Source: Candidatus Aminicenantes bacterium (GTDB lineage Bacteria > Acidobacteriota > Aminicenantia > Aminicenantales > UBA4085). Taken from it: a stretch of DNA of 64,000 bases. The notes below the pieces were generated by a model. The model was not told the DNA's origin, did no database searches, and worked only from the letters and a program-made list of their open reading frames with translations. Every line of letters begins with the position of its first letter. Position 1 is the first letter of the stretch. The stretch covers positions 139,487 through 203,486 of the forward strand of contig PLMN01000012.1 in assembly GCA_003141555.1 (NCBI GenBank). Reading direction: 5' to 3'. The translations under genes and the position numbers were made by a program. Shown here one piece after another: positions 1-64,000 of the stretch.

Positions 1-331
1 CGAGGGGACCGAAGCGGGCCTCGCCCATGGGGACCTTGTATTCCTTGGTCCCCTTGGTCTGGCGGATGATAACTTCGCTGTCGCCCTCTTGGGGCGAGAC
101 CATATAGGCGAACCACTGCCCGTCGGACGAGAGCGCGGTGCCGCGGATCGCCTTCCAAGCGAGGATGTCGTTGAGCTCGATCTGCCGCGGCACTTTGGGC
201 GCGGCCGGTTCGGCTTTGGCTTGGGCCGGAAGCTGGGGCTTTGCCGGCGCTGGGGGCGTTGTTTGCGCGCCGGCGAACAAGCCTAGGATCATGAGTACGA
301 TTAAAAAGGCGGGGATGGACATTTTCTTCAT
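1..331 (-). CDS. S9 family serine peptidase, N-terminal part only. The gene continues past the window start.
   Basis: Reverse-strand ATG at 329-331 with GGAGG 5-11 nt upstream. The translation MKKMSIPAFLIVLMILGLFAGAQ...WKAIRGTALSSDGQWFAYMVSPQEGDSEVIIRQ resembles the N-termini of the S9 peptidases at 13530 and 60243 (signal peptide plus beta-propeller start). Confidence 0.55.
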   Translation of the reverse strand, partial: MKKMSIPAFLIVLMILGLFAGAQTTPPAPAKPQLPAQAKAEPAAPKVPRQIELNDILAWKAIRGTALSSDGQWFAYMVSPQEGDSEVIIRQTKGTKEYKVPMGEARFGPL

Positions 332-400
332 GCGGGGCCTCCTTGAAAAACCTATTATGAATTATGGTGACAGGTATGGCAATACCAAAATAGGAATCAG

Positions 401-632
401 TGACAGTAACCTGATTTCCGAATTCATTTTGAAATTAAACGGTGACAGTTACTCCATTTCCGAATTTATCTCCTTTATTATCAACGTGAATTCATTCTAA
501 GAATTATTCAAGATCGTCTAGGCATACTTCGATTTGATGAAATCAGATGGACTCATTAGCTGCAATAAGGAAATCAGGTTGCTGGCTCGAATTCAAAGTC
601 GGGGAAATGCGGAAATCAGGTTACTGTCACCG
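401..632. repeat. AT-rich MITE-like element or operator array bounded by 21-bp perfect inverted repeats (GTGACAGTAACCTGATTTCCG)
   Basis: 401-421 is the exact reverse complement of 612-632. Degenerate internal copies lie at 441-467 and 569-594. GC content is far below the flanks. Confidence 0.4.
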
Positions 633-661
633 ATTTTAAGTAGTAGAATAGAGATCCGGAT

Positions 662-2212
662 ATGCGAACGATAATCCTATCGGTGATCTTTATCGTTGCC
701 CTATCGTGGGCGTGCGCGCCGGCGCCGCCCGTTGCCACCGGCTCCGCGCCCGAAATCTCGCTCAAGCTCGACGCGGCGCAGGCTCAAGTCGCCCGTGGCT
801 GCTATGTCGGCTTCAAGAACGCGCTCCGCCTGTACCAGGAGCTCTACGCCCAGCCCGCCCTGCGATCGCGCGTCGCCTCGCCTTACCTCAGCGCGGTCCT
901 GCTGATGATGATTCGCGAGCGCGAGGTCGGGATCCTCGACTTGGCGCAATACCCCAAGGCCGCGGCCATCGTCCGCGAGAACCCGTCGCTCGGCTCTCTC
1001 CTGCCGCTTTTCGACGTCGCCGACGCGCTTCCCATGCGCACGCGCGGAATCATGCAGGACATCAATCCGATCGCCGCAAAACGGCTGACCGACGACATCC
1101 TCGCCCCGGCCCGGGCCGATCTTCGGACCAAAGCCCCCCTGAACGACTACTACGCCTACCTTTATGTGGCGCTCTTCACGGGGTATGGATACTATCCCAC
1201 GCCCGAGGACGATTTCATCAAGGACCTCCTGAGGCGCTTCCCGCAGTCGATCCTTATGAAATACAAGAGCGCGATTCAACCGCGCCTGAACGGCGACGCC
1301 CTCCAGGCGCTCCTCGCGGCCGAGCCGGAATTCTATGAAGCCGACTACAACCTGGGCGAGCTCGCGCTCCGCGGCCAAGATCTCCTCGAGGCCGAGCAAT
1401 GCTTTCTAAAGGCCTACGATGGCTTTCGGGAATCCCCCCAGGTGACGGTCAACCTCGGCAGCATTTATCTCGCTACCGAGGAATACGACAAGAGCCTGGA
1501 CTTCTTCGATAAAACGATTTTCCTTTCGCCCGAGTACCGCGACGCCCTGCTCGGCAAAGGCATCTGCCTCAGCTCCTTGGGCCGCTACGGCGACGCCCTG
1601 CAGCCCCTCAACCGGATCGTGGAGCTCGGATTTTACATGCTTGGAGAGAGCCATTACTGGCTGGCCTGGAACTACCACGCCCTCAAGAACGACGCCAAGG
1701 CGGAGGCCGAGATCGAGGAATCGAAGCCGCGCCTCCCCACGAACAGCGAGGTCTACGGCCTCTCCGGCACGATCGCCCTGGATCTGGGAAAGCTCGACAA
1801 GGCCGAGAACGAATTCACCGAGGCCCTGAAATACAACGGGGCGAACACCGAGGCCCTCTTCGGCCTGGGCAATCTCAACGCCCTCAAGGAAAGATGGAAG
1901 GAATCCGGCGGCTTCTATGAAAAGGCCGCTTCGGTCTTCGAGCGCAACGAGGCCGCCCTCGCCGAAAAAATCGACCAGATCCGGAAATCCGCGTTGTCGG
2001 ACGAGCGGAAGGCCAAGCTCATAGCCAAGAAAGAGCAGCAGCTGAAAATCAACCAGGCCACCAAGGCCACGGCGCTCTATAATGCCGCGGCGAGCTATTT
2101 CAATGTCGGGTCACCCGACCTCAAGGCCAAGGCCGCGGAGATGGCGACGCGTGCCGCCGCCCACCCCCAGGTCAAGGAGAAAGCCGAGGCGCTCCTGAAG
2201 AAGATCAAGTAA
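662..2212 (+). CDS. Tetratricopeptide-repeat protein with N-terminal signal peptide (possible lipoprotein)
   Basis: The N-terminus is hydrophobic and contains ...ALSWAC. TPR-like repeats are present (YNLGELALRGQDLLEAEQCFLKAY, EALFGLGNLNA). Confidence 0.6.
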   Translation: MRTIILSVIFIVALSWACAPAPPVATGSAPEISLKLDAAQAQVARGCYVGFKNALRLYQELYAQPALRSRVASPYLSAVLLMMIREREVGILDLAQYPKAAAIVRENPSLGSLLPLFDVADALPMRTRGIMQDINPIAAKRLTDDILAPARADLRTKAPLNDYYAYLYVALFTGYGYYPTPEDDFIKDLLRRFPQSILMKYKSAIQPRLNGDALQALLAAEPEFYEADYNLGELALRGQDLLEAEQCFLKAYDGFRESPQVTVNLGSIYLATEEYDKSLDFFDKTIFLSPEYRDALLGKGICLSSLGRYGDALQPLNRIVELGFYMLGESHYWLAWNYHALKNDAKAEAEIEESKPRLPTNSEVYGLSGTIALDLGKLDKAENEFTEALKYNGANTEALFGLGNLNALKERWKESGGFYEKAASVFERNEAALAEKIDQIRKSALSDERKAKLIAKKEQQLKINQATKATALYNAAASYFNVGSPDLKAKAAEMATRAAAHPQVKEKAEALLKKIK

Positions 2213-2292
2213 AAAGCCCCCATTTTTTTCTTTCCTAAACACCCGTCCCCGTTCCGGCGTATCATTAGACGAGAACGGAATCCGCGGATCCG

Positions 2293-2838
2293 ATGGACGA
2301 CAACGAAATCGTAGCGGCCTGCCTGCGGGGCGAGAAGGAGGCTTTCCGTCGGATCATGGAAACGCACAGCGGACCGGCTCTGGCCCTGGCACTCAACATT
2401 CTGGGAAACCGCCAGGACGCCGAGGACGTTTGCCAGGAGGCGTTCGTCCAAGCGTACAAGAACCTGGCCCGCTTCGATGGACGAGCGCATTTCCGAACCT
2501 GGCTTCTAACCATCGTCTATCGGCGCTCCCTCGATCAATTGAAGCGGAAGAAGCGTTTCCGGATCGCCGCCGAAAGAGCCGGGCGCGAAATTTCCCCGGC
2601 TTCACGGGCCGGCGGCGATCCGCCAGCCGGCGTTGGTGGATTTTTGCTGCCGGATGAATGCCTCAGGCGCCTGAGCCCGAAGGAGCGGACAGTCCTTTGT
2701 TTATGGACGGATGAAGATCTCTCCGCGGTCGAAATCGCCGCTGTGCTCGGATGCGCCGCCTCGACCGCCCGGGTCACGCTCTTCAACGCGCGGCGGAAGC
2801 TCAAATCTTCCTTGGAGAAAGCCCATGCGGCATCATAG
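2293..2838 (+). CDS. ECF (RpoE-like) sigma-70 family sigma factor
   Basis: Region 2 reads ...DAEDVCQEAFVQAYKNLARFDGRAHFRTWLLTIVYRRSLD. Region 4 has the HTH ...LSAVEIAAVLGCAASTARVTLFNARRKL. Confidence 0.85.
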   Translation: MDDNEIVAACLRGEKEAFRRIMETHSGPALALALNILGNRQDAEDVCQEAFVQAYKNLARFDGRAHFRTWLLTIVYRRSLDQLKRKKRFRIAAERAGREISPASRAGGDPPAGVGGFLLPDECLRRLSPKERTVLCLWTDEDLSAVEIAAVLGCAASTARVTLFNARRKLKSSLEKAHAAS

Positions 2839-3316
2839 CTGGATCAATTTCCTCCTTCGAATCCTGCCGTTCGCAGCCTGGAAAGATGCCCTGATCCGCG
2901 GCCACGTCGAGCGCTGCCCGGAGTGCGGCCGTCGGCTGGTCACGGCCGAGGAGGCGCGGCGGGCGATTGTCCGAACGGAGAGCGTGGGCAATACGGACCG
3001 GCTGCAGCGGGAGATCGCGCTAACAATAGCGGGAATCGCGCCCGCGCCGGCCCCGACACAAGAGAGATCGACCTCCGCCCTCGCGCGTCCCTTGCGCTGG
3101 GCCGCGGCGGGCGCCGGGCTGATCACGGCCGCTTTCGCGACCGCCGCACTCGTATTCTTTTTCCGGCCGGCGCCGCCTTCGGGGGCCGCCGAGGCGAACG
3201 AGGCCGATCAGTTTCAGATCAATTATGCGATGATCGCGGACGAGCCCGCTCAAACATACATTTTCAAGCCCCATGACTCGGATGTCGTCATCATCTGGGC
3301 GGGGAAAACACATTGA
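2825..3316 (+). CDS. Zinc-finger anti-sigma factor (single transmembrane helix)
   Basis: The ATG at 2825 overlaps the end of the sigma gene. An HVERCPECGRRL (HxxxCxxC) motif is present. A TM segment (AAAGAGLITAAFATAALVFFF) follows. Confidence 0.55.
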   Translation: MRHHSWINFLLRILPFAAWKDALIRGHVERCPECGRRLVTAEEARRAIVRTESVGNTDRLQREIALTIAGIAPAPAPTQERSTSALARPLRWAAAGAGLITAAFATAALVFFFRPAPPSGAAEANEADQFQINYAMIADEPAQTYIFKPHDSDVVIIWAGKTH

Positions 3317-3336
3317 GTGGTCATAGGAGGGAAATC

Positions 3337-4584
3337 ATGACTAAGAGAGGGATCCTTTTATTGGTATCCTTGCTTCTCGTTCTAGGGACGGCGGTTCTCG
3401 CCTCGGCTCAAGCCAAGCCGCCGGCTGACGATTCTTGGACGATGAAAATGCGTGTCTACGAAGTCCCCGGTAAGGGAAGCGGGACACCTGTTAAATCCGT
3501 CACGTCGTCCTATTTAAATTACAAGCTGACAGCCACCATCAAGACCGAGTACGACCTGGCCGAGGAGATGAAGCAGATCCAGAAGACGTTCAACTACGCC
3601 GATGTCAAGCTTCTGACCGAGGCGGACTTCGCCTGGAAGCGGAACGATCGCGAGCGGGCTTTCCACATCTTCCGGCTGGACGGGCACGAATATGTCGTCC
3701 TGATCACCCCCATCGACGTCGTCCGCCGGCTGACTTTCCGGCTCGAAGTCCTCGAGCAGGGCGAAAAATCAAAGGTCAACCTATTTGATACGGAATTCAC
3801 CATCCCCGAGAAGAATATCGCTGTCTTCGGCTTCGAAGATTCGAAGGGCGGCGTTTATTTTCTGTCCTTCCGCGTTACGGGCTGGGCCCCGACACTCCCG
3901 GGTGTGATCGTCGAGAGCCGGCCGTTTCCTGAAGGCGTCGTCGCCGGCGGGACTGTGGGCGGCGTCCTGGGCGAAGGCCCCGTCCGCGCCGTAGGCGAGA
4001 TCAAGCCGCCGCGGCTTCTCAAGCAGGTCGATCCGGTTTATCCAGAGATTGCCCGCGTGGCTCAAGTCGAAGGTGTCGTCATCCTCGAGGCTATGACCGA
4101 TATCTATGGCCGTGTTTCGAACGTGAGGATCCTGCGCTCGATCCCGCTCCTCGACCAGGCGGCGATCGATTCTGTCCGGCAGTGGGTGTATGAGCCGTTC
4201 ATGCTCGAAGGCAAGCCGCACGGCGTCATCTTCACCGTCACGGTCAGGTTCGCGCTGGACGGCGGCCAGGGCAAGCCTGCGCCGCGGAAGGACGGCGAGC
4301 CGCTTAAGATCACGGGCGATGTCAAAGGCCCGAAGCTGATCAAGCAGGTCGACCCGATCTATCCCGAGATCGCGCGGCAATCGCAGGTCGAAGGCGTGGT
4401 CATACTCGAGACTACGACCGATATTTACGGCCGCGTCCAGAGCGTGAAGGTCCTGCGCTCGATCCCCCTCCTCGACCAGGCGGCGATCGACGCCGTCCGG
4501 CAATGGGTCTATGAGCCTCCGCTTATCGACGGCAAGCCTATCTCGGTGACGTTCACCGTGATGGTGAGCTTTAAATTGAAATAG
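3337..4584 (+). CDS. Secreted protein with two tandem TonB C-terminal domains
   Basis: The start MTKRGILLL is preceded by AGGAGGG, and a signal peptide is present. Two ~100-aa repeats (KPPRLLKQVDPVYPEIA...WVYEP and KGPKLIKQVDPIYPEIA...WVYEP) match the TonB_C fold signature. Confidence 0.65.
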   Translation: MTKRGILLLVSLLLVLGTAVLASAQAKPPADDSWTMKMRVYEVPGKGSGTPVKSVTSSYLNYKLTATIKTEYDLAEEMKQIQKTFNYADVKLLTEADFAWKRNDRERAFHIFRLDGHEYVVLITPIDVVRRLTFRLEVLEQGEKSKVNLFDTEFTIPEKNIAVFGFEDSKGGVYFLSFRVTGWAPTLPGVIVESRPFPEGVVAGGTVGGVLGEGPVRAVGEIKPPRLLKQVDPVYPEIARVAQVEGVVILEAMTDIYGRVSNVRILRSIPLLDQAAIDSVRQWVYEPFMLEGKPHGVIFTVTVRFALDGGQGKPAPRKDGEPLKITGDVKGPKLIKQVDPIYPEIARQSQVEGVVILETTTDIYGRVQSVKVLRSIPLLDQAAIDAVRQWVYEPPLIDGKPISVTFTVMVSFKLK

Positions 4585-4593
4585 GGGAAAAAC

Positions 4594-4632
4594 GGGACGG
4601 TTCTATTTTCTTCGGATAACGGAACCGTCCCC
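4594..4632. terminator. Bidirectional intrinsic terminator hairpin between convergent genes
   Basis: GGGACGGTTC...GAACCGTCCC forms a perfect 10-bp stem with a T-rich flank. It lies between the stop at 4584 (+) and the stop at 4649 (-). Confidence 0.5.
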
Positions 4633-4648
4633 TTTCTTATCTTTTGCC

Positions 4649-5650
4649 TTACTTCTGTACTTCGGCCTTCGCTGGCGGCGTCGTCTTCGAGTAATCGTAC
4701 TCCGATCCCAATACGCTGTGGGGGATGGAGTAGATGACCATGAGCAATACGGCCGCGGCGACCGTCCAGGTGCGAGCCTGCCGTCCCTTGCGCATCAGGT
4801 AGAGGACCCCGATCCAGAGGACGAGGGCGATGAGCGTCTTGTTGTCCGTCAGGTCGAATCCGATCGGAATGCCCGACCAGAAAACGCCGAAGCTGTACTT
4901 CTGAACGATCGGCCCGAGGACGAACCCGCCCAGGAAGAGCATGACCGCCGCCCCCTTGGCCCAGGAACGATGGTCGAAATCGAGCGGGAGAGCGGCCAGC
5001 AGGCTTCCGAGGCCGATGGCGACGGGGATGCAAAGCCAGAGCAGGTTCGTGCCCATAATCTTTGGGATTCCCACGATCTTGAGGATCGCATAGGCGGCCC
5101 CGATCCCGATCACGAACAGGAGGACACCCGGCAGGAGCCTGAATTTCGGCCATTCCTTGGCCTTGCCAAAGGCGGCCAGGCCGGCCAGCGTCGAGAAGAG
5201 CATGGCCAGGAACATGACGATCACGTGGGGGATGAGGATCCAGGATGGGACCACGCCCTTGAACCGGATGACGACGGGCGTGTCGCCGTTGAGAGCCGCC
5301 TCCTCGCCGTCCTGGACGAGAACCACCCGGTAGGCGAGCTTTCCGGCCGCGGGCTGTTTGGGAAGGCTGCCCGCCAGGCCGCCCTGCTTGTGCTCCATCG
5401 GGACCTTCGTCCAGGGGGCCTGGGTCTTATAGCGCATGTATTCGATATAGCCCTCGAGCCCGCCCGTCCCTCGAACCATGATTTCGCAGTCCGCGGCGTT
5501 CTCCGCGCTGCGGGGCAGGCGCGCTTTGACCACCTTGCCGCCGATCGTCGCCTGGCCGCCGGCGGGATACGTCGGTCCCGTCAGGCGCTGGTAGACGGCC
5601 GCGCCGAGGGTGATGAGGACGGCCAGGATCCAAAGCACGAGTCTCTTCAT
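4649..5650 (-). CDS. Hypothetical polytopic membrane protein with a periplasmic N-terminal domain
   Basis: A signal or TM segment is followed by a ~130-aa soluble region and about 6 hydrophobic helices. No family was recognised. Confidence 0.5.
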   Translation of the reverse strand: MKRLVLWILAVLITLGAAVYQRLTGPTYPAGGQATIGGKVVKARLPRSAENAADCEIMVRGTGGLEGYIEYMRYKTQAPWTKVPMEHKQGGLAGSLPKQPAAGKLAYRVVLVQDGEEAALNGDTPVVIRFKGVVPSWILIPHVIVMFLAMLFSTLAGLAAFGKAKEWPKFRLLPGVLLFVIGIGAAYAILKIVGIPKIMGTNLLWLCIPVAIGLGSLLAALPLDFDHRSWAKGAAVMLFLGGFVLGPIVQKYSFGVFWSGIPIGFDLTDNKTLIALVLWIGVLYLMRKGRQARTWTVAAAVLLMVIYSIPHSVLGSEYDYSKTTPPAKAEVQK

Positions 5651-5714
5651 CTCGATGTTTCCCTCTTCCCCTCGTCCGGGAGAAATATCGCCCGACTGCC
5701 GGCGGCCGGCGGGC

Positions 5715-6440
5715 TCAGTCCTTGATCGTGACCGCTCCCATGATCGCCGCGCCCTTGACGTAGAACGTGGCCTTGACTTCGGCGTCGGGCACGGCGGGAT
5801 GCTTATCGTCGAATCCGCCCAGGATCGGCGTGCCGTGCATCACCACGCGCCAATCGCGCGGGACGAAGATATCCACGGCGCCCATGATGGCCGTGGCGTC
5901 GAGCGTCGCCTTCCCCCCGTCGAGGCCCGCGCCCCGGAAATCGAGCTCGAGGCCGCCCATGATCGCCGTCACCCGCCCGCCGCGGAAATTCTGGGATTCG
6001 ATCCGGCGCTTCATCCCGCCGAGAAGGCAGGAGACGTCGATATCGGAATCGTGGATCTCCGGAAATTTGCCCGCATCCCCGCCGCCGCCCCCGGCCCGCC
6101 GGAATACGCCGCGGAACAGGATCCACAGGCCGACCAGGATGATCAGGACCGGCCACATGTATTCCCAGACGTCGTAGGCGAGAAGGTCGAGCGAATTCAG
6201 GAGGAAGAGGCCGCCGAGGACGATGAAGAACAGGCCCGCCCCCGGCCTCCGGAAGCCGTTCCCGATCAGGATGGAGACGCCCAGGATGATGATGATCACG
6301 GGCCAGTACGTCCCGATCAGGGTCCCGAAATCCAGCCCGCCGATCCGGTCGAGCAGGAAAAGGACGCCGAAGACGACCAGAATAAGCCCCCAGAAAATGC
6401 CGCCCTGGTGGTGGTGGTGATAATGTCTTTCTTCGGACAT
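5715..6440 (-). CDS. LiaF-like / DUF2154 (toastrack) membrane protein with a His-rich N-terminus
   Basis: The start MSEERHYHHHHQGG at 6440 is preceded by AAGGAGG. TM helices are followed by a C-terminal Gly-rich repeat domain (GGMKRRIESQNFRGGRVTAIMGGLELDFRGAGLDGGKATLDATAIMGAVDIFV). Confidence 0.5.
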   Translation of the reverse strand: MSEERHYHHHHQGGIFWGLILVVFGVLFLLDRIGGLDFGTLIGTYWPVIIIILGVSILIGNGFRRPGAGLFFIVLGGLFLLNSLDLLAYDVWEYMWPVLIILVGLWILFRGVFRRAGGGGGDAGKFPEIHDSDIDVSCLLGGMKRRIESQNFRGGRVTAIMGGLELDFRGAGLDGGKATLDATAIMGAVDIFVPRDWRVVMHGTPILGGFDDKHPAVPDAEVKATFYVKGAAIMGAVTIKD

Positions 6441-6516
6441 GCGATCCTCCTTCATGACGCGGACGCGCGTCCTATATACCATATATACGGGGCCGAGGCG
6501 AATAGGTTGCGGCCCC

Positions 6517-6602
6517 GAAATCGGTGACACGAAATCGGTGACATGACCCAATTCTCTTAATTTGGGATCGTGTCACCGATTTCCTGCCGCGTCACCGATT
6601 TC
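6517..6602. repeat. Palindromic array of four copies of GAAATCGGTGACA (two direct, then two inverted)
   Basis: Copies lie at 6517-6529, 6531-6543, 6571-6583 (rc) and 6590-6602 (rc). A related copy is at 625-637. Confidence 0.45.
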
Positions 6603-6608
6603 CGCGCG

Positions 6609-7397
6609 CTACAAGCGGGCGATGTCCATCCCCCCGCTGACCTCGAGGATGAGCCCCGTCGAATAGGGAAACGCGCCCCGGGCCAGGGCCGCGACGGCCT
6701 TGCCGACGTCCTCCGGGAAGCCCCATCGTTTCTGTGGAAGGAATCCCGCGGCGATCAAGGCGTCGTACTTTTCGCGCACGGCGGTCGTCATATCCGTCCG
6801 GATAATGCCCGGCCTGATCTCGTAGACGTTGATTCCGTACTCGGCCAGCCGATCGGCGTAGAGCCGGGCGGCCATGCTCAGGCCGGCCTTGGAAATGCAG
6901 TACTCGGCCCGCGACGTCGAGGAGACGCGGGCCGACGTCGAGGTGATAAAGACGATGGCCGGCTTCAGGTCCGGGGCCGGCGCCTGCTCGATCATGACCC
7001 GGGCTGCCTTCTGGGTGAGGAAAAATGCGCCCCGCAGGTTGATCCTCATGAGGCGGTCGAAGCTTTCGGGCGTCGTCTCCAGGACGTCCCGGCGCTCCGC
7101 CGGCGCGACGCCCGCGTTATTCACCAGGAGGTCGAGCCGGCCGTATCTCTCCCGGACGGCGGCGAGCAGCCCGGCGTGGGCTTCGAGCGCGGCGATATCG
7201 GCCGCGAGGGGCAGGAATTCCCCGCCGCGCTTTTCCACGGCCGCCTTCACCTCGAACAGGCCGTCCCCCGCGTTCGCGGGATCGAAGACGATGTCGCAGC
7301 CGGCCAGGTCGAAGCCTGCTCCGGCCAGCTCCAGGGCGATGCCGCGGCCGATGCCGCGCCCCGCCCCCGTGACGAGCGCTGCCGGTTTGTGGTGCAT
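6609..7397 (-). CDS. Short-chain dehydrogenase/reductase (SDR) family oxidoreductase
   Basis: TGAGRGIGRGIA Rossmann motif. NNAG motif. The catalytic S...YxxxK region reads YCISKAGL. The start MHHKPAAL has a GAGGAGG RBS. Confidence 0.8.
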   Translation of the reverse strand: MHHKPAALVTGAGRGIGRGIALELAGAGFDLAGCDIVFDPANAGDGLFEVKAAVEKRGGEFLPLAADIAALEAHAGLLAAVRERYGRLDLLVNNAGVAPAERRDVLETTPESFDRLMRINLRGAFFLTQKAARVMIEQAPAPDLKPAIVFITSTSARVSSTSRAEYCISKAGLSMAARLYADRLAEYGINVYEIRPGIIRTDMTTAVREKYDALIAAGFLPQKRWGFPEDVGKAVAALARGAFPYSTGLILEVSGGMDIARL

Positions 7398-7414
7398 GAG
7401 GCCTCCTCGCCGCT

Positions 7415-9418
7415 TCAGCGAATGACCCGGTCGTTCCGGAAGTCGTCCCAGACGTTCTCGAACCAGGCTTCGCCCGTCGGGATGGGCCGGACGGCGGTCC
7501 AGGCCGACTTGGGTTTGCCTCTCCCATCGAGCGCGATCTCCAGGATCCCGTCGTGGACGACGGACCCGGGAGAGGCGAGGGAGAACGTCCATTCGTCGCC
7601 GAGGCCCGGGCAAGGCGCCGCGCCGGACGGATCGATCACGAGATACGAGCCGCGGCTTGCCCCACCGCGGTATAGATATTCTTTGATCGCTTCGAGATAA
7701 ACGGCCTGGGTCAGGCAAAGATCGAGGGCCTTGAACGCCCCGGCCAGCCCGGCGGCCGATTCCGCCCGCAGGCCTTTCTTCAACCGGGCGAGCTGCCGCC
7801 AGGCGTTCGACGTCTCCCGGCCGATCGTCTTCGGGTCGCGGATTTCGGCGCCCTGCCGGGACATGCGCTCCCGGAGCTCCTCGAGGGCCGATGCTTCCGT
7901 CGTGGCGCCGGCCGCCTTCCGCTCCAGCATGGCCAGAGCCAGGAGGATCTTTTCCCGAATCCGGGCGCCCGCCGTCCGCAAAAACTCGGATACCGGGGGC
8001 GGATCGTCCCGGTAGCGCGCGGCGATGAACATCGCCGCCCGGGCGCTTCCGACCTGGCCGGCGTTCAAGGCCGAGCCTCCCGGTCGATAGACCCCGTGCG
8101 TCCCGCTGACCTCACCCACGGGGAAGAGATTTCTGATGTTCGACTCCCACCAAATGTTTCCTGCGAGGCCGCCGTTGTTGTGCTGGGCGCAGACCGCGAT
8201 TTCGAGCGGCTCGGCCGAGAGGTCGATGCCGTGACGGCGATATATTTCGACGGCGGGCGGGTTCATTTTGAGGAGCCGATCGATCGGCAAGGGGAGGAGG
8301 GCGCCCGATTTTTCGAGGTAGGTCCGCGCTTCGGGGGCCAGGGCGTCGAAACTGAAACTGCCGGCTGCTCCCCTCGGGTTCCGGCGGAAATCGAGCCAGA
8401 CGCGCCGGCCGAGGACGACGGTTTCCCGGTGGACGAGGATGTCGATGAGCGACGAGCCGCAGCCGGCGACCTTTCGGGGGTCAAAGGGCCATTGGTAGCC
8501 TTTAAAGAAGATGGCCGTCGTCAGCCGTCCCAAATCGGGAAAGAACGGGTTGAGAAATTCACGCTCGTCCCCGCCGTTGGAATCGGTGGAGACGTATCTC
8601 GGCACGGCCTGCTGATAGCTGCCGGAGAGGTTCCAACGGAACTTCAGCGAAGCGATCCCGAATTGGGATTCGGTCAGGTTCCGGCCGGCCGCGCCGATCT
8701 CGAAGGCCAGTCCATGCGATCCGGTCTGGCTCTCGGGATAGACCGAGGCCTCATAGATGCCCGCGGGCCCGCCCGTGCCCAGGATGATGTTGGCCGCGTT
8801 GAAGAGGACGAAGGCGGGCCGCCGACCCCGGCTTCGGCGCGCGTCGAGGGCGAGCGCTCCGATCACTTTTTTCCCGGCGCCGCGGCCGGCGGTGAGCAAG
8901 GCGATCACGGGATGGCCGTCGAAGACCCGGATTCGCTTCTTCCGCAGCTCGAAGGTCAGGGCCCGGCACATCATCCGCGACGTCAGCGGCCCGGCCGACG
9001 TGGCCCTCCGCCGCGAATCGTGGTCGGTCTTGTAGCCGACGTAGCCACCGTAACGGTCGTGAGGGAAGGGGACGCCGAGCGCCGCGAGGCGAAGGAAGGC
9101 CGCGGACGAGCCCAAGGCCTCGCAGAGGGCGATGTCGCCGTGCATGCAGCCGCCCCGGAACAAGTCCCCGGCCATTTCGAGCGGCGAGTCCGGCGACCCG
9201 CCGGCGAGCGACAGCTTGTAATAGGTCTGCTTGTCCGAGCCCGCATTGCGCGAGGTCCCGCCCTCGAAATCCTCCGTGACGAGGGCGATGTCGCGTTGCC
9301 CCCGGTCGTGGAGCGCCACGGCCGCGTTGAGCGAGGCGGCGCCGCTGCCGATGACGAGCGTGTTCAGGGAGTGGATCGGGATTCGAAGCCCCTCGATGAC
9401 GGCCCGTCCGTCGCGCAT
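7415..9418 (-). CDS. FAD-binding oxidoreductase (fumarate reductase / succinate dehydrogenase flavoprotein-like fold)
   Basis: N-terminal dinucleotide-binding motif VIGSGAASL. Internal HNNGGL-type active-site region. 667 aa. Confidence 0.6.
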   Translation of the reverse strand: MRDGRAVIEGLRIPIHSLNTLVIGSGAASLNAAVALHDRGQRDIALVTEDFEGGTSRNAGSDKQTYYKLSLAGGSPDSPLEMAGDLFRGGCMHGDIALCEALGSSAAFLRLAALGVPFPHDRYGGYVGYKTDHDSRRRATSAGPLTSRMMCRALTFELRKKRIRVFDGHPVIALLTAGRGAGKKVIGALALDARRSRGRRPAFVLFNAANIILGTGGPAGIYEASVYPESQTGSHGLAFEIGAAGRNLTESQFGIASLKFRWNLSGSYQQAVPRYVSTDSNGGDEREFLNPFFPDLGRLTTAIFFKGYQWPFDPRKVAGCGSSLIDILVHRETVVLGRRVWLDFRRNPRGAAGSFSFDALAPEARTYLEKSGALLPLPIDRLLKMNPPAVEIYRRHGIDLSAEPLEIAVCAQHNNGGLAGNIWWESNIRNLFPVGEVSGTHGVYRPGGSALNAGQVGSARAAMFIAARYRDDPPPVSEFLRTAGARIREKILLALAMLERKAAGATTEASALEELRERMSRQGAEIRDPKTIGRETSNAWRQLARLKKGLRAESAAGLAGAFKALDLCLTQAVYLEAIKEYLYRGGASRGSYLVIDPSGAAPCPGLGDEWTFSLASPGSVVHDGILEIALDGRGKPKSAWTAVRPIPTGEAWFENVWDDFRNDRVIR

Positions 9419-9419
9419 G

Positions 9420-10625
9420 TCAGTCGCTGGTGACGATGAACATCGGCCGATGGGCGAAGCTCTTGTAGAGCGGCCGGAGGCGCTGGCTGTCGTAGTACTT
9501 GTCGATATCCACGACCTTCTTGACGCTGGTCACGATGTCGATCGGGACGTTGTCGTACTCGCCGTTGCGGAGGCAGACCATCCGCCCGCTCCGATTCTCC
9601 ATGATCAGGTCGAGGGCGATGTTGCCATAGGCCATCGGGACGATCGAGTCGAAAGCGTCCGGGTCTCCGCAGCGAACCATGTAGCTCAGCCGCTGGCTGA
9701 TGACGTCAATCCGGCGCCCGTGGTTGAAGCGCGGCGAGAGCTCCTGGAGACGGTGGGCGATGACGTTCCCCACGCCGCCGAGCTTGCGGTGGCCGAACAT
9801 GTCCCGCTCATCGCTGGCGTAGACCATGTCGCCGGCCTCGTCGAACTTGGCCCCTTCGGACACCAGGACGACGGAATACAGGCTGGGATTGGTGGACCGG
9901 TCCTCGGTCAGGAGCTCGCACAGGTGCTCGACGTTGAACCGGGATTCGGGGATGACGCACCGGTTGGCCGCGCCGGCCATCGTCGGCAGGAGGGCCGTGA
10001 AGCCGGCGTAGCGGCCGAAGACCTCGATGACCAGGAAACGCTCGTGCGATCCGGCCGTGGTCCGGAGGGAATGGGTCAGGCTGATCGTCCGGGTGAGGCA
10101 GGTACTGAAGCCGATGCAGTAATCCGTCCCCGGCACATCGCCGTCCATGGTCTTCGGGATGCCGATGACCTTGACGCCCTTGTGGTGGAGATGGACGCCG
10201 TAGCTCAGCGTGTCGTCGCCGCCGATCGGGATGAGGAAATCGATGCCCAGGAAATCGAGGTTCTTGAGGACTTCTTCCGTCAGGTCATTCGTGGCGGCCG
10301 TGTACTGGTCGCGGAGGTGGGCCGGGACGGCGACATCGGGCACGTGGCTCGGCCGGGTGCGGGAGGTGTGGAGGAACGTCCCGCCCGTCCGACCCGCTTT
10401 GTTGACGATTTCCTCGGTCAGGTGCATGTAGTTCTCGGCGTTCGAGGCCGCGGCGTCCCGCTCGATGCCGATCAGGCCGCCCCAGCCGCGGCGGATGCCG
10501 ATGACCTCATAGCCCTCATGGAGGGCGCGTAGCGTGACCGCCCGGATGGCGGGGTTAAGACCGGGCACATCGCCGCCTCCGGTGAGGATCCCGATGATCC
10601 CCTTCTTCGTATTTATATTCGCCAT
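9420..10625 (-). CDS. 6-phosphofructokinase, probably pyrophosphate-dependent type
   Basis: PFK fold motifs ILTGGGDVPGLN, IGGDDTLSYG and PKTMDGD are present. The D in GGDDT and the K in PKTMDGD are the substitutions typical of PPi-PFK. Confidence 0.85.
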   Translation of the reverse strand: MANINTKKGIIGILTGGGDVPGLNPAIRAVTLRALHEGYEVIGIRRGWGGLIGIERDAAASNAENYMHLTEEIVNKAGRTGGTFLHTSRTRPSHVPDVAVPAHLRDQYTAATNDLTEEVLKNLDFLGIDFLIPIGGDDTLSYGVHLHHKGVKVIGIPKTMDGDVPGTDYCIGFSTCLTRTISLTHSLRTTAGSHERFLVIEVFGRYAGFTALLPTMAGAANRCVIPESRFNVEHLCELLTEDRSTNPSLYSVVLVSEGAKFDEAGDMVYASDERDMFGHRKLGGVGNVIAHRLQELSPRFNHGRRIDVISQRLSYMVRCGDPDAFDSIVPMAYGNIALDLIMENRSGRMVCLRNGEYDNVPIDIVTSVKKVVDIDKYYDSQRLRPLYKSFAHRPMFIVTSD

Positions 10626-10753
10626 GACCGTCTCCTATCGTATATGACTCTCTATTATACCGGAAAGGCGCGCTCGGATTAACAGAGATATCGAAAAAGA
10701 GTCATTCCCGGCGGGTCCTGGCGCCGGCCGGGGCACGATGAGGTATCACCGCT

Positions 10754-12076
10754 TCAGGTCATACGATATACGCCGCGATCGCGGACCACGCACCCCACGG
10801 GACGGCCCGCGCGCAGGAGCTCGGAACAATGGGAGCAGGCCACGCAGGCTTTTCGCGGGGGCAGCGCTCCCATCCGCCGCAGGTCGGCCGCGAAATCGGG
10901 GGCGGCAAAGGCCAGGCGGCCGAGGCCGGCAAAGGTAATCCGTTTTTTCCCGACGGCCCCGGCGGCGACGAACGGGAAATATTGCCGCAGCCAGGAAAAG
11001 CCCGTGCCGACGACGGGCAGGTCCGGGAATGAGGCCTGAAGGCCGGCTGCGGCGTTCAAGAGGCGGGCGACGCCCGCCAGCGGATGCTCGGTCGGAACCG
11101 CACCTCCCGCCGGTGGGCGATCGAACGGGCGGCCGAGATAAGGCTTGAAGGCGGGGATGCCCAGCGTGACGTTCAGCAGATCGAGTCCGCGCGCCCTGAG
11201 CTCCCGGACGACATGAACGGCCTCGGCGAGGTCGGGCGTCTCGGGTTCGCCCGCGGAGCCTCCGAAGCCGTAGGGCACGGCGAGTCCGTCGCAAGCGCCC
11301 AGCCGGACGGCGAGGACGAGATCGGGCCGCCGCCGCTTGATCTCGGCCGCCGTTTCGATGAGGAATCGGGCCCTGTTCTCCAAGGGCCCGCCGTAGCGGC
11401 TCTCCGTCCGGGCGCGGGCGGCGAGGAGCTCCCCGACGAGGTAGCCGTGGCAAGCCTTGAGATCGACGCCGTCAAAGCCGGCCTCGGCGGCCGTCTCCGC
11501 GGCTTCGGCGAAGCGCGTCCGGAGATCGTCGAGCTCGGCGTCCGTGATCAGCGGGAATTCGTGGTCGGTCTTCCGGAGCGGGTCGAGGAAGGGATTGCGC
11601 TGGGCGGCGGCGGGCGAGGGCCGTCCTCCGCGCTTGGCGAAGCGGCCGGTGTGCGTCAACTGAAGGATGAGCAGGGGACCGGGGCCGGGAGTGCCGCTTG
11701 CTTCCGCGGCGGTCCGGGTTTCTGAAACCAGCCGCTTGAAAGTCGGCAGATTGGAAGGGCTGATCAGGAGCTGATGGGCGTTTGACCGTCCGCCTCCGAC
11801 GACGGCCGCCGCTTCGAACCAGATCAGGCCCGCCCCGCCCGCCGCGTATCTTTTATAACGCCGGAAGGTCAGGGGGCCGGGCGCCCCATCCTCGCCGGCG
11901 TCCGCGCCTTCCATCGGCTGGATCACGAGCCGGTTGGGCACGGTCAGGCGGCCGAGGGGATTCGGAGCGAACAGGCTCTTGATATCTTGGGCGTAGGGAA
12001 GATCGAGCTTTAAGGCCAGGGCCTTGTCCCGCAGCTCATCGCCGGATCGGAACCGGAACCGCTCGTGGCCCGTCAT
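10754..12076 (-). CDS. Old Yellow Enzyme family NADH:flavin oxidoreductase
   Basis: OYE-like TIM-barrel motifs (LVIQPMEGADA, GFDGVDLKACHGYL). An ATGA overlap with the upstream gene places the start at MTGHERF. Confidence 0.75.
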   Translation of the reverse strand: MTGHERFRFRSGDELRDKALALKLDLPYAQDIKSLFAPNPLGRLTVPNRLVIQPMEGADAGEDGAPGPLTFRRYKRYAAGGAGLIWFEAAAVVGGGRSNAHQLLISPSNLPTFKRLVSETRTAAEASGTPGPGPLLILQLTHTGRFAKRGGRPSPAAAQRNPFLDPLRKTDHEFPLITDAELDDLRTRFAEAAETAAEAGFDGVDLKACHGYLVGELLAARARTESRYGGPLENRARFLIETAAEIKRRRPDLVLAVRLGACDGLAVPYGFGGSAGEPETPDLAEAVHVVRELRARGLDLLNVTLGIPAFKPYLGRPFDRPPAGGAVPTEHPLAGVARLLNAAAGLQASFPDLPVVGTGFSWLRQYFPFVAAGAVGKKRITFAGLGRLAFAAPDFAADLRRMGALPPRKACVACSHCSELLRAGRPVGCVVRDRGVYRMT

Positions 12077-13062
12077 GTCTCTCCGGCGATCTTCCGGACC
12101 GCCTTCAGGTCCCTCCGGACGCGGGCTTGGCAGGCTTCGGGCCAGCGCGCCCGGTCCAGGACGGCGAGCTCTTTCGCCTGGACGAGCTCCCCGGTGCGGA
12201 CCGCGATCTTCAGCAGGTCGGCGAGCTCGGAGACGTTCAGGTCCGGAAATTTCCCCAGGAAGGCCGGATTGAAGATCGGGAGGGAAAACGATCCGCCGTG
12301 GTCTTCGATGGACAGCCTGATCTCGCGGGGGAGCGAGGACAGGACCTCGAAAATCCGGGCGAGATCGACCAGGCCTTTGCCCGCTTCGGCGGTGAACGAG
12401 GTGAGGCCGTCGGGGCCGAGGAGCAGGCCGCCGTCCTTGACGTGCGTCGTCACGACCCACGGGAGGACACGGCGCGTCGCGGCCACGGGCTCCTCGAGCA
12501 TGGTCAGGAGATTCATCGTGTCGAGACAGATGCCGATCGGGCCGCCCGGCTCGGCGCCGCTCATCTCGAACGCGCGGAGGAGCTCGAAGGTCGTGAATTC
12601 AAAATGGGTTTCGACCGCGAGGACGACGCCGAGATCGCGGTAAACGGGCACTTGGGCGCTGAGGCCGCGGGCCGTCGCCTCGAGGAGATCCTCGGTCGGG
12701 AGGGAATCGTCCTTCCAGCGCATCAAGCCACCCGAGCAGGAGCGGATCGTTTTCACGCCCAGGAAGGCGGCCTGCTCGGCGACGCGCCGGTTGGCCGCGG
12801 CAATGTCCCTCGGCGCCCCCGTCGCCAGGTCGCAAGGGATGTGTTGGCCGCCGCCCCATTCCAGATAGAGGCCATTTTGGCGGGCATAATCCCGGAGCTC
12901 GGCAAGGAATCCCCGATCCTCGGCCTGGGCGGGAGGCTCGGAGAACTGGACTCCGCGGGCATCGTTGAGGAGCGCCCAATCCAGCAGCTCGAACGGGTCG
13001 AGAGCCAAGGGCTTGAGGCTGTAGGCGTCGATGCCGACCTTGAAGGGCTTCATGGCTTCCAT
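12073..13062 (-). CDS. Sugar phosphate isomerase/epimerase (xylose isomerase-like TIM barrel)
   Basis: AP-endonuclease-2/xylose isomerase-like barrel signature (VGIDAYSL..., HVKDGG). Start chosen at MEAMKPFKV. Confidence 0.65.
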   Translation of the reverse strand: MEAMKPFKVGIDAYSLKPLALDPFELLDWALLNDARGVQFSEPPAQAEDRGFLAELRDYARQNGLYLEWGGGQHIPCDLATGAPRDIAAANRRVAEQAAFLGVKTIRSCSGGLMRWKDDSLPTEDLLEATARGLSAQVPVYRDLGVVLAVETHFEFTTFELLRAFEMSGAEPGGPIGICLDTMNLLTMLEEPVAATRRVLPWVVTTHVKDGGLLLGPDGLTSFTAEAGKGLVDLARIFEVLSSLPREIRLSIEDHGGSFSLPIFNPAFLGKFPDLNVSELADLLKIAVRTGELVQAKELAVLDRARWPEACQARVRRDLKAVRKIAGET

Positions 13063-13089
13063 CTCGATTCTAGCACTATCTAACGTTCT

Positions 13090-13450
13090 GGGCGAGGGGG
13101 GAGAGGGCCGTCGGCACGCCGGTTTCCCCGGCGCGGAAACCGGCTCGGGTTCCGGCTCGCCGCCAGCGCCGCTTCGCGTCGCTGGTCCATGCCGGCTCGC
13201 CTCCACACGGCCTCCTTGCCCTCTCCCCCCTCGCCCTGCCCGCGGTCTTCTAGGCAAGTCCAAGGGTGATCGCCGGCCGCGCAGGGTCATCCCCAAGGCC
13301 CGCATAGCGGAGGGGGGGCCCCCCGGCGAAGCAGGGGGGGAACCGACGGGACTGGTTCCCCAGCGGGCCGGGGGATGCCCTGCGGAAGGCCGGCTGAAAC
13401 TCGGGTTTAGCGGGCGGGGAAGCCGGCGTGCCGACGGTCCTTTCCCCCCG
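13090..13450. repeat. GC-rich structured region with nested inverted repeats (possible cis-regulatory RNA or palindromic element)
   Basis: GGCGAGGGGGGAGAGGGC (13091-13108) pairs with GCCCTCTCCCCCCTCGCC (13219-13236). Internal hairpin CCGGTTTCC...GGAAACCGG. GCCGTCGGCACGCCGG pairs with CCGGCGTGCCGACGG roughly 320 nt apart. Hairpin GGGGAACC...GGTTCCCC. Confidence 0.3.
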
Positions 13451-13459
13451 AGCTCGGCG

Positions 13460-13488
13460 TTGACTTCGGATTACGGCTTGAATATAGT
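13460..13488 (+). promoter_or_regulatory. Sigma70-type promoter (TTGACT-N17-TATAGT)
   Basis: Near-consensus hexamers with 17-nt spacing lie about 40 nt upstream of the ATG at 13530. Confidence 0.4.
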
Positions 13489-13529
13489 CGAGGGAACTTT
13501 TGTGATGACACGTCTTGGGAGGAGGCCTC

Positions 13530-16457
13530 ATGCGTAAACCCCTGTCGCTTTTGCGTTGGACCTGCGTTTTCCTGATGATCGCTCTTTGGCCGCTGACCCG
13601 GGCGTCGGGGCAGGCGACGGGCAAGAAACCCATCACCTACGATGCATACGCCGGGTGGCGCTCGATCCAGGGCACCCAGCTCAGCCGCGACGGCATCTGG
13701 CTGGCCTATGCTCTGGTCGCCCAGGAAGGCGACGGCGAGCTCGTCGTCCGCAACCTGAAGAACGACAAGGAACACCGGCATCCGCGGGGCACGTCGCCGG
13801 TCATCACCTTCGACGGGAAATTCGCCGTGTTCACCATCGTCCCGCCCCAGGACGAAGTGGACAAGGCCAAGAAGGACAAGAAGAAGCCCGAGGAGATGCC
13901 CAAAAACGGCCTTGGCATCATGAATATCGCTACCGGCGAGGTCTCGACGGTCGAACGGGTAAAGAGCTTCAAAGTCGCCGATGAATCGGGCGCCTATGTA
14001 GCCTATCTTATGGAGCCCCCGCTCAAGGCGCCGGCAGATAAGGAGGCCGCGGTCAAGCCGGAGCCGGCGGCCAAGACCCTGCCCGCCAAGGAACCCGCGG
14101 CCAAGGACGAGGCCAAGAAGAAGAAGGAAAAGAAGCACGAGCCGGGCAACGACCTGTTCGTCCGGGAGCTGGCCACAGGGACCTTGACCGCGATTAAAGA
14201 GGCCACCGACTACGCCTGGTCGAAGAACGGGGCGCACTTGGCCGTGGCCGTGATGTCCAAGAAGCCCGAGGACGACGGCCTCTGCCTGTTCAGCGCCAAG
14301 GAGCCGCAGAAGGGCGCCGTTTCGCTGATGAAGGGCCAGGGGACTTATAAATCGATCGCCTTCGACGAGAAAGGGGCGCAGCTGGCCTTCGTGAGCGAGC
14401 GCGACGAATGGAAGAACGACGCTTCGGCCTTCAAGCTCTATTATTGGACCGAGGGGACGCCGGCCGCGGTCGAGATCGCGTCCGGCGCGACCAAGGGCAT
14501 GCCCGCCGGCATGGCCGTGGGCGAGAACGGGCGGACGAGCTTCGCCAAGGACGGGAGCAAACTTTTCTTCGGATACGCGCCCGCTCCCAAGGCCGAGCCC
14601 GAGGACGCGCCGGAGCCGGTGAAGGTCGACATCTGGACCTGGAAGGACCCCGAGTTCCAGCCGGCGCAGAAGGTCCAGGCGGACGAGGAGAAGAAGCGGA
14701 GCTTCCAGGCCGTCATTCACCTCAAGGAGAAAAAGCTCGTTCCGCTGGCCGGTCCCGATCTGCCGAACGTGATCTTGTCCGAAGAGGCGAAGCTCGCCCT
14801 GGGCACGTCGGAAATCCCGTACCGTCAGCTCGTCTCCTGGGACCAGAGCTATGATGATGTCTACCTTGTCAGTCTCGCGGACGGGACGCGCAAGAAGATC
14901 CTGGAGAAGTCGCCGAATTCGGTCACGATTTCGCCGGGGGCGAATTACCTCCTCTACTATGTGGATCAGGACCGGAGCTGGTACTCCTACCGCGTCCTCG
15001 ATGGCAAGACCTTCAACCTGACGGCCAAGCTCGGCGTTCGGTTCGAGAACGAAGAGCACGACACGCCGGACGATCCCCGCCCTTACGGCTCCGCCGGGTG
15101 GACCGAGGGCGACAAGACCGTGCTCCTGTACGATCGTTATGACATCTGGGAAGTCAAGCCCGACGGCTCCGGCGGCCGGAACGTTACGAACGGCGTCGGG
15201 CGGAAAAACGCCCTGACGCTCCGATATGCGCGGCTCGACCGCGAGGAGCGGGCCATCCCGACCAAGTCGTCCCTCTGGCTCATGGCCACGGACGAGAAGA
15301 CAAAAGCCTCGGGCTATTATCGGATGACCCTGTCCGCCACGGGCGATCCGGTCAAGGTTGCCATGCTCGATAAGCGGTTCGGGGGCCTGCAAAAAGCCAA
15401 GAATGCCGAGACATTCGTGTTCACCCTGTCCCGCTTCGAGGAATTCCCCGACCTGTGGGTGAGCGGTCCGGGGCTGACCGATATGAAAAAGGTGAGCGAC
15501 GCCAACCCGCAGCAGGCCCAATATATTTGGGGGAAGTCCGAGCTCATCCACTACGTCAACGACGACGGCCTCACCCTGGAAGCGCTCCTGATCAAGCCCG
15601 AGAACTTCGATCCCTCGAAGAAGTACCCCCTGATGGTCAACATCTACGAGAAGATGGCCTCCGGGCTGCACAGCTATGCCACCCCGGCGCCCGGGACGAG
15701 CATCAACATCGCCCGCTATGTCAGCAACGGCTACGTCATCCTCCAGCCGGACATTGTTTACGAGATCGGCTATCCGGGCTCGAGCGCCCTGAAGTGCGTC
15801 CTGCCGGCCGTCCAGAAGATTATGGGTGAAGGCTACATCGACCCGAAGCGGATCGGCATCCAGGGCCACAGCTGGGGCGGCTATCAGATCACCTACATGA
15901 TCACCCAGACCGACATCTTCGCCGCCGTCGAGGCGGGCGCCTCGGTCTCGAACATGACCAGCGCCTACGGTGGGATCCGGTGGGGGGCGGGAGTGTCCCG
16001 GGCGTTCCAGTACGAAAAGACGCAGAGCCGGATCGGCGCGCCGCTCTGGATGCGGGCCCTGCAGTTCATCGAGAATTCGCCCCTGTTCTGGGTCGAGCGG
16101 GTCAAGACGCCGTATTTGACGATCCACAACGATGAAGACGACGCGGTTCCCTGGTATCAGGGGATCGAGTTCTTCTCGGCCCTGCGCCACCTGGGCAAGG
16201 AAGCTTACATGTTCGTCTACAACGGCGAAAAGCACGGCCTGCGCGATCGGGAGAACCAGAAGAACTGGACTGTCCACATGGATGAGTTCTTCGACCACTA
16301 CCTGAAAGGCGGGCCGCTTCCGTCCTGGATGGACAAGGGCGTACCGTACCTCGAAAAGGGCAAGCGGGACGTCACGCCGCTTTTCAAGAAAGAGACGAAG
16401 AAGTCGTCGGGCGGCTCTCCGGAGGACGGCGATAAGCGCGATCAGCCGGGACGTTGA
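13530..16457 (+). CDS. S9 family serine peptidase (prolyl oligopeptidase/dipeptidyl peptidase-like) with N-terminal beta-propeller
   Basis: Signal peptide. GHSWGGYQ nucleophile elbow. The C-terminal catalytic domain carries the H of the triad (GEKHGL). GGGAGGAGG RBS. Confidence 0.8.
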   Translation: MRKPLSLLRWTCVFLMIALWPLTRASGQATGKKPITYDAYAGWRSIQGTQLSRDGIWLAYALVAQEGDGELVVRNLKNDKEHRHPRGTSPVITFDGKFAVFTIVPPQDEVDKAKKDKKKPEEMPKNGLGIMNIATGEVSTVERVKSFKVADESGAYVAYLMEPPLKAPADKEAAVKPEPAAKTLPAKEPAAKDEAKKKKEKKHEPGNDLFVRELATGTLTAIKEATDYAWSKNGAHLAVAVMSKKPEDDGLCLFSAKEPQKGAVSLMKGQGTYKSIAFDEKGAQLAFVSERDEWKNDASAFKLYYWTEGTPAAVEIASGATKGMPAGMAVGENGRTSFAKDGSKLFFGYAPAPKAEPEDAPEPVKVDIWTWKDPEFQPAQKVQADEEKKRSFQAVIHLKEKKLVPLAGPDLPNVILSEEAKLALGTSEIPYRQLVSWDQSYDDVYLVSLADGTRKKILEKSPNSVTISPGANYLLYYVDQDRSWYSYRVLDGKTFNLTAKLGVRFENEEHDTPDDPRPYGSAGWTEGDKTVLLYDRYDIWEVKPDGSGGRNVTNGVGRKNALTLRYARLDREERAIPTKSSLWLMATDEKTKASGYYRMTLSATGDPVKVAMLDKRFGGLQKAKNAETFVFTLSRFEEFPDLWVSGPGLTDMKKVSDANPQQAQYIWGKSELIHYVNDDGLTLEALLIKPENFDPSKKYPLMVNIYEKMASGLHSYATPAPGTSINIARYVSNGYVILQPDIVYEIGYPGSSALKCVLPAVQKIMGEGYIDPKRIGIQGHSWGGYQITYMITQTDIFAAVEAGASVSNMTSAYGGIRWGAGVSRAFQYEKTQSRIGAPLWMRALQFIENSPLFWVERVKTPYLTIHNDEDDAVPWYQGIEFFSALRHLGKEAYMFVYNGEKHGLRDRENQKNWTVHMDEFFDHYLKGGPLPSWMDKGVPYLEKGKRDVTPLFKKETKKSSGGSPEDGDKRDQPGR

Positions 16458-16536
16458 AGCAATGCCCCGGCGCGTAGCGCATAGCGCCGCTGGCCGGAGC
16501 GATGGCTTCATCGTCCCCCCGCGTTAGCCGGGACGA

Positions 16537-16566
16537 TTGAAACAATCGCCGGGCGTGTGCTATATT
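16537..16566 (+). promoter_or_regulatory. Sigma70-type promoter (TTGAAA-N18-TATATT)
   Basis: Hexamers lie 45 nt upstream of the ATG at 16611. A direct repeat TTGAAGCAATGCCCCGGCG / TTGAAACAATCGCCGGGCG occupies the same spacer. Confidence 0.35.
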
Positions 16567-16610
16567 GGCCTCTCTTTTGAGAGACCGAAATCGACGAGAG
16601 GAGCACGATC

Positions 16611-17234
16611 ATGCTGGAGAAGATCCAGGAAGCCTTGATGGCCGGCCGGAAAGCCGAAGTGGAGACCCTGGTGGACCAGGCGCTGGCGTCGGGCATCCCG
16701 ACCCGCCGGATCCTGAACGAGGGGCTGATCGCGGGAATGGAAAAGCTCGGGGTGCTGTTTAAAAACAACGAAGTCTTCATCCCCGAGGTCCTGGTGGCGG
16801 CCCGGGCGATGAATGCCGGCCTGACCAAGCTCGAACCCAACCTGATCAAGGAGAAGATCGAGCCCAAGGGGCTGGTGGTGATCGGCACGGTCAAAGGCGA
16901 TCTCCACGACATCGGCAAGAACTTGGTCGCCATGATGCTCAAGGGCGCGGGCTACAAGATCGTGGACCTCGGGGCGGATGTTTCTTCTGAGAAGTTCGTC
17001 GACGCCCTCCGGGCGAACAAGGCCGACATCCTGGCCCTGTCCGCGCTCCTGACCACGACCATGGTCCAGATGAAGACCGTGATCCTGGCCGTCCAAGGCG
17101 CCGGCTTGGGCGTTCCGATCATCGTCGGCGGCGCCCCCCTGACCCAGGATTTCGCCGACCAGATCGGGGCCCGGGGATACGCTTCCGACGCCGCGAGCGC
17201 CGTGGACATCGTCCACCGCCTGCTGGCCCGCTGA
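16611..17234 (+). CDS. Cobalamin-binding (corrinoid) protein: B12-binding_2 cap plus B12-binding Rossmann domain
   Basis: DxHxxG motif (DLHDIGKN). A GxxxSxL...GG-type B12-binding fold follows. GAGGAG RBS. Confidence 0.8.
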   Translation: MLEKIQEALMAGRKAEVETLVDQALASGIPTRRILNEGLIAGMEKLGVLFKNNEVFIPEVLVAARAMNAGLTKLEPNLIKEKIEPKGLVVIGTVKGDLHDIGKNLVAMMLKGAGYKIVDLGADVSSEKFVDALRANKADILALSALLTTTMVQMKTVILAVQGAGLGVPIIVGGAPLTQDFADQIGARGYASDAASAVDIVHRLLAR

Positions 17235-17309
17235 TCCGCCGCCTCCGTTTGCCCCTCCGCGGGGAGTGGGATTAGGATATTTTTCGATGAAACAGCGCCT
17301 CCCAAGGAG

Positions 17310-18170
17310 ATGGCCATGACGAACTTCCAACGGATCGGATTCATCATCGCGGTCTGCGCCCTGATAATTCCCGCGGCCGCCAAGGACAAGATCATCATCG
17401 AAAGCCGCCCGATGACGGTCCCCATCCAGGTCGACGGCAATCCGGCCGAATGGCCCCCGGAAAGCCTGGCCCTCGAGAAGGACGTCAACGTCAGCTATGC
17501 GTTCCAGAATAACGCCGCCAACCTCTATGTGCTCTTCCAGTTCAATGAGGCCAGATACGTGAGCTCGATCGAGGCGACGGGGCTGACGCTCTGGATCAAC
17601 AACGACGGAAAGGAAAAGAATAACTACGGTCTCCACTTCTACCGCAAGACCGTCCCGGCCGCGGAGCTGATCAGGATTCTGGAGAGCGACGGCCAGACCC
17701 TGACCGACGACAAAAAGAAGGAGTTCATGAGCCGGCCCCAATACATGATCTGGGCATCCGACGTCATCAACAAGAAGGGCGAAGCCATCCCGCATCCGGG
17801 CATCTCCGGCGGGACATTCCGCATGGCCAAGACCCCGAAGACCGTGGTCTACGAGCTCATCCTGCCCCTGGCTCTCCTGAGCGATCCCGGCGCCGAGAAG
17901 AAATGGGACGCGTCCCAGCCCCTCAAGGTCGGGTTCGAGTGGGGTGGGCTGACCGAGGAGATGAGAAGGGACCAGGCGGCCAATATCGGCGACCAGAGTG
18001 TTCGGGCGAGCGGCGGGGCGACCGATCTCGGCTCCGAGATCAGCGGCGGCGGCGGCGAGGGAGCCGGTTTCCGCGCTCCCGGCAGCTCGCTGGCCGGCAT
18101 GCGGGGCATCGCCTCCAAGTATAAGAAATACGATTTTTGGATCGACCTCAAGATCTTCCAGAGCAAGTAA
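17310..18170 (+). CDS. Secreted hypothetical protein (possible DOMON/CBM9-like N-terminal domain)
   Basis: Signal peptide. VQVDGNPAEWP motif. AAGGAG RBS. Confidence 0.5.
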   Translation: MAMTNFQRIGFIIAVCALIIPAAAKDKIIIESRPMTVPIQVDGNPAEWPPESLALEKDVNVSYAFQNNAANLYVLFQFNEARYVSSIEATGLTLWINNDGKEKNNYGLHFYRKTVPAAELIRILESDGQTLTDDKKKEFMSRPQYMIWASDVINKKGEAIPHPGISGGTFRMAKTPKTVVYELILPLALLSDPGAEKKWDASQPLKVGFEWGGLTEEMRRDQAANIGDQSVRASGGATDLGSEISGGGGEGAGFRAPGSSLAGMRGIASKYKKYDFWIDLKIFQSK

Positions 18171-18177
18171 TCATCAC

Positions 18178-18211
18178 GTCCTCGCTCGCGATTGTAGGCG
18201 CGAGCGAGGAC
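18178..18211. terminator. GC-rich perfect 13-bp stem hairpin between convergent genes, with no U-tract
   Basis: GTCCTCGCTCGCG attgtagg CGCGAGCGAGGAC. Confidence 0.4.
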
Positions 18212-18255
18212 GGCGGAACCTGATCGGACTGAAGCGTCCGCCCCTGCCGCCGCCG

Positions 18256-19173
18256 TCAGACGACGAGCGCGACGATCATCGCTCCGGCGAACGCCAGGGC
18301 TACCGCCGCGAGCTTCAAGGCGGTGATCTTTTCCTTGAGGAAGATCGCTCCCAGGATGAAGATGAAGACCGTGTTCAGCTGATTGAGTGCCGAGGCGATC
18401 GAGGCCTGGGCATATTTCATCCCCGCCAGCCACAACAGCATGGAACAGTAGGACGCCAGGACCGTGGCCGGCACAAGCAGGGCAATCGTCCGTCCGGAGG
18501 CGAGCGGTGCGAGCAGGGCCCGCCGCCGACGATGGACGGCGACCGCGAAGGCCAGCGAAACCGCGCCCGCGAGCGTCCGGACAAGCCCGGCCCAGACGAT
18601 GGAGTCGTCCGGCAGGAGCGGCTTCATGATGACAATCCCCACAGCTGAAAGGAGCATCGACAGGACGCCCAAGGCCAGGCCAGTCCGCAGGTCCCGGCGC
18701 GGGATCTGGGAATCGCCGCGCTGTCCGGAGATCAGGGCCACGGCCGCGACGATCAGGATGACGCCCCCGGCCTGGATGGGGGAGATTCGTTCGCCGAGGA
18801 CGAAGAACGACAGGACGATCACGAACGGGACGTACGAACAATCGACGATGGCCGTCAGCTCAGCGCCGAGCCTGTTCAGGGCGGCGAAGAGGATCGTGTC
18901 CGACAGGGCGATGCCGATGATGCCGCTCAGGACCATCAGGGCGTAGTGCCGGAACGGAAGCGGAGGGAAAAGCGGCAGGCCCAGGGCGGCGAGCGTGGCG
19001 AGGAGGAGAACGACGGCCAAGACGTTCTTGAACAGGCTTAGGGCATAGGGATGCACCGTCCGCCCGCACACCCGGAACAGGATGACCGCCACGGCCCAGA
19101 TCAGGGCGGACGCGGCCGAGAGCGTCTCCCCGGGATGGGGGAGGGTCCGGAGCGCCTGGACGATGTGGCCCAT
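18256..19173 (-). CDS. EamA/DMT family transporter
   Basis: Ten predicted TM helices and the two-EamA-domain architecture. Confidence 0.8.
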   Translation of the reverse strand: MGHIVQALRTLPHPGETLSAASALIWAVAVILFRVCGRTVHPYALSLFKNVLAVVLLLATLAALGLPLFPPLPFRHYALMVLSGIIGIALSDTILFAALNRLGAELTAIVDCSYVPFVIVLSFFVLGERISPIQAGGVILIVAAVALISGQRGDSQIPRRDLRTGLALGVLSMLLSAVGIVIMKPLLPDDSIVWAGLVRTLAGAVSLAFAVAVHRRRRALLAPLASGRTIALLVPATVLASYCSMLLWLAGMKYAQASIASALNQLNTVFIFILGAIFLKEKITALKLAAVALAFAGAMIVALVV

Positions 19174-19214
19174 GGGAATCGCCCCCTTATAGCAGAACGA
19201 CGGGTGAAATTAAA

Positions 19215-19255
19215 GGGACGGCCTTATTTTTTAGGAAAAAAATAGAACCGTCCCC
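19215..19255. repeat. Hairpin element sharing a 20-nt core with the element at 4594-4632
   Basis: The reverse complement begins GGGACGGTTCTATTTTTTTC, and 4594 begins GGGACGGTTCTATTTTCTTC. It sits between divergent genes, so it is not a canonical terminator. Confidence 0.35.
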
Positions 19256-19293
19256 ATTTTGACTTTGGCCGGACGTTCGTGTTTAATGGCCGC

Positions 19294-21399
19294 ATGCGGA
19301 TTTTCGGCCTGCACTGGGTCGACCTGAGCATCGTCGCCCTGTACTTCGTCGTCATGCTGGGCCTGGGCTTTTTCGCCCTGCGCCGGACGAAGACCGAGGG
19401 CGATTTTTACATGGCCGGCCGCCGGCTCGGCAAGTTCTACCAGTTCTTCCTCAACCTGGGTTGCTCGACGAACGCCGACCAGGCCGTGGCCGTGTCTCGC
19501 GAGATCTATCGCCAGGGGATCGGGGGGATGTGGATCCAGTACCTGGTCCTGTTCCTGACTCCGTTCTACTGGTTCACGACGGCCTTCATGCGCCGCTCGC
19601 GGCTCATCACCCTGGGCGATTTCTTCACGGAGCGCTTCCGGAGCAAATTCCTGGGAGGGGCGTTCGCCGTGTTCACCCTGATCATGGCCTTCGTCGGCGG
19701 GGGGGCGGGCTACATGATCGCGGGCAAGACGGTCATGGCCCTGACTCCGAAGCCCCTGGCCGAATGCACGGCCGAGGAGCGGCTGAGCGTTGATCGCTTT
19801 CGGGAATTCCAGAAGCTCAAGGCGGATCTGGACCGCGGACTGTCCGCCGAGGACCGGGCGCGCTACGACGAGTTGAACAACCTGGACAAGAAGGGCCAGC
19901 TCAAGTCCTTCATCTCCTATACCAACCCCGTCGTCGTCTACGTCGGCTTCGCCGTCATCGTCAGCATCTATACCATGATGGGCGGATTCTTCGCCGCGAC
20001 GCTGACCGACGTCGTCCAGGGGGTCCTCATCATCGTCTTCTCGGTGCTGCTCATCCCCCTCGGGCTGGCCCGGATCGGCGGCTTCGCCGGGCTCCACGCC
20101 CAGGTCCCCGACTACATGTTCAAGATCTTCGGCGCGGGCGCGATGTCGGAGTACGCCTGGTACACGATCCTGGCCATGGTCCTGGCGAACCTCGTCTCGA
20201 TCATCGCCTCGGCCCCCATGATGCAGACCGCGGGCTCGGCCAAGAACGAGATGACCGCCCGCTTCGGGATGATCATGGGCATGTTCACCAAGCGGGTCCT
20301 GATGATCTTCTGGGCGCTGGCCGGGCTGCTCGCGGTCGGCCTGTTCGCCGGGCAGCTCCACGATCCCGACCTGATCTGGGGCCTAATGACGCGCGAGCTC
20401 CTGTTCACCGGGGGGATCGGGCTGATGCTGGCCGGGGTCCTCGCGGCGAGCATGTCCAGCCTCGGCGCCTCGTCGGTGACGTATGCGGCCCTGTTCATCC
20501 GGAACATCTACCAGCCCCTCCGTCCGCGCCATTCGGAGAAGCACTTCATGGCCGTGGGCAAGGTTGTCGTGGCCGTCACCCTCCTCGGGGGGGTCGGGGT
20601 GGCACTCTTCATCGGGAACCTCCTCTATCTCTTCCAGTATTTCATCTCCCTGCCGGCCGTCTTCGGTGCCTCGATCTGGCTCGGCTTCCTGTGGCGGCGG
20701 CTGACGAAAACGGCGGTGATCGTCCAGATCCTGGTCTGCTTCATGATCTATGCCGTCGTCCCCAACGCCTTCCAGTCCTGGAACGCGGCCCGGACCAACT
20801 CCGCGTTTCTCCTGGAGACCCGGCCCCGGACCGTGGCCATCACGACCGAAGCCCTGGCCGATGATGTGGCCGCGGGCCGCGCGGCCCGGGTGGGGGAGCC
20901 GCTTCGCCGCGGGCACGTCATCGAGCCGGCGGCCGTTTTTTATGAGAAAGTGGCCCGCATCGATCCGGCCGATCCTGCTTCTCCCAAGATCGGCCTCGGC
21001 CGGTTCAACGCCGAGATCTGGGTCCTGAGCTGGCTTGGAATCGACTTTGCCGGCTGCACCAAGGCCCAGCTGAGCGCCGTGCGCTTCGGGTTCGACGCCC
21101 TGTTCCCGTTCATCCTGCTCTTCCTCTTGAGCCTCGTGACCAAGCCCGTGCCCCGGGCCGATCTCGACCGGTTCTTCGTCCGCATCCACACGCCCGTCCA
21201 GGCGACGCCCGAGCTTGACGAGCGGACCGTGCAGGAGGCCTACGCCGATCCCGACCGGTTCCGGGGGCGAAAGATCTGGCCGCGTTCCGCATGGGAAATC
21301 CTCAAACCGGGTAAATGGGACATCATCGGTTTCGGCGGGAGCTGGCTTCTCGTCGGCGTGATCATCGCCCTGCTTTGGCTCATGGTGACCATCCGATGA
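19294..21399 (+). CDS. Sodium:solute symporter family (SSF) transporter
   Basis: About 13 TM helices. SSF-like N-terminal region (GDFYMAGRRLG). An alternative GTG start at 19279 is possible. Confidence 0.8.
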   Translation: MRIFGLHWVDLSIVALYFVVMLGLGFFALRRTKTEGDFYMAGRRLGKFYQFFLNLGCSTNADQAVAVSREIYRQGIGGMWIQYLVLFLTPFYWFTTAFMRRSRLITLGDFFTERFRSKFLGGAFAVFTLIMAFVGGGAGYMIAGKTVMALTPKPLAECTAEERLSVDRFREFQKLKADLDRGLSAEDRARYDELNNLDKKGQLKSFISYTNPVVVYVGFAVIVSIYTMMGGFFAATLTDVVQGVLIIVFSVLLIPLGLARIGGFAGLHAQVPDYMFKIFGAGAMSEYAWYTILAMVLANLVSIIASAPMMQTAGSAKNEMTARFGMIMGMFTKRVLMIFWALAGLLAVGLFAGQLHDPDLIWGLMTRELLFTGGIGLMLAGVLAASMSSLGASSVTYAALFIRNIYQPLRPRHSEKHFMAVGKVVVAVTLLGGVGVALFIGNLLYLFQYFISLPAVFGASIWLGFLWRRLTKTAVIVQILVCFMIYAVVPNAFQSWNAARTNSAFLLETRPRTVAITTEALADDVAAGRAARVGEPLRRGHVIEPAAVFYEKVARIDPADPASPKIGLGRFNAEIWVLSWLGIDFAGCTKAQLSAVRFGFDALFPFILLFLLSLVTKPVPRADLDRFFVRIHTPVQATPELDERTVQEAYADPDRFRGRKIWPRSAWEILKPGKWDIIGFGGSWLLVGVIIALLWLMVTIR

Positions 21400-21427
21400 C
21401 GTCGCCGGACGCCGGGATGTCCCGCCC

Positions 21428-22480
21428 ATGATCGAGGGCCTTTCGCCGAAGCCCCACGTGGGCGACCTGACGCTCGACGAGCTTCGGTCGACGCTCGCCG
21501 CGCTCGGGGAGCCGGCCTACCGCGCCGACCAGGTATTCGGCTGGCTCTACAAGAAAGGGGCCGTGGACTTCGAGGCCATGAGCAACCTGCCCAAGGCTTT
21601 CCGGGCCAAGCTGGCCGGGGCCTTTCGGTGCGGGCCGCTCGAGGTCTTCGGCGTGGCCCGGGCCAAAGACCGGACGGAAAAGCACCTCTTTCGGCTGGCG
21701 GACGGGCCGTGCATCGAGACCGTGCTCATTCCGGCCGGCGATCGGATCACGATCTGCGTCTCGACCCAGGTCGGTTGCCGCCGGGCCTGCGCTTTCTGCG
21801 CCAGCGGCCGGAATGGCTTCGTCCGGAACCTCGCCCCCTCGGAGATCGTGGGCCAGGTGCTGCCTTTCCGGGCCGGGGAGGGCGCGGACGTGACCAATAT
21901 CGTCTTCATGGGGATGGGCGAGCCCTTCGACAACTTCGACAACGTGGCCCGGGCCCTGCGCATCCTCAACGCGCCGCAGGGATTGGGAATCGCGGCCCGC
22001 CGGATGACGGTCTCCACGGCCGGACTCATCCCGGGCCTCCTCCGTTTCAAGGAGCTCGATCTTCAGGTGAATCTGTCCATCTCGCTCCACGCCCCGACCG
22101 ATGCGGTCCGGGGCGAGCTCATGCCGGTGAACAAGAAGTATCCCCTGGAGAAGCTCATCGCCGCGGCCAAGGACTATAGCGCCGGCGGAGGGCGGAAGAT
22201 CACGCTCGAGTATATCCTCTTCCGCGGGATCAACGACCGGGTCCAAGACGCCGACGGCCTGGCCCGGATCGCGGCCCGCCTCAAGGCGAAGGTCAACCTG
22301 ATCCCCTACAGCCCCGTGAGCGGCCTGCCGTTCGAGCGCCCGGGCGAGGCCGAGATCCAGGCCTTCATCGGGCGGCTGGAACAGATCGGCACGCCGGTGA
22401 GCCTGCGCAGCTCCAAGGGCCGCGACATCCAGGCGGCCTGCGGCCAACTGGCCGGCGCATACTTGAAGGGGAACTCTTAG
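21428..22480 (+). CDS. rlmN: 23S rRNA (adenine2503-C2)-methyltransferase RlmN (radical SAM)
   Basis: CRRACAFC radical-SAM cluster motif. Overall RlmN/Cfr architecture. Confidence 0.9.
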   Translation: MIEGLSPKPHVGDLTLDELRSTLAALGEPAYRADQVFGWLYKKGAVDFEAMSNLPKAFRAKLAGAFRCGPLEVFGVARAKDRTEKHLFRLADGPCIETVLIPAGDRITICVSTQVGCRRACAFCASGRNGFVRNLAPSEIVGQVLPFRAGEGADVTNIVFMGMGEPFDNFDNVARALRILNAPQGLGIAARRMTVSTAGLIPGLLRFKELDLQVNLSISLHAPTDAVRGELMPVNKKYPLEKLIAAAKDYSAGGGRKITLEYILFRGINDRVQDADGLARIAARLKAKVNLIPYSPVSGLPFERPGEAEIQAFIGRLEQIGTPVSLRSSKGRDIQAACGQLAGAYLKGNS

Positions 22481-22481
22481 C

Positions 22482-23759
22482 TTATTTCTTTTCTAAAACC
22501 GCCAGCGTTTCGATGTGGGGCGTGTGGGGGAAGAAGTCGTATCCGCGGACGAGCGCGATCGCGTAAGCCGGCGCCAGCGCTTTCAGGTCGCGGGCCAAGG
22601 TCGTCGGATTGCACGAGAGATAGAACAAGCGGGCCGGCGGCGAGGCGAGCAGGCTCCGGACGATCTCCGGGCCGAGCCCTTTCCGCGGAGGATCGAAGAC
22701 CGCGGCGTCCATCCCCCCGGCGAGGAGAGGCGCCGCCCATTCCTCGGCCGGCCCCTCGTACATCTTGAAGTTGCGGACCTTGTTGCGCTCGATATTGCGG
22801 CGGAGGCAGGCGATGTTCGCCGGATCGGACTCGACGCCGTGCACCTCCCGGACCGCTGCGGCCAGGGCCAACCCGAAGGTTCCCAAGCCGCAATAGAGAT
22901 CGGCCAGGCGCTCGGTCCCCTCAAACCGGGCAGCCGCCGCGATATCGGCGATGACGCGCTCGAGAAGCGGCCTGTTGACCTGGAAGAAGGACCGTGCGCC
23001 GACGAGAAACTCCGTCCCCGCAACCCGGTCTTCGACCCAGCCTCGTCCCCATTCCGTGGCTTCGGCAAAAGCCCGGCCCTTTCGGCGCTGGGAGACGATC
23101 CCGACGAGCGGGGTCCGGCTGGAGAGTCCCGCGACGATACCGTCGATGTCGCGCCGGGCGGGGGAGCCGGACCAGAACAGATTGAGCAGGATCTCGCGTC
23201 CATTCTCGCCCTGCTTCGCCTCGACTTCGGCCAGGGACTGGAAATTCCCGGCGCGGACGATGTCCAGCAGGGCCTGAAGAAGCTCCGCGACCGGACGCGC
23301 GACGAGGCGGCAGTCGTCAACGGGGACGAGTTGGTTCCGCGAGCCCGGGACATTGTAGGCCAGTTGAACCGTTCCGCCGCTCCGCAGGACGGCGAAGCGG
23401 GCTTTGTTTCGATAATCCCAGATTTCGGGCGATGGGACGAATTCGAAGCCGGCCGCCGGAGTTTCGACCGTCCCGGCCAAGATCTCGGCGAGCTGTGCTC
23501 TCTTGACCTCGATTTGGGCCGCATAGTCCAGGGGCTGGTAAAGCGAACAGGCTCGATAGTGCGCGCAGCGGGGCGCGACGCGAGAGGGAGAAGGGCGCAC
23601 GATCTTCGTCGTGCGGGCTTCGAGATAATTCTTCCGGTCTCCGGCCGGCTCGGCTTCGACGATCTCCCCGGGCAGGCCCTCATCGGTGAAGACCACTTTC
23701 CCGTCCAGGACCGCCATGCTCCGGCCGGGGTAGACCAGCTTTTCGATGGTGAGAATCAT
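22482..23759 (-). CDS. rlmD: 23S rRNA (uracil-C5)-methyltransferase, RlmD/RumA family (TRAM plus MTase)
   Basis: Fe-S Cys motif (CAHYRACSLYQ). SAM-binding DLYCGLGTFG. C-terminal PPRKG and SCNPTT motifs. Confidence 0.8.
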   Translation of the reverse strand: MILTIEKLVYPGRSMAVLDGKVVFTDEGLPGEIVEAEPAGDRKNYLEARTTKIVRPSPSRVAPRCAHYRACSLYQPLDYAAQIEVKRAQLAEILAGTVETPAAGFEFVPSPEIWDYRNKARFAVLRSGGTVQLAYNVPGSRNQLVPVDDCRLVARPVAELLQALLDIVRAGNFQSLAEVEAKQGENGREILLNLFWSGSPARRDIDGIVAGLSSRTPLVGIVSQRRKGRAFAEATEWGRGWVEDRVAGTEFLVGARSFFQVNRPLLERVIADIAAAARFEGTERLADLYCGLGTFGLALAAAVREVHGVESDPANIACLRRNIERNKVRNFKMYEGPAEEWAAPLLAGGMDAAVFDPPRKGLGPEIVRSLLASPPARLFYLSCNPTTLARDLKALAPAYAIALVRGYDFFPHTPHIETLAVLEKK

Positions 23760-23764
23760 GGGCC

Positions 23765-24982
23765 TTACCCGGGCCGGGACGGGAACTGCCGATACCCGCG
23801 GAGGTCGATCCGGCCGGCGGGCCGGCTCCAGGGCGCGCCGATCTCGGAGGGGAGCTTCCCTTCCTCGTGGCATCGGCTGAAGGCATCGTCAAGGCCTTCG
23901 ACCCATCGACGCCCGCCCGCCGGTGACGGCTCGAACCGGACGAGCGCCTTCGGGAATTCGACGATGCCCGGCGCGGCGTCCTGCATGCCGTCGATGGCGA
24001 GCGCCTGGCCCAGGACGGCCTCCAATCCGCACACGGGCGCCGCGCCCGTATGGACGGCCGCGATCGCGTCCCATAGCTTTTTCAAGGGGTCGGCGTCCGG
24101 AGCGCCGTAGTTCCGCGCTCCGCCGTCGGAGAACGAGGCCAGGAGGTCGGATTTGCGGCCGTGGGCCGTGACTTCCCCGCGCTCGAATTCGTATCGGAGG
24201 ATGGGCCCCGCATCGGTCCGCGAAACATGGGACACGAGGAACAGGGCGGCGGCGCCGCCCTCGAGCCGGATGCGGACCGCGGCGGTGTCGAAATTGTCGA
24301 TGTCGTAGGCCCGGTAGAGTTCGGCTTCGAGCTCGATGGGCAGGGCGCATCCATCGACCTCCCGTCCGAGGACGTAAAAGATGTTGTGCAGGTCGTGGGC
24401 CATGGCGTTGTTGGCCGGGCTGTCCAGGATCCAGGCCCCGGCGGCATCGCGCCGTTTTCCCGCCCAGTCGTTGCGGCCGTAATAGGCGAAGTCGCGCGGC
24501 CACGTATACAGGCATCTCATCCGCTTGGCCGCTCCGAACCGGCCGCGCCGGATGTCGGTTTTCAAGGCCTGGACGGCGTCGCTCGACGACCACTGGAAGC
24601 CGACCGCCACCCAGAGGCCGGCGCGGTCGCGCGCTTCGATCATGTCCCGGATCTCCTGGACGGTGGCCGCGGCCGGCTTCTCGCAGAGGACGCGGCTGCC
24701 GCGCTCCAGGGCCAGGCGGGTCTGGGGCGCGTGGAATTGGATCGGCGAGGAGATGATGGCCAGCTCGGCCTCGTGCCTCAGGTAGAAGCTTTCGAGATCG
24801 GGGTAGACGGGGACATGGAGCTCTTTCAGCCGGGCGAGATGAGGCGAGCGCTCGGGGACGGGGTCGACCGTTCCTTCGAGGCGGAAGAGGCCTCCATCCC
24901 AAGCGTCAAGGAGAGCTTTGAGATACACGGCTCCCATGCCGCCGATTCCGGACAGCACGAGCGAAACCGGGGCGGGACTCAC
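23765..24982 (-). CDS. Gfo/Idh/MocA family NAD(P)-dependent oxidoreductase
   Basis: N-terminal Rossmann motif (LSGIGGMGAVYL). EKP motif (LCEKPAAAT). Confidence 0.8.
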   Translation of the reverse strand: MSPAPVSLVLSGIGGMGAVYLKALLDAWDGGLFRLEGTVDPVPERSPHLARLKELHVPVYPDLESFYLRHEAELAIISSPIQFHAPQTRLALERGSRVLCEKPAAATVQEIRDMIEARDRAGLWVAVGFQWSSSDAVQALKTDIRRGRFGAAKRMRCLYTWPRDFAYYGRNDWAGKRRDAAGAWILDSPANNAMAHDLHNIFYVLGREVDGCALPIELEAELYRAYDIDNFDTAAVRIRLEGGAAALFLVSHVSRTDAGPILRYEFERGEVTAHGRKSDLLASFSDGGARNYGAPDADPLKKLWDAIAAVHTGAAPVCGLEAVLGQALAIDGMQDAAPGIVEFPKALVRFEPSPAGGRRWVEGLDDAFSRCHEEGKLPSEIGAPWSRPAGRIDLRGYRQFPSRPG

Positions 24983-27465
24983 GGCCGCCGCCTCTCAAGG
25001 AGATCGACCTCCCTGAACTTTCTCGTCTTGGGGTGAAAGGCCAGCGTCCTGATTTCAAAGCCCTCGAGCGCGACGCGGGTTTCGGCTCCGGCGAAGGGGA
25101 GGGCGACCGTCGTCGTCCTCGGCCGGCCCGTGGGCTCGAACAGGCGGAGGATGAGCTCCGGCCCGCGCTCGGCCTTTTTCGCGGCCGCGAGCCGGACGGC
25201 CGGGTCACCGACGACGACGAAGGGCTTGGCTTTTTTCCCGCGGCCCGGAGGAAAATAGGCCAGAACGTACGGCTTCTCGCTCCGGACGAGCGCTTCCCGG
25301 TCGACCGCTTCGAGCCGTTCGTCCGCCGGACCGGCATTGATCCAGAAGCGAAACACCCGTTCGCCTTGGTCGATCCGGGGAATCAGGCGGTCTTGACGGA
25401 GCATCGGCGGAGGGCCGCCGGGATCGGCGGCATGGGCCGGCGACCGGAGCAGGGACAGCCGTAGCTCCCCCCCTTCGTAATCCGATCCATAGGTCGCGTC
25501 GTTGATCACAGTGAGGGCCGCGTTCGCCTCGCGCGATACAACGGCGCACCATTTTTGGGAAACGGCTTCGTCTCCGCAGCCGGGAAGCTCCTGGACCCCG
25601 TAGGCGACCTGCCCGATATAGACGGCGGGCGGGAGCAGGGTCGGCAGAGCCAGCTTGAGCATCCTGTCCTTTTCGTTCCAGAAGACGCGAGCCTCGAGCC
25701 CGACTTCGGTACCCTTCTTGGGGAGCGTATAGGTCAGGACCATGAACGAGCGGCTGTAGCCGAAGAGGGCTTCGACGACCGTCCTGACCTCGCCGTCCTC
25801 GATCACCCGGACCGGGGAAAGGGCCCCGCCGGCGATGCCTGAGAACTTCGCGGCGGCTTCGGCGTCGAGCAGCTCGAACGCCCCGGCTTCATCGCGAAAG
25901 CGGCGGACGCCCATGCCCCAGGGATCGGCGTTGTCGGCGAGGACGACCGGCCGGAACGCGCCGGCGCCGAGGTAGTCCCGGCCCTTGATCCTGAACCGGT
26001 CGACAAGCCCCGTCGCCGCGTCGATGGCGACTTCGAGCCCGCCGTTGGCGAAGCGGATCGCCCCGTCGACGATCTCCGTGCGGGGGGCAGGCGCGGCTTC
26101 GATTCTCTCGAGGCGGCAGGAAAACCTGTTCAACCGGCCGGCCTCGAGCTCGGCTTCGAAGACGACTTTCTTGCGCCACTCGAGGCTCAGGTTGCTGAGT
26201 TCCTTTTCAGGCTGGCAGGGGAGGGGACGGCCTTCGCCTACGATCCGGGGGAGGAGATATCCCCCTCGGACGTTGGGCTCGTGCTCCTCGAATTCGCATT
26301 CGACGACCGTCCGCACCCGGAACGGGTGGGGATTGTGGACGAAGATGGGGATTTCGCCCTCGGCCGCGGGCGGCTCTCCGGCCGCCAGGGCGAAGAAGGC
26401 CCGGCCCTTGACCCTGGACGCGATTTCGAGTCCGTGGTCGAGCAGCCGGACGGCGCCTTCCTCGGCCGGGCCGATCGCCGAGCCGGGCAGGATGTCGTGG
26501 AATTCGGCGAAGAGGAGATCGTGCAGCGCATCCCCGAGCTCGGCCGAGGGATACACCGCCAGGCCTTGAAAGGCGGCGGCCGAGGCCATCTTTTCCGCGG
26601 AGAAAAGCTCGTTTTCGAGCTCGCGGTGCTTCCGCTTGACCCGGGCCATCGTCGTATAACAGCCGACGGCCCAGGGATTCAGGTCCCGGGCCACGCGAGG
26701 GAGGAGGACGCCGCTTCCGGCCAGATCGGCGAAATAGGCTTCGGCCGTCGAGTGCCGGATGCCGGCCTCCGGCCGGGCGGCCATGAGCGCCCGGAGCTCG
26801 TCGAGGTCCCGGCGGGATGCGCCCCCGCCGTGGTCGCCGATACCCCAGAGGAGGATCGTGGGCCTGTCGCCGGGATGGCCGTCCAGCCATTTTTCGACCT
26901 TGGTCCGGGCACCGCCTTCGGACGAGTTGTAATGAGCTTCCACCCGGACGGCCCTGATTTCCGAGCCGTCGAAGCCGATCCAGAGGAAATCCTCCGCAGG
27001 GAGCTCCAGGAAATTCCTGTCCGGCCGGCAGAAGACGTAGGAGTCGTATCCGCACCGGGCCAGGATCTGGACGAGACCGCGCCCATGGCCGAAGGGGTCT
27101 AGGTTCGCCCCGGTCCGGACGTCGACCCCGAACTTCTCCCGGAAATATCGCTTTCCAAGGAGAATCTGCCGGACGAAGGATTCGCCGCTCGGCATGTTGC
27201 AGTCCGGCTGAAGGTACCATCCTCCCAGGATGTTCCAGCGGCCCTTCCGGACGAGCGTCCGGATGCGAGCGAACAGGGAAGGCTCGAATTCCTCGACCCA
27301 GCGGTAAAGGATCGCCTCGTTGTGGCAAAAGATGAACCCCGCGTCGCGCTCGCAGAATTCCGCGGCCGTCCGGAATGTGGACACGGCCTCGCCGGCGCCT
27401 TCGGGCCATTCCCAGAGCCAGACGGGGTCGATGTGGGCGTTGCAGACGAGATGGAGCCGCTTCAC
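24979..27465 (-). CDS. Glycoside hydrolase family 38 alpha-mannosidase (cytoplasmic type)
   Basis: N-terminal GH38 signature (VCNAHIDPVWLW, GDHGGG). 828 aa. 4-bp overlaps with both neighbours. Confidence 0.8.
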   Translation of the reverse strand: MKRLHLVCNAHIDPVWLWEWPEGAGEAVSTFRTAAEFCERDAGFIFCHNEAILYRWVEEFEPSLFARIRTLVRKGRWNILGGWYLQPDCNMPSGESFVRQILLGKRYFREKFGVDVRTGANLDPFGHGRGLVQILARCGYDSYVFCRPDRNFLELPAEDFLWIGFDGSEIRAVRVEAHYNSSEGGARTKVEKWLDGHPGDRPTILLWGIGDHGGGASRRDLDELRALMAARPEAGIRHSTAEAYFADLAGSGVLLPRVARDLNPWAVGCYTTMARVKRKHRELENELFSAEKMASAAAFQGLAVYPSAELGDALHDLLFAEFHDILPGSAIGPAEEGAVRLLDHGLEIASRVKGRAFFALAAGEPPAAEGEIPIFVHNPHPFRVRTVVECEFEEHEPNVRGGYLLPRIVGEGRPLPCQPEKELSNLSLEWRKKVVFEAELEAGRLNRFSCRLERIEAAPAPRTEIVDGAIRFANGGLEVAIDAATGLVDRFRIKGRDYLGAGAFRPVVLADNADPWGMGVRRFRDEAGAFELLDAEAAAKFSGIAGGALSPVRVIEDGEVRTVVEALFGYSRSFMVLTYTLPKKGTEVGLEARVFWNEKDRMLKLALPTLLPPAVYIGQVAYGVQELPGCGDEAVSQKWCAVVSREANAALTVINDATYGSDYEGGELRLSLLRSPAHAADPGGPPPMLRQDRLIPRIDQGERVFRFWINAGPADERLEAVDREALVRSEKPYVLAYFPPGRGKKAKPFVVVGDPAVRLAAAKKAERGPELILRLFEPTGRPRTTTVALPFAGAETRVALEGFEIRTLAFHPKTRKFREVDLLERRRP

Positions 27466-28085
27466 AGCTTCAGGTTGACGAAAAGGGAGAGCAGAGTATA
27501 GGCGGCCAAGCCGAAGAGCGAGATGGCCAGGACTAAAAAGATGACGCGGAACGTCTTGGCCTTGAACTGGTGGTGGTATTTGGCCACGTAGTAGGTGAGG
27601 ATGAAATACCAGGTCAGGCCTCCGATCCCGACGGAGAGAGCGAACAGTAGGGGGGATCCCAAGTAATGGCTGGATACTATTCCGGCGACGAAGATCCAGA
27701 AGGCGTAAAGCGTGGGATTGGTGACGTAGAGCAGGATGACGCCTAGTATGGCCCGGGCGGAAAAAGAGCTGGATTTCTTATCGGGAAGGGCGTCCTTGTA
27801 GGTCCTTGACTGGAGATAGAGGCGGATTCCCATGGCGATCAGGACGGCGGCCGCGATGATCTTCATGATCGGGAAGCGCATGTATTTGTCCAGGTTGAAG
27901 GTCACCTGGGAGATGCCGACGAGGGAGGCGAAACAGTAGAGCGTGTCCAGGATCGCCGCCGTCAATCCTCCCATGAAGCCATGGAAGAAGTCACGCTTGA
28001 GAGTCTGCGAAATGACGAAAACATTGACCGGCCCCAAGGGGATCGCGGCTACAAATCCGAACATCAGGCCGATCAGGACAAACAT
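27462..28085 (-). CDS. LysE/RhtB family amino-acid exporter
   Basis: Six-TM LysE topology and N-terminal PGP-like motif (IPLGPVNVFVI). Confidence 0.8.
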   Translation of the reverse strand: MFVLIGLMFGFVAAIPLGPVNVFVISQTLKRDFFHGFMGGLTAAILDTLYCFASLVGISQVTFNLDKYMRFPIMKIIAAAVLIAMGIRLYLQSRTYKDALPDKKSSSFSARAILGVILLYVTNPTLYAFWIFVAGIVSSHYLGSPLLFALSVGIGGLTWYFILTYYVAKYHHQFKAKTFRVIFLVLAISLFGLAAYTLLSLFVNLKL

Positions 28086-28197
28086 GGCGCTAGGCTTGGC
28101 TGAATTCCTTTAGCGGTTCGCTCGTCTAGGGAAAATAACAAAATGAAAGACTTTTTGTCAATTTATTATTCAAAGATATATCGGATGGCGCGGCAGG

Positions 28198-29307
28198 CTA
28201 AAAGGCTTCATTGGCCGTGAAATAGACGCCAGAGCCTTGCTTTCCGTAGCCGATATCCATTCTCAGGTTGATTCCCTCGCCGGATGAAATCTTGAAGCGG
28301 AGCCCCCAGCCCCAGGCCAGTTTGAACTCGGCCGGATTGATCCGGCCCAGGCTGTCGGCCACGCCGCCCGCCGCGGCGAAAACGACCCCGCCGAAGCGCC
28401 ACCAGACGGGGAAGCGGAACTCGGCCTGAACTGCCGTCAGGACGTTGTCCCTGTAGCGGCCCTTGTAGTATCCCCGCATCATACTGTCGCCTCCGAGCTT
28501 GGGCAGCATGAGGAGCGGCGCCGTGCCGACCGCGGCCTCCATGATCCCCTGGACGGCCAAGACGGAAGGTCCGAACAGGGGAAAGAACGACCGGAGATCG
28601 GCCTTCACTTTGAGATAATCAAAGCTCGAACCGAGGACCGAATTGTTGAGCTCGGCCGAAAGCTGATGGTAGCTCCCCGAGGATGGGGCGAAAACGCTGT
28701 CCCGGCTGTCGAAGCGGACCATGGCCCCCAGGCCCGACGTCCGTCCTGCCCCGGCGCCGGGGACGACTTCCCGGGCGAGCTGGCCGCCGGGATCGAAAGG
28801 ATCAAAGCGGAAAAAATCTCCCACGTAGCGAATGCCGGCGAACAAGCCGGCGACCGCCTTGATCCGCCAGACCCAGTTCGCCTCGATCGAGATGTGCCGC
28901 GGGGTGAAGTTCTCCCGGGCGCCGTCGGGCGTATTTCCCCCGATCCCGTAGAAATCGGCCGGGAACTTGCTGTATTCGAAATACCCGTAGAGGACGGACG
29001 CCCCTCCTCCGAGGTAGAACTCCGGCGTGATGCTTACGGAATGCTGCCGGCGCTCGGTTGCCACGGCGGCGAACAGGATCGACGAGGGGTGCGCCTCGCG
29101 GGGAGCATCGGACCGGCGGAGCGCGACAAGGCCGCCGACGCCGGCCGCCCAACCCGTTTCCGGAGTCCTGTAGACGATGGGGAGGACTAGGAACGAGCTC
29201 GCAGGCGCGACGGTCTTGACCTCAGGCTCTTGGGCGGCGAAGGTTTCCGCCGTCCCCGCCCCAAAGGCGAGGAAGACGAGGAGACACGTAACAATATGGC
29301 GGCGCAT
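28198..29307 (-). CDS. Outer-membrane beta-barrel protein (bacterial surface antigen/Omp85-like C-terminal barrel)
   Basis: Signal peptide. Alternating-hydrophobic strands. C-terminal aromatic residue (...NEAF). Confidence 0.45.
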   Translation of the reverse strand: MRRHIVTCLLVFLAFGAGTAETFAAQEPEVKTVAPASSFLVLPIVYRTPETGWAAGVGGLVALRRSDAPREAHPSSILFAAVATERRQHSVSITPEFYLGGGASVLYGYFEYSKFPADFYGIGGNTPDGARENFTPRHISIEANWVWRIKAVAGLFAGIRYVGDFFRFDPFDPGGQLAREVVPGAGAGRTSGLGAMVRFDSRDSVFAPSSGSYHQLSAELNNSVLGSSFDYLKVKADLRSFFPLFGPSVLAVQGIMEAAVGTAPLLMLPKLGGDSMMRGYYKGRYRDNVLTAVQAEFRFPVWWRFGGVVFAAAGGVADSLGRINPAEFKLAWGWGLRFKISSGEGINLRMDIGYGKQGSGVYFTANEAF

Positions 29308-29451
29308 GATTTAGATACTAGGAATATATCATATTCGACGTCATAGTGAAGAGCCCCGCTTTGATGAATTTCAAGCCGCCGGCTATGGACGAGATACCTC
29401 CCCAGATGGCCCCATTATTCCCCCCTATCTTGTCAAATAGATAAAAGGCGG

Positions 29452-29480
29452 TTGACGAAGCGGGCACCCTCGGGCTAAAT
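29452..29480 (+). promoter_or_regulatory. Sigma70-type promoter (TTGACG-N17-CTAAAT)
   Basis: Hexamers lie 20 nt upstream of the ATG at 29502. Confidence 0.3.
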
Positions 29481-29501
29481 TGGCAGGAAGGCGGGAGAGC
29501 G

Positions 29502-30653
29502 ATGACATCGAAAGAGCGGATGGCCCGGGCGATGGCCGGCGATCGCCCCGACCGCGTCCCGGTGATGTGCCAGATGAGCATCGGGCACATGCTTCTCCAG
29601 ACGGGGATCCCGCCCCACGAATTCTGGTTCTCCGAGGAGCGCTTCCGCGAGGGCCTGCTCGCCCTGCGCCGGCGGTATGATTTCGACGGCATCCTGGTCA
29701 GCCTCCACGGCCATGCGCCCGATTGGGAGAAGGGGATCGCGAGGATGGCGCGGGAGGGGGACTTGACCGTCGTCCGCTGGGCGGACGGAGGGCGGACGGA
29801 ATTCCCTCCGGACGACCTGCCGCGGCATTATCCGGGCGTGCCCGCCGCGCGGCCCGATATCGCCCGCTTCGATCCCGACTGCGTCCCCGAACGGATCGAA
29901 TATATCCCGGTGTCCCCGGGGCTCGCGTTCCGGCTTGATCCCGACCACCGCCTCGATGCGTTCCGCAACGTCCGGGATGCCGCCGGAGCCGGGTTCTCGA
30001 TCCATGGCGAGGTCACCTCGCCCCTGGACTATTTCCTCGACCTCTTCGGCTTCGCCGAGGGCTTCCTGGCATTGGCCGACCATCCCGAGCGTTCGTTGGC
30101 CGTGCTCGAGAGGTTTGCCGCGGGTGTCGCCGATCTCGCCATCAAGCAGGCCCGGCTCGGCCTCGACGCGATCAAAATCTCGTCGCCCTATGCCGGCGCG
30201 GCCTTCATTTCGCCCGCGTTCTACCGGCGTTTCGTCCTGCCTTTCGAATCCCGGATCGCCCGGGCCGTGCGCGCCGCGGGGGTCCCGGTCTACACCCACA
30301 CCTGCGGCGCCGTCCGCGACCGGCTGGAGATGATGGCCGAGGCGGGCGTCTCCGGGATCGAGTGTCTGGATCCGCCCCCCCTCGGCAACGTGGAGCTCGA
30401 GGACGCCAAAGCCCGGCTCGGAGGGTCGGTCTTCATCAAGGGCAACATCGATCCCGTGAACACGCTCCTCTTCGGGGCGGCCGCGGCCGTGGAAGCCGAC
30501 GTCCGCCGCCGCCTCGCGGCCGGGATGCCGGGCGGGGGATTTATCCTCAGCACGGCCTGTTCCATCGCGCCCCGGACGCCGGCCGCGAACGTCGAGCTCC
30601 TGGCGCCGCTCGCCGCCGAGGCCGGGCGCTATCCCGCCGGCCCGTCCGCCTGA
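29502..30653 (+). CDS. Uroporphyrinogen decarboxylase (URO-D) family protein (MtaA/CmuA-like methyltransferase fold)
   Basis: URO-D TIM-barrel family features. 383 aa. GGAAGG RBS. Confidence 0.65.
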   Translation: MTSKERMARAMAGDRPDRVPVMCQMSIGHMLLQTGIPPHEFWFSEERFREGLLALRRRYDFDGILVSLHGHAPDWEKGIARMAREGDLTVVRWADGGRTEFPPDDLPRHYPGVPAARPDIARFDPDCVPERIEYIPVSPGLAFRLDPDHRLDAFRNVRDAAGAGFSIHGEVTSPLDYFLDLFGFAEGFLALADHPERSLAVLERFAAGVADLAIKQARLGLDAIKISSPYAGAAFISPAFYRRFVLPFESRIARAVRAAGVPVYTHTCGAVRDRLEMMAEAGVSGIECLDPPPLGNVELEDAKARLGGSVFIKGNIDPVNTLLFGAAAAVEADVRRRLAAGMPGGGFILSTACSIAPRTPAANVELLAPLAAEAGRYPAGPSA

Positions 30654-30695
30654 GCCGGGCCCCGTTCCGGGCATTTATGGCTTGCATAAAATATA

Positions 30696-30724
30696 TTGAC
30701 TTTATCAAATTAATAGTATATATA
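30696..30724 (+). promoter_or_regulatory. Sigma70 consensus promoter (TTGACT-N17-TATATA) inside an AT-rich island
   Basis: Near-perfect hexamers with 17-nt spacing. Confidence 0.4.
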
Positions 30725-30843
30725 TATGCCATTCCTGTTGTGCTGGCTGGGCAGGACCCACCCTCCTTATTACCCCCTTTAATTTAATTCCCTGAAACAG
30801 CCAGCCTTTCCTCTCCTCCGGGGACCCTGGCCAATCACCGGAA

Positions 30844-30872
30844 TTGACAGGGGCCGGGGGCCGCATTATAAA
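30844..30872 (+). promoter_or_regulatory. Sigma70 consensus promoter (TTGACA-N17-TATAAA)
   Basis: It lies 25 nt upstream of the ATG at 30897. The spacer is the palindrome GGCCGGGGGCC. Confidence 0.45.
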
Positions 30873-30896
30873 GGTCTTGCAGGCTAAGGAGAACCA

Positions 30897-32297
30897 ATGG
30901 TCCAGCGCGGCGCCCCGAAAATCGATAAGAGGCGGACCCTGAGGGAGCCGCTCCGGTTCTCGCTCCTGTTCTGGCTCCAGGACCGCGAAGAGCTTCCCGC
31001 CGAGACGGCCACGACTCTCGACATCAGCCCCCGGAGCCTTGCATTCCGGAGTGCGAAGACGATTCCCATGGAAACGCGGCTCGTGCTCAGGCTGCCCAAC
31101 CCCTCGAGCGGGCGAAATCTCCAGGTCAAGGGCAGGGTCTGCCGCATCGAGAAGGACCCCGGGGCGGCCTCCACGGTCTACGGCGTGCAGTTTGAACAGA
31201 TCGACGGCCGCGACCTGGCCCTTCTGGAGCGGTTCGTCCAGGTCGGCAGCATCAATGCCATCTTGAGCGCCGCGGCTCGGAAGAAAGCGACTGACATCCA
31301 CCTCCTGGCCGGCGCGCCGCCCGTGTTCCGGATCGGCGGAGAGGTCGAGGTTGAGGACATGTTCCCGCTCGGCGCGACGGACCTCCAGGATATGATCGCC
31401 GTGATCCTGAGCCCACGTCAGAGGGAGAACTTCGAACGGGACATGGAGCTGGATTTTTCCTACCAGGCCCTCGACGGCCTGCGTTTTCGGGGCAATGTCC
31501 ATCGGGACAAGGGGAGCGTCGCGGCGTCTTTCCGGGCCATCCCCGCCTGCGTGCTGATGCCCTCCGAGCTGGGCCTGCCGCCCGCGGTCGAGGCGATGTC
31601 CGGGCTGAAGAAGGGCCTGATCCTGGTCGCCGGGCTTCCCGGGAGCGGCCGGTCGACCACCCTGGCGTCCCTCATTGACTCCATCAACCGCGGCTCCCGG
31701 CGCGTCGTCCTGAGCCTCGAGGACTCCATTGAATTCGTCCACCGTCCCGCCCGGGGGATCGTCATCCAACGCGAGATCGGCCTGGATACGCAATCGTATG
31801 AGGAAGGGCTCAGCCGCGCCATCCGCCAAGACGCGGATGTGATCGCCATAGGAGAGCTGCAGACCGCCGCCGAGCTGGGGTTGGTCCTCGGCGCGGCCGA
31901 GGCCGGCCGCCTCGTCCTGGCCGCCGTCCAGGCTTCGAATACGGTCGATGCCCTCGACAGCCTGATCGGCGTTCTCCCGGACGATCAGCGCGCCCGGGCT
32001 TCCGCGAGGCTGGCGGGCTGCCTCGTCGGCGCCGTCGCCCAGCTCCTGCTGCCGAAGAAGGGCGCCTCCGGCCGCGTCCTCGCGACCGAGGTCCTGGTCG
32101 CGACCCCCGAAATCCGGAACCTCATTCGGACTCGCTCCTTGGAGGGGATCCCGGCAATGATCGAGTCGAGCGCCGCGCGCGGCATGCGGACGATGGACAA
32201 GGCGCTGGCAGATCTTACCGAGCGGGGAGTGATCACTCGGGAAATGGCCCTGAGCTATGCTCGGGAACCCAGGAAACTCCAGGCCGGCGGCTCGTGA
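30897..32297 (+). CDS. PilZ domain fused to a PilT-like (type IV pilus retraction ATPase family) domain with degenerate catalytic motifs
   Basis: The N-terminal RRTLR...DISPRS region is PilZ-like. The PilT N-domain reads IHLLAGAPPVFRIGGEVE. Walker A is GLPGSGRSTT (K to R). The Asp box GEMRD is replaced by GELQT. The His box is replaced by GRLVLAAVQ. Confidence 0.7.
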   Translation: MVQRGAPKIDKRRTLREPLRFSLLFWLQDREELPAETATTLDISPRSLAFRSAKTIPMETRLVLRLPNPSSGRNLQVKGRVCRIEKDPGAASTVYGVQFEQIDGRDLALLERFVQVGSINAILSAAARKKATDIHLLAGAPPVFRIGGEVEVEDMFPLGATDLQDMIAVILSPRQRENFERDMELDFSYQALDGLRFRGNVHRDKGSVAASFRAIPACVLMPSELGLPPAVEAMSGLKKGLILVAGLPGSGRSTTLASLIDSINRGSRRVVLSLEDSIEFVHRPARGIVIQREIGLDTQSYEEGLSRAIRQDADVIAIGELQTAAELGLVLGAAEAGRLVLAAVQASNTVDALDSLIGVLPDDQRARASARLAGCLVGAVAQLLLPKKGASGRVLATEVLVATPEIRNLIRTRSLEGIPAMIESSAARGMRTMDKALADLTERGVITREMALSYAREPRKLQAGGS

Positions 32298-33337
32298 CCG
32301 TTTTCAAGAGAAGGCTGGCCAAGGCCGCCCTCGTCCTGATCTCCGCCGTCGCGGCGCTGGCGGCCGCCGAAATCGCAGTTCGGATCGCCTCTCCGCTTCG
32401 CTTCCGGCCGAGGGGGGACGCCCCGCTCTTCGCTTCGCGCACCTACCGGCTCTCGAAAAACAAGGAGCTGGTCTACGAGCTCAAGCCCAATACTCAGGCG
32501 ACCGCCAACGGGCTCGATTTCGCGGTCAATCCCTCAGGGTTTCGCGACCGGCGCTATCCCCGGGACGCGGGGGGGGACGCGCGGATCGTCTGCGTCGGGG
32601 ATTCGCTGACCTACGGCTGGCTCGTCCCGCTCCGGGCGACTTACCACAAGCAGCTCGAGCGGCTGATGAAAGCCGATGGCTTCGGCGTCGAGGTGATGGG
32701 GATGGGGGTGGTCGGCTACAATACGGTCCAGGAATATTTCGTCATCCGAGACAAGATCCCCCGCCTGAAGCCCGACCTCGTCCTGCTCCAGATGGGGCCG
32801 AATGATTTTGAGAGGACGGTCGGCATCAAGACCGTTCCCGAGACCGGCAAGCTGGTCCTCATCCCCTACAACGACCTCATCATCCCCTATATGACCGCGA
32901 AAACGGGGCTGACGAATCTCCTGATGCGGACGTCCCACCTGTTCCGGCTGGCCAACCTCGGGCTTTTCAACGTGAAGTTCAAGCGCTCGCCGGATTTCGT
33001 CCCGTCCGACGTGTTCCTGATGGGGGAGGACAAATCCTTCCTATATCTGAACAAGATTAAATCGTTCCTCGATGCCCAAGGCATTCCGTTCGCCGTGGCC
33101 GTTTTCCCCTACCGGAACGTCGGGACGGCGCCCTACCTCTACGCCGCGCTGACCCGCAGGATCCGCGACCGGCTCGAGCTCCTCCGGATCCCCTATCTCG
33201 ACCTCTATGACCGCCTGAACTCGGAGACGGCGAAGGACATCTGGATCGACGGCCTCCATTTCAACGAGGACGGCTATGCGATCATCGCCGCGGAGCTTCG
33301 GACGTTCATCGAGCCTCTTCTGGCGAAGAAAAAATAG
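32294..33337 (+). CDS. SGNH/GDSL family hydrolase
   Basis: GDS motif (VCVGDSLTYG). DxxH catalytic block (DGLHFNEDGY). GTG start overlaps the upstream stop (GTGA). Confidence 0.75.
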   Translation: MTVFKRRLAKAALVLISAVAALAAAEIAVRIASPLRFRPRGDAPLFASRTYRLSKNKELVYELKPNTQATANGLDFAVNPSGFRDRRYPRDAGGDARIVCVGDSLTYGWLVPLRATYHKQLERLMKADGFGVEVMGMGVVGYNTVQEYFVIRDKIPRLKPDLVLLQMGPNDFERTVGIKTVPETGKLVLIPYNDLIIPYMTAKTGLTNLLMRTSHLFRLANLGLFNVKFKRSPDFVPSDVFLMGEDKSFLYLNKIKSFLDAQGIPFAVAVFPYRNVGTAPYLYAALTRRIRDRLELLRIPYLDLYDRLNSETAKDIWIDGLHFNEDGYAIIAAELRTFIEPLLAKKK

Positions 33338-33387
33338 GGCATGGGTCCCGGCCGCCGGACCGTCGGCCGTCCCATCTCCCCTCGATA

Positions 33388-33416
33388 TTGACAGGCCCGC
33401 GGGGGCGGGCTATAGT
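33388..33416 (+). promoter_or_regulatory. Sigma70 consensus promoter (TTGACA-N17-TATAGT)
   Basis: It lies about 70 nt upstream of the ATG at 33490. Confidence 0.45.
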
Positions 33417-33489
33417 CGAGCGAGGCGTGCGGCCGGGGCCGCGCTGCCGCCGGCTTGATTTGGAATCGAATTCCCAGCGAGGTGACGCC

Positions 33490-36400
33490 ATGAAATCCGC
33501 CTTCCGGCTCGGTCTTCTGATCCTGGCCTTGACGTCGGTCCTGCTGTTCCCCCAGCAGAATGACCTGTCCAAGACCAAGGTTCTCTACACGGTCGGGTAC
33601 GCCCACCTGGACACTCAATGGCGGTGGGATTACCAGACGACCATCAATGAGTACATCTGGAACACGATGGCCTTCAACTTCAAGCTCTTCGAGAAGTACC
33701 CCGATTATGTATTCAACTTCAGCGGGGCCAACCGCTACAAGATGATGAAGGAATATTACCCCGAGGAATTCGAGCGGGTGAAGAAGTACGCGGCGGCCGG
33801 CCGCTGGTTCCCGTCCGGGGCCTCGATGGAGGAGAACGACGTGCTCGCGCCGTCGCATGAGTCCATCATCCGCCAGATCCTCCTCGGGAGCGGCTTCTTC
33901 CGCCGGGAGCTCGGCGTGACGAGCCAGGAATTCATGATCCCCGACTGCTTCGGCTTTCCGGCCTCGCTGCCTTCGATCCTGGCCCATTGCGGCCTTCAGG
34001 GCTTCTCCACCCAGAAACTCACCTGGGGATCGGCCGTCGGGATCCCGTTCAACGTCGGGACCTGGATCGGGCCGGATGGCCGGTCCGTCACCGCCGCCTT
34101 AAACCCGGGCGACTATAGCGGCTTGGTCTCCGAGGACCTTAGCGCCAACGCCCAATGGAAGGCGCGGATCGAGGGTCTCGGAGCCAAGGCGGGCGCCTTC
34201 ACGGACTATATGTATTACGGGACGGGCGACGTCGGCGGGTCCCCGTCGGACGACTCGGTCGCCTGGATCGAGAAGAGCCTGAAGAGTAACCGGGATTTCA
34301 AGGTCGTCTCGGCCCCGTCCGACCAGATGTTCAAGGACCTGACGCCCGCCCAGAAGGCGAAGCTCCCGACCTACAAGGGCGAGATGCTCCTGACGAACCA
34401 TTCGTCCGGGTCGATCACCTCGCAGGCCGCCATGAAGCGCTGGAACCGGAAGAACGAGCTGGCCGCGGCACGGGCCGAGTCGGCCGCCGTCGTCGGCGAG
34501 TGGCTCGGCGGCCTGGCCTATCCGCGGGAGCGCCTGGACGAAGCCTGGCGCCTGGTGTTGGGCGGTCAATTCCACGACATCCTCCCGGGCACGAGCATTC
34601 CCCGGGCCTATGAATTCTCTTGGAACGACGAGCTCGTCGCGTCGAACCAGTTCAACGCCGTGTTCGCCGGGGCGGCCGGGGCTGTGGTCCGCGCCCTGGA
34701 CACCGAGGTGAAGGGGATCCCGTTCGTCGTAGCCAACCCCTTGGCCCTCGAGCGAGAAGATTCCGTCGAAGCCCAGGTCGCGTTCGACGCAGCGCCCAAG
34801 GCCGTCAGGGTCTTCGACCGCGACGGCAAGGAAGTCCCCTCCCAAGTGACCCGGGCCGACGGCTCCGCGCTGACGGTCCTTTTCCTGGCGAAGGTTCCCT
34901 CGCTGGGCTATGCGGTGTTCGACATTCGGCCGGCGGAGTCGCCCTGCGCCCTGGCAACGGGCTTGAAGGCGAGCGGGTTGTCGCTTGAAAACGGGAAATA
35001 CTTGGTCAAGCTCGACGCCGCGGGCGATGTCGTCAGCATCTTCGACAAGATCGCCGGCCGGGAGCTCCTTGCCGCGCCGGCCCGCCTGGAGTTCCACTAT
35101 GAGCGGCCTGCCCAATGGCCTGCCTGGAACATGGACTGGGAGGACCGGATCAAGCCGGCCTCGGGCTTCGTCGGAGGGCCGGCGAAGATCACGATCGTCG
35201 AGAACGGCCCGGCCCGGGTCGCGCTGGCCGTGGAGCGAGAGTCCCGCCATTCCAAGGTCGTCCAGGTCATACGCCTGTCCGCGGCCGGGAGCCGGGACCG
35301 GGTCGAGTTCGCATCGACCATCGATTGGGCGACGAAGGAATCCTCCCTGAAGGCGTCCTTCCCCCTGACCGTGGCCAATCCCAAGGCGACTTACAACTGG
35401 GGCGTCGGGACGATCGAGCGGGGCAACAACGATCCCGTCAAGTTCGAGGTCCCCTCGCACCAGTGGTTCGACCTGACGGACACGGACGGCCGCTACGGCG
35501 TGGCGGTCCTCGAGGACTGCAAATACGGATCCGACAAACCGGCGGACAACATCGTCCGCCTGACGCTTCTCTATACCCCCGGCGTCCGGGGATCCTACCG
35601 GGAACAGGCCTACCAGGATTTCGGACGTCACGAGATCCTCTATGCCCTTTACGGCCATTCGGGCGACTGGCGGGCGGCCGACGTCAACCTGCAGGGAGAC
35701 CGCCTAAACCAGCCCCTGGTCGTGTTCCGGGCCGCTTCCCATATCGGCTCCGCCGGCAAGGCCCTCTCGTTCCTCGCGGTCAACAACAAGGACGTCGTCG
35801 TATCCGCGGTCAAGAAAGCGGAAGCGGGTGACGAGGTGATCGTGCGCGTGGTCGAAGCGAAGGGCAAGGCGGCAAAAGGGGTGGCCCTGGCCTTCGCCGC
35901 TCCGGTCGCGGCGGCGCGCGAAGTGAACGGCCAGGAACAGGAGCTTGGCCCGGCCGCGGTCAAGGACGGGAAGCTCGTCTTCGACATCACGCCTTACAGC
36001 CTTAGGACGTTCGCCTTGAAGCTCCAGCCGCCCGCTTCGCCCCTCGCCCCGGCCGTGTCCGCGCCGGTCGACCTCCCGTACAACGTCGACGTCATCAGCC
36101 CGGACAAGCACAAATCCGACGGAGATTTCGACGGGACGGGCAGATCCTTCCCGGCCGAGCTTATTCCCGACACCATCACGAGCGACGGCATCCTCTTCAA
36201 GATGGGACCCAAGGCCGACGGCGCCCTGAACGCCGTCGCCTGCGCTGGCCAGACCATCAATCTGCCCGCAGGAAATTTCAATCGGCTCTACCTGTTGGCG
36301 GCGGCTCAGGAGGGCGGCGCCCGGGGAGGCGATCCCGCGGTCCCGACCTCTGGCTCGCGGTCCGTCTTCAAGGTGGGAGGCAAGCCGCTGGAGATCACGG

Positions 36401-37497
36401 TTGAAGCCTGGGCCGGCTTCTATGGCCAATGGGACAAGCGGCTCTGGGACGGCGACAGCGCCTCGACGAGCTTCGACCGCGGGATCAACTACGTGGGTCT
36501 CGCCCCGGCTTACGTCCGTAAGGACGCGATCGCCTGGTTTACGACCCATCGGCACCTCCGCAGCGGGGCCAATGATCCTTATATGTATGCGTACATCTAC
36601 AAATACCGGGTCGACCTCCCGGCCGGAGCGAAAGAGATCACGTTTCCGTCGAACGAGCGGATCAAGGTCTTCGCCCTCACGGCCGCGGCCAACCAGAACG
36701 ACGACGCCGCGCCAGCCCAGCCCCTGTCCGACACGCTGGCCCGCGACCGGCGTGGATTCGGCCGATTCGCGGCCGTCCCGAAGCCGCTGATCTCTCCCGA
36801 AAAGGCTTTCATCGACTACGCCCGGCCTCTCGCCGTGACCATGCTGGTCCCCGACGAGGCGGCCGAGATCCGCTACACGCTCGACGGGAGCGTGCCGACC
36901 GAGACGTCCCCCCTCTACACCGGTCCCATCAGCCTAACCCAATCGACCGTCGTCACTGCGGCCGCGTTCGACCCGGTAAGGCTTCCGAGCGTCCCCGCCG
37001 TCGCGACGTTCAGCCGGTCGCTTCCGGTCAAGAGCGCCCGCTATATCGTCCCGCCGCCCGCGGGGCGGGGAGGGGGGGGCGCGTCCGGCGGCCGGGCGCT
37101 GATCGATCTCGTCCGGGCCGCGGAACCCGGCGACCGAGCCTGGCAGATGTTCGGGCCGGCCGACCTCGACGTCGTCCTCGACCTCGGCCAGGTCCGGACC
37201 GTTGAGGGCCTCGTCCTCGGGACCCTGGAGAACCACGGCGGAAGGGTGTTCCTGCCCGTGGCCGTCGAAATCGCGACCTCGCTCGACGACAAGGACTATA
37301 AGATTGCGCTCTCTGAGAAGCTCGATCCGCCCTCGGCGGCCCGGCCGCTCTCGCTGAAAAGTCTGGCCTACGATTTGAAGAAGACGCCCGCCCGGTTCAT
37401 CCGGGTCAAGGCGAAGAATATCGGGACGCTGCCGGCCTGGCATCAGAATGCCGGGCAGCCGGCCCAGATGGCCTTCGACGAGATCCTGATCAAATAG
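33490..37497 (+). CDS. Secreted glycoside hydrolase family 38 alpha-mannosidase with C-terminal accessory domains
   Basis: Signal peptide MKSAFRLGLLILALTS. GH38 N-terminal signature (YTVGYAHLDTQWRW). 1335 aa. C-terminal CHB_HEX_C-like segment (EIRYTLDGSVPT...YTGPISL). Confidence 0.8.
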   Translation: MKSAFRLGLLILALTSVLLFPQQNDLSKTKVLYTVGYAHLDTQWRWDYQTTINEYIWNTMAFNFKLFEKYPDYVFNFSGANRYKMMKEYYPEEFERVKKYAAAGRWFPSGASMEENDVLAPSHESIIRQILLGSGFFRRELGVTSQEFMIPDCFGFPASLPSILAHCGLQGFSTQKLTWGSAVGIPFNVGTWIGPDGRSVTAALNPGDYSGLVSEDLSANAQWKARIEGLGAKAGAFTDYMYYGTGDVGGSPSDDSVAWIEKSLKSNRDFKVVSAPSDQMFKDLTPAQKAKLPTYKGEMLLTNHSSGSITSQAAMKRWNRKNELAAARAESAAVVGEWLGGLAYPRERLDEAWRLVLGGQFHDILPGTSIPRAYEFSWNDELVASNQFNAVFAGAAGAVVRALDTEVKGIPFVVANPLALEREDSVEAQVAFDAAPKAVRVFDRDGKEVPSQVTRADGSALTVLFLAKVPSLGYAVFDIRPAESPCALATGLKASGLSLENGKYLVKLDAAGDVVSIFDKIAGRELLAAPARLEFHYERPAQWPAWNMDWEDRIKPASGFVGGPAKITIVENGPARVALAVERESRHSKVVQVIRLSAAGSRDRVEFASTIDWATKESSLKASFPLTVANPKATYNWGVGTIERGNNDPVKFEVPSHQWFDLTDTDGRYGVAVLEDCKYGSDKPADNIVRLTLLYTPGVRGSYREQAYQDFGRHEILYALYGHSGDWRAADVNLQGDRLNQPLVVFRAASHIGSAGKALSFLAVNNKDVVVSAVKKAEAGDEVIVRVVEAKGKAAKGVALAFAAPVAAAREVNGQEQELGPAAVKDGKLVFDITPYSLRTFALKLQPPASPLAPAVSAPVDLPYNVDVISPDKHKSDGDFDGTGRSFPAELIPDTITSDGILFKMGPKADGALNAVACAGQTINLPAGNFNRLYLLAAAQEGGARGGDPAVPTSGSRSVFKVGGKPLEITVEAWAGFYGQWDKRLWDGDSASTSFDRGINYVGLAPAYVRKDAIAWFTTHRHLRSGANDPYMYAYIYKYRVDLPAGAKEITFPSNERIKVFALTAAANQNDDAAPAQPLSDTLARDRRGFGRFAAVPKPLISPEKAFIDYARPLAVTMLVPDEAAEIRYTLDGSVPTETSPLYTGPISLTQSTVVTAAAFDPVRLPSVPAVATFSRSLPVKSARYIVPPPAGRGGGGASGGRALIDLVRAAEPGDRAWQMFGPADLDVVLDLGQVRTVEGLVLGTLENHGGRVFLPVAVEIATSLDDKDYKIALSEKLDPPSAARPLSLKSLAYDLKKTPARFIRVKAKNIGTLPAWHQNAGQPAQMAFDEILIK

Positions 37498-37596
37498 AGG
37501 ATCGAGAGCGGCCGACCGCAAAGCCCCGCGCCGGCGAATTGTCAAATTAGCTGAGTGAATTCAGAGAACCGTCTCGATACGAATGGGGAAAATGAA

Positions 37597-39183
37597 ATGA
37601 AAAAGCTGAACAGGGTTTTATGGTTATGTCTATTCCTGGCTGCTCTTACGCCCGTGTTCTCGCAGTCCGGCATCGTTCGGGGGCAGGGGATGAAAGTGGG
37701 CTCCGCGTATTTAGCCACGAACATCCATGTTACGCTCAACCCCTACGGCATGGCCCCGCTTGCGGCCTTGGCGGAGTTCACGACCCAGTTCCCTTGCGAC
37801 GTCATGGTCCAGGTGCAAGGCGACATTCCGATCAACAAGGACTTCAAGGACAACAGCACCTCCCATTCCATCCCGATCGTCGGACTGTATCCCGGCCAGG
37901 TGAACTCGGTCGTCCTGACCCTCTACCGTCATCATGGCGATCCGGAGATCCAGACGCTCTCGATCCTGACGGCCCCTCTTCCCGCCTGGTTTCCGACGAT
38001 CGAGATCAATACCGCCGTTCCCGCCCTCATGGAGCCGGGCTTCAATGTCTGCGATTTCGCCTACACCACGGGCACGGGCGTCATCGTCGATCCGTACATC
38101 TTCGACGCCGAAGGCCAGGTCCGGGCTTATTTCGACTTGTCGAATACGCCGGGGCAGGCCTTCCCCTTCGAGCGGATGGCGAACGGGAACTTCATCTTCG
38201 GCGTCGGGCCGTCGATCTACGAGATCGACATCATGGGCAAGATCCGGAACAAGCTCACCTTGCCCGGCTACGGCTTCCACCACGACATCCGGGAGATGCC
38301 CGATGGAAGCCTCATCGCCAACGTGAACAAGGACGGCACCCAGATCATCAACAGCACGGGCGTCGTCAACAGCATCGAGGACCGTATGATCCAGATCAAC
38401 CGGACGACCGGGGCCATCATGGGTGAATGGGACATGCGGGCCCTGCTCACCGTGAGCCGCAATGAGGTCATCAACAACACCGGCGATTGGTTCCACATGA
38501 ACGGAATCTGGTACAGCGTCCCGGACGATTGCTTCATCATCTCGGGCCGTCACCAGGCCGTGATCAAGGTCACGCGCGACAACAAGCTCAAGTGGATCCT
38601 GGCCGGCCACGACGGCTGGGGGAACTCCGGCTGGGACGGATCGGGCCCCAGTCCCGCGCCGTATCTCCTCACCGCCCTCGACCCCAACGGCAATCCGGAA
38701 CCCGACATCGTCCAGAACGGCGAGGCCGCCGCCGCCGACTTCGACTGGACCTGGGGCCAGCATTGTCCCAGCCTTTTGCCGAACGGGGACCTCTTCTGCT
38801 TCGACAACGGCTTCCGCCGCTGGTTCCAGGGCATCGGCGGCTTGTACTCCCGCGGCGCGGAATTCGCCATCGACGAGAAGGCCATGACGGTCCGGCAGAT
38901 CTGGCAATACGGCGCGGATCGAGGAGTCGAGACGTATTCGACGATCATCAGCTCCGCCGACCGCCTGCCGATCACCCAGAACCGCCTGATCTCGCCCGGA
39001 ATCGTCCAGATTCCGCCCGGGAGCACTGCTGTTTGCTATTCCAAGATGATTGAGGTCACGTATCCGGCCGGGCAGATCGTCTTCGAGGCCACCTCCCATT
39101 TCAAGAACCTGCTGTCCCAGACGGCCGGCAACGGGGGATTCGACCTGACCTATCGCTCGCACCGGATCCCGTCCCTTTACTGA
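37597..39183 (+). CDS. Aryl-sulfate sulfotransferase (ASST)-like beta-propeller protein
   Basis: Signal peptide. Motifs resembling the ASST family (FHHDIREMPDGS, GDWFHMNGI). Confidence 0.5.
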   Translation: MKKLNRVLWLCLFLAALTPVFSQSGIVRGQGMKVGSAYLATNIHVTLNPYGMAPLAALAEFTTQFPCDVMVQVQGDIPINKDFKDNSTSHSIPIVGLYPGQVNSVVLTLYRHHGDPEIQTLSILTAPLPAWFPTIEINTAVPALMEPGFNVCDFAYTTGTGVIVDPYIFDAEGQVRAYFDLSNTPGQAFPFERMANGNFIFGVGPSIYEIDIMGKIRNKLTLPGYGFHHDIREMPDGSLIANVNKDGTQIINSTGVVNSIEDRMIQINRTTGAIMGEWDMRALLTVSRNEVINNTGDWFHMNGIWYSVPDDCFIISGRHQAVIKVTRDNKLKWILAGHDGWGNSGWDGSGPSPAPYLLTALDPNGNPEPDIVQNGEAAAADFDWTWGQHCPSLLPNGDLFCFDNGFRRWFQGIGGLYSRGAEFAIDEKAMTVRQIWQYGADRGVETYSTIISSADRLPITQNRLISPGIVQIPPGSTAVCYSKMIEVTYPAGQIVFEATSHFKNLLSQTAGNGGFDLTYRSHRIPSLY

Positions 39184-39293
39184 CGGGCGGGGCGGTCGAT
39201 TTCCCGCCGCGCGCCGCCCGGGTTGATTTTCAGCCCGTTGTCCTTTATGCTGGCCTTGCCCGCGTTTCGGGCCTTGAGCTCGCCATCACGCCC

Positions 39294-40634
39294 ATGAACG
39301 GACCATTGAACATCCTCGTCGTCGACGACGAAGCCAACATTCGGAGGACCCTGTCGGTCTATCTGGAAACCGAAGGGCACCGGGTCGTCGGCGTCGGCAA
39401 TTCCCGGGACGCCCTGGCCGAGGCGCGGCGCCGCTCGTTCGATCTCGCGTTCGTCGACCTGCGCCTCGGGACTTCGGACGGAATGGATCTCATCCCCGCC
39501 CTCCTGGCCGCGACGCCGTGGCTGAAGATCGTGGTCATCACCGCCTTCGCCTCGATCGACACGGCGGTCGAAGCCATCCGCCGCGGCGCGACCGATTACA
39601 TCCCCAAGCCGTTCACGCCGGCTCAGATCGGCCTGTCCGTCCGGAAGGCGTTCGAGATGAGGACGCTCGAGCAACGCGTGGCCACCCTCCAGGAAGATCT
39701 CGTCCGGACGAGGCCGGAGTTCGACTTCGCGAGCGCCCATCCCGCCATGAGGAAAGCCGTGGAGCTCGCCCGCCAGGCGGCGGCCTCGGAGGCGACGATC
39801 CTTCTCCGCGGAGAGAGTGGGACGGGAAAGACCGTCCTGGCCCGGGCGGTCCACGCCTGGAGCCCGCGGGCCGCGCGTCCGTTCGGCGTCGTGTCCTGCC
39901 CCGCCTTCTCGTCGGAGCTCCTGGAAAGCGAGCTTTTCGGCCATGCAAAAGGCGCATTCACGGGTGCGGTTCGGGAGAATCCCGGCCGCATCGCCGTCTG
40001 CGAAGGGGGCACGCTCTTCCTCGACGAGATCGGGGATCTGCCGCTCGGGCTCCAGCCGAAAATCCTGAGATTCGTCCAGGACCGGGGGTACGAGCGCGTG
40101 GGCGATCCTGTCCCGCGGCGAGCGGACGTGCGCCTGATTGCCGCCACGAACCTCGACCTCGAGCGCGCGATGAAAGAGGGCCGCTTCCGGGAGGACCTCT
40201 ACTACCGACTGGCCGTCATTCCCATCGATCTCCCTCCCTTGCGGGAACGGCCGGACGATGTGGAGGCTCTGGCCGGCCGGCTGCTGGCGTTTTATGCCCG
40301 GGCCAACCACCGGACCTTTGCCGGATTCTCGCCCGAGGCCTTGCGCGCGCTCCAGAGCTATTCCTGGCCGGGCAACATCCGGGAGCTCAGCAACGTCATC
40401 GAGCGGGCGGCCATCATGTGCCGGACCGACCGCATCGGGATCGAATTCCTCCCTGCCGGGCTGCAGCCCGGGGAGTCCGCACCGAAGGTCGGCGATAGGA
40501 TCTCCCTGGACAAAGTCGAGGAACAGCACATCCGCAAGGTTCTCGCTTCCGCGAAGTCCCTGCAGGAAGCCGCTGACATTCTTGGGATCGACCAAGCCAC
40601 CCTCTGGCGTCGCCGCAAAAAATACGATATCTGA
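39294..40634 (+). CDS. Sigma54-dependent Fis-family response regulator (NtrC-type: REC plus AAA+ plus HTH)
   Basis: REC domain (ILVVDDE...D54). Sigma54-interaction motifs GESGTGKT and GAFTGA. C-terminal Fis-type HTH. Confidence 0.9.
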   Translation: MNGPLNILVVDDEANIRRTLSVYLETEGHRVVGVGNSRDALAEARRRSFDLAFVDLRLGTSDGMDLIPALLAATPWLKIVVITAFASIDTAVEAIRRGATDYIPKPFTPAQIGLSVRKAFEMRTLEQRVATLQEDLVRTRPEFDFASAHPAMRKAVELARQAAASEATILLRGESGTGKTVLARAVHAWSPRAARPFGVVSCPAFSSELLESELFGHAKGAFTGAVRENPGRIAVCEGGTLFLDEIGDLPLGLQPKILRFVQDRGYERVGDPVPRRADVRLIAATNLDLERAMKEGRFREDLYYRLAVIPIDLPPLRERPDDVEALAGRLLAFYARANHRTFAGFSPEALRALQSYSWPGNIRELSNVIERAAIMCRTDRIGIEFLPAGLQPGESAPKVGDRISLDKVEEQHIRKVLASAKSLQEAADILGIDQATLWRRRKKYDI

Positions 40635-40784
40635 CCTTTCTCCCGCCGGATTTCCGCCAACTAACTTATTTTTTGCGTTGCAAAATTCAATGTTATTTTG
40701 TATCGCCCATTGCATAATGCAATATGGGGTGTTTTAAATAGTGTTTATTTTACTTATATTCAGATGGTTACCGACGCATCCGCT

Positions 40785-40800
40785 TGGCATGGGACTTGCA
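40785..40800 (+). promoter_or_regulatory. Sigma54 (-24/-12) promoter TGGCAT-N5-TTGCA
   Basis: The CTTGGCATGGGACTTGCATTG match lies about 25-40 nt upstream of the kinase start. Upstream palindromes TTGCATAATGCAA (40717-40729) and TTTTGCgtTGCAAAA are candidate enhancer sites. Confidence 0.5.
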
Positions 40801-40822
40801 TTGTAAATAGACGGCGAGGAGT

Positions 40823-42673
40823 ATGAATATGCTTGGAATTCGTCAAAAAGTCATCCTTGGTTTTGCCGGCCTGTTAATCATCATCCTGGCCATCGGCGTC
40901 CAAAGCATCGTGACCCTGACCGGCTTGGGAGAATCGATCGATGTCATCTTGAGGGAAAACTACCTGAGCGTCATCGCCTGCCAGGAGATGAAGGAAGGTC
41001 TCGAGCGGATCGACAGCGGCCTGCTTTTCACTCTCCTCGGCGACCGGGCCCAGGGCGAAGATCTCATCCTCAAAAACGAAGCCGTGTTCGAGAAGGCCCT
41101 CCAGACCGAGCTGAACAACATCACCGTGCCGGGGGAAGGCAAGACGGCCGAAAGGCTCCGGGGCCTTTATGCCACGTACCGGGACACGCTGCCCCAGGCC
41201 GTCGCCGCGGATCGGCCCCTGGCCCTGCGCCACGATGCTTATTTTTCATCGCTCTTCCCTCTGTTCGGTCAAATCAAGGCGGCGGCCGAAGAGATCCTCC
41301 AGATGAACCAGCGGAACATGAGCGAGGCGAACGACCGGGCGCGCCTGAGCGCCTCCCAGGCCCGAAGCGGCATGTATCTCCTCCTCGGCTTGTGCACCCT
41401 CATCGCCATCGCGTTCATGCATTTCACCGGCCGCTGGATCCTGAGGCCCGTGAAGCGTTTGACCCTCTCCGCGGACGAGATCCGGCGGGGAAACCTCGAT
41501 CTCGTCGTCCCCAGCGATTCTCATGACGAGATTGGAACTCTGGCGGAATCGTTCAATGCGATGGCCGCCAGCCTGCGCGAACTCCGCCGGACCGACCAGG
41601 CTCGTCTCCTCCGCGTCCAGCGCGCGACACAGGAGGCCTTTGACCGGCTCCCCGATGCCGTCGCGGTCGTCGACCTCGAAGGCCGCGTCGAGGTGTCGAC
41701 CGAATCGGCCAAGACCGTCTTCGGCCTCCGGCCGGGCGCGCCGATCTTCGATTTGCCGTACGGGCTGGCCGATTACTTCAAGGAAGCGCTGGCGGAAGGC
41801 CGGCCCGTTCCGGCCGAATCCCAGGCGCCGATGATCCAACGGTTCGTGGGCGGAGAGGAGCGCTTCTTCCGCCCGGAGGCGGTTCCCATCCGGGACGCCG
41901 ACCGGCAGCCGACCGGAGCGATTTTCGTTCTCCACGACGTCACCCAGCTCCGCCAGCAAAACGAGCTGAAGACGAGCGTCATCCGCGCGGTTTCCCACCA
42001 GCTCAAGACGCCCATGACGTCCATCCGGATGGCAATCCACGTCCTCCTCGAGGAAAAGATCGGAAGCTTGAGCGAGAAGCAGGCCGAAGTCCTCTTGGCA
42101 GCGCGCGAAGACAGCGACCGGCTCCAGGAAATCTTGAGCAATCTCCTCGATATCGGCCGAACGGAGTCGGGCAAGGCCGAGGTCTACAACTATCAGTCCT
42201 TCTCCCCGCAGTCGCTGGTTATGGACGCCTTGGAACCGTTCCGGCGGACGGCCCAGGAGAAGGGCATCGCCCTGGGAGTCGAACTCCGCGGCAACCTTCC
42301 CGACGTCTGGACGGACCGGACCCGCACCAGTCACGTTTTCGCCAACCTCCTCTCCAACGCCATCCGCCACACGCCGGCGGGCGGGCGCCTTTTCCTCGCG
42401 GCAAAAGAGGAAGAGGACGTCGTCCGGTTCGTGGTTTCCGATACGGGGGAAGGTATCCCGGCCGAGTTCGTGGGCCATGTTTTCGAGCCGCTGTTCCGCG
42501 TCCCCGGCCGCGATTCCGCTGGCGGCCCGGGGCTCGGCCTAGCCACCGCCAAGGAGATCGTCGAGGCCCAGGGAGGGACGATCTCCGTCGAAAGCCGGGA
42601 GGGGAAGGGGACGACGTTCTCGTTCACCCTTCGCCGGACGGATCGGATCGATTCCAAGGAGGTTTCCCAATGA
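40823..42673 (+). CDS. Sensor histidine kinase (periplasmic sensor, HAMP, PAS-like, HisKA, HATPase_c)
   Basis: Two TM segments flank a ~150-aa loop. H-box AVSHQLKTPMTSI. N, G1 and G2 boxes (LLSNAIRHT, DTGEGI, GGPGLGLA). An alternative start at 40829 has better RBS spacing. Confidence 0.85.
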   Translation: MNMLGIRQKVILGFAGLLIIILAIGVQSIVTLTGLGESIDVILRENYLSVIACQEMKEGLERIDSGLLFTLLGDRAQGEDLILKNEAVFEKALQTELNNITVPGEGKTAERLRGLYATYRDTLPQAVAADRPLALRHDAYFSSLFPLFGQIKAAAEEILQMNQRNMSEANDRARLSASQARSGMYLLLGLCTLIAIAFMHFTGRWILRPVKRLTLSADEIRRGNLDLVVPSDSHDEIGTLAESFNAMAASLRELRRTDQARLLRVQRATQEAFDRLPDAVAVVDLEGRVEVSTESAKTVFGLRPGAPIFDLPYGLADYFKEALAEGRPVPAESQAPMIQRFVGGEERFFRPEAVPIRDADRQPTGAIFVLHDVTQLRQQNELKTSVIRAVSHQLKTPMTSIRMAIHVLLEEKIGSLSEKQAEVLLAAREDSDRLQEILSNLLDIGRTESGKAEVYNYQSFSPQSLVMDALEPFRRTAQEKGIALGVELRGNLPDVWTDRTRTSHVFANLLSNAIRHTPAGGRLFLAAKEEEDVVRFVVSDTGEGIPAEFVGHVFEPLFRVPGRDSAGGPGLGLATAKEIVEAQGGTISVESREGKGTTFSFTLRRTDRIDSKEVSQ

Positions 42674-42753
42674 CGGATTTTATCCTGGTCCTGGCCATTG
42701 TCGTACTGTTCTGGCTCGGCGCTCTCTACGTCCGGGCGTGCGACAAGCTGTAA
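42670..42753 (+). CDS. 27-aa hydrophobic peptide translationally coupled to the kinase (KdpF-like or leader peptide)
   Basis: ATGA overlap with the kinase stop. Sequence MTDFILVLAIVVLFWLGALYVRACDKL. Confidence 0.35.
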   Translation: MTDFILVLAIVVLFWLGALYVRACDKL

Positions 42754-42758
42754 CTCCC

Positions 42759-42842
42759 ATGTTCGAACTCATCGCCCTCCTCGCCGGCCTCTTGCTTATC
42801 GGCTATTTGATCTTTACGGTCCTCCGACCGGAGAAATTTTAA
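42759..42842 (+). CDS. kdpF: KdpF, K+-transporting ATPase small subunit
   Basis: MFELIALLAGLLLIGYLIFTVLRPEKF has the typical KdpF length and C-terminal LLRPEKF-like ending. It lies immediately upstream of kdpA. Confidence 0.6.
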   Translation: MFELIALLAGLLLIGYLIFTVLRPEKF

Positions 42843-42857
42843 AGCGATAGGTGACCC

Positions 42858-44585
42858 ATGAATATCCCCGGATGGATCCAACTGGTTCTCTTCCTCGGCG
42901 TCCTCTGCCTGCTGACCAAGCCGGTCGGCCTGCTCCTCAGCCGGGTCCTGGATCCCGAGGGCCGGACGCCGTTCGATCCCGTGCTCAAGCCCATCGAACG
43001 GCTCCTGTATCGTCTCCTCGGCGTCGATCCCAAAGCGGAACAGACCTGGAAACAATACGCCTTTTCGCTCTTCGCCTTCAGCCTGGTCGGCTTGCTGTTC
43101 ACCTATGCCGTTCTCCGCCTTCAACACATCCTGCCCTTGAACCCCCAGAAGCTCGGGCCGGTCCCGCCCGACCTGGCCTTCAACACGGCCGTCAGCTTCT
43201 CGACCAACACCAACTGGCAGAACTATGCGGGCGAGAGCACGCTCTCCTATTTTTCGCAGATGGTGGGGCTCGCTTTCCATAATTTCGCTTCGGCGGCCGC
43301 GGGCATCGCCGTGGCGGCGGCCCTCGTCCGCGGCATCGCCCGGCGTTCGGCAAAAACGCTCGGCTCCTTCTGGGCGGATCTCGTCCGGGTGAACCTCTAC
43401 CTCCTCCTCCCGATCTGCCTCGTCCTATCGCTCGTCCTGGTGTCGCAGGGCGTCATCCAGAATTTCCAGCCCGCCCGCCAGGCGGCCCTGATCGAGCCGG
43501 CCGGGACTGTCGCGACGCAGACGATCCCCCAGGGCCCGGCCGCCTCGCAGATCGCGATCAAGATGCTGGGCACGAACGGGGGCGGGTTCTTCAACGCCAA
43601 TGCCGCCCATCCCTATGAAAACCCGACGCCGTTCTCGAATTTCCTCCAGATGCTGGCCATCTTCCTCATCCCGGCCGGCCTGACCTATTACCTGGGGACG
43701 AGCGTCAAGAACCGAAGGCACGGCTGGGCGGTCTGGACGGCGATGGCCGTCCTGTTCCTGGCCGGGGTTTTCGTCTGCTGGCGGGCTGAAAGCGTCGGCA
43801 ATCCCCGCCTGACGGCTCTTGGCCTGGATTCGGCCGGCGGCAATATGGAAGGCAAGGAAGTCCGGTTCGGCATTTTCAATTCGAGCCTCTTCGCCACGGT
43901 CACGACCGACGCTTCCTGCGGCGCGGTCAACGCCATGCACGACTCGTTCACGCCCCTCGGCGGATTGGTCCCCCTGTTCAACATGCAGCTCGGCGAGGTG
44001 GTATTCGGGGGGGTGGGCGCGGGATTGTATGGGATTCTCGTCTTCGTCGTCCTGGCGGTGTTCCTGACCGGCCTGATGGTCGGGCGGACGCCGGAATACC
44101 TGGGCAAGAAGATCGAGGGTTATGACGTGAAAGTCGCCGTCCTGACCCTGCTCATCCTGATCTTCAGCATCCTCGGCTTCGCCGCTTGGGGCGCGGTCAG
44201 CCGGCCGGGGTTGGCCGGCCTTGGGAATAAAGGCCCCCACGGTCTGAGTGAGATCCTCTATGCATTCTCCTCGGCGACCGGCAACAACGGCAGCGCCTTC
44301 GGCGGATTGAGCGGGAACTCGCCCTGGTACAATGTGACCTTGGGACTGGCCATGTTCTTAGGCCGGTTTTTCATGATCGTTCCGGTCCTGGCCTTGGCCG
44401 GCAGCCTCGGCCGGAAAAAGCTCCTCCCTCCGAGTGAAGCGAGCTTTCCGGTGGGCGGGACGATGTTCATCATCATCCTGATCGGCACGATCGTCATCGT
44501 CGGGGCGCTGACCTACCTTCCCGCTCTGGCCCTCGGCCCGATCGTCGAGCATTTCACGATGTCCGGGTCGGCTCTCGTCTATTAG
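42858..44585 (+). CDS. kdpA: Potassium-transporting ATPase subunit KdpA
   Basis: KdpA N-terminus (WIQLVLFLGVL...) with a multi-TM K+ channel-like fold. 575 aa. Confidence 0.9.
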   Translation: MNIPGWIQLVLFLGVLCLLTKPVGLLLSRVLDPEGRTPFDPVLKPIERLLYRLLGVDPKAEQTWKQYAFSLFAFSLVGLLFTYAVLRLQHILPLNPQKLGPVPPDLAFNTAVSFSTNTNWQNYAGESTLSYFSQMVGLAFHNFASAAAGIAVAAALVRGIARRSAKTLGSFWADLVRVNLYLLLPICLVLSLVLVSQGVIQNFQPARQAALIEPAGTVATQTIPQGPAASQIAIKMLGTNGGGFFNANAAHPYENPTPFSNFLQMLAIFLIPAGLTYYLGTSVKNRRHGWAVWTAMAVLFLAGVFVCWRAESVGNPRLTALGLDSAGGNMEGKEVRFGIFNSSLFATVTTDASCGAVNAMHDSFTPLGGLVPLFNMQLGEVVFGGVGAGLYGILVFVVLAVFLTGLMVGRTPEYLGKKIEGYDVKVAVLTLLILIFSILGFAAWGAVSRPGLAGLGNKGPHGLSEILYAFSSATGNNGSAFGGLSGNSPWYNVTLGLAMFLGRFFMIVPVLALAGSLGRKKLLPPSEASFPVGGTMFIIILIGTIVIVGALTYLPALALGPIVEHFTMSGSALVY

Positions 44586-44594
44586 GGGACGAAT

Positions 44595-46616
44595 ATGATC
44601 GCCAAAACTCATTCGCTGTTCGATCGCCGGATCATCGGCCCGGCCGTGATCGATTCCTTCCGGAAGCTGAATCCGGTCTTTCTCCTCAAGAATCCGGTCA
44701 TCTTCGTGACCGAAGTCGGCGCGGCCCTCTGCACCCTGGCCGTGGCGTTCCGCGGGGCCGGCGAAGCGCCGGGATTCATCTTCCAGATCGCCCTCTGGCT
44801 CTGGTTCACCGTGCTCTTCGCCAATTTCGCCGAAGCCATGGCCGAGGGCCGGGGCAAGGCCCAGGCCGACGAGCTCCGCAAGGCTCGGACGCGGACCCAG
44901 GCCAGTTTGCTCCAGGCCGACGGTTCGGTCCGCATCGTCGCCGCGGAGGAGCTGCGAAAGGGCGACTTCATCGTCGTCGTCGCCCGGGAAGTCATTCCCG
45001 CGGACGGCGAAATTGTCGAAGGTGCGGCTACGGTGGATGAATCGGCCATCACCGGGGAGTCCGCCCCTGTCATCCGGGAAGCGGGCGGCGACCGGAGCGC
45101 CGTGACCGGCGGCACCCGGGTGCTGTCCGATCGGATCAAGGTCCGGGTCACGGCCAACCCCGGCGAGAGTTTCCTTGATCGGATGATCGGGCTGGTCGAG
45201 GGCGCCCACCGCCAGAGAACGCCGAACGAAATCGCCCTGACCATCCTGCTCGCGGCGCTCACGATCATCTTTCTGGTCGTGGTCATCAGTCTTCGGCCCT
45301 TCGGAACCTATTCGGGCGTGTCCTTGACCGTGACGGTTCTCGTGGCCCTCCTTGTCTGTCTCATTCCGACGACCATCGGCGGCCTGCTCAACGCCATCGG
45401 GATCGCGGGCATTGACCGGATGGTCCAGAAAAACGTCCTGGCCATGAGCGGCCGGGCCGTCGAGGCGGCCGGTGACGTCGACGTCCTTCTCCTGGATAAA
45501 ACCGGGACGATCACCCTGGGCGATCGCCAGGCATCGGCCTTCATCCCAGCGCCTGAGGTCACCGTCGAGGACCTGGCCAACGCGGCCCAGCTCGCCTCCC
45601 TGGCCGACGAGACGCCCGAGGGGCGGAGCATCGTCGTCCTGGCCAAAAAATACGGCTTCCGCGGCCGGACCATTTCCGAAATGCCCGGGGCCGTGTTCAT
45701 TCCCTTCTCGGCCCAGACGCGGATGAGCGGCCTGGATTTCGAGGGGCGCCGCATCCGCAAAGGCGCGGCCGTCGCCATCCAGGGATTCACCGGGAAGCCG
45801 ATCGCCGTTGAAGTCCAGGACGCGGTCAGCTACATCTCCCTTTCGGGCGGGACTCCGCTCCTCGTCGCGGACGGTTCGAATGTTCTAGGGGCCATCCATT
45901 TAAAAGACATCGTCAAGGGGGGCCTTCGCGACCGCTTCGAGCGATTCCGGGCCATGGGCATCAAGACGGTCATGATCACCGGGGACAACCGCCTGACCGC
46001 GGCCGCCATCGCCCGCGAGGCGGGCGTCGACGACTTCGTGGCCGAGGCCAAGCCCGAGGACAAGCTCACTTTGATCCGGCGGGAGCAGACGGCCGGCCAC
46101 CTCGTGGCCATGACCGGCGACGGGACGAACGACGCGCCGGCCCTTGCCCAGGCGGACGTCGGGATGGCCATGAACACCGGAACGCAAGCGGCCAAAGAGG
46201 CGGGCAACATGGTCGACCTCGACTCCAATCCCACCAAGCTGATCGAGGTCGTGGAGATCGGAAAACAAATGCTCATCACCCGCGGGGCACTGACGACGTT
46301 CAGCATCGCCAACGATGTGGCCAAGTATTTCGCCATCATCCCCGCCCTGCTGGTCGGCGTCTTCCCGGTCATCGCCCCGCTCAACATCATGGGCCTCCGT
46401 TCCCCGCAGAGCGCGATCCTGAGCGCGGTCATCTTCAATGCGCTCATCATCGTCGCCCTGATTCCCCTGGCCCTCCGTGGGGTGAAGTTCCGGCCTTTGG
46501 GGGCGGCCGCGCTTCTCCGGCGGAACCTCTTGATCTACGGCCTCGGCGGGCTCATCGCCCCCTTCCCGGGCATCAAGATCGTGGATATCATCGTGAACGC
46601 TCTCCATCTCGTGTGA
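44595..46616 (+). CDS. kdpB: Potassium-transporting P-type ATPase subunit KdpB
   Basis: DKTGTIT phosphorylation motif, [18 protein letters not shown] hinge and TGES motif. Confidence 0.9.
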
Positions 46617-46638
46617 GCGGGCGAAAGGCGGACGAACT

Positions 46639-47232
46639 ATGAAATCCTGGATTCGAGAGATTCGGACATCGCTCCGGGCAACGGCGGCCCTGGTGGTGCT
46701 TCTTTGCGGGCTTTATCCCCTGGCCGTCTGGGGGCCGGCCCAGATCCTCTTCCCGGCGAAGGCCAACGGCTCGCTTCTCGTTCGCGACGGAAAAGTCGTC
46801 GGCTCCGAGCTCATCGGCCAGGGATTCACGGGCGCGGGGTATTTCCATCCCCGTCCTTCGGCCGCGGGCGGTGGATACGACGCCCTGGCCTCGGGGGGCA
46901 GCAACCTGGGACCGTTGTCGAAAGACTTAATCGAAAGCGTCCGGGGGCGCGCGGCCGCCTATCGCGCCGAGAACGGTCTGGAGCCCGGCGCGGCGGTCCC
47001 GGCCGATGCCGTGACCGCTTCGGGCAGCGGACTCGACCCCCATATCTCGCTTCAAAACGCTGGCCTCCAGACTCCGCGCGTTGCCCGGGCCCGGGGCTTG
47101 ACCGAAGCCGCGGTCCGGGAGCTGATCGGATCATTGGCCGAAGGCCGCGACCTGGGGATCTTCGGCGAGGCGAGGGTGAATGTCTTGAAGCTCAATCTCA
47201 CCTTGGATGAAAAACGCGATGGCGGACGATAG
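46639..47232 (+). CDS. kdpC: Potassium-transporting ATPase subunit KdpC
   Basis: Single N-terminal TM. KdpC signature (GSGLDPHIS). 197 aa. Confidence 0.85.
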   Translation: MKSWIREIRTSLRATAALVVLLCGLYPLAVWGPAQILFPAKANGSLLVRDGKVVGSELIGQGFTGAGYFHPRPSAAGGGYDALASGGSNLGPLSKDLIESVRGRAAAYRAENGLEPGAAVPADAVTASGSGLDPHISLQNAGLQTPRVARARGLTEAAVRELIGSLAEGRDLGIFGEARVNVLKLNLTLDEKRDGGR

Positions 47233-48934
47233 GGCCAACGAGTTCCTGCAGCTGATCCGACAATCGCAGCGCGGACGTCTGAAGATCTATCTCGGCTACA
47301 GCGCCGGCGTGGGGAAGACCTACCAGATGCTCCAGGAGGGCCACCGCCTTAAGAGCGACGGCATCGATGTCGTGATCGGCCTGCTCGAGACGCATGGCCG
47401 GACGGCGATCGCCGAGCTGGCCAAGGGACTCGAAGTCGTACCGCGGCGCCGCCGGGATTATCGGGGGATCGCCGTCGAGGAAATGGACGTGGATGCCGTC
47501 CTAGCCCGAAAACCGCAGGTCGCCCTGATCGACGAGCTGGCCCACACCAACGCTCCCGGCAGCCGGAACCCGAAGCGCTATGAGGACGTGCTGGACGTGC
47601 TGGCCGCGGGAATCCACGTCATCACCACCTTGAACGTCCAGCACCTGGAAAGCCTTTACAACATCGTGGAGAATGCCGTCGGGGTCAAGGTGCGGGAACG
47701 GATCCCGGATTCGGTGCTGGTCGAGGCCGACCAGATCGTCGACGTGGATCTGGCGACCGAGGATCTCCGCAAGCGCCTGGAGGACGGCAAGATCTATCCG
47801 CAGGAGCGCATCGCGACCGCTTTGAGCAATTTTTTCATCCCTTCCAACCTCGAGAAGCTGCGAGAACTGACCTTGCGCGAGCTGGCCGCCCAGATCGATT
47901 TCCGCCGGAGGGAAGCCAAGAGCGAGGCGGGCGAGACCGAAGGGGACCAGGTGATGGTCTGCCTGAGCTCGCATGGCCCGAACAGCGAAAAGCTCCTCCG
48001 GTACGGTTCGCGTCTCGCCGGAAAGCTCAACCGCAACTGGTACGCGGTCTATGTCCAGACCCCTTCCGAAGAGGCCACGGTCATCGACGCGAAAGTCCAG
48101 CGCATGCTCTCGGATACGCTGACCTTGGCCAAACAGCTAGGCGCGCTCGTGTTCACCTACAAGGGGGAGAATATCGCGGATACGATCCTCCGCTTCGCCC
48201 GGGAATACCGCGTTGGCCACATCGTCGTCGGCAAGTCGGTCCCCAAGCCGGTTTGGAAGAGGATCGGCCGGAACAAGGCCGTCGTGGAGGACCTCATTGC
48301 TGAGGCGAGGGGGGTGACGGTGATCGTCGTCGATCCCTGCCCGGCCGTCGCGCCGGCCCTCGCCCGGCCCCGGCCGGAGGATGACCGGCGGGAAGAGGGG
48401 TTCGGGAAGGCGGACGCCGAAGGGCCGGAGGCAGCCCCCTCGGCGCCCATCGTGCGCGATCTGCTCAGCCCTTGGCTTTCCCCGCGGCGCATCGTCCTAT
48501 GGGGAGTCCCCGTCGCCAAAGAACAGGTCCTTCGGACGCTTGCCGAGACGGTCAAAAACGAAGACGGCGTTTCCGACCCGGAGAAGCTCTACGCGGACAT
48601 CCTGATCCGGGAGGAGCAGGGATCCACGTTCTTCAACGAGGGCGTCGCTTTCCCTCACGTCCGGGTCGAAGACCTGGCCGCTCCGGTCGTAGCCCTGGGA
48701 TTGACGCGCGGGGGCGTGGCGGATATCTCGACCGACAAGCCGATCGAGCTCGTCTTCCTCATCCTTTCTCCCGCCGGGAACCCTCCCCTTCAAGTGAAGC
48801 TGCTGGGGGCGGCGAGCCGGGCCGCCCAGAGCCGTCCTCTTCTTCAAGCCCTGCGCTCGGCGGAGACGCCCGACGAAGTCCTGCGGGCCATCGTGAACTG
48901 GGAAGCGTCGATTCCGCGCTCCCTGGGCGCGTAA
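47207..48934 (+). CDS. KdpD N-terminal sensor domain plus Usp domain fused to a PTS EIIA(Ntr)/PtsN-like domain, with no TM or histidine-kinase region
   Basis: The KdpD-N P-loop region reads LKIYLGYSAGVGKTYQM...ALIDELAHTN. The Usp domain reads VMVCLSSHGPNSEKL.... The C-terminal EGVAFPHVRVE...ELVFLILSPAGNPPLQVKLL... matches the PTS_EIIA_2 His-site pattern. Confidence 0.8.
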   Translation: MKNAMADDRANEFLQLIRQSQRGRLKIYLGYSAGVGKTYQMLQEGHRLKSDGIDVVIGLLETHGRTAIAELAKGLEVVPRRRRDYRGIAVEEMDVDAVLARKPQVALIDELAHTNAPGSRNPKRYEDVLDVLAAGIHVITTLNVQHLESLYNIVENAVGVKVRERIPDSVLVEADQIVDVDLATEDLRKRLEDGKIYPQERIATALSNFFIPSNLEKLRELTLRELAAQIDFRRREAKSEAGETEGDQVMVCLSSHGPNSEKLLRYGSRLAGKLNRNWYAVYVQTPSEEATVIDAKVQRMLSDTLTLAKQLGALVFTYKGENIADTILRFAREYRVGHIVVGKSVPKPVWKRIGRNKAVVEDLIAEARGVTVIVVDPCPAVAPALARPRPEDDRREEGFGKADAEGPEAAPSAPIVRDLLSPWLSPRRIVLWGVPVAKEQVLRTLAETVKNEDGVSDPEKLYADILIREEQGSTFFNEGVAFPHVRVEDLAAPVVALGLTRGGVADISTDKPIELVFLILSPAGNPPLQVKLLGAASRAAQSRPLLQALRSAETPDEVLRAIVNWEASIPRSLGA

Positions 48935-49005
48935 GTCGGGGGGAGCAATAAAGCAGATTTTCCGGCCTTAAAATTTCGTAAGATCAGCTCTGAAAGGGGA
49001 TGTCC

Positions 49006-49908
49006 ATGAAAAAACTTATTACCGCTTTCGCGGCCTCGGCGCTTTTCCTTGCTTCCGCAACGGTTTTCGCCCAAGCCTCTCCCGCCGATGAACCCAAATC
49101 GCCGTACACGTTTACCGGCAATATTTCCTTAGCCAGCCAATACATCTTCCGCGGACTCGCCCAGACCAACGGTTATCCCGCGCTCCAGGGAGGAATGGAT
49201 TTTTCCCATGCGAGCGGATTCTATGCCGGCATCTGGCTCTCCAACATTTCCTGGTTCACGGACCAGAACGCCAACATCAAGTCGGCCCCGGTTTCGCTCG
49301 CCTCGCCCGGCAGCGTCGGCGCCCCCTATGCGCCGAATCAAAGCAATGCGGCCAGCCTCGAGTGGGATTTCTACGCGGGTTTTAAGAACAGTTTTGCCGG
49401 CGGCAATTGGAACTATGACATAGGCATCATCCAGTACTACTACCCGGGCCGCTACGAAAACATCGGGGCCTACCGCAACCCAAACACGATCGAAATCTAC
49501 GGCTTGATCGGGTACAAATGGGTGTCCTTGAAGTATTCCAAAGGGATAAGCGCCACCACGTTTGGGGTTAACGATTCCAAGGGCGCCGATTATATTGACC
49601 TCTCCGCGACGATTCCCCTGGGCGAGAGTGGTTTCAACCTGTTGGCCCATGTCGGCAAATACAATTTTCCGGGCAAGGCCAATGTCGGATACTGGGGAAC
49701 CTCCGGCGGCAACAACGACTTCTTTGACTATACCGACTACAAGTTGGGGTTAACAAAAGAACTATGGGGCTGTGTCTTCGGATTCGCTTGGACGCATGCC
49801 AACACAAAGGACACCGCCCCAGATGGCCAGACGACCGCTTACTTGAACGCGTTTGGCAAGAACATCGGGGGCCATCGTGTCGGGCTGTCCGTCACAAAGA
49901 CCTTTTGA
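49006..49908 (+). CDS. TorF-family putative outer-membrane porin
   Basis: Signal peptide. Motif ...SQYIFRGLAQTNGYPALQGGMDFSHASGFYAGIWLSN is typical of the TIGR02001/TorF porin family. C-terminal F. Confidence 0.6.
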   Translation: MKKLITAFAASALFLASATVFAQASPADEPKSPYTFTGNISLASQYIFRGLAQTNGYPALQGGMDFSHASGFYAGIWLSNISWFTDQNANIKSAPVSLASPGSVGAPYAPNQSNAASLEWDFYAGFKNSFAGGNWNYDIGIIQYYYPGRYENIGAYRNPNTIEIYGLIGYKWVSLKYSKGISATTFGVNDSKGADYIDLSATIPLGESGFNLLAHVGKYNFPGKANVGYWGTSGGNNDFFDYTDYKLGLTKELWGCVFGFAWTHANTKDTAPDGQTTAYLNAFGKNIGGHRVGLSVTKTF

Positions 49909-50071
49909 TCTGGAGAATTCTCGAGAACTACCTCGAATGCGGCAGTCCATCCTGCGGGCTCGCCCGGCTCCGCCGTCGTCCGTAGATAGAAGGGCGAGCT
50001 GGAGGCTGGCCCTTGACTGGACTTTTCTCCCGATTCCGGCTAAATATGGACGAAGTTTCAAGGAGGACCCA

Positions 50072-50392
50072 ATGGCCGAACATCCCCTGAAGACGATGCA
50101 AAAACTCGATCCCGCGCTGATGAAGCACCTGGACGAATGCCAGGATCTGTTCTATGGCGAGGGGGCCCTGCCCAAAAAGGTCAAGCTCCTGATCGCCATG
50201 GCCTTCGACGCCGCCCACGGCGCCGATCGCGGCGTCCAGGCCCTGGCGCGGGCCGCGATGCGGGAAGGGGCGACGAAAGCGGAGATCGTCGAAACGATCC
50301 GGGTCGCCTATCACTTGACGGGCGTCGGGACGATCTACACGGCTTCGCTGGGCCTGCGGGAGCTTGTGGCCGAAACCACCCCCATCGTCTGA
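50072..50392 (+). CDS. Carboxymuconolactone decarboxylase (CMD/AhpD-like) family protein
   Basis: AhpD-like helical core (ALPKKVKLLIAMAFDAAHGADRGVQA). GGAGGA RBS. Confidence 0.7.
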   Translation: MAEHPLKTMQKLDPALMKHLDECQDLFYGEGALPKKVKLLIAMAFDAAHGADRGVQALARAAMREGATKAEIVETIRVAYHLTGVGTIYTASLGLRELVAETTPIV

Positions 50393-50581
50393 TCAGCCGT
50401 CGGCCTGCCGTTTGATGAAATCGACGACGGTCTCTTCCAGCGGCTTCAGGTCGATGATCTTGTTGATGACGTCGCGGTGAGTTTCGATCCTGTCGTCCCG
50501 GACCGTGGCCAGGACGCCTTTTGTCTTGCGGTCGATGACGTAGTAGACGTCGCCCAAGCGCAGGAACAGAAATCTCCTCAT
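50393..50581 (-). CDS. Small hypothetical protein (62 aa)
   Basis: Start MRRFLFLRLGD is preceded by GGGGAGG. An upstream TTGACA lies on the same strand. No family was recognised. Confidence 0.35.
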   Translation of the reverse strand: MRRFLFLRLGDVYYVIDRKTKGVLATVRDDRIETHRDVINKIIDLKPLEETVVDFIKRQADG

Positions 50582-50691
50582 CACCAACCTCCCCGCATTC
50601 ATGATGATCCGGCTTCCGGGCGAATGTCAAGAGATTTGCATCATGATGATCGCGCGCCGGGCTCGCTTTCATGGGCTTGGTTCCCGCCGCC

Positions 50692-50721
50692 TTGACACCC
50701 GTCGGCGGCAGGTCCTATAGT
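50692..50721 (+). promoter_or_regulatory. Sigma70 consensus promoter (TTGACA-N18-TATAGT)
   Basis: It lies 40 nt upstream of the ATG at 50761. Confidence 0.4.
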
Positions 50722-50760
50722 TCAAGAGCTTTGAGGTTGACGTTGCGAGGAGACATCACG

Positions 50761-53520
50761 ATGCGAAAGACGGCCCCCTGGATTCTCGCCCTGCTCCTGA
50801 TGAGCCGGGCCCTCGCCCTCTCGGGCGCGCCCCAGGTCCCCGCGCCCGAATCGGTCTTTGGCTTCAAGCCGGGGGCCGACATGAAGCTGGCGACCTACGA
50901 TCAGTCGATCGCGTATTTCAAACAGCTGGCCGCGGCTTCCCGGTGCGTGAGGCTCGTGGAGGCCGGGCGGACGAGCCAGGGGCGGATCGCGTATTTCGCC
51001 CTTGTTTCGAGCCCCGAGAACCTGATCCGGATCGATCAGTACCGTGAAATCGCCCAGCGCCTGGCCCATCCCGAGGGATTGACCGACGACGAGGCGCGCC
51101 GGCTGGCGCGCGACGGCCGGTCCTTCGTCCACATCGACGGCGGATGCCATTCGAGCGAGGTGGCCGGGGCCCAGATGATGCCTCAGCTCGCCTATGACTT
51201 GGTCCGGCGGGCCGACGAGCCCGAGGCCCGGGAAATCCTTGATAACGTGGTCTTCTTCCTCTGGCCGACCATGAACCCCGACGGCCAGCAGATGATCGGG
51301 GAGTGGCACTTGAAAAACCTGGGGACGCCCTACGAACAGTCCGGCCTGCCGCGCCTCTATCAGGAATACGTCGGCCACGACAACAACCGCGACGGCTACA
51401 TGCTCAACATGATCGAGTCGCGGATGATGGAGCACTTCTGGCGGCAATGGGAGCCGCAGATCGTCTATGTCCACCACCAGACGGCGCCGTTCCCGACGCG
51501 CATCTGGCTTCCGCCGTTCTCCGAGCCGGTGGGATTGGAGGCGCCCTACATCTCCTCGCGCGAGGTGAACATGATCGGCATGGCGATCGCCCAGGGCCTG
51601 GAGGAGCGGGGGATGGTCGGCGCGACCCACATGGGGACGAATTTCGACGCCTGGTATCCGGGCTATGTCGACTATGCGCCGATCTTCAAGAATATCCCGG
51701 CCTTCTGGACCGAGACGGCGGGCAACATGGCCATGCCGCGCGAGTACGCGCCGAACGACATCCCCGCGGGATTCCGGGACCTCCGGACCCAAAGCCTCTA
51801 CGTCAGCCCCTGGCCGGCGGGCTGGTGGCGCCTGGCCGACGCCGTGGCCTACGACGAGGCAGCTTCGTGGTCGGTGCTCGAATACGCGGCGAAATACCGG
51901 GAATCGCTTCTCTACAACCGTTATCAGGCCGGGCGGGACCAGATCGCGCGCGGGAGGAAATCCGGGCCGTTCGCCTACGTCGTCCCGCAGGACCAGCGCG
52001 ATCCGGTCGCGGCCGTCGAGCTCCTCCGCCGCCTCGCTTTCGCCGGGGTGCGCGTCTGGCAGCTCACGGCGCCGGCCGCGCTGGACGGGGTGACGTATCC
52101 GGCGGGCGCGTGGATCGTGCCCACGGACCAGGAATTCGCGGCGATGGCCCGCGAGCTGCTGGACGTGCAGAAATACCCCGACCTCCGCCAGTATCCGGGC
52201 GGGCCGCCGCTCCGGCCCTACGACGCGGCGGGCTGGACCCTGCCCCTCCAGATGGGCGTCAAATGGGCGGGCGTCGCGGCGCCGCTCGGCGACGACGTCC
52301 GATCCAACATGAAGCTCCTGGGGACAAAACCCGACCCGAAGGCCCGGCCCACGGCCTATAACCTGGAGCCGGCCGTCGACGCGGCGGTCTTCGACAGCGT
52401 CCCGGGCATCGGCTTCGACGCCAGCCCTTCGGCCGCGGCCATCATCCCCCCGCCGGGGAAGATCACTGGCTCGGGGCGGGCGCTCGCCGTGGACCCGGCC
52501 CAGAACAACGCCTTCCGCGCCCTTAACAAGGCCTGGAAGCAAGGCGGTCAGGTGGCGTTTCTCGCAGGCGGGCCGGGAGCCGAACCGAAATATCTCATCA
52601 CCGGGCTATCCGTCTCGGCGCAGGAGGAGATGGTCCGATCGCTGGCCCTGAGCGCCGAGCGGACCTCTCCGGGGGGCGTTCCGGTGAAGAAGCCCCGGAT
52701 CGGCCTGGTTCAGCCGTGGAGCGGAAGCCTGGACGAAGGCTGGACCCGCTGGCTCCTCGAGCGGTACGGTTTTGAATTCGTGACCCTTCACCCCGAGGAC
52801 TTCCACGCCCCGCTTCGGAACAAGGTCGACGTGGTCATCCTCGCCGATGATGTCCGGCTGCCCGTGGCGGGCGGCGGCGCGGCCCAGGGCGGGCGCGGCG
52901 GCGGAGGCGGGATGCCCCCGGAGGGCGGGCCGCCGACAGGGATGCCTCCCGCGGGCGGGCCGCCGGCCGGAGGGGCGGGGCAGATGGGCGGAGGACGGGG
53001 CGGCGCGCGAGCCGTCCGGCCCGAATATGCCTACGCGCTCACAAGCGAGGACCTGCAGGCGTTCGAGGCGTTCGTTCGCGGGGGCGGGACCGTGGTCTGC
53101 TTCAGCTCGGCCGCGCGCTTCGCGATCCAGCAGTTCAAGCTTCCCGTCAAGAACGGCATCGAGGGCTTGAAGTCCGAGGAGTTCTTCCTGCGCGGATCGA
53201 TCGTCAGCCTCGTCGTGGACACGAAACACCCGGTCATGGCCGGGATGCCCGAGAAGGCGGCTGTGTTCGTGGACGGAAGCCCGGTTTTCGACAGGCTCGA
53301 GGGCTTCAAGGGAACGGTCCTGGCGAAATATCCCGATACGGGCTCGCCTCTGTTGTCGGGGTGCCTGATCGGGGAGAAGTACGTCCAGGGGAAGGCGGCG
53401 GCGCTCGATGTCGAGCTCGATCAGGGACATATCGTCCTGTTGGGCTTCAAGCCGGAGTGGCGCGCCCAGCCCTTCGGGACGTTCCGCGTGGTGTTCAACG
53501 CCGCGCTCTACGGCAAGTGA
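50761..53520 (+). CDS. Secreted M14 family zinc carboxypeptidase with a C-terminal extension containing a Gly/Pro-rich low-complexity insert
   Basis: Signal peptide. Zinc-binding HxxE (GGCHSSEV). M14 core. A low-complexity stretch at 52861-53010. Confidence 0.75.
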   Translation: MRKTAPWILALLLMSRALALSGAPQVPAPESVFGFKPGADMKLATYDQSIAYFKQLAAASRCVRLVEAGRTSQGRIAYFALVSSPENLIRIDQYREIAQRLAHPEGLTDDEARRLARDGRSFVHIDGGCHSSEVAGAQMMPQLAYDLVRRADEPEAREILDNVVFFLWPTMNPDGQQMIGEWHLKNLGTPYEQSGLPRLYQEYVGHDNNRDGYMLNMIESRMMEHFWRQWEPQIVYVHHQTAPFPTRIWLPPFSEPVGLEAPYISSREVNMIGMAIAQGLEERGMVGATHMGTNFDAWYPGYVDYAPIFKNIPAFWTETAGNMAMPREYAPNDIPAGFRDLRTQSLYVSPWPAGWWRLADAVAYDEAASWSVLEYAAKYRESLLYNRYQAGRDQIARGRKSGPFAYVVPQDQRDPVAAVELLRRLAFAGVRVWQLTAPAALDGVTYPAGAWIVPTDQEFAAMARELLDVQKYPDLRQYPGGPPLRPYDAAGWTLPLQMGVKWAGVAAPLGDDVRSNMKLLGTKPDPKARPTAYNLEPAVDAAVFDSVPGIGFDASPSAAAIIPPPGKITGSGRALAVDPAQNNAFRALNKAWKQGGQVAFLAGGPGAEPKYLITGLSVSAQEEMVRSLALSAERTSPGGVPVKKPRIGLVQPWSGSLDEGWTRWLLERYGFEFVTLHPEDFHAPLRNKVDVVILADDVRLPVAGGGAAQGGRGGGGGMPPEGGPPTGMPPAGGPPAGGAGQMGGGRGGARAVRPEYAYALTSEDLQAFEAFVRGGGTVVCFSSAARFAIQQFKLPVKNGIEGLKSEEFFLRGSIVSLVVDTKHPVMAGMPEKAAVFVDGSPVFDRLEGFKGTVLAKYPDTGSPLLSGCLIGEKYVQGKAAALDVELDQGHIVLLGFKPEWRAQPFGTFRVVFNAALYGK

Positions 53521-53804
53521 GCTTGAAGAATGCCGTCGGGAAGCCGCCAAACCGCGGGCTGCGGTCGTATGTCGCCTTCCTGCGCGGCCTCAATATGGGA
53601 GGACGGAGGGTGATCGCCATGGCGGATCTCCGGGCGGCGTTTGCTTCGCTGGGTTTCGCGAGCCCCCGAACGATCCTGGCCGGCGGCAATGTGGTGTTCG
53701 AGTTTCCGAACGGGAACGGCGCCCATCTCGCTCGTGACGTCCAGCGCGGCTTGAAATCCTCGACTGCAAAGGCCTGTCATCGGAGGATCATCAAAGGTAA
53801 ATGA
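53517..53804 (+). pseudogene. Truncated DUF1697-family remnant
   Basis: RSYVAFLRGLNMGGRRVIAMADLRAAFASLGFASPRTILAGGNVVFE matches the N-terminus of DUF1697. It stops after about 95 codons, whereas the family is typically about 180 aa. Confidence 0.35.
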
Positions 53805-53859
53805 AGAAATTCCTGGCCGGAATTCTGGCGGCTGGAGCGATCTTCGCCTTCGGGCCGGC

Positions 53860-54996
53860 GTGGCCGGCTCGGGCTGCGATCGCTTCGGCGGATACACGGA
53901 CACCCGGGCTCGGGCAACGGGCTTTTTCCGCGTCGAGCGGATCGACGGCCGGTGGTGGTTCATCGACCCGGAGGGGCATCTCTTCCTGTCGACCGGGGCC
54001 AACAGTATTCGGCCAGGGGAAGGGGCGGACGGAGCCGATCTGGTCTCCCGGAGAATGAGCGCCTGGGGCTTGAACACGATCGGGAACTGGTCCTCCCTGA
54101 AGCCGTCTTCGGACGGGGCGCGGAAAGCCTACGTGACCACGTTCCGATCGCCCCGCTCCGATCCCGTTTATCTGGGCATGCCGGATGTCTATTCCGAGGA
54201 ATTCGCCCGGGGCGTCGAGCGGGCCGCCGAGACGCAGTGTGCGCCCCTCAAGGACGATCCTTGGCTGCTTGGTTATTTCCTCGGCAACGAGCCGCCCTGG
54301 TCTCGCCGGGAAAGCGAGCTGGCGGACATGTTCCTCAAGGGGCCCGATTCGGCCGCCGGGCAAAAGCTACGGGAATTCCTGGCCAAGGGCGATACCCCCC
54401 GCCGCCGTGAGGAATTCGTCTGGGGCATGTTCGAGCGGTACCTCGACCTGATGGCCCGGGCCATCAAGAAGGCCGATCCGAACCATCTGAATCTCGGCAT
54501 CCGCTTCGGAGGCATTCCCGCGGACGAAATCCTCAAGCTCGACCGGTCGTTCGACGTCTGCAGCCTCAACGTCTATGAGTATGAGCCCACGCGCCAGCTG
54601 AAGAAGGTGGCCGACGTCACGGGCCGCCCCCTGCTCATCGGCGAATTCCATTTCGGCGTTCCGGCCGACGGGCTCGGCGCCGGGCTTGTCCAGACGGCCG
54701 ACCAGGCGGAGCGGGCCAAGGGCTATCGCTATTACATGGAACAGGCGGCCGCCCTTCCGTGCTTCGTCGGGGCCCACTGGTTCGAGTGGGCGGACGAGCC
54801 GGTCCTCGGCCGCATGGACGGGGAAAACTACAATATCGGGTTCGTGGACGCCACGAACCGGCCCTACCGCGAGCTGGCGGACGCGGCCGCCGCGACGCAC
54901 GCCCGGCTTTCCGAGGTGCATGCGGGAAGGATGCCGCCGTTCGCGGAGAGGCCGCGCGCTTCCGAACACGGCAACCCCGCATCCCCCTGGGACTGA
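53860..54996 (+). CDS. GH5-like (clan GH-A) glycoside hydrolase. The catalytic body is in frame 1, and a probable cognate signal peptide starts at the ATG at 53801 in another frame.
   Basis: NEP acid/base motif (GYFLGNEPPW) and nucleophile in LIGEFHFG. The upstream ORF MKKFLAGILAAGAIFAFGPAWPARA (from 53801) overlaps as ATGA with the preceding ORF and then loses frame. Confidence 0.65.
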   Translation: MAGSGCDRFGGYTDTRARATGFFRVERIDGRWWFIDPEGHLFLSTGANSIRPGEGADGADLVSRRMSAWGLNTIGNWSSLKPSSDGARKAYVTTFRSPRSDPVYLGMPDVYSEEFARGVERAAETQCAPLKDDPWLLGYFLGNEPPWSRRESELADMFLKGPDSAAGQKLREFLAKGDTPRRREEFVWGMFERYLDLMARAIKKADPNHLNLGIRFGGIPADEILKLDRSFDVCSLNVYEYEPTRQLKKVADVTGRPLLIGEFHFGVPADGLGAGLVQTADQAERAKGYRYYMEQAAALPCFVGAHWFEWADEPVLGRMDGENYNIGFVDATNRPYRELADAAAATHARLSEVHAGRMPPFAERPRASEHGNPASPWD

Positions 54997-55286
54997 TCGA
55001 GGCCGGGTCAACGCCTAGGATTTTCTTCCAAGGGGGCGGGAATGCTCCCGGCGGCTTTCCGGATCCGGCCGTCCCGGAAATGACCAAGGCCTTCCCGGCC
55101 CGACACTTGAAGGACGAGCAAGCCAACATTGTCGATAGGAATCTTTTAGGGTTGGAACGAAGCCGCGGATTTGAGGACACCGCTCCGCACACCGCTTCAA
55201 AAGCTTCAACGCCGGGGTGTGGGCCGCCGCGTTCCCCTCCCGAAACTCATGACTTCCTATCGGCAATCTGCGGCCGCTCCGGGCGC

Positions 55287-55316
55287 TTGACTCACGGCCA
55301 GCCCCGGGACTATAAG
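55287..55316 (+). promoter_or_regulatory. Sigma70-type promoter (TTGACT-N18-TATAAG)
   Basis: It lies about 45 nt upstream of the ATG at 55362. Confidence 0.35.
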
Positions 55317-55361
55317 GTGGACATCAGGGAGTTTCCGATCTTCGGCGGCGAGGAGGCGATC

Positions 55362-55992
55362 ATGAGCAAATCAGCGGGCCGCATCGCGCGCCTCGTTTTA
55401 ATCCTGGCCGGGGCGCTGGCCCTCGGAGCTCAGGACCTCGCCGTCAGGGAGATCATCCGGTTGAAGCGGCTGGGATTCAGCGATGCGGACGTCAAGACGT
55501 CGATCCGGCCGTCATCCTTGCTTTGAAGGGCAAGCCCTTGGGCTTGAACGAGCTGAAGCTGTTGGCCGAGGGCCGCGTTCCGGAAGGGATCTATCTCAAG
55601 CTGAAGCAAGCCGTCGGCTTTGAAGCCGCAGATCTCAGCGCAGGCAATGCGCTTGCCCTGGACCGAGCCGGCGTCCCTGAAGCGGTCTTGGCCCTGCTCC
55701 GGCAGCCGCCGAAGAAGACGAGCATCCCGCCGCCCTGGTGGGGACATGGGAAGGGACGTGGATCATGGGGACGATGTACGTGAAGGTCCAGATCACGTTC
55801 AAGGCGAACGGCGATTTTCACCTGTTGATGGGCTCGGGCATTTACGAGCAGGGCATCTGGGCGGTGCGCGATACGGTCCTCCTCCTCACGCCCGACAACA
55901 GCGAGACGGAAGGGGATAACATGGAGTTGAACGGTAATCGGCTAAAGATCAAGGGGCGGATGGGGACCCTGGACCTCACGAAGGTCCGGTAA
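55362..55992 (+). pseudogene. Possible fragmented gene for a small secreted protein (signal peptide, LKxLGF repeats and a beta-rich C-terminal domain) split over three frames
   Basis: The ATG at 55362 has GAGGAGG-5-ATG. Consecutive overlapping ORFs lie at 55362-55526 (frame 0), 55523-55783 (frame 2) and 55738-55992 (frame 1). Confidence 0.3.
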
Positions 55993-56004
55993 GCGCCGGC
56001 GGCC

Positions 56005-57099
56005 ATGCCTTCCGAATTCAAGGACCGCCTGCTTTCCCTCGACCTCTTCCGCGGAATGACGATGTTCTTCCTCATCGGGGAGAGTACCCGCATCTACGAG
56101 CACCTCGTCGATCCCGCCCTCAAGGGCTCGATCCTCTACGCGATCGGCACCCAGTTCGAGCATCATCCCTGGAACGGACTCCGGGCCTGGGATCTGGTCC
56201 AGCCGTTCTTCATGTTCGTCGTGGGCGTGGCCTTGGCCTTCTCGGTCGTCTCGCGCGAGGGCCGGGGCGAGCCCCGCTCCCGGATCACGGGGCACGCCGT
56301 CCGGCGGGCCCTGCTCCTGCTTCTTCTCGGCTGGGCGCTCTATTGCATCGAGCCAGGCCGGATCACGTTCCGTTTCCAAAATGTCCTGGCCCAGCTCTCC
56401 GTGACCTACCTTATCGCCTATTTCATGATGAGGCGTCCCGCGCGCGCCCAGATCGCCCTGAGCTTCGGTCTGCTCATCTTGACCGAAGTCCTCTACCGGA
56501 CCTTCGCCGCGCCGGGCTTCAACCAGCCGTTCGTCCCGGACCACAACTTCGGCTCGTGGGTGGACATGCTGATCTCGGGCGAGCTGTCGGCCGGGCACTG
56601 GGTGTCGTTCAACGCCATCCCGACCGCGGCCCACACGATCTGGGGCGTCCTCGCCGGGCAGCTGCTGATGAGCGCCCGGCCGCCCCGCCGGAAGTTCTCG
56701 ATCCTGGCCTTGACCGGCCTGGCCGGCATCGCGGCCGGGTTCGCCTTGAATCCCGTGACGCCGGTCATCAAGCGCATCGCCACGAGCTCGTTCGTGATCA
56801 CGAGCGGCGGCTTCTGCCTCCTGACGCTCGCCTTGTGCTACGGGTTCGTGGATATCCTCGGTTTCCGGAGATGGACCAAACTCTTCGCCCTCGTCGGGAC
56901 GAACTGCCTGGCCATCTATCTGTTCACCGAGAGCGGCGGCACGTCCTGGATTCTAGGGCTGGTCCAGCCGTTCACGGTCCTTCTTTTTTCCTGGGCGGGC
57001 GATCTACCGGCCGCGATCGCGACCAGCCTTGCCGCTTGGTCCGTTCTCTGGCTGATGTGCTATTGGTTGTATCAGCGGAAGATCGTCATAAAAATATAA
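56005..57099 (+). CDS. Membrane acyltransferase-like protein (DUF1624/DUF5009, HGSNAT-like)
   Basis: N-terminal SLDLFRGMTMFFLI motif followed by about 10 TM helices. Confidence 0.55.
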   Translation: MPSEFKDRLLSLDLFRGMTMFFLIGESTRIYEHLVDPALKGSILYAIGTQFEHHPWNGLRAWDLVQPFFMFVVGVALAFSVVSREGRGEPRSRITGHAVRRALLLLLLGWALYCIEPGRITFRFQNVLAQLSVTYLIAYFMMRRPARAQIALSFGLLILTEVLYRTFAAPGFNQPFVPDHNFGSWVDMLISGELSAGHWVSFNAIPTAAHTIWGVLAGQLLMSARPPRRKFSILALTGLAGIAAGFALNPVTPVIKRIATSSFVITSGGFCLLTLALCYGFVDILGFRRWTKLFALVGTNCLAIYLFTESGGTSWILGLVQPFTVLLFSWAGDLPAAIATSLAAWSVLWLMCYWLYQRKIVIKI

Positions 57100-57102
57100 T
57101 CG

Positions 57103-57126
57103 GCTTCGACGGGCGAAGCCCGGGCC
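57103..57126. terminator. Hairpin between convergent genes (GGCTTCG acggg CGAAGCC)
   Basis: A 7-bp perfect stem lies between the stop at 57099 (+) and the stop at 57175 (-). Confidence 0.35.
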
Positions 57127-57174
57127 ATCGACGGCGGCCAAGTCCCCGGGCATCGCCCGGCGGCGGTTTCCGAT

Positions 57175-60100
57175 CTACTTGGCCGGTTCCCGGCTCGCTT
57201 CTTTCTTCAGGAAGGACACGCCTTCGGTCAGCCACTTGGGCGCCGGCGCGCCCTTGAGGTAGTGGTCGAAGAACTCGAAATACCGGACCGTCAGGTCCTT
57301 CCGGTTCCCCAGCCCGCGCAACCCGTGCCCTTCGCCAGGGTATGAGAGGAAAACGGCTTTCTTGCCGTTGTATCGGAGCGCATTGTAGAAGCCGAGGCCG
57401 TTGTGAAAATCGACGGTCGGGTCGGCCCCGCCGTGCATGATCAGGAACGGCGCGGTCACGTTCGGCACGTGGGTGATCGCCGATTCGTAGATATAGCGCT
57501 CGGGCTGGTCCCACGGGGAGAAGCCCCAGCGCCCCTGATCGTAGAGGTAATAGTCGAACGCGTTGTCGCCGCTGCCGCCGTTGACCGCGTAGGCCCAGCC
57601 CCAGTTCTGAGTGAAGTCATAGGTGAGGTCGATGACCCCCGCGCCCATGCCCACGGCCGCGAACATCTTGGACATCGTCCCGATGAAGGCCGCGCCCTCG
57701 CCGCCGTAGCTGTGGCCGGTGACGGCGATCCGCTTCGGGTCGGCATAGCCCATCTCGATCACCTTGCGCGTGGCGGCTTCGACGCACTCGAGCATGTCGG
57801 TGTGCGAGGATCCGGTCCGGAAGTGGACGTCGGGCAGCATCGTGAGATAGCCGTCGCTCACCGCCTGCATGGGCGATCCGCCCATGCCGGTGAGATACGA
57901 CGGCGGATTGTAGCGGTGCATGGCCTGGGAGTTCTTCTCGTAGAACGTCACGATCATGGGCCGCTTCTCGCCCGGCTTGTAGTCGTCGGGGAGGGCCAGG
58001 ATGCCCTGCAGCCGCACGCCGTCCTTGTTCTTGAAGCCGAAGAGGAGGCGATGGCCCCACAGGAATCCGGCCTGCTGCGGATTCGCGTCGCTGATCTTCT
58101 TCGCGTCCTTGAAGCCCGGGCCGGAGACGCGCAGATCGGGAAACTCGACGAATGTCTGCCGGGTGAACAGATACTTGTCGGCCTTCATGGCCCGGACAGG
58201 GGGGCTGAACGACGCGTCCTCATAGATGATCTCCTTCAGCGCCCCGCCGGAAAGCTCGTAGAAACCGGATTTCTTCGTCCACTCGCCGTAAGCCGACAGC
58301 GTGATCGGCTTGGCCAGGTCGATCGATCCGCGCGGACCGACCGAGCGGGGGAGGGTCGGGTCCGGCGGCTCGGGGCGGACGATACGGAATCGGATCTCCT
58401 TTTCGTTCCCGAGCCCGGCGGTCAGGTTCTTAGGGGCGGAACCGTCGAGCGGGAGAACCCAGAGATCATACTTGTGCTGGAGGATGACCGCCTTGCCGTC
58501 GCTCGTGAATCCTGCGAGGCCGAAGGACGGCTTCGGCCCCGGATGGTCGTACTCGGTGTCGATGAAGCTCGGCGCGCGTCCGGCGCCGAGCATCCTGGTC
58601 GCGCCCGTCTCGAACTCATAGGCCTGGAAATTGCCGTTCTTCCAGAAAAGGAAGTGCGTTCCCTGGGGCGAAATACCGAATGCGTGGGCGCCGGTCAGCT
58701 GCCCCTTGGTGATCAGCGTCCGCTCCCCGGTGGCCGTGTTCACGCGGTAAAAGTCCGCCGCCGGCCGTCGGTAGTCGTGGATGTAGCCGCGCGTGTCGCG
58801 GCCGATGGCCCACTTGCCGTCCGGGGCGACGTCGAGCTCCCGCATCGTCTCATCCGCGAGTTTGATCAAGCGCTTGGCGGCGACGTCGAACGCCTGGCGG
58901 AACGTGAAATTGCGGTCCTGGTCCGCGCGGACCATCTGGGCCGATTGGACCCGCTCGTCGCCCGTATTCCAGACGTCGACGTCGGCCGCCTCGTCCGTCG
59001 AGCGGCGCGTGGTATCGGGCGCCGCAACCTGTTCCTTTATTCCGAAGAAGACGCGCTTGTTGTCTTCGCTCCAGGCGAGCGCCGCCCGATCGCTGATGAC
59101 CCAGCCCTTCGGAAAGCCGTCCGTCTTCGCCGCCTCGAGGACGATGGGCCCGACGGCGGCGCCCTCCTTCACGGCCGCCGCGACGTCCGGGAAGGCGAGG
59201 AGCAGGCTGTCCTTCTCCCGCATCTTTTCGACTTCGCTCCCTTTGAGGACGGCGAGGGAATTGCCCTCATCGCTCCAGGCGATGCGGCTGTAGCTCTTGG
59301 CCTCGTTGTCGAGCGGCGTGATGCGCCCGCTGCGCGCGTCGAAGACGAAGACGCCGTTGCCGTCCTTGACGGCGGCGTCCACGGCATAGGCGAGGAGCTC
59401 CCCGGTGCGATTGAAGGCGATGTCGGCCACGCTGCCGAGAAGGATGTGCCGGCCGGTCCGAAGGTCCAGCAGGATAACGTCGAGCCCGCGGGGCCCGGCG
59501 CCCGCCGCATTCGGATCAACCCCGGCCGGAGCCCCGCCGCCCGGAGGAGGAGGAAAGCCGCCGCCCCGCGCTCCCGTCGGAGCCGCCGTCTCCGTTCCCC
59601 GTCGGCGGAGGGCCAGGTAATTTGATGTCGGAGCGAAGATGATCGTCCCGATCTCCTGCCAGGACCGCACCGCGCCGGTCTCCAGGTTGCGCAGCTCGAC
59701 GCGCCTGGGAGGAATGGCGGGGGCCGCCCCGCCGCGGCCGCCCTGGGCCTGTTGTCCGGCCGGGACGGCGGCTTGGACGGGGGTCGGGGTTGTCGAACCG
59801 GGCTGCGCGGGCGAGGTCGCGCCGGGCGTCGCCGATCCCGTTCCCGCGCCGGCCCGGTTTGCGCGAGCCCGTTGGGCGGCGCCGGGGTCGACCTGGTAGG
59901 CGATCCACTTCGAGTCGGCCGAGAAAACGGGGTCCGCGGCGTCGGGCACCGTCACATCGGCGCCGGTCTCGAGATTGAGGATGTGCAAGACGGGCTTGGC
60001 CTCGGCCGGGATGGTGTTGGTGAGCTGGAGGACGTAGGAGGCCCACTTCCCGTCGGCCGAGATCGCCTGGCTCGCGATGGAGCGCCATTGGGCATAGTCG

Positions 60101-60243
60101 TCGATGGCCATGGCTTTCTTCTTTGCGTCGGTCCCGGCGGCTTGGGGCAGGGCATAAGCCGCCGTCAGCGCGACGGCCAGAGCGAGGACGAAGGTCACGA
60201 TCCGGCGGCGCGTGATCAGGGATTTCGGGGCATTCTTGTTCAT
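57175..60243 (-). CDS. S9 family serine peptidase with N-terminal beta-propeller and low-complexity inserts
   Basis: Signal peptide. GHSYGGEG nucleophile elbow. Ala/Gly/Pro-rich linkers. It is a paralog of the genes at 13530 and 1-331. Confidence 0.8.
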   Translation of the reverse strand: MNKNAPKSLITRRRIVTFVLALAVALTAAYALPQAAGTDAKKKAMAIDDYAQWRSIASQAISADGKWASYVLQLTNTIPAEAKPVLHILNLETGADVTVPDAADPVFSADSKWIAYQVDPGAAQRARANRAGAGTGSATPGATSPAQPGSTTPTPVQAAVPAGQQAQGGRGGAAPAIPPRRVELRNLETGAVRSWQEIGTIIFAPTSNYLALRRRGTETAAPTGARGGGFPPPPGGGAPAGVDPNAAGAGPRGLDVILLDLRTGRHILLGSVADIAFNRTGELLAYAVDAAVKDGNGVFVFDARSGRITPLDNEAKSYSRIAWSDEGNSLAVLKGSEVEKMREKDSLLLAFPDVAAAVKEGAAVGPIVLEAAKTDGFPKGWVISDRAALAWSEDNKRVFFGIKEQVAAPDTTRRSTDEAADVDVWNTGDERVQSAQMVRADQDRNFTFRQAFDVAAKRLIKLADETMRELDVAPDGKWAIGRDTRGYIHDYRRPAADFYRVNTATGERTLITKGQLTGAHAFGISPQGTHFLFWKNGNFQAYEFETGATRMLGAGRAPSFIDTEYDHPGPKPSFGLAGFTSDGKAVILQHKYDLWVLPLDGSAPKNLTAGLGNEKEIRFRIVRPEPPDPTLPRSVGPRGSIDLAKPITLSAYGEWTKKSGFYELSGGALKEIIYEDASFSPPVRAMKADKYLFTRQTFVEFPDLRVSGPGFKDAKKISDANPQQAGFLWGHRLLFGFKNKDGVRLQGILALPDDYKPGEKRPMIVTFYEKNSQAMHRYNPPSYLTGMGGSPMQAVSDGYLTMLPDVHFRTGSSHTDMLECVEAATRKVIEMGYADPKRIAVTGHSYGGEGAAFIGTMSKMFAAVGMGAGVIDLTYDFTQNWGWAYAVNGGSGDNAFDYYLYDQGRWGFSPWDQPERYIYESAITHVPNVTAPFLIMHGGADPTVDFHNGLGFYNALRYNGKKAVFLSYPGEGHGLRGLGNRKDLTVRYFEFFDHYLKGAPAPKWLTEGVSFLKKEASREPAK

Positions 60244-60627
60244 GGCGGATCCTTTCAGGCGGGATCTACTTGGGGCCCCTCTGGAAGGGACCCCGGCTCT
60301 TCGAAGGCGTTCATTCTCTTGAATCCTAGTGGGTGTTCAGGTGCAAGTCAAGGCAAACAAAAAAGATGTCAAAATGGAAGAATTTTCTTTCGTTGTCGTC
60401 TAAAAGTTAGATTAAGACTTTCTTTTGCCGGTTGTAGGAAGTCCGCGATTCTGGTTCCCCTAACCCCCCTTGCTAAAACAACCGGCCTCAACCCCCCGGG
60501 CCGTTTTCCGACGGTCGAACATCGGTTCGGCGAGCCGATCGCTGGATTCCGGGCTCTCCGGATCGCCGGGCATTTGAGAAAAAAGGCGAGAATCAATAAA
60601 CTGAGAATACGGTGAGGCGAAAATCGA

Positions 60628-62436
60628 ATGTCCTTTGAGCGAGTTCTCCTGGTCATGCCTTCGGGACGGCATGGGCTCGGTTTCGCCTTGGACATCATCC
60701 CCACCGGGCTGGAGTACCTGGCCGCGTCCATTGAAGAGTGCGTTTCCGATGTCCACATCGTCGATCTCAAGATGGAAGATCGGCCCTTCGATTATTTCTT
60801 GCGGAGGTTCAAGCCCGATCTGGTGGGCATCTCGATGTGCGCCACGGAGCATGCCGAAGGCCTGGAGATCGCCCGACAGGCCCGGAAGCGGGGGGCCGTC
60901 ACGGTCGTCGGCAATTATCACCCGACGGGACTCGCCGGCTTTTTCGCCTCCGAGCCCGACCTCGATTTCGTCGTCCGCGGCGAGGGGGAAGCCACGTTTC
61001 GGGATCTTGTCGCCCGGGGAGGGGCGGAGGGCGTGGCCGGCGTGTCTTACAGGGCGCAATCGGGCGCGGTGGTCCATAACCCGGATCGGCCTCTGATCGA
61101 GGATTTGGACGCCCTGCCGTTTCCCGCGCGGCATCTTCGACGGCACGCGTACGTGAAGAGGATCGACAGGACGGCCAGGCGGGACGTTCTCACCTTGTCC
61201 CGCGGCTGTCGGGGCCGATGCACATTCTGCTGCGAGCCGTCCATGTCGAAGAGCGTCCCCCGATTCAGATCGCCCGAGCCGATCTTGAACGAGATCGTCG
61301 AGGTCTATGCCCGGCATGGGAAAGGGCGTCTTTCGTTCAGCGTCACCGATCCGAATGCCCTGGGAAACGCGGAGATCATGGCTGCGCTGTGCGATCGTCT
61401 CGCCCCCCTCCGCCTGGATGTGGAATTCGGCTGCCATATCAGGGCGGACGCCGTCGTCGCCCATCCCGAGGTGATCGAAAAGATGGTCAAGGCGGGGTTC
61501 TTCTCCTTTGAAATGGGGATTGAAAGCCCGAATCCGAGGGACCTTCAAGCGACGAAAAAGGGGTCGGGAACGGAGCTTCATGAAAAGGCCTGTCGGATCA
61601 TCCGGGCCTGCGGTGCTCAGCCTCTCGGCACGTTCGTGATCGGACTCCCGGATCAAACCGAGGCCGAGATTCTGACGTTCCCGGATTATGGGCGGCGGAT
61701 CGGACTTTCCAAGGCGGCGTTCGGCATCGCCACGCCGTTCCCGGGGACGGCGTTCTACAAAGACCTGGACGAGCAGGGCCTGATCTTTGAAAGCGACTGG
61801 ACCAAATTCGATGAAATGCACTCGGTGTTTCACAACTCCTCGCTTCCCGACCGGCGCGTCGAACATCTGGCGACCCGGTGCATGTCAAGATTTTGGACCG
61901 CGGACCAGCTGTTGGATATCGAATATCTGGACAAGATCCGGAAAGGCCGAAAGAAATCTATCTCCCAGTTTGGGCGACACGTCCGGGAACTCATCGACAT
62001 GGGGCAGAACGCCCTTGTGCAGCTCCAGGAGGGAGACTCCCTTTCCCATATCCTGGAATTCCTGAGAGACGCGCCGGATCCCTCCACGGAAGAAAAGACG
62101 AGGGCGCTCAAGATTCATGAGCTGATCGAGATGGACAGGTTTTTGAGAATCCTCGGAGATCAAGTCATCGAAATCACGTTCGACTACAAGGCCCAAGCCC
62201 TCACGAGCTGGATCCTGGAGCTCAAGAATAGGGCCGTGGATTGCATCAAGGTGATCTCCGGCGCGCAGGACGGCGCGACCGTCCATTTCCGGCTGGATCT
62301 GGCCTTCCTCGAGCGCCACCCCCGGCCATCCTGGGGCCAGAGAATTCTCCTCGCGGGAAAGCTCCTCCGTTCGAATCGGGGCTTGGCCCGGCGGGTCAAC
62401 CTAGCCCGGCTGATCCTGGCCGCCGCGTTCAATTAG
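60628..62436 (+). CDS. B12-binding radical SAM protein (class B rSAM) with a ~150-aa C-terminal extension
   Basis: N-terminal cobalamin-binding Rossmann region (PDLVGISMCATEHAEGL). CRGRCTFC radical-SAM motif. 602 aa. Confidence 0.8.
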   Translation: MSFERVLLVMPSGRHGLGFALDIIPTGLEYLAASIEECVSDVHIVDLKMEDRPFDYFLRRFKPDLVGISMCATEHAEGLEIARQARKRGAVTVVGNYHPTGLAGFFASEPDLDFVVRGEGEATFRDLVARGGAEGVAGVSYRAQSGAVVHNPDRPLIEDLDALPFPARHLRRHAYVKRIDRTARRDVLTLSRGCRGRCTFCCEPSMSKSVPRFRSPEPILNEIVEVYARHGKGRLSFSVTDPNALGNAEIMAALCDRLAPLRLDVEFGCHIRADAVVAHPEVIEKMVKAGFFSFEMGIESPNPRDLQATKKGSGTELHEKACRIIRACGAQPLGTFVIGLPDQTEAEILTFPDYGRRIGLSKAAFGIATPFPGTAFYKDLDEQGLIFESDWTKFDEMHSVFHNSSLPDRRVEHLATRCMSRFWTADQLLDIEYLDKIRKGRKKSISQFGRHVRELIDMGQNALVQLQEGDSLSHILEFLRDAPDPSTEEKTRALKIHELIEMDRFLRILGDQVIEITFDYKAQALTSWILELKNRAVDCIKVISGAQDGATVHFRLDLAFLERHPRPSWGQRILLAGKLLRSNRGLARRVNLARLILAAAFN

Positions 62437-62459
62437 GAAAAAGGGGCGGCGATCCCGCT

Positions 62460-63299
62460 TTACTGCTTGACCAGCTCCACCCGGCGATTCTTCGCTTTCC
62501 CGTCCGCGGTGTCGTTCGCGGCGACCGGGGCCAGCGGCCCGACGCCGAAAGCCTTCAGGCGCCCGGGGGCGATGCCGTACTTGCCGGCCAGCGCCTGGAC
62601 GACCGCCGCGGCCCGGGCTTCGGACAGCTTCATGTTGATGTCCAGCGAGCCGTCATTGTCGGTGTGCCCGACGACGTTCAATTTCAGCCCGGGGTCGCCT
62701 TTCAACAGCTTGGCGATTTCTCCCAGGGCCGGATCGGAGGCGGGCTTGATCTCCGATTTCCCCGAGTCGAAGTAGATGCCGTAAACGGCGGCGTGACCCG
62801 TCGTCCGGATGTCATTGGAGAAGGCGGCGGCGTCGGCCACGACCTGCTGCTGCATGCCGGCCTTCTCGATGATCCAGAGGCTGTATTGCGAGGTGATGTA
62901 GGCGTCCACGTGCACCCAGATCTCCTTCTCTCCCTGGGTGACCTTCAGGTACGAGCTGCCGTCGCGGTCGTGGTTCAAGACGGTCCCGCCGATCTTCTTG
63001 ATGGCGCTCTCGTACTGTCGGAGGATCTCCAGCCGGCTCGGCTCTTTTCCATTGGGCTGGAGGACATAGAAGATGAAGGAGCTCTTCCCTTCCACCTCCA
63101 CTTTCTTGTCGCCCTCGAGATAGAAGTCATGGGCCTCGAAATCCTTGGTCTCCGCCCGGGAGATATAGAACCCCGGCATGCGGCTGAGCAAGGGATGGTC
63201 CTTGGTTCCCTCGGCATCGGTTTCCTGGGCTCCGGCGGTCCCCACCGCGAGGACGAACAGCCCGGCCAAAAGAAGAGAAAGACATGCCGGCTTTTTCAT
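62460..63299 (-). CDS. OmpA-family protein (periplasmic or outer-membrane, peptidoglycan-associated)
   Basis: Signal peptide. C-terminal OmpA-like domain (NVVGHTDNDGS...LSEARAAAV...NRRVELV). Confidence 0.8.
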   Translation of the reverse strand: MKKPACLSLLLAGLFVLAVGTAGAQETDAEGTKDHPLLSRMPGFYISRAETKDFEAHDFYLEGDKKVEVEGKSSFIFYVLQPNGKEPSRLEILRQYESAIKKIGGTVLNHDRDGSSYLKVTQGEKEIWVHVDAYITSQYSLWIIEKAGMQQQVVADAAAFSNDIRTTGHAAVYGIYFDSGKSEIKPASDPALGEIAKLLKGDPGLKLNVVGHTDNDGSLDINMKLSEARAAAVVQALAGKYGIAPGRLKAFGVGPLAPVAANDTADGKAKNRRVELVKQ

Positions 63300-63575
63300 G
63301 GGTGAACTCCTTCACTCCGGGTTCGGCGAATTCCCCGGGGCTCTTAATCTTAATCCGCATCGGAGCCTTGTCAAGCGCGGGCGTTTCCGGCAGGGGAGGA
63401 CTTGACAAGCGGGATCCAGGTCGGGCGTTGACCCGCCCCCCGATCCGAAAGCGGCAATTTTATTAAGGAAGGTCTATTTGGCCGGCTTTTTTCCAACGGC
63501 CCGATGATACGAATATGATGATCTCAAGGAGGGAGCGTTGTCGAATGAAACATGCCTGGAAATGCCGGGCGGGAC

Positions 63576-64000
63576 CTAGCTTCGGGCGATCATCTCCGTG
63601 AGGAGCTGGATGTGGCGCTGGTCCTCCCCGGAGAGATGGCGAAACAGCTTCTGGAGGGAAGCGTCCTTGATTTCGACCGCGGTATCGAGGTGGACCTGTT
63701 CGAAGCGTTTCTCGAGAGCGAGGAGCCTGCGGAGCCCGGAGATCGGATTTTCCCCCTTGTCGAGGTCCAGGAGCAGGGCTTCGAGCAGCCCGATCCCCGC
63801 CTTGATGTCGGCAACTTGGATGAGCTCTTTTCCAAAGAGATCGGGGAGCCGGAGGGCATAGACTTTGCCCGAACGGAGGACGCTCGAATGGTTGAGCTCG
63901 TCCTGGGCGATTTGGCGCAGGATCGCGGCGTCGGAATCCGTTTTCACGGAAAATTCCAGCTTGGCGTAACAAGCCGAAAGCTTGAGCTCGAACTCGGCGC
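63576..64000 (-). CDS. Hypothetical helical (possibly ferritin-like) protein, partial. The open frame continues past the window end.
   Basis: There is no in-frame stop between 63947 and 64000 on the minus strand. The composition is alpha-helical with charged residues. Family assignment is uncertain. Confidence 0.3.
   Translation of the reverse strand, partial: AEFELKLSACYAKLEFSVKTDSDAAILRQIAQDELNHSSVLRSGKVYALRLPDLFGKELIQVADIKAGIGLLEALLLDLDKGENPISGLRRLLALEKRFEQVHLDTAVEIKDASLQKLFRHLSGEDQRHIQLLTEMIARS

Follow-up and report, generated by a model that had tools for sequence, protein, structure and literature searches.

A PilZ–PilT fusion protein with a degenerate ATPase site in Candidatus Aminicenantes, a candidate c-di-GMP-responsive regulatory scaffold

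The window (the whole stretch of 64,000 nucleotides that was analysed) carries an open reading frame for a protein of 466 residues in which a PilZ domain is fused to a PilT-type body, and a protein-identical copy (P0001) is present in public assemblies. The coordinates of this reading frame, and all the motif strings that had been quoted in a preliminary description made from the letters alone, were found exactly as given there, and each of the quoted residues could be located. The fusion gene lies between two genes on the same strand:

29502 to 30653, plus strand: URO-D/MtaA-like gene (PF01208, E = 3.5e-37), a conserved upstream neighbour
30897 to 32297, plus strand: PilZ-PilT fusion ORF
32294 to 33337, plus strand: SGNH/GDSL hydrolase gene (PF13472, E = 1.3e-14), whose start overlaps the stop of the fusion gene (GTGA)

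The fusion protein is divided as follows, with strands and helix taken from an AF2 model:

30927 to 31238, plus strand: PilZ domain, residues 11–114 (PF07238, E = 1.5e-11), modelled as six strands and a C-terminal helix (104–114) with pLDDT of about 77–89
31251 to 32270, plus strand: PilT-family body, residues 119–458, with an N-domain (about 119–225) and an ATPase core (about 226–458)

The two-part architecture had been proposed in the preliminary description and is confirmed by an HMM scan, in which PF07238 scores 44.9 bits (gathering score 22.5), PF00437 (T2SSE) 70.4 bits with E = 1.4e-19 (threshold 24.9), and TIGR01420 (pilT_fam) 330.8 bits (cut-off 319.1), the last over residues 119–458 and profile positions 2–341 of 343. 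With phmmer against the PDB the protein matches PilT of G. metallireducens at 1.4e-70. The AF2 model, which is of the monomer, has a pLDDT of 84.6 and the two-domain PilT fold, and its top Foldseek matches in the PDB are all PilT, with target-normalised TM-scores of 0.85–0.93. The Pfam scan gave no match to MshEN (PF05157) at E ≤ 0.1. A known anti-phage defence protein was considered and ruled out, the PADLOC models giving only a weak P-loop match to the fusion protein (mad8, 16 bits, E = 0.0015) and none to its two neighbours.

Of the two sequence motifs of c-di-GMP-binding PilZ domains, the first is present and the second is seen as a variant:

30930 to 30944, plus strand: PilZ motif 1, RxxxR, read as RRTLR (residues 12–16)
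31020 to 31037, plus strand: PilZ motif 2, a variant of (D/N)xSxxG, read as DISPRS (residues 42–47)

The protein probably responds to c-di-GMP. All 43 collected members of the fusion family (described below) match PF07238, and R12, R16 and S44 are each conserved in at least 90% of them, the two arginines being invariant in the 17 closest sequences and, together with the motif serine, in the degenerate clade to which the window protein belongs. The Asp and Ser of motif 2 are present in the window protein, and its last residue is Ser, as in clade 1 and several active-type members, while most other fusions have Gly. This serine in place of the consensus glycine would suit an adaptor PilZ domain that makes protein-protein contacts without binding c-di-GMP, so that the fusion would be a constitutive regulator like the PilZ proteins of Pseudomonas and Xanthomonas that act on PilB, and the closest solved PilZ structure, YpfA, is also only a marginal match (E = 0.9). 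Non-binding PilZ proteins that act on type IV pilus ATPases are known (see PMC8389850). We consider such a role improbable, given the conservation of RxxxR and the motif serine, the complete (D/N)xSxxG of clade 2, and a Pfam score that is twice the gathering threshold. The RxxxR segment is moreover a flexible N-terminal arm in the model (pLDDT <50), as it is in canonical PilZ domains. No homologues were retrieved when the PilZ part was used as the query on its own.

The residues of the PilT body were aligned with those of solved PilTs and of 75 canonical PilTs as reference, and the motifs read as follows:

31632 to 31658, plus strand: degenerate Walker A, GLPGSGRST (residues 246–254), with Lys252 changed to Arg, and also T245A and T248P
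31716 to 31733, plus strand: Asp box, LEDSIE (residues 274–279), with E275, D276 and E279 intact and Pro277 changed to Ser (canonical EDPIE)
31836 to 31865, plus strand: atypical Walker B and catalytic Glu, DVIAIGELQT, with E320 kept, R322 changed to Gln and D323 to Thr
31899 to 31934, plus strand: degenerate His box, EAGRLVLAAVQA, with H338 changed to Arg and H345 to Gln, and T343, L344 and T346 also changed
32109 to 32132, plus strand: AIRNLIRE-like motif, EIRNLIRT, identical at 6 of 8 positions, with I406, R407, L409, I410 and R411 kept

The roles of Walker A, Asp box, catalytic Glu and His box have been published; one histidine of the His box is in contact with the gamma-phosphate, and mutating the motifs disrupts both ATPase activity and function. 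The AIRNLIRE motif lies at the PilT-PilC interface in an AF3 model (preprint). The Walker A lysine is 100% conserved in the 75 canonical PilTs and is Arg in the window protein, and both histidines of the canonical His box (GHLxxxTLHT) are missing from the corresponding segment, GRLVLAAVQ (residues 337–345); the alignment thus upholds the Lys to Arg and the His to Arg and Gln substitutions of the preliminary description, and the N-terminal region, as stated above, does match the PilZ model. That description had also reported an Asp box changed from GEMRD to GELQT. The substitution is real, in that GELQT (residues 319–323) retains G319 and E320 and has lost an Arg (322) and an Asp (323) that are 100% conserved in canonical PilT (n = 75), but GEMRD is the Walker B and catalytic-Glu segment, and the true Asp box, EDSIE, is intact. 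Compared with the 75 PilTs the changes are clustered, at T245, T248 and K252, at R322, D323 and E325, at T336, H338 and T343–T346, and in the next helix, whereas R196, R198, N200, R213, E275, E279, Q291–E293, R310, D312, G319, E320, E335, G337, E398 and R411 are kept.

The key losses that had led to the term dead ATPase scaffold are therefore present, but since the Asp box, the catalytic Glu, the P-loop glycines and Ser/Thr and the N-domain arginines are intact, the site is better called partly degenerate, and the protein may still bind nucleotide. A change of the Walker A lysine to arginine can by itself leave nucleotide binding intact, so that the word dead is drawn from four concurrent losses taken together. 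The same intact residues, with a TIGR01420 score above the cut-off, are what would be expected of a working, c-di-GMP-regulated retraction ATPase in which Arg stands in for the Walker A Lys. This is very improbable in view of the absence of both His-box histidines, the loss of the invariant Arg at position 322, which by alignment is the position of R206 in V. cholerae PilT, and the finding that generic P-loop models barely match the protein; in addition, sister proteins have Thr or Val at the lysine position or Gln at that of the catalytic Glu.

The preliminary description did not recognise the architecture as one that had been characterised. Indeed we found no paper describing a PilZ-PilT fusion, either for the window protein or for the wider family, but the protein is not a one-off, as the collected fusions comprise at least 43 sequences in at least 27 clusters at 50% identity, from Aminicenantes and Omnitrophota. 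A scan of a genome collection with the window protein matched only canonical PilTs. For RlmN, from which a taxonomic placement was derived, the closest named relatives are 62–66% identical and belong to Aminicenantales/Aminicenantes/Acidobacteriota. The Walker A Lys is intact in most of the 43 fusions, and the novelty is thus a degenerate subclade within an uncharacterised family and not a lone protein. In a neighbour-joining tree the fusions do not form one clade but two pure fusion groups and one singleton. The degenerate clade is monophyletic, has a long stem and branches from within fusions whose Walker A is intact, and the window protein descends from PilZ-PilT relatives with an intact active site.

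Within the subclade the Walker A Lys is replaced by Arg, Thr or Val (Thr or Val in clade 2), the second His by Gln, Glu, Ala, Pro or Leu, both histidines are lost throughout, and in one member, L037, the catalytic Glu is Gln; this variation at catalytic positions indicates a relaxed constraint on catalysis. The gene is nevertheless under purifying selection, which acts on the PilZ domain, the N-domain and the core. Between the window and L001 dN/dS is 0.23 overall (PilZ 0.27, N-domain 0.20, core 0.22) and so falls in the interval of 0.11–0.24 found for the neighbouring genes, and between the window and clade 2 it is 0.32–0.34. Hypervariable catalytic residues in combination with purifying selection are the signature of a retained pseudo-enzyme. 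A decaying relic without function might be suspected from the eroding catalytic residues and from the fusion gene being the fastest-evolving in its syntenic block, but is extremely improbable, since the reading frame is intact and of full length in 9 sequences of 55–100% identity, more than 140 residues are invariant across 8 clustered members, dN/dS stays at 0.2–0.34 across every domain, and start codon, Shine-Dalgarno sequence, promoter-like sites and downstream overlap are all conserved.

As the preliminary description had noted, there are no pilus genes nearby. None of the 43 ORFs scanned across the 64-kb window matches a pilus-related Pfam family, has a pilin signal motif or encodes a T2SS component or pilin; a looser version of the signal motif (G-F-T-L-I-E type) yielded two irrelevant matches only, and the regions flanking the other loci of the degenerate clade likewise contain no pilus, T2SS or pilin genes. 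One active-type member adjoins a PilB-like MshEN-T2SSE gene and a PilZ gene; as the fusions are mostly orphans and this one lies beside a PilB-like gene, the absence of pilus genes is weak evidence. What linkage is conserved is only to the exported SGNH esterase and to the URO-D/MtaA-like gene, with no pointer to pili. The URO-D/MtaA-like protein is below all NCBIfam cut-offs and is best matched by the MtaA/CmuA-type methyltransferase family. Its gene is upstream of the fusion in the window, L001, L003 and L032, and also adjoins P0139 of a separate Lys to Thr lineage, and in L037 none was found within 1.1 kb upstream. The stop/start overlap with the SGNH gene is likewise real, its 4 nt being kept in 5/5 degenerate-clade loci as either GTGA or ATGA. 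These five loci are one syntenic lineage, and the linkage therefore counts as a single evolutionary event.

At its N-terminus the SGNH protein carries a signal or anchor sequence, and its catalytic blocks (GDS, GxND and DxxH) are intact. Among the products of the flanking genes are two GH38 mannosidases, of which one bears a signal peptide, as well as an arylsulfotransferase and a sugar transporter. Esterases of the GDSL type belong to the classical cargo of the T2SS. It is thus possible, although on the unlikely side, that the scaffold has been exapted to a role outside pili, together with the SGNH esterase and secreted glycan-degrading enzymes, in which the protein, as a c-di-GMP sensor, would govern how the esterase is exported (e.g. 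by a T2SS-like route), its activity, or modification of envelope or extracellular glycans. The overlap that persists despite the change between GTGA and ATGA, the absence of an SGNH neighbour beside the active-type relatives, and the faster evolution of the fusion and SGNH genes compared with the flanking URO-D and GH38 genes all point in that direction. On the other hand the linkage in a single syntenic lineage may be inherited gene order, the N-terminal sequence of the esterase suggests that once exported it would leave little or no cytoplasmic part to contact, T2SS genes are missing from the 64-kb window, and the conserved AIRNLIRE core and N-domain motifs argue for a PilT-type partner.

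The region upstream of the fusion gene contains several conserved elements:

30696 to 30724, plus strand: promoter-like site P1 (TTGACT, 17 nt, TATATA), found by eye, with both hexamers in 5/5 loci
30736 to 30805, plus strand: near-invariant non-coding block
30742 to 30749 and 30798 to 30805, plus strand: helix arms of the block, GCTGGCTG and CAGCCAGC, enclosing a pyrimidine-rich loop
30761 to 30768, plus strand: loop segment CCCTCCTT, complementary to the downstream Shine-Dalgarno sequence
30844 to 30872, plus strand: promoter-like site P2 (TTGACA, 17 nt, TATAAA), read from the sequence, with TTGACAGG invariant in 5 loci
30886 to 30891, plus strand: Shine-Dalgarno sequence AAGGAG, 5 nt before the ATG, with GGAG in 5/5 loci

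P1 and P2 are putative promoters. The block is present in a single copy, and between the window and L003 or L032 it is 86–87% identical, compared with 53–57% for the intergenic region between SGNH and GH38 that served as control and with a coding dS of about 1. A hairpin of −19 kcal/mol is predicted for the block, weakly better than shuffled sequences (z = −1.4), and the block is too invariant for covariation, while the fold of a long leader is no better than shuffled (z = +0.5). Neither the window nor the upstream region is matched by any Rfam family, and hence no c-di-GMP riboswitch is present there. A gene for a small peptide in the block was also considered, since the block shows a 3-nt indel that preserves the frame and a single synonymous substitution, and was rejected because neither a start codon nor a Shine-Dalgarno sequence is conserved in it. 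Apart from the fusion protein, the block is thus itself a candidate regulatory RNA of a new kind.

The loss of key residues for ATP splitting, in a protein that selection nevertheless retains, suggests that it is probably a signal-controlled brake or adaptor and not a motor. We tentatively favour, at a little less than even confidence, a non-hydrolysing, PilT-like regulatory scaffold that would serve, gated by c-di-GMP, as a brake, plug or adaptor in the dynamics of a pilus, or of a related type IV filament or secretion system. With its hydrolysis site disabled, the protein would have been kept as a non-catalytic scaffold in which a PilT-like assembly persists, perhaps with nucleotide held without turnover. 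The partner surface would be the same as that of PilT and would engage the type IV pilus platform, and the PilZ domains, located at the ring's N-terminal face, could couple this engagement to c-di-GMP, with filament dynamics being braked, plugged or adapted as the outcome instead of driven. Expression would be together with the exported SGNH esterase, behind a conserved leader carrying an anti-Shine-Dalgarno-like sequence.

A wider proposal, which is doubtful when taken as a whole, would make the PilZ-PilT fusions a family of c-di-GMP effectors that has so far gone unrecognised and that works directly on the retraction side of type IV filament machines. In one Aminicenantes-like branch the protein would then have turned into a naturally ATPase-dead, nucleotide-locked ring, sitting on the platform protein as a plug or adaptor gated by c-di-GMP. 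It would be translated together with an exported SGNH esterase, and its expression would be controlled by a highly conserved leader RNA, not described before, that mimics the anti-Shine-Dalgarno end of 16S rRNA.

Known control of type IV pili by c-di-GMP is exerted on the extension ATPase, by way of an MshEN domain or of PilZ and FimX adaptors. Direct fusion of PilZ to a PilT body would bring the input to the retraction side, in a way hitherto undescribed. With PilT and PilU (TIGR01420; PilT4 of G. metallireducens, 6OJX, and PilT of P. aeruginosa, 3JVV) residues 119–458 are homologous, at 35–38% identity in structure-based alignments, and share the two-domain fold, the Asp box, the catalytic Glu, the RFRxN arginines of the N-domain and the IRNLIR core. 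The fusion differs from them in the added N-terminal PilZ domain, in the replacement of the Walker A Lys, both His and the Arg-Asp after the catalytic Glu, in evolving much faster than its neighbouring genes, and in the lack of pilus genes in the vicinity (64-kb window). The extension ATPases of the MshE and PilB type with a c-di-GMP-binding MshEN domain (for background, PMC5013675 and PMC7096442) are similar in having a c-di-GMP receptor fused N-terminally to a hexameric ATPase of the T2SSE family, but the receptor of the fusion is a PilZ beta-barrel, its body is of the retraction (PilT) type and its ATPase site is degenerate. As in the PilZ-FimX-PilB systems of Xanthomonas and Pseudomonas and in YcgR and MotI, a PilZ protein would be tied to a motility motor, although in those systems PilZ is a protein of its own that works in trans, with PilB or the flagellar motor as its target, and here it is covalently fused to a PilT-type body. 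YcgR and MotI are non-enzyme PilZ proteins that act as c-di-GMP-gated brakes or clutches on the motor.

Precedents for the loss of activity are in V. cholerae, where ATPase-dead PilT K136A docks on the pilus machine in a platform-dependent manner and bridges PilU, and where the natural PilT variant R206S (strain MO10) leads to hyper-piliation and altered MSHA pili, resembling inactivated PilT. If the favoured reading is correct, a naturally fixed dead PilT with a sensor would show that the adaptor role is used in nature and would add a pseudo-enzyme to the secretion-ATPase superfamily. Within the fusion family, 'active' and 'dead' members are available as pairs that can be compared directly by biochemistry. 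The window protein naturally carries both kinds of change, but whereas K136A is a laboratory mutant and R206S a single-strain variant of a bona fide pilT, the fusion represents a paralogue lineage of its own, which is under selection, has gained a sensor domain and shows further losses in the His box.

The window protein is a PilZ-PilT fusion whose hydrolysis site has lost key residues and is probably disabled. Selection has maintained it, and it descends from active-type fusions, i.e. fusions with an intact Walker A motif. Its open reading frame is confirmed, with a GC3 of 0.86, comparable to that of the neighbouring genes, and is located as follows.

29502–30653, upstream of the fusion gene: URO-D/MtaA-like gene, scoring under all curated cut-offs
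Immediately 5' of the fusion gene, + strand: promoter-like TTGACA-17-TATAAA
5 nt ahead of the fusion-gene ATG, + strand: Shine-Dalgarno sequence AAGGAG
30897–32297, + strand: PilZ-PilT fusion, 466 aa
32294–33337, downstream, with a GTGA overlap with the fusion gene: SGNH/GDSL hydrolase

Both domains named in the preliminary description were found by the HMM scan it proposed. Pfam places PilZ at residues 11–114 (E=1.5e-11, 44.9 bits with a gathering score of 22.5) and also matches T2SSE (E=1.4e-19), and the NCBIfam PilT/PilU model spans residues 119–458 end to end with 330.8 bits, above its cut-off of 319.1 bits. The closest solved structures are PilTs, that of Geobacter metallireducens (6OJX, 1.4e-70) and those of Aquifex, Pseudomonas and Thermus. 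In an AlphaFold2 model (pLDDT 84.6, input alignment of 17 family members) the PilZ part is a six-stranded barrel with a helix, and the remainder is a PilT-like body that superposes on PilT structures with a target-normalised TM of 0.85–0.93.

Phosphates are bound by Walker A, magnesium is coordinated by the Asp-box Glu, water is activated by the Glu following Walker B, and a His-box histidine touches the gamma-phosphate and couples adjacent subunits; mutations in Walker A, the Asp box, the Walker B Glu and the His box disrupt ATPase activity and function (PMC5424180; PMC6762196). The motifs were compared by residue-level alignment to solved PilTs and by an unbiased comparison with 75 canonical PilTs.

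Catalytic motifs of canonical PilT and of the window protein
Walker A: GPTGSGKST, in the window GLPGSGRST; Lys252 to Arg, T245 and T248 changed too
Asp box: EDPIE, in the window EDSIE; every acidic residue retained
Walker B and catalytic Glu: GEMRD, in the window GELQT; Glu320 retained, invariant Arg and Asp lost
His box: GHLvxxTLHT, in the window GRLVLAAVQA; both His lost

The alignment, which had been proposed as a check, upholds the substitutions: Lys to Arg in GSGRST, and the two histidines to Arg and Gln. The change of GEMRD to GELQT is equally real but had been assigned to the Asp box; GEMRD is Walker B with the catalytic Glu, and the Asp box proper keeps its acidic residues. Also retained are the arginines of the N-domain RFRGN and FR motifs, the QRE motif, R310/D312, E335/G337, E398 and R411. 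An ATPase that is still active would fit the retained catalytic Glu, Asp box, and P-loop glycines and Ser/Thr, but is unlikely with the Walker A Lys, both His-box histidines and the Arg-Asp after the catalytic Glu all lost. The Arg322 position corresponds to R206 of V. cholerae PilT, where the natural R206S change makes cells hyper-piliated and alters their MSHA pili, effects that appear similar to those of inactivated PilT. By family HMM and by fold the window protein qualifies as a PilT, but two defining catalytic features, the Walker A Lys and an intact His box, are missing, and it is therefore classed as PilT-derived and not as a PilT motor.

The PilZ+T2SSE architecture is shared by about 17 clusters in a word-indexed search, and a complete HMMER scan of 1.84 billion cluster representatives, with a family profile built from those clusters, gave about 27 full-length fusions in the best 150 matches, compared with about 12,000 PilT-like clusters at E≤1e-30. 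In all, 43 fusion sequences were collected in the proposed survey of the architecture, each of them matched by both Pfam models. Members with a named source are from MAGs of Candidatus Aminicenantes and Candidatus Omnitrophota, and their annotation reads simply "PilT/PilU family type 4a pilus ATPase". The architecture had not been recognised as characterised, and in our search of the openly accessible literature no paper found mentions a PilZ-PilT fusion, and looking for PilZ combined with T2SSE brought up MshEN papers only; neither PilT nor ATPases are mentioned in the PilZ domain survey of Galperin and Chou. The window protein sits inside an uncharacterised family.

In most fusions the Walker A Lys and the catalytic Glu are present and the His box is mostly intact, although many lack the second histidine. 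In the tree, the window protein falls within a long-stemmed monophyletic subclade that consists of P0001–P0008 and the homologue on contig L037 (55–100% identity). Its members have Arg, Thr or Val at the Walker A Lys position, Arg without exception at the first His-box histidine, and Gln, Glu, Ala, Pro or Leu at the second; such hypervariability at PilT-invariant positions is the pattern expected after catalysis is abandoned. The nearest additional homologue (L037, 1109–2509; 79% identical) combines the Lys to Arg and His-box losses with a catalytic Glu to Gln change (DVIALGQLRT), one more step of active-site erosion within the clade. The Arg338 and Arg371 replacements are fixed in 8 of 8 clustered subclade members, indicating that the pocket may be remodelled, not simply decayed.

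Outside the window, two tandem PilT bodies per polypeptide are found in P0012–P0017, P0132–P0137, P0143 and P0156 (~708–745 aa, one 1024 aa; some annotated as Myxococcota PilT). Walker A is present in both halves of most of them. In most, a canonical His-box pattern is matched by the C-terminal half only, so the N-terminal half may be partly degenerate.

Between the window and L001, another degenerate-clade locus, dN/dS of the fusion gene is 0.23 (PilZ 0.27, N-domain 0.20, ATPase core 0.22), within the range of nine neighbouring genes (0.11–0.24). Against clade 2, the subclade members with Thr or Val for the Walker A Lys, it is 0.32–0.34, compared with 0.14–0.15 for the URO-D and GH38 genes and 0.25 for the SGNH gene, and the gene is 57% identical to its L003 counterpart, the flanking genes being 69–84% identical. 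Every domain is under purifying selection, yet this is the fastest-evolving gene of the block. A decaying relic was considered and is unlikely, being countered by purifying selection in all domains.

The PilZ elements read earlier, RxxxR and DISPRS, are present. RxxxR (R12, R16) and the second-motif Ser are invariant in the closest 17 fusions and at least 90% conserved across the 43. That DISPRS ends in Ser instead of the consensus Gly, which is present in clade 2 and most other fusions, could point to a PilZ domain that has lost c-di-GMP binding; this is unlikely given the conservation of RxxxR and the motif Ser, and binding of c-di-GMP is plausible. The RxxxR arm is disordered in the AlphaFold2 model (pLDDT <50), as expected of an unliganded PilZ.

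Conservation of the 244-nt stretch 5' of the fusion gene exceeds that of the gene, and the stretch contains the following elements.

30696–30724: promoter-like TTGACT-17-TATATA
30736–30805, after the promoter-like site: near-invariant block of ~70 nt

Together they are found in the window (30696–30805), L001 (9796–9910), L003 (1337–1450), L032 (603–717) and L037 (897–1009). The block is 86–87% identical between genomes with a coding dS of ~1, compared with 53–57% for the control SGNH-to-GH38 intergenic region. Its predicted closing helix is formed by GCTGGCTG and CAGCCAGC around a pyrimidine-rich loop holding CCCTCCTT, a complement of the downstream Shine-Dalgarno sequence that recalls the 16S rRNA 3' end. 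The predicted hairpin is only marginally better than shuffled sequence, and covariation cannot be assessed since the block is near-invariant. It is single-copy in all sequences examined, has no match in Rfam, and is a candidate new element that may act as a leader RNA masking the ribosome-binding site, as a small RNA or as a site of protein binding.

The GTGA overlap with the SGNH hydrolase gene noticed earlier is confirmed, and the 4-nt overlap is kept as GTGA or ATGA in five of five degenerate-clade loci, with the URO-D gene in four; a URO-D gene also adjoins P0139, from a distinct fusion lineage with Walker A Lys to Thr. As the loci are syntenic and from related genomes (RlmN ~81–85% identical), the fusion/SGNH linkage represents one evolutionary event. 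By RlmN, whose closest named relatives are 62–66% identical, the window belongs to an uncultured lineage of Aminicenantes-like Acidobacteriota. The SGNH hydrolase carries a signal or anchor sequence at its N-terminus, and its GDS, GxND and DxxH blocks are intact. Genes for two GH38 mannosidases, LysE, an Omp85-family protein, an arylsulfotransferase and a sugar transporter lie farther out. A Pfam scan of 43 ORFs from across the window gave no pilus- or type II secretion-related gene, and the pilin signal motif was not found within the window. The earlier remark that pilus genes are missing nearby thus holds but is weak as evidence, since orphan status is the rule in the family: active-type fusions have assorted housekeeping neighbours, and P0154 and P0226, further members with degenerate His boxes, are orphans as well. 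One member, on L004, adjoins a PilB-like MshEN-T2SSE gene and a single-domain PilZ gene.

Some further features were observed. The long GH38 ORF, which was listed with TTG 33388 as its start codon, probably begins at ATG 33490 (MKSAFRL..., signal-peptide-like), where the conserved N-terminus of its orthologues begins, and 33388–33416 is a near-consensus promoter-like TTGACA-17-TATAGT. The URO-D gene product is an MtaA/CmuA-like family protein; an MtgC/MtbC-like corrinoid-binding protein (16611–17234, below cut-offs) is encoded 12 kb away, and a B12-binding radical SAM protein farther along (60628–62436). After kdpA-kdpB-kdpC (42858–47232) follows a KdpD-like protein (47207–48934, + strand) with the KdpD N-terminal sensor domain, a Usp-like region and a PTS EIIA-2 domain, without histidine-kinase domains; an NtrC-type response regulator (39294–40634) and a HAMP-PAS histidine kinase (40823–42673) lie directly 5' of kdpA. 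On L039, a 196-kb metagenomic contig, a PAS-PAS-HD_5 protein with an HD-GYP-type domain (773–2122, − strand), possibly a c-di-GMP phosphodiesterase, is encoded ~4 kb from an active-type PilZ-PilT gene.

Function and ligand binding of the window protein are what we infer from these data. Lys to Arg and Glu to Gln are classic substitutions that allow binding but not hydrolysis. The N-domain interface motifs, P-loop backbone, Asp box and the IRNLIR core of the AIRNLIRE motif are kept, suggesting that a PilT-like ring probably still forms and may hold nucleotide, perhaps without turnover. In V. cholerae the K136A variant of PilT, which is ATPase-dead, remains docked on the pilus machine in a way that depends on the platform, and it bridges PilU; this supports the feasibility of a non-catalytic docking role. 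AIRNLIRE lies at the PilT-PilC interface in an AF3 model from a preprint. Six PilZ domains would occupy the N-terminal face of the dead ring, which would serve type IV filament platforms as a brake, plug or adaptor responsive to c-di-GMP; this is our preferred, though tentative, reading. The main rival, which we regard as somewhat less likely, is that the scaffold now acts in a non-pilus process with the exported esterase and the nearby secreted glycan-degrading enzymes. On every point open to sequence analysis the preliminary interpretation is partly supported: a second-messenger receptor on a dead retraction-ATPase scaffold agrees with the hydrolysis-site losses, the PilT fold and purifying selection, but the active site is only partly degenerate, with the Asp box and Glu320 kept.

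The window protein shares its design logic with MshE and PilB, in which a receptor for c-di-GMP is joined to a T2SSE ATPase, but has another receptor fold, a retraction-type body and, by Pfam scan, no MshEN domain, while it resembles YcgR and MotI solely in the idea of a PilZ-controlled brake.

Follow-up and report, generated by a model that had tools for sequence, protein, structure and literature searches.

Gene content and layout of the locus

Within the 64-kb stretch of DNA that was analysed (hereafter the window), which stems from an uncultured Aminicenantes-like bacterium, positions 39294–48934 of the + strand carry genes for a sigma-54 response regulator, a histidine kinase, a 27-aa peptide, kdpF, kdpA, kdpB, kdpC and a KdpD-N/Usp/EIIA fusion protein. 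The gene order and positions of the initial annotation are thus borne out, with every gene on the + strand. A putative porin gene lies downstream.

39294–40634, + strand: sigma-54-dependent response regulator, a bacterial enhancer-binding protein (Pfam REC, Sigma54_activat at 4.7e-62, HTH_8)
40823–42673, + strand: sensor histidine kinase (TM, periplasmic domain, TM, HAMP, PAS, HisKA, HATPase)
42670–42753, + strand: 27-aa single-TM peptide MTDFILVLAIVVLFWLGALYVRACDKL, its start overlapping the kinase stop codon (ATGA)
42759–42842, + strand: kdpF (Pfam PF09604 Potass_KdpF, 1.6e-6), beginning 5 nt past the end of the 27-aa ORF
42858–44585, + strand: kdpA (Pfam KdpA, 1.2e-235)
44595–46616, + strand: kdpB, P-type ATPase subunit (63% identity to E. 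coli KdpB, TGES serine kept)
46639–47232, + strand: kdpC (Pfam KdpC, 3e-70)
47207–48934, + strand: KdpD-N/Usp/EIIA gene (Pfam/NCBIfam KdpD-N at 2e-90, Usp, PTS_EIIA_2 at 1e-18)
49000–49908, + strand: TorF/Gcw_chp-family putative outer-membrane porin (Pfam PF09694 at 3.3e-51, NCBIfam TIGR02001)

The response regulator contains the GAFTGA motif (residues 220–225) in its AAA+ sigma-54 interaction domain, a Walker A sequence GESGTGKT and a Fis-type HTH. In the kinase, two TM segments (within residues 3–37 and 180–204) flank a four-helix-bundle-like periplasmic domain of about 150 aa, and the domain search found neither KdpD-N nor DUF4118 nor GAF, in agreement with the earlier description of a sensor kinase with a periplasmic sensor and without KdpD-N. 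The true kinase start is probably the ATG at 40829 rather than position 40823, since a GAGGAG precedes this ATG by 8 nt and orthologous kinases also begin at it.

Between the kinase and fusion genes, neighbouring genes either overlap or are separated by 22 nt at most, which leaves no room for a separate kdpF promoter; on the basis of this packing, kdpFABC must be co-transcribed with the kinase gene. The porin gene begins 65 nt past the fusion gene, with no + strand terminator found in between, and is possibly the last gene of the operon. It would be species-specific, being carried only by the window and by a related locus of the same organism (L001). The 27-aa peptide matches no Pfam or NCBIfam family, and about 35 of 52 loci, belonging to several phyla, have a homologous ORF of the form M-x-D-[hydrophobic stretch]-...-CERL.

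Comparative genomics, the check proposed with the initial annotation, showed the order regulator–kinase–kdpA–kdpB–fusion to be colinear in 49 of the 54 species genomes with enough upstream DNA for gene order to be assessed. This recurrence, which spans Aminicenantes, Krumholzibacteriia and Thermodesulfobacteriota, indicates that the cassette is not a chance arrangement. Its carriers include complete Aminicenantes chromosomes (OY970261.1, OY969586.1, OY969762.1, OY969696.1, OY970122.1) and cultured species such as Desulfomonile tiedjei and Syntrophobacter fumaroxidans. Regulator orthologues (64–77% identity) occupy the equivalent position in 49/54 loci, and the kinase gene, whose orthologues share 49–67% identity, lies upstream of the fusion gene in all 54. 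The two latter genes even stay adjacent where the cassette kdpABC is missing or replaced (L017, L029 and L057). Some relatives keep in the operon a separate Usp-TM-GAF protein, which could act as a K+ sensor. No OmpR-type KdpE or full-length KdpD was found at the locus or in 80 related loci. The E. coli KdpE matches listed, mostly on sigma-54 regulators, cover the receiver domain only (at most residues 3–121 of 225), none of them including the winged-helix part.

A conserved sigma-54 promoter with paired upstream sites

The gap between the regulator and kinase genes contains the following candidate control elements.

40678–40690, + strand: UAS1, distal candidate enhancer TTGCAAAATTCAA (TTGCA-N3-TGCAA palindrome with 1 mismatch)
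40710–40722, + strand: UAS2, proximal candidate enhancer TTGCATAATGCAA (perfect TTGCA-N3-TGCAA palindrome, 32 bp from UAS1)
40723–40784, + strand: AT-rich spacer, holding an IHF-like element ATTCAGATGGTTA (40758–40770)
40785–40800, + strand: near-consensus sigma-54 promoter TGGCATgggacTTGCA (-24 GG, -12 GC), just upstream of the kinase gene

The promoter is the sole sigma-54 match with at most one mismatch in the window. Such a count is not significant by itself (1 found versus 0.74 expected), and the weight of the match would come from its position and conservation. Of 60 loci from several phyla, 47 indeed have a sigma-54 motif no more than 80 nt ahead of the kinase start, mostly between about -33 and -45 relative to this start, compared with a background of 0.013 per 300 nt. 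The promoter, which the initial annotation had not located, occupies the sole large gap of the operon and precedes the kinase gene, not directly kdpF.

UAS1 and UAS2 are likewise the only enhancer sites with at most one mismatch in the window. Of the 47 promoter-bearing loci, most have a site about 110 bp before the -24 element and 37 have exactly two, at about -110 and about -78 (background 0.045 per 140 nt). Their spacing is 31–33 bp in 37 of the 39 loci having at least two sites, which corresponds to three helical turns and thus places both on one face of the DNA. In related loci totalling 1.4 Mb, sites with no more than one mismatch cluster ahead of the kinase gene or in front of an inserted porin gene; this clustering, together with that in the window, speaks for a regulon that is local and dedicated. 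Both motifs are rare in the DNA preceding the regulator gene (sigma-54 motif in 1/42 regions, UAS motif in 3/42).

The IHF-like element differs by 2 mismatches from WATCAANNNNTTR, and 7 of 47 related loci have the exact IHF consensus in the corresponding spacer (background 0.0026 per 85 nt). The same spacer holds a weak sigma-70-like match (TTTAAA-16-TATATT, 40733–40760), from which basal transcription independent of sigma-54 may start.

Sigma-54 control of kdpFABC by an NtrC-type two-component system instead of an adjacent KdpDE pair, as initially proposed, is thus strongly supported at the sequence level by the conserved -24/-12 promoter, the two conserved enhancer sites, the tight operon packing, the GAFTGA regulator, the absence of KdpE and full-length KdpD from the locus and 80 related loci, and a precedent in Desulfovibrio vulgaris. 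E. coli shares the same pump and the same KdpD-N/Usp module with Walker A/B. Its OmpR-type KdpE acts at a sigma-70 promoter, whereas a sigma-54 activator is found here, with a kinase unrelated in its sensor part.

The novelty implied for this mode of control does not hold, since it was published in 2011 and 2015. In D. vulgaris Hildenborough, binding of the sigma-54 regulator DVU3334 ahead of kdpF was shown in 2011 (Rajeev et al., PMC3333781); the bound site is a 13-bp palindrome, TTACA-N3-TGTAA, located some 150 bp before the operon (Rajeev et al. 2011, PMC3333781; Kazakov et al. 2015, PMC4641369). Its kdp cluster similarly combines a GAFTGA sigma-54 regulator, a non-KdpD kinase (DVU3335) and a kinase-less KdpD-N/Usp protein (DVU3336), and the 13-bp palindrome geometry is shared, although the half-sites differ (TTACA there, TTGCA here). 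In contrast to the D. vulgaris site, the promoter described here precedes the kinase gene and the regulator gene comes first; the D. vulgaris gene numbering suggests the order kdpFABC, kdpD', kinase, regulator. EIIA is missing from the D. vulgaris KdpD' (about 376 aa), and the reports on this species mention neither the 27-aa peptide nor porin genes. The S. fumaroxidans orthologue of DVU3334 has a site (TTTCA-N3-TGAAA) upstream of the adjacent kinase gene beside the regulator gene, as is the case here. In Bacillus thuringiensis, kdpFABC is reportedly also transcribed without KdpDE, with a c-di-AMP riboswitch controlling kdp (PMC6488665), whereas no Rfam family match, and hence no riboswitch, was found anywhere in 38500–50800.

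The KdpD-N/Usp/EIIA fusion protein

The fusion protein consists of KdpD-N, an atypical serine-kinase domain with Walker A/B motifs, followed by Usp and, after a Pro/Ala/Glu-rich linker, EIIA; domain and TM prediction detected no TM segment, GAF or histidine-kinase domain. Throughout the fusion family, the serine-kinase residues known from KdpD-N do not vary (Walker A G30...G36-K37-T38, Walker B D109-E110, R190), and the TGES motif of KdpB is retained. The initial annotation had every regulatory element rewired to the RpoN/PTS(Ntr) axis. This is too strong, KdpD-N/Usp being an ancestral Kdp regulator that was kept.

Short KdpD proteins of this kind are known. DgKdpD of Deinococcus geothermalis (Silberberg et al. 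2024, PMC11018627) is also a soluble KdpD-N/Usp protein without histidine-kinase domains, and short KdpD is likewise encoded past kdpC with conserved serine-kinase residues (NCBIfam NF038185, ‘KdpD-like non-kinase potassium sensor’, against which the N-terminal part here scores 359.6 for a cut-off of 550). DgKdpD responds to c-di-AMP, which stimulates it via the Usp domain (PMC11018627). The full c-di-AMP motif reads (A/G/C)-x-S-x-S-x2-N, whereas the fusion family has a partial version, C-x-S-x-[H/R/K]-x2-N. The EIIA domain is an addition, and an EIIA-bearing class is not among the KdpD classes of the 2024 survey.

The assignment of this domain to EIIA(Ntr) stands in part. Its best PDB matches are PtsN proteins, but it scores far below the NCBIfam PtsN cut-off (36.6 bits versus 138.7), and slightly higher, though also sub-cut-off, against fructose IIA; judging from these scores, it is only PtsN-like. 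Arg468 and His484 are invariant across the family, as is the motif R-E-x2-[GAM]-[ST]-T ... P-H, even though the proteins diverge to 27% identity there; the second conserved histidine is a glutamine in the window protein. A search of the window, and of the DNA up to 10 kb from the cassette in 80 loci, found no rpoN, ptsN, NPr/HPr or enzyme I gene; a PTS link is thus an inference. PtsN binds KdpD in E. coli, P. putida and rhizobia, so that E. coli, too, functionally links a domain of the EIIA(Ntr) type to the control of Kdp. There, however, KdpD is a single polypeptide with TM, GAF and DHp-CA parts and PtsN a separate protein encoded beside rpoN, whereas here EIIA is covalently joined to KdpD-N/Usp.

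Proposed mechanism and alternatives

The locus is best read as a self-contained sigma-54-dependent Kdp module, with transcriptional and post-translational parts acting jointly (probability of about 0.72). The regulator gene would be transcribed from its own promoter and its product phosphorylated by the adjacent membrane kinase, presumably when K+ is scarce or under osmotic stress, with the periplasmic or the PAS domain as the sensor. The phosphorylated regulator would bind the two TTGCA-N3-TGCAA sites, about 110 and 78 bp upstream of the -24/-12 promoter, and activate the sigma-54 RNA polymerase through a DNA bend across the AT-rich, IHF-like spacer. A single transcript would carry the kinase gene, the 27-aa membrane peptide, kdpFABC, the KdpD-N/Usp/EIIA gene and perhaps the porin gene; the kinase gene lying on the transcript that it activates, positive feedback on the kinase would result. 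As an atypical serine kinase, the fusion protein most likely phosphorylates KdpB on its TGES serine and thereby switches the pump off. The flexibly tethered EIIA could provide an input in one of two ways: a PTS relay may set the phosphorylation state of its histidine, or it may dock on the transmitter domain of the kinase, in the manner of PtsN on E. coli KdpD.

Transcription could instead be switched by K+ through a KdpD/KdpE pair encoded elsewhere, acting at a sigma-70 promoter in the regulator–kinase spacer or the 3' end of the kinase gene, with the sigma-54 system as a second input. The weak match at 40733–40760 would suit this scheme, the view of this genome spans 64 kb, the D. vulgaris kdp promoter is bound by three different regulators, and some related loci (L017, L029) contain a further kdp operon that encodes a KdpD-N protein of its own. 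It nevertheless seems very improbable, given the 80 cassettes with no KdpE or KdpD transmitter alongside, the receiver-only nature of the KdpE matches listed, the fixed positions of the conserved promoter and enhancers, and a survey of 5495 species in which short KdpD without histidine-kinase domains occurs predominantly where KdpE is absent. The two-component system might also respond to a signal different from K+, such as envelope stress or the status of nitrogen or carbon, with Kdp placed in a general stress regulon. The kinase is without the K+-sensing TM/GAF module of KdpD, and the general-stress sigma-54 regulator DVU3305, which also binds the D. vulgaris kdp promoter, has a consensus resembling the sites here (GTTGCA-N4-TGCAAC, which contains TTGCA-N3-(A/T)TGCAA-like sequences). 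The confinement of such sites to this operon in the window, their clustering over 1.4 Mb and the Usp-TM-GAF protein of some relatives, as a possible K+ sensor, make this reading unlikely.

Other alternatives concern the fusion protein, which may be mainly a co-sensor of the kinase, a ‘split KdpD’ feeding K+, nucleotide or PTS status into it through an EIIA–transmitter contact, and not mainly a KdpB serine kinase. Rajeev et al. interpret DVU3335/DVU3336 as one kinase in two ORFs (PMC3333781), and E. coli PtsN reportedly activates KdpD via its transmitter domain (Mork-Morkenstein 2017). The persistent kinase–fusion adjacency and the long flexible linker before EIIA, suited to action on a separate partner, agree with such a role, but the invariance of all serine-kinase catalytic residues argues for retained activity. 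A predominant co-sensor function is thus a tentative possibility, and the two roles are compatible. As for EIIA, it could lie outside any phosphorelay, as a structural or ligand-binding appendage in hosts without enzyme I and HPr, its PTS(Ntr) likeness being only ancestral. The lack of nearby PTS genes, the sub-cut-off scores and the lost second histidine fit this proposal, yet it looks rather doubtful: an invariant phospho-acceptor histidine and active-site arginine would be unexpected in a non-catalytic domain, and a putative mannose PTS has been reported in one Aminicenantes genome.

The literature consulted yielded no description of a pump-regulating KdpD-type kinase fused to a PTS signalling domain. 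In addition to this fusion of EIIA to a KdpD-type serine kinase, the conserved 27-aa peptide and the cassette-associated porin genes also look undescribed.

Composition of the cassette and its regulatory pair

Eight tightly packed genes occupy positions 39294-48934 of the + strand, and their content and order, as described in the initial annotation, are borne out by domain searches.

Genes of the cassette (window coordinates, + strand)
Response regulator, 446 aa, +: receiver, sigma-54 interaction and Fis-type HTH domains, with an intact GAFTGA loop
Histidine kinase, 616 aa, +: two membrane segments around a periplasmic domain of about 150 aa, then HAMP, PAS, HisKA and HATPase domains
42670-42753, +: 27-aa hydrophobic ORF, its ATG overlapping the kinase stop codon
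kdpF, +: begins 5 nt past the 27-aa ORF and is followed by kdpA, kdpB and kdpC
47207-48934, +: soluble fusion protein, 575 aa, with KdpD-N, Usp and PTS_EIIA_2 domains; the gene overlaps the end of kdpC

All four genes of the KdpFABC pump lie in one operon, each with its Pfam match, and KdpB, which is 63% identical to E. coli KdpB, retains the TGES motif in the form ITGES. The regulator and kinase genes are separated by an AT-rich gap of 189 bp. The kinase most likely starts at the ATG at 40829 and not at 40823, since a GAGGAG lies 8 nt upstream of the former and the orthologues begin there. The neighbours of the cassette (a GH38 mannosidase, an arylsulfotransferase and peptidases) have no connection with potassium. 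The segment 33388-39183 is a glycan-degradation neighbourhood without relation to kdp, comprising a 1369-aa GH38 alpha-mannosidase, which has chitobiase/Fn3-associated domains at its C-terminus, and then the arylsulfotransferase (ASST); a hairpin with a T-rich tract (39219-39237) lies between these genes and the regulator gene. At 30897-32297, a 466-aa protein combines a PilZ (c-di-GMP-binding) domain at its N-terminus with a type II/IV secretion ATPase (T2SSE) domain. No tRNA gene was found in the window.

The regulator is a member of the NtrC family, with Pfam matches to Response_reg (1.1e-23), Sigma54_activat (4.7e-62), AAA_lid_14 and HTH_8, the GAFTGA motif at residues 220-225 and the Walker A motif GESGTGKT. 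It cannot be placed in a named subfamily, since it reaches no NCBIfam equivalog cut-off, AtoC, NtrC and ZraR all scoring below. Kdp regulation is taught as KdpD/KdpE, the canonical KdpD being one protein with KdpD-N, Usp, four-transmembrane (DUF4118), GAF, HisKA and HATPase parts. The KdpD-N protein of the cassette is devoid of transmembrane, GAF and kinase domains, and the domain search detected no KdpD-N, DUF4118 or GAF domain in the histidine kinase. The cassette could also be looked at as a canonical KdpD split in two. This reading was rejected for the kinase, because neither its sensor part nor its best-matching families (PnpS, WalK and PhoR) are KdpD-like.

For comparison, one genome per species was scanned with the Usp-EIIA part of the fusion protein. 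Relatives were found in 449 species genomes, and the loci of the best 80 of these 449 were fetched with 10-kb flanks. An OmpR-type (winged-helix) KdpE was found neither at the window locus nor adjoining the cassette in the best 80 loci; the matches to E. coli KdpE that were listed reflect receiver-domain similarity only and fall mostly on sigma-54 regulators.

A candidate sigma-54 promoter with paired enhancer sites

Sigma-54 enhancers are activator-binding sites located roughly 80-150 bp upstream, usually paired, and often with an IHF site before the promoter. Candidates for such elements were located between the regulator and kinase genes.

Predicted regulatory sites ahead of the kinase gene (window coordinates)
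40678-40690: distal UAS, TTGCAAAATTCAA, a TTGCA-N3-TGCAA palindrome
40710-40722: proximal UAS, TTGCATAATGCAA, a TTGCA-N3-TGCAA palindrome, 32 bp from the distal UAS
40785-40800, +: sigma-54 promoter, TGGCATgggacTTGCA, with -24 (GG) and -12 (GC) elements

The predicted promoter TGGCATgggacTTGCA is on the correct strand, about 30 nt ahead of the kinase start, and nowhere else in the 64-kb window is TGGCAC-N5-TTGCW matched with one mismatch or none. Such a count proves nothing by itself: a single match is at chance level (1 found against 0.74 expected; 10 against 14.6 with up to two mismatches), and motif counts in the window alone are uninformative. The case for the promoter rests for this reason on position and conservation. 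In 47 of 60 loci, a -24/-12 motif is present no more than 80 nt from the kinase start, most often between -33 and -45, against a background of 0.013 per 300 nt.

The enhancer sites were scored with the pattern TTGCA-N3-TGCAA, a version with an N4 spacer matching almost nothing. TTGCAAAATTCAA and TTGCATAATGCAA, placed at about -107 and -75, are alone in the 64 kb in having no more than one mismatch. Exactly two copies are found upstream in 37 of the 47 promoter-bearing loci, at about -110 and -78 from the -24 element (background, 0.045 per 140 nt), with a spacing between copies of 31-33 bp in 37 of 39 cases. The spacer between the UAS pair and the promoter is AT-rich and contains an exact IHF consensus in 7 of the 47 loci. 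As read from the sequence, this layout is typical of sigma-54 promoters that depend on an enhancer, the two palindromes being predicted binding sites.

From the kinase gene through the fusion gene, every gap is of 22 nt or less, or the genes overlap, so that kdpFABC would have to be read from the predicted TGGCATgggacTTGCA promoter together with the kinase gene. Since the region upstream of the regulator gene contains neither the sigma-54 motif nor the UAS motif, the regulator would be expressed separately from the kinase-to-fusion transcript, and the kinase would be under positive feedback. A weak sigma-70-like match within the spacer may provide basal, sigma-54-independent transcription. No Rfam family, riboswitches included, matches positions 38500-50800. 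Sigma-54 control of kdp, the core of what the initial annotation had claimed, is upheld by this analysis, which adds the conserved promoter and UAS pair that had not been located then.

Sigma-54 control of kdp is not new, and its kind is documented in Desulfovibrio. When the targets of all D. vulgaris response regulators were mapped, the sigma-54 regulator DVU3334 was found to bind upstream of kdpF, and DVU3335 (the kinase) and DVU3336 (a KdpD-N/Usp protein) were described as a kinase split into two ORFs (Rajeev 2011, PMC3333781). DVU3334 has also been listed under "potassium uptake" (Kazakov 2015, PMC4641369). The sites of D. vulgaris, CGTTACATTTTGTAACG, and Syntrophobacter fumaroxidans, CGTTTCATTTTGAAATGT, are palindromic as well and share the N3 geometry of the window sites. 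The window system can be likened to the DVU3334 type by its context and by this site geometry (TTnCA-N3-TGnAA at about -150), and the S. fumaroxidans site is located as in the window, upstream of a kinase gene beside the regulator gene. In D. vulgaris, the gene order appears to differ, the predicted promoter of the window being ahead of the kinase gene. A further difference is the EIIA domain of the fusion protein, which is absent from the D. vulgaris KdpD-N/Usp protein, and the 2024 survey of KdpD proteins has no such class (Silberberg 2024, PMC11018627). The 27-aa peptide, conserved in roughly two thirds of the related loci, is the third difference from the known system.

According to the same survey, many species have only the KdpD-N/Usp serine kinase and no KdpE, which raises the question of how kdpFABC is transcribed in them. 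For a set of uncultured anaerobes, one answer would be a two-component system of the sigma-54 type that is devoted to kdp and has a clearly defined enhancer and promoter. The cassette family extends in this way a little-noticed Desulfovibrio result, and its value lies in a well-defined and widely conserved promoter architecture, in the KdpD-N/Usp/EIIA fusion, and in the accessory peptide and porins.

Conservation of the cassette and its possible accessory genes

The closest relatives of the fusion protein are found in metagenome-assembled genomes named "Candidatus Aminicenantes/Aminicenantales", and the sigma-54 kdp arrangement is carried by Aminicenantes, Krumholzibacteriia and Thermodesulfobacteriota. 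Among the 54 loci having enough upstream DNA, the order regulator, kinase, kdpA, kdpB, fusion is observed in 49, and the kinase gene is upstream of the fusion gene in all 54. In two loci (L017, 6497-17010, and L029, 7169-20335), the kinase gene adjoins the fusion gene, and after them comes a second, divergent kdpABC that has a KdpD-N protein of its own. In another one (L057, 1856-7532), the regulator gene is followed by the kinase gene and then directly by the fusion gene, kdpABC being absent from between them. Judged from these variant loci, the kinase and the fusion protein behave as a unit.

The 27-aa peptide, MTDFILVLAIVVLFWLGALYVRACDKL, has a single transmembrane segment, is translationally coupled to the kinase gene and belongs to no Pfam or NCBIfam family. 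In about 35 of 52 loci, from several phyla, a homologue of the form M-x-D-[hydrophobic stretch]-...-CERL is encoded between the kinase gene and kdpF. The peptide may represent a Kdp subunit that has gone unrecognised, or it may modulate the kinase.

Genes for outer-membrane porins accompany the cassette, as judged from their placement. In the window, a TorF/Gcw_chp porin gene (49000-49908) lies 65 nt after the fusion gene, with no terminator between. In locus L010, an OmpL-like (BBP2) porin gene (1055-2635) sits as an insertion between the regulator gene and the kinase gene, and a 392-aa ORF is similarly placed in L021 (842-2322). In each of these two loci and in L055 (1147-1271), the insert is preceded by a second full UAS pair and sigma-54 promoter. 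The conserved small peptide and the porins may both be accessory parts of the pump that have escaped recognition.

The KdpD-N/Usp/EIIA fusion protein

KdpD-N is an atypical serine kinase, which inactivates the pump at plentiful K+ by phosphorylating KdpB at Ser162, within the TGES motif; short KdpD-N/Usp proteins without histidine-kinase domains are found mainly in species without KdpE (Silberberg 2024, PMC11018627). In the fusion protein and its relatives, the catalytic residues of Walker A (G30...G36-K37-T38) and Walker B (D109-E110) are invariant, as is R190 of the adenine-binding aromatic/Arg pair (W39/R190 in E. coli), with a tyrosine (Y39) in place of Trp39. The fusion protein scores 359.6 bits against NF038185, under the cut-off of 550. 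The conserved residues suggest that the fusion protein would act as a post-translational off-switch of the pump, its kinase activity being predicted. The Usp part has a partial c-di-AMP motif, the second serine being a histidine here and an arginine or lysine in relatives; a short KdpD from Deinococcus is stimulated by c-di-AMP (Silberberg 2024, PMC11018627). The database copy of the protein has its start codon 4 residues downstream. Family members (P0003-P0120) bear the database names "PTS sugar transporter subunit IIA" or "two-component system sensor histidine kinase KdpD". Neither name fits, on domain evidence, a soluble KdpD-N/Usp/EIIA protein, which has no histidine-kinase or transporter domains.

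The EIIA domain (Pfam PTS_EIIA_2, 1e-18) is joined by a Pro/Ala/Glu-rich linker, the length of which varies. In fusion proteins down to 27% identity in this region, the active-site Arg468 and the phospho-acceptor His484 of the domain are invariant, and the latter aligns with His73 of E. coli PtsN (1a6j). The four best PDB matches of the domain are all PtsN (EIIA-Ntr) proteins (1.1e-9 to 4.3e-6); the NCBIfam scores are 49.7 bits for fructose IIA versus 36.6 bits for PtsN, both far under cut-off. PtsN is known to bind KdpD and to modulate Kdp in E. coli, P. putida and rhizobia, and by this analogy the fusion looks like a covalent version of the PtsN-KdpD partnership. The EIIA domain would supply the input of the fusion protein or couple it to the kinase. 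The connection between PTS-type signalling and potassium homeostasis is debated even in E. coli, and the fusion provides a concrete, testable handle on how the two meet in pump control. Nothing relevant to a KdpD-EIIA fusion was found in the literature, and the supplements of the 2024 survey make no mention of EIIA or PTS (Silberberg 2024, PMC11018627).

The initial annotation had gone further, with every regulatory element rewired to an RpoN/PTS(Ntr) axis, and this PTS(Ntr) part was over-stated. In the window and the 80 loci, tblastn gave no match to E. coli RpoN, NPr, HPr, enzyme I, RapZ or Hpf, the sole matches in this set being those of the EIIA domains to PtsN. Neither linkage to rpoN, hpf or ptsO nor EI(Ntr)/NPr donors were found, the search covering the window and, in the 80 loci, up to 10 kb from the cassette. 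A broader reading takes the protein as a "Rosetta-stone" fusion, which would reveal that the PtsN-Kdp link of Proteobacteria is an ancient one. In these anaerobic lineages, PTS-type histidine phosphorylation, reporting C/N status, would then be wired into the serine kinase that switches KdpB off, into the sigma-54 kinase that turns on the operon or into both, with the 27-aa peptide and the co-regulated outer-membrane porins as further Kdp parts. We hold this as a speculative proposal, rather unlikely as a whole, with a probability of about 0.3.

Other arrangements of KdpD parts were encountered among the relatives. In a "delta proteobacterium" genome (L027, 7807-9066), a stand-alone Usp-DUF4118-GAF protein, corresponding to the membrane/K+-sensing middle of KdpD with no kinase, is encoded between kdpC and the fusion gene, and at this locus KdpD seems to be divided among separate genes. 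In L031, L035, L038 and L041, kdpC is set apart from the fusion gene by a similar gap. Five cluster representatives (P0129, P0137, P0144, P0157 and P0164), of about 730-825 aa, have two tandem KdpD-N domains, with Usp modules also detected; they correspond to the class "KdpD domain, Usp domain x2" tabulated in the survey (Silberberg 2024, PMC11018627).

Follow-up and report, generated by a model that had tools for sequence, protein, structure and literature searches.

The spacer between an NtrC-type response regulator gene and a sensor histidine kinase gene of an Aminicenantes bacterium (positions 40635-40828, about 188 bp) probably contains all the elements by which sigma-54 (RpoN) would control a kdp operon for potassium uptake. 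This spacer is AT-rich, while the whole stretch of DNA that was analysed (64 kb, hereafter the window) is 64% GC. The sequence that had been flagged in an earlier note on this DNA is, judging from motif matches and from related loci, very probably a genuine sigma-54 promoter of the kinase-kdp operon, preceded by two upstream activator sites (UAS).

The core of the promoter, TGGCAT-GGGAC-TTGCA, lies on the + strand at 40785-40800, exactly where the earlier note had placed it. Its GG (40786-7) and GC (40798-9) are 12 nt apart. This GG-N10-GC arrangement sits within TGGCAC-N5-TTGCW with 10 of the 11 consensus positions matched, which confirms the two doublets and their spacing. When at most one mismatch is allowed, it is the sole match to TGGCAC-N5-TTGCW on both strands of the window. 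About 0.74 such matches are expected by chance in the whole window (128 kb, both strands), and about 0.001 in the 188-bp intergenic region in the correct orientation. Scoring with a sigma-54 position weight matrix (PWM), as the earlier note had proposed, was done with a matrix trained on 69 orthologous promoters alone, the window being excluded. The site reaches 24.3 bits, and the runner-up in 128 kb reaches 12.2 bits. Consensus and PWM scans of the 64-kb window found no further UAS or -24/-12 sites that would point to other regulon members. The sequence TGTCAAGAGATTTGCA at 50625 was considered as a further -24/-12 site and was rejected, as it is without the GG. The promoter motif ends 28 nt upstream of the kinase ATG at 40829. 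Canonical spacing from the -12 element predicts a transcription start at about 40811 (40810-40813). A start there would give an 18-nt leader containing the Shine-Dalgarno sequence GAGGAG (40816-40821, + strand), which lies 7 nt before the ATG; orthologs have a purine-rich peak at the equal offset.

Starting from an alignment of 18 kinase homologues, 80 homologous loci were retrieved from species-representative genomes, and 79 of these have upstream sequence. The sources are Aminicenantes, Thermodesulfobacteriota (Syntrophorhabdus, Desulfomonile, Syntrophus, and Syntrophobacter), Deferrimicrobium, and Krumholzibacteria-like and Nitrospirales metagenome-assembled genomes (MAGs). The best kinase homologues carry Aminicenantes source names. 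Searches by tblastn with the window proteins found that the cluster of response regulator (RR), histidine kinase (HK), kdpFABC, and KdpD'N/EIIA recurs in most of the 80 loci. A GG-N10-GC element that matches 9-11 of the 11 consensus positions is present at the equivalent place in 69 of the 79 loci. Its distance to the kinase start is 22-35 nt in 67 of these 69, and the outliers are at 43 and 52 nt. Elements of this kind have a background rate of 1.0e-4 per nt over the 2.7 Mb of sequence in the loci, which amounts to 0.0056 for each search window of 54 nt. A fortuitous -24/-12 match does not account for the occurrence of the element in 69/79 loci against a chance of 0.6%. The earlier note had named loss of the GG and GC in orthologous regions as a sign against the promoter, and these 69 loci keep both doublets.

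Among the orthologous promoters GG-N10-GC is invariant, and there is free variation in the N5 spacer and in the flanks. The G at position +6 and the TT before the GC fit the extended consensus YTGGCACG-N4-TTGCW across the 69 loci. Ten loci are exceptional. In five of them an additional gene or leader separates the kinase gene from the promoter, which is farther upstream, and three loci with such displaced promoters (L049, L061, and L062) have the UAS at the usual offsets from the promoter. The remaining exceptional loci carry near-miss variants, in which the spacer is N6, the GC is changed to GT, or the GG is lost. Lateral transfer of the module as a whole probably connects the 80 loci, because RR identity is about 70% between phyla, and they are not fully independent observations. 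Neutral spacer positions are nevertheless randomised among the loci. Between the window and its closest relative (L001, with a kinase that is 89% identical) the spacer has diverged, and the UAS, the promoter, and the Shine-Dalgarno sequence are the only surviving blocks.

Anchoring the spacers on the promoter revealed two 13-bp dyads with the consensus ccTTGCA-www-TGCAAkg. Both dyads are present in 63 loci with a separation of 31-33 bp (32 bp in 49 loci). Counted from the T of TGGCA, the equivalent of the distal site (UAS-1) starts at -106 to -110 in most loci, and the proximal site (UAS-2) begins between -74 and -78 in 63 loci. In the window, UAS-1 is TTGCAAAATTCAA at 40678-40690 and matches TTGCA-N3-TGCAA at 9 of 10 positions. 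UAS-2 is TTGCATAATGCAA at 40710-40722, a perfect palindrome of the form TTGCAT-A-ATGCAA. These two sites are the only matches to TTGCA-N3-TGCAA with at most one mismatch in the 64-kb window. The UAS matrix derived from orthologs places UAS-2 at the top of the window with 25.7 bits, followed by UAS-1 with 23.3 bits, and the next best match has 12.5 bits. The 13-mer of UAS-2 is identical in the closest relative despite diverged flanks. The centres of UAS-1 and UAS-2 lie at about -127 and -95 from the predicted transcription start, and the 32 bp between them correspond to three helical turns. The arrangement is that of a bacterial enhancer, which has at least two dyads about 70-150 bp upstream of a promoter and in helical phase. 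The geometry is also rigid across phyla, with two TTGCA-N3-TGCAA sites 32 bp apart and held within +/-2 bp of their distance from the -24 element.

The proposal that palindromic, enhancer-like sites lie upstream of the promoter is thus upheld, with both sites conserved in sequence and position in 63 loci, and the details of the two palindromes need correction. The proximal palindrome TTGCAT-A-ATGCAA is real, perfect, and kept in orthologous loci, although it was given as 40717-40729, which is 7 nt off. The distal palindrome, TTTTGCGTTGCAAAA, is present as well, at 40671-40685 and not at about 40676-40690. As an enhancer site it does not hold: it is not conserved, and the conserved UAS-1 overlaps it in a different register. 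In its symmetric reading, TTTTGC-GTT-GCAAAA, it is free of mismatches in the window alone. Of 69 orthologous regions, 63 have 4 or more of its 12 positions mismatched at that place, for which reason it was rejected as a conserved element, and the closest relative has TTGCCGAATTCAA there. It is probably a by-product of the overlapping UAS-1.

The gene immediately upstream of the spacer (39294-40634, + strand) encodes an NtrC-type response regulator of the enhancer-binding protein (EBP) class, and the earlier suggestion of such a neighbour is confirmed by Pfam matches to Response_reg, Sigma54_activat, AAA_lid_14, and HTH_8. The protein comprises a REC domain with D55, a sigma-54 AAA+ domain (Sigma54_activat, E = 4.7e-62), and a Fis-type HTH_8 domain. 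Its translation contains the Walker A motif GESGTGKT and an intact GAFTGA, and the closest solved structures are NtrC-family 4l4u, LuxO, and NtrC1. It is the presumed activator of the kdp promoter. The regulator gene is not expected to be transcribed from the sigma-54 promoter because it is located upstream of it. A search for rpoN and for an RpoN-box, covering the window and 1.35 Mb of fetched loci, found neither. Sigma-54 is assumed to be present in the genome from the GAFTGA-type activators, and 75 GAFTGA-like motifs occur among the fetched loci.

We infer that the palindromes are bound by the adjacent regulator and not by another EBP. Given a real promoter, it is unlikely that the palindromes are bound mainly by an EBP encoded elsewhere, such as a general-stress regulator of the DVU3305 type, with the adjacent regulator acting elsewhere or in part. 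In Desulfovibrio vulgaris, DVU3305 recognises GTTGCA-N3-TGCAAC, which has nearly the same core as the UAS of the window, and it also targets kdp, binding upstream of kdpF at a place that overlaps the site of DVU3334 (PMC3333781). When the 42-aa DNA-binding domains (DBDs) alone are compared (PMC4641369), the window regulator is nearest, among the D. vulgaris EBPs, to DVU3381 (24/41 residues identical), and it shares 19/41 with DVU3334 and 17/41 with DVU3305. The recognition helix is 9/15 identical to DVU3334 and to DVU3381 alike, and the DBD is not specifically closest to DVU3334. Additionally, two loci that have no adjacent regulator gene (L027 and L032) keep the sites. On the other side stands the linkage of the regulator to its putative sites. 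In most of the 80 loci and in several phyla, the regulator gene is found immediately upstream, at the equivalent position and in the same orientation. It is co-conserved with the UAS, and cognate pairs are usually recognised by such tight linkage of an EBP to a sigma-54 promoter with UAS. DVU3305 is linked to Lon-type protease genes and not to kdp, whereas the window regulator is linked to kdp. The sites and the proteins differ too: the flanks are cc...kg here and G...C in the DVU3305 motif, and the recognition helix reads DQATLWRR in the window regulator and SKSLLQYK in DVU3305. No second UAS copy is found in the 64 kb, as a dedicated local regulator predicts.

The AT-rich stretch between UAS-2 and the promoter is a presumed DNA-bending region. 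It holds a degenerate IHF-like site, ATTCAGATGGTTA (40758-40770, + strand), with two mismatches to WATCAANNNNTTR. Of 70 regions, 31 have a copy of WATCAANNNNTTR with at most one mismatch in this stretch, where shuffles predict 6.8, and about two thirds of these IHF-consensus matches have their start between -26 and -28 and read along the + strand. Position-wise conservation in the spacers peaks at -28 to -22 and at -17/-16. Protein-assisted bending is only suggested for the window because the IHF-like copy there carries two mismatches.

Within this AT-rich stretch there is also a sigma-70-like site, TTTAAA-16-TATATT (40733-40760), which matches 9 of 12 consensus positions. No terminator was found between the regulator gene and the UAS or the kinase gene, and basal read-through from the regulator gene is therefore possible. 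It is very improbable, however, that the operon depends on the sigma-70-type site or on read-through and that the -24/-12 match is an accident. A 9/12 match is weak evidence in 36%-GC DNA. The region aligns with the IHF-like/AT-rich block of the relatives and not with conserved -35/-10 hexamers, and the site was rejected. Read-through may add basal expression, but it leaves the conserved elements unexplained, and the frequency of GG-N10-GC among the loci speaks against an accidental match. A c-di-AMP riboswitch is known for kdp in Bacillus. Here, a search for Rfam families covering the spacer (39100-43000, E <= 1) gave nothing beyond noise, the leader is only about 18 nt, and a riboswitch or leader RNA was rejected. 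The least probable reading, that the palindromes are repressor operators or an RNA hairpin or terminator of the upstream regulator gene, can point to the use of palindromes of this size by repressors and to the U-rich stretch that follows the small hairpin of TTTTGC-GTT-GCAAAA, but this hairpin is AU-rich, weak, and not conserved, its region folds no better than shuffles (z = -0.5), and the conserved sites are 75-107 bp away from the promoter core, on its upstream side and in fixed helical phase, which is typical of EBP sites and too distant for steric repression.

The sigma-54 promoter is followed by seven genes on the + strand, and Pfam domains confirm the kinase-kdp operon that the earlier note had described. 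The first gene (40829-42673) encodes a sensor histidine kinase with a 4HB_MCP-like sensor, HAMP, PAS, HisKA, and HATPase_c. As read from its homologues, the true start of the kinase is ATG 40829 (MLGIRQK...) and not 40823, because the homologues are 613-614 aa long and begin with MLG. The second gene (42670-42753) encodes a 27-aa membrane micro-protein, MTDFILVLAIVVLFWLGALYVRACDKL, and its start overlaps the kinase stop (ATGA). A homologous peptide (…FFGLCxLYxRACERL) is found in about 50 of 66 loci, and no Pfam or NCBIfam family matched it. It is followed by kdpF (42759-42842; Potass_KdpF PF09604, E = 1.6e-6; TIGR02115), and by the genes of the K+-transporting P-type ATPase, kdpA (42858-44585; Pfam KdpA, E = 1e-235), kdpB (44595-46616; Pfam E1-E2_ATPase/Hydrolase), and kdpC (46639-47232; Pfam KdpC, E = 3e-70). 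The last tightly linked gene (47207-48934) encodes a KdpD-N/Usp/EIIA fusion with matches to KdpD (E = 2e-90), PTS_EIIA_2 (E = 1e-18), and Usp. This protein is without a histidine-kinase domain, and NCBIfam names it a 'KdpD-like non-kinase potassium sensor'. Its EIIA domain is of the Ntr/Fru type and has the active-site motif GVAFPH, and the fusion is conserved across loci. After the overlap between the kinase gene and the next ORF, no gap in the operon exceeds 25 nt. For this reason a promoter inside the operon, between the kinase gene and kdpF, was rejected. The tight packing leaves no room for one, so the promoter before the kinase gene would drive the whole kdp operon.

These elements suggest the following mechanism. 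Sigma-54 RNA polymerase would bind at 40785-40800 as a closed complex that is unable to initiate alone. The sensor kinase encoded by the operon would phosphorylate the regulator on D55, and we infer that the inducing signal is K+ limitation. The phosphorylated regulator would then assemble on the palindromes at 40678-40690 and 40710-40722, which are on the same face of the helix. Bending of the AT-rich DNA, which has an IHF-like site in many relatives, would allow the GAFTGA loops of the activator to touch sigma-54. ATP hydrolysis would open the promoter, and transcription would proceed from about 40811 through the kinase gene, the 27-aa gene, kdpFABC, and the KdpD-N/Usp/EIIA gene. Induction would reinforce itself because the kinase gene is the first gene of the operon.

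A wider reading, which we put forward tentatively, is that the locus represents a KdpE-independent and laterally mobile module for kdp control, and that no family of this kind has yet been described. Such a module would combine a sigma-54/NtrC-type two-component switch with unusually rigid enhancer geometry, a kinase-less KdpD/Usp-EIIA fusion, and the 27-aa membrane peptide, which had no earlier annotation. It occurs in Aminicenantes, in several lineages of Thermodesulfobacteriota, in Deferrimicrobium, and in the Krumholzibacteria-like and Nitrospirales MAGs. A literature search found nothing relevant on sigma-54 in Aminicenantes or on a KdpD-EIIA fusion. If the reading is true, the module would explain the control of kdp transcription in many KdpE-less bacteria. 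Additionally, the fusion of a KdpD serine-kinase/Usp unit (for the serine-kinase role of KdpD, see PMC11018627) to a phosphorylatable EIIA would tie PTS-Ntr signalling directly to the post-translational regulation of the pump. The analysis provides a concrete regulatory map of potassium uptake in Aminicenantes, an uncultured lineage at the level of a phylum, with a promoter, two activator sites, a predicted transcription start, and operon limits. The promoter and UAS matrices derived from orthologs can be used directly for annotating the regulon in metagenomes.

Control of kdp by sigma-54 and an EBP is already known from Desulfovibrio, and what is new here is its occurrence, as predicted from sequence, in Aminicenantes and relatives. 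To our knowledge, it has so far been documented experimentally only in Desulfovibrio vulgaris, and the present loci suggest that this mode of control is widespread. In D. vulgaris Hildenborough, the NtrC-type response regulator DVU3334 binds upstream of kdpF, as determined by DAP-chip (Rajeev et al., 2011, PMC3333781). The operon encodes kdpFABC, a KdpD-N/Usp protein, a PAS kinase, and DVU3334 itself (PMC3333781). DVU3334 has been classified as a potassium-uptake EBP with GAFTGA (Kazakov et al., 2015, PMC4641369). Its tandem sites are GTTACATTTTGTAAC (-148) and CTTTCATTTTGATAC (-127), and the predicted sigma-54 promoter is AGTGGCACGTCAAATGCTC (-61) (PMC3333781, PMC4641369). In Syntrophobacter fumaroxidans, the ortholog pair consists of the response regulator Sfum_2622 and the target kinase gene Sfum_2621 (PMC3333781), which suggests the same RR-HK arrangement as in the window.

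By analogy with the DVU3334 system, an NtrC-type regulator with GAFTGA would control kdpFABC from a sigma-54 promoter in the window. The two systems share the 5-3-5 dyad design TTRCA-N3-TGYAA (TTACA-TTT-TGTAA in D. vulgaris and TTGCA-N3-TGCAA in the window). Both have a separate PAS kinase and a kinase-less KdpD-N/Usp protein instead of the classical KdpD, and both are without KdpE. They differ in several respects. The gene order in D. vulgaris is promoter-kdpFABC-kdpD'-HK-RR with an autoregulated RR, whereas that in the window is RR followed by promoter-HK-orf27-kdpFABC-kdpD'/EIIA, where the RR is not part of the operon. The two sites are separated by 21 bp in D. vulgaris and by 32 bp in the window, and the central base of the half-site is A/T in the former and G/C in the latter. 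The KdpD-N/Usp protein of the window has an additional EIIA domain. The hosts are Desulfobacterota in one case and Aminicenantes/Acidobacteriota in the other.

The classical sigma-54 promoters glnAp2/NtrC, nifH/NifA, and Pu/XylR have a GG/GC core, two dimer sites about 80-140 bp upstream, an IHF-type bend, and a GAFTGA activator. The window resembles them in its -24 GG and -12 GC, two sites on the same face, an AT-rich stretch, and a GAFTGA AAA+ activator. Unlike in those systems, the target operon encodes a K+ pump and starts with the gene of the cognate kinase, and the distance between the UAS and the promoter is held within +/-2 bp across phyla. Compared with classical IHF promoters, the IHF-like site of the window is unusually near the -24 element, with about 14 bp between its end and that element.

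In Escherichia coli, kdpFABC is transcribed from a sigma-70 promoter that is activated by the OmpR-family regulator KdpE with KdpD, and EIIA-Ntr is a free protein that binds KdpD. The window has the same pump and a KdpD-N/Usp module within the operon, but it is without KdpE and without the KdpD kinase domain. Activation is predicted to proceed through sigma-54 and an EBP in place of KdpE at a sigma-70 promoter, and the EIIA domain is fused to KdpD-N/Usp instead of being a free EIIA-Ntr. Species that lack KdpE mostly carry a kinase-less KdpD, for which only a post-translational role has been seen (Silberberg et al., 2024, PMC11018627). The loci described here bear on this point, as these KdpE-less species appear to have a dedicated sigma-54 transcriptional switch.

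In three of the homologous loci (L028, L033 and L064) kdpFABC does not directly follow the kinase gene. Here another good sigma-54-type motif, of which TGGCATACTGTTTGCT is an example, is found immediately 5' of kdpF/kdpA on the + strand (L028:14231, L033:4186 and L064:7212). This arrangement suggests that the regulon is divided between two sigma-54 promoters there. In two Aminicenantes loci, L016 and L026, an insert of about 2 kb separates the regulator gene from the kinase gene. The promoter motif before the kinase is present, and an additional copy lies directly 3' of the regulator gene on the + strand, as TGGCACCCCTCTTGCT at L016:8088 and as TGGCACCCATCTTGCT at L026:3238. The insertion may be flanked by a duplicated promoter.

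L028 also belongs, together with L031 and L034, to a sub-group labelled delta-proteobacterial MAGs that has no adjoining regulator gene. Here the histidine kinase gene is directly followed by KdpD-N/EIIA and a divergent kdpABC (37-60% identity). The two TTGCA-N3-TGCAA palindromes upstream of the promoter are found at -176/-145 in L028, which is more distant than usual, and none were seen at the usual offsets in L031 and L034.

Within the window, a hydrophobic 27-aa ORF, MTDFILVLAIVVLFWLGALYVRACDKL, precedes kdpF (42670-42753, + strand), and its ATG overlaps the stop codon of the kinase gene on its other side. A homologous peptide, M-x-D-...-FFGLC-x-LY-x-R-ACERL, is found in about 50 of 66 loci from several phyla; a subset of Aminicenantes loci is devoid of it and keeps only kdpF. 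The peptide had no match among the families of Pfam and NCBIfam. One possibility is that it serves the Kdp pump as an accessory subunit or a regulator that has escaped annotation.

The kdp region is flanked by two GH38 alpha-mannosidase-family genes (24979-27465, - strand, and 33388-37497, + strand), one of which encodes a protein of 1369 aa whose C-terminal domains are CHB_HEX/Fn3-associated, and by an arylsulfotransferase (ASST) gene (37555-39183, + strand). These flanking genes point to a glycan-degrading neighbourhood with no relation to the sigma-54 kdp promoter. Downstream, a gap of 65 nt separates the kdp operon from a Gcw_chp-family gene (49000-49908, + strand), and no terminator-like site was found between them on the + strand. 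The closest relative, L001, also has this gene downstream (91% identity); in the remaining loci it went undetected by tblastn.

The protein encoded at 47207-48934 (+ strand) joins a kinase-less KdpD N-terminal domain and a Usp domain, which together correspond to the NCBIfam 'KdpD-like non-kinase potassium sensor', to a C-terminal PTS EIIA domain of the PtsN/FruA type that retains the active-site motif GVAFPH. Nearly all loci keep this fusion, and a literature search turned up no description of it. In E. coli, KdpD is bound by free EIIA-Ntr. The N-terminal domain of E. coli KdpD, a serine kinase, inhibits KdpB (PMC11018627). In light of these two interactions, the fusion looks like a hard-wired form of the E. 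coli EIIA-Ntr-KdpD interaction.
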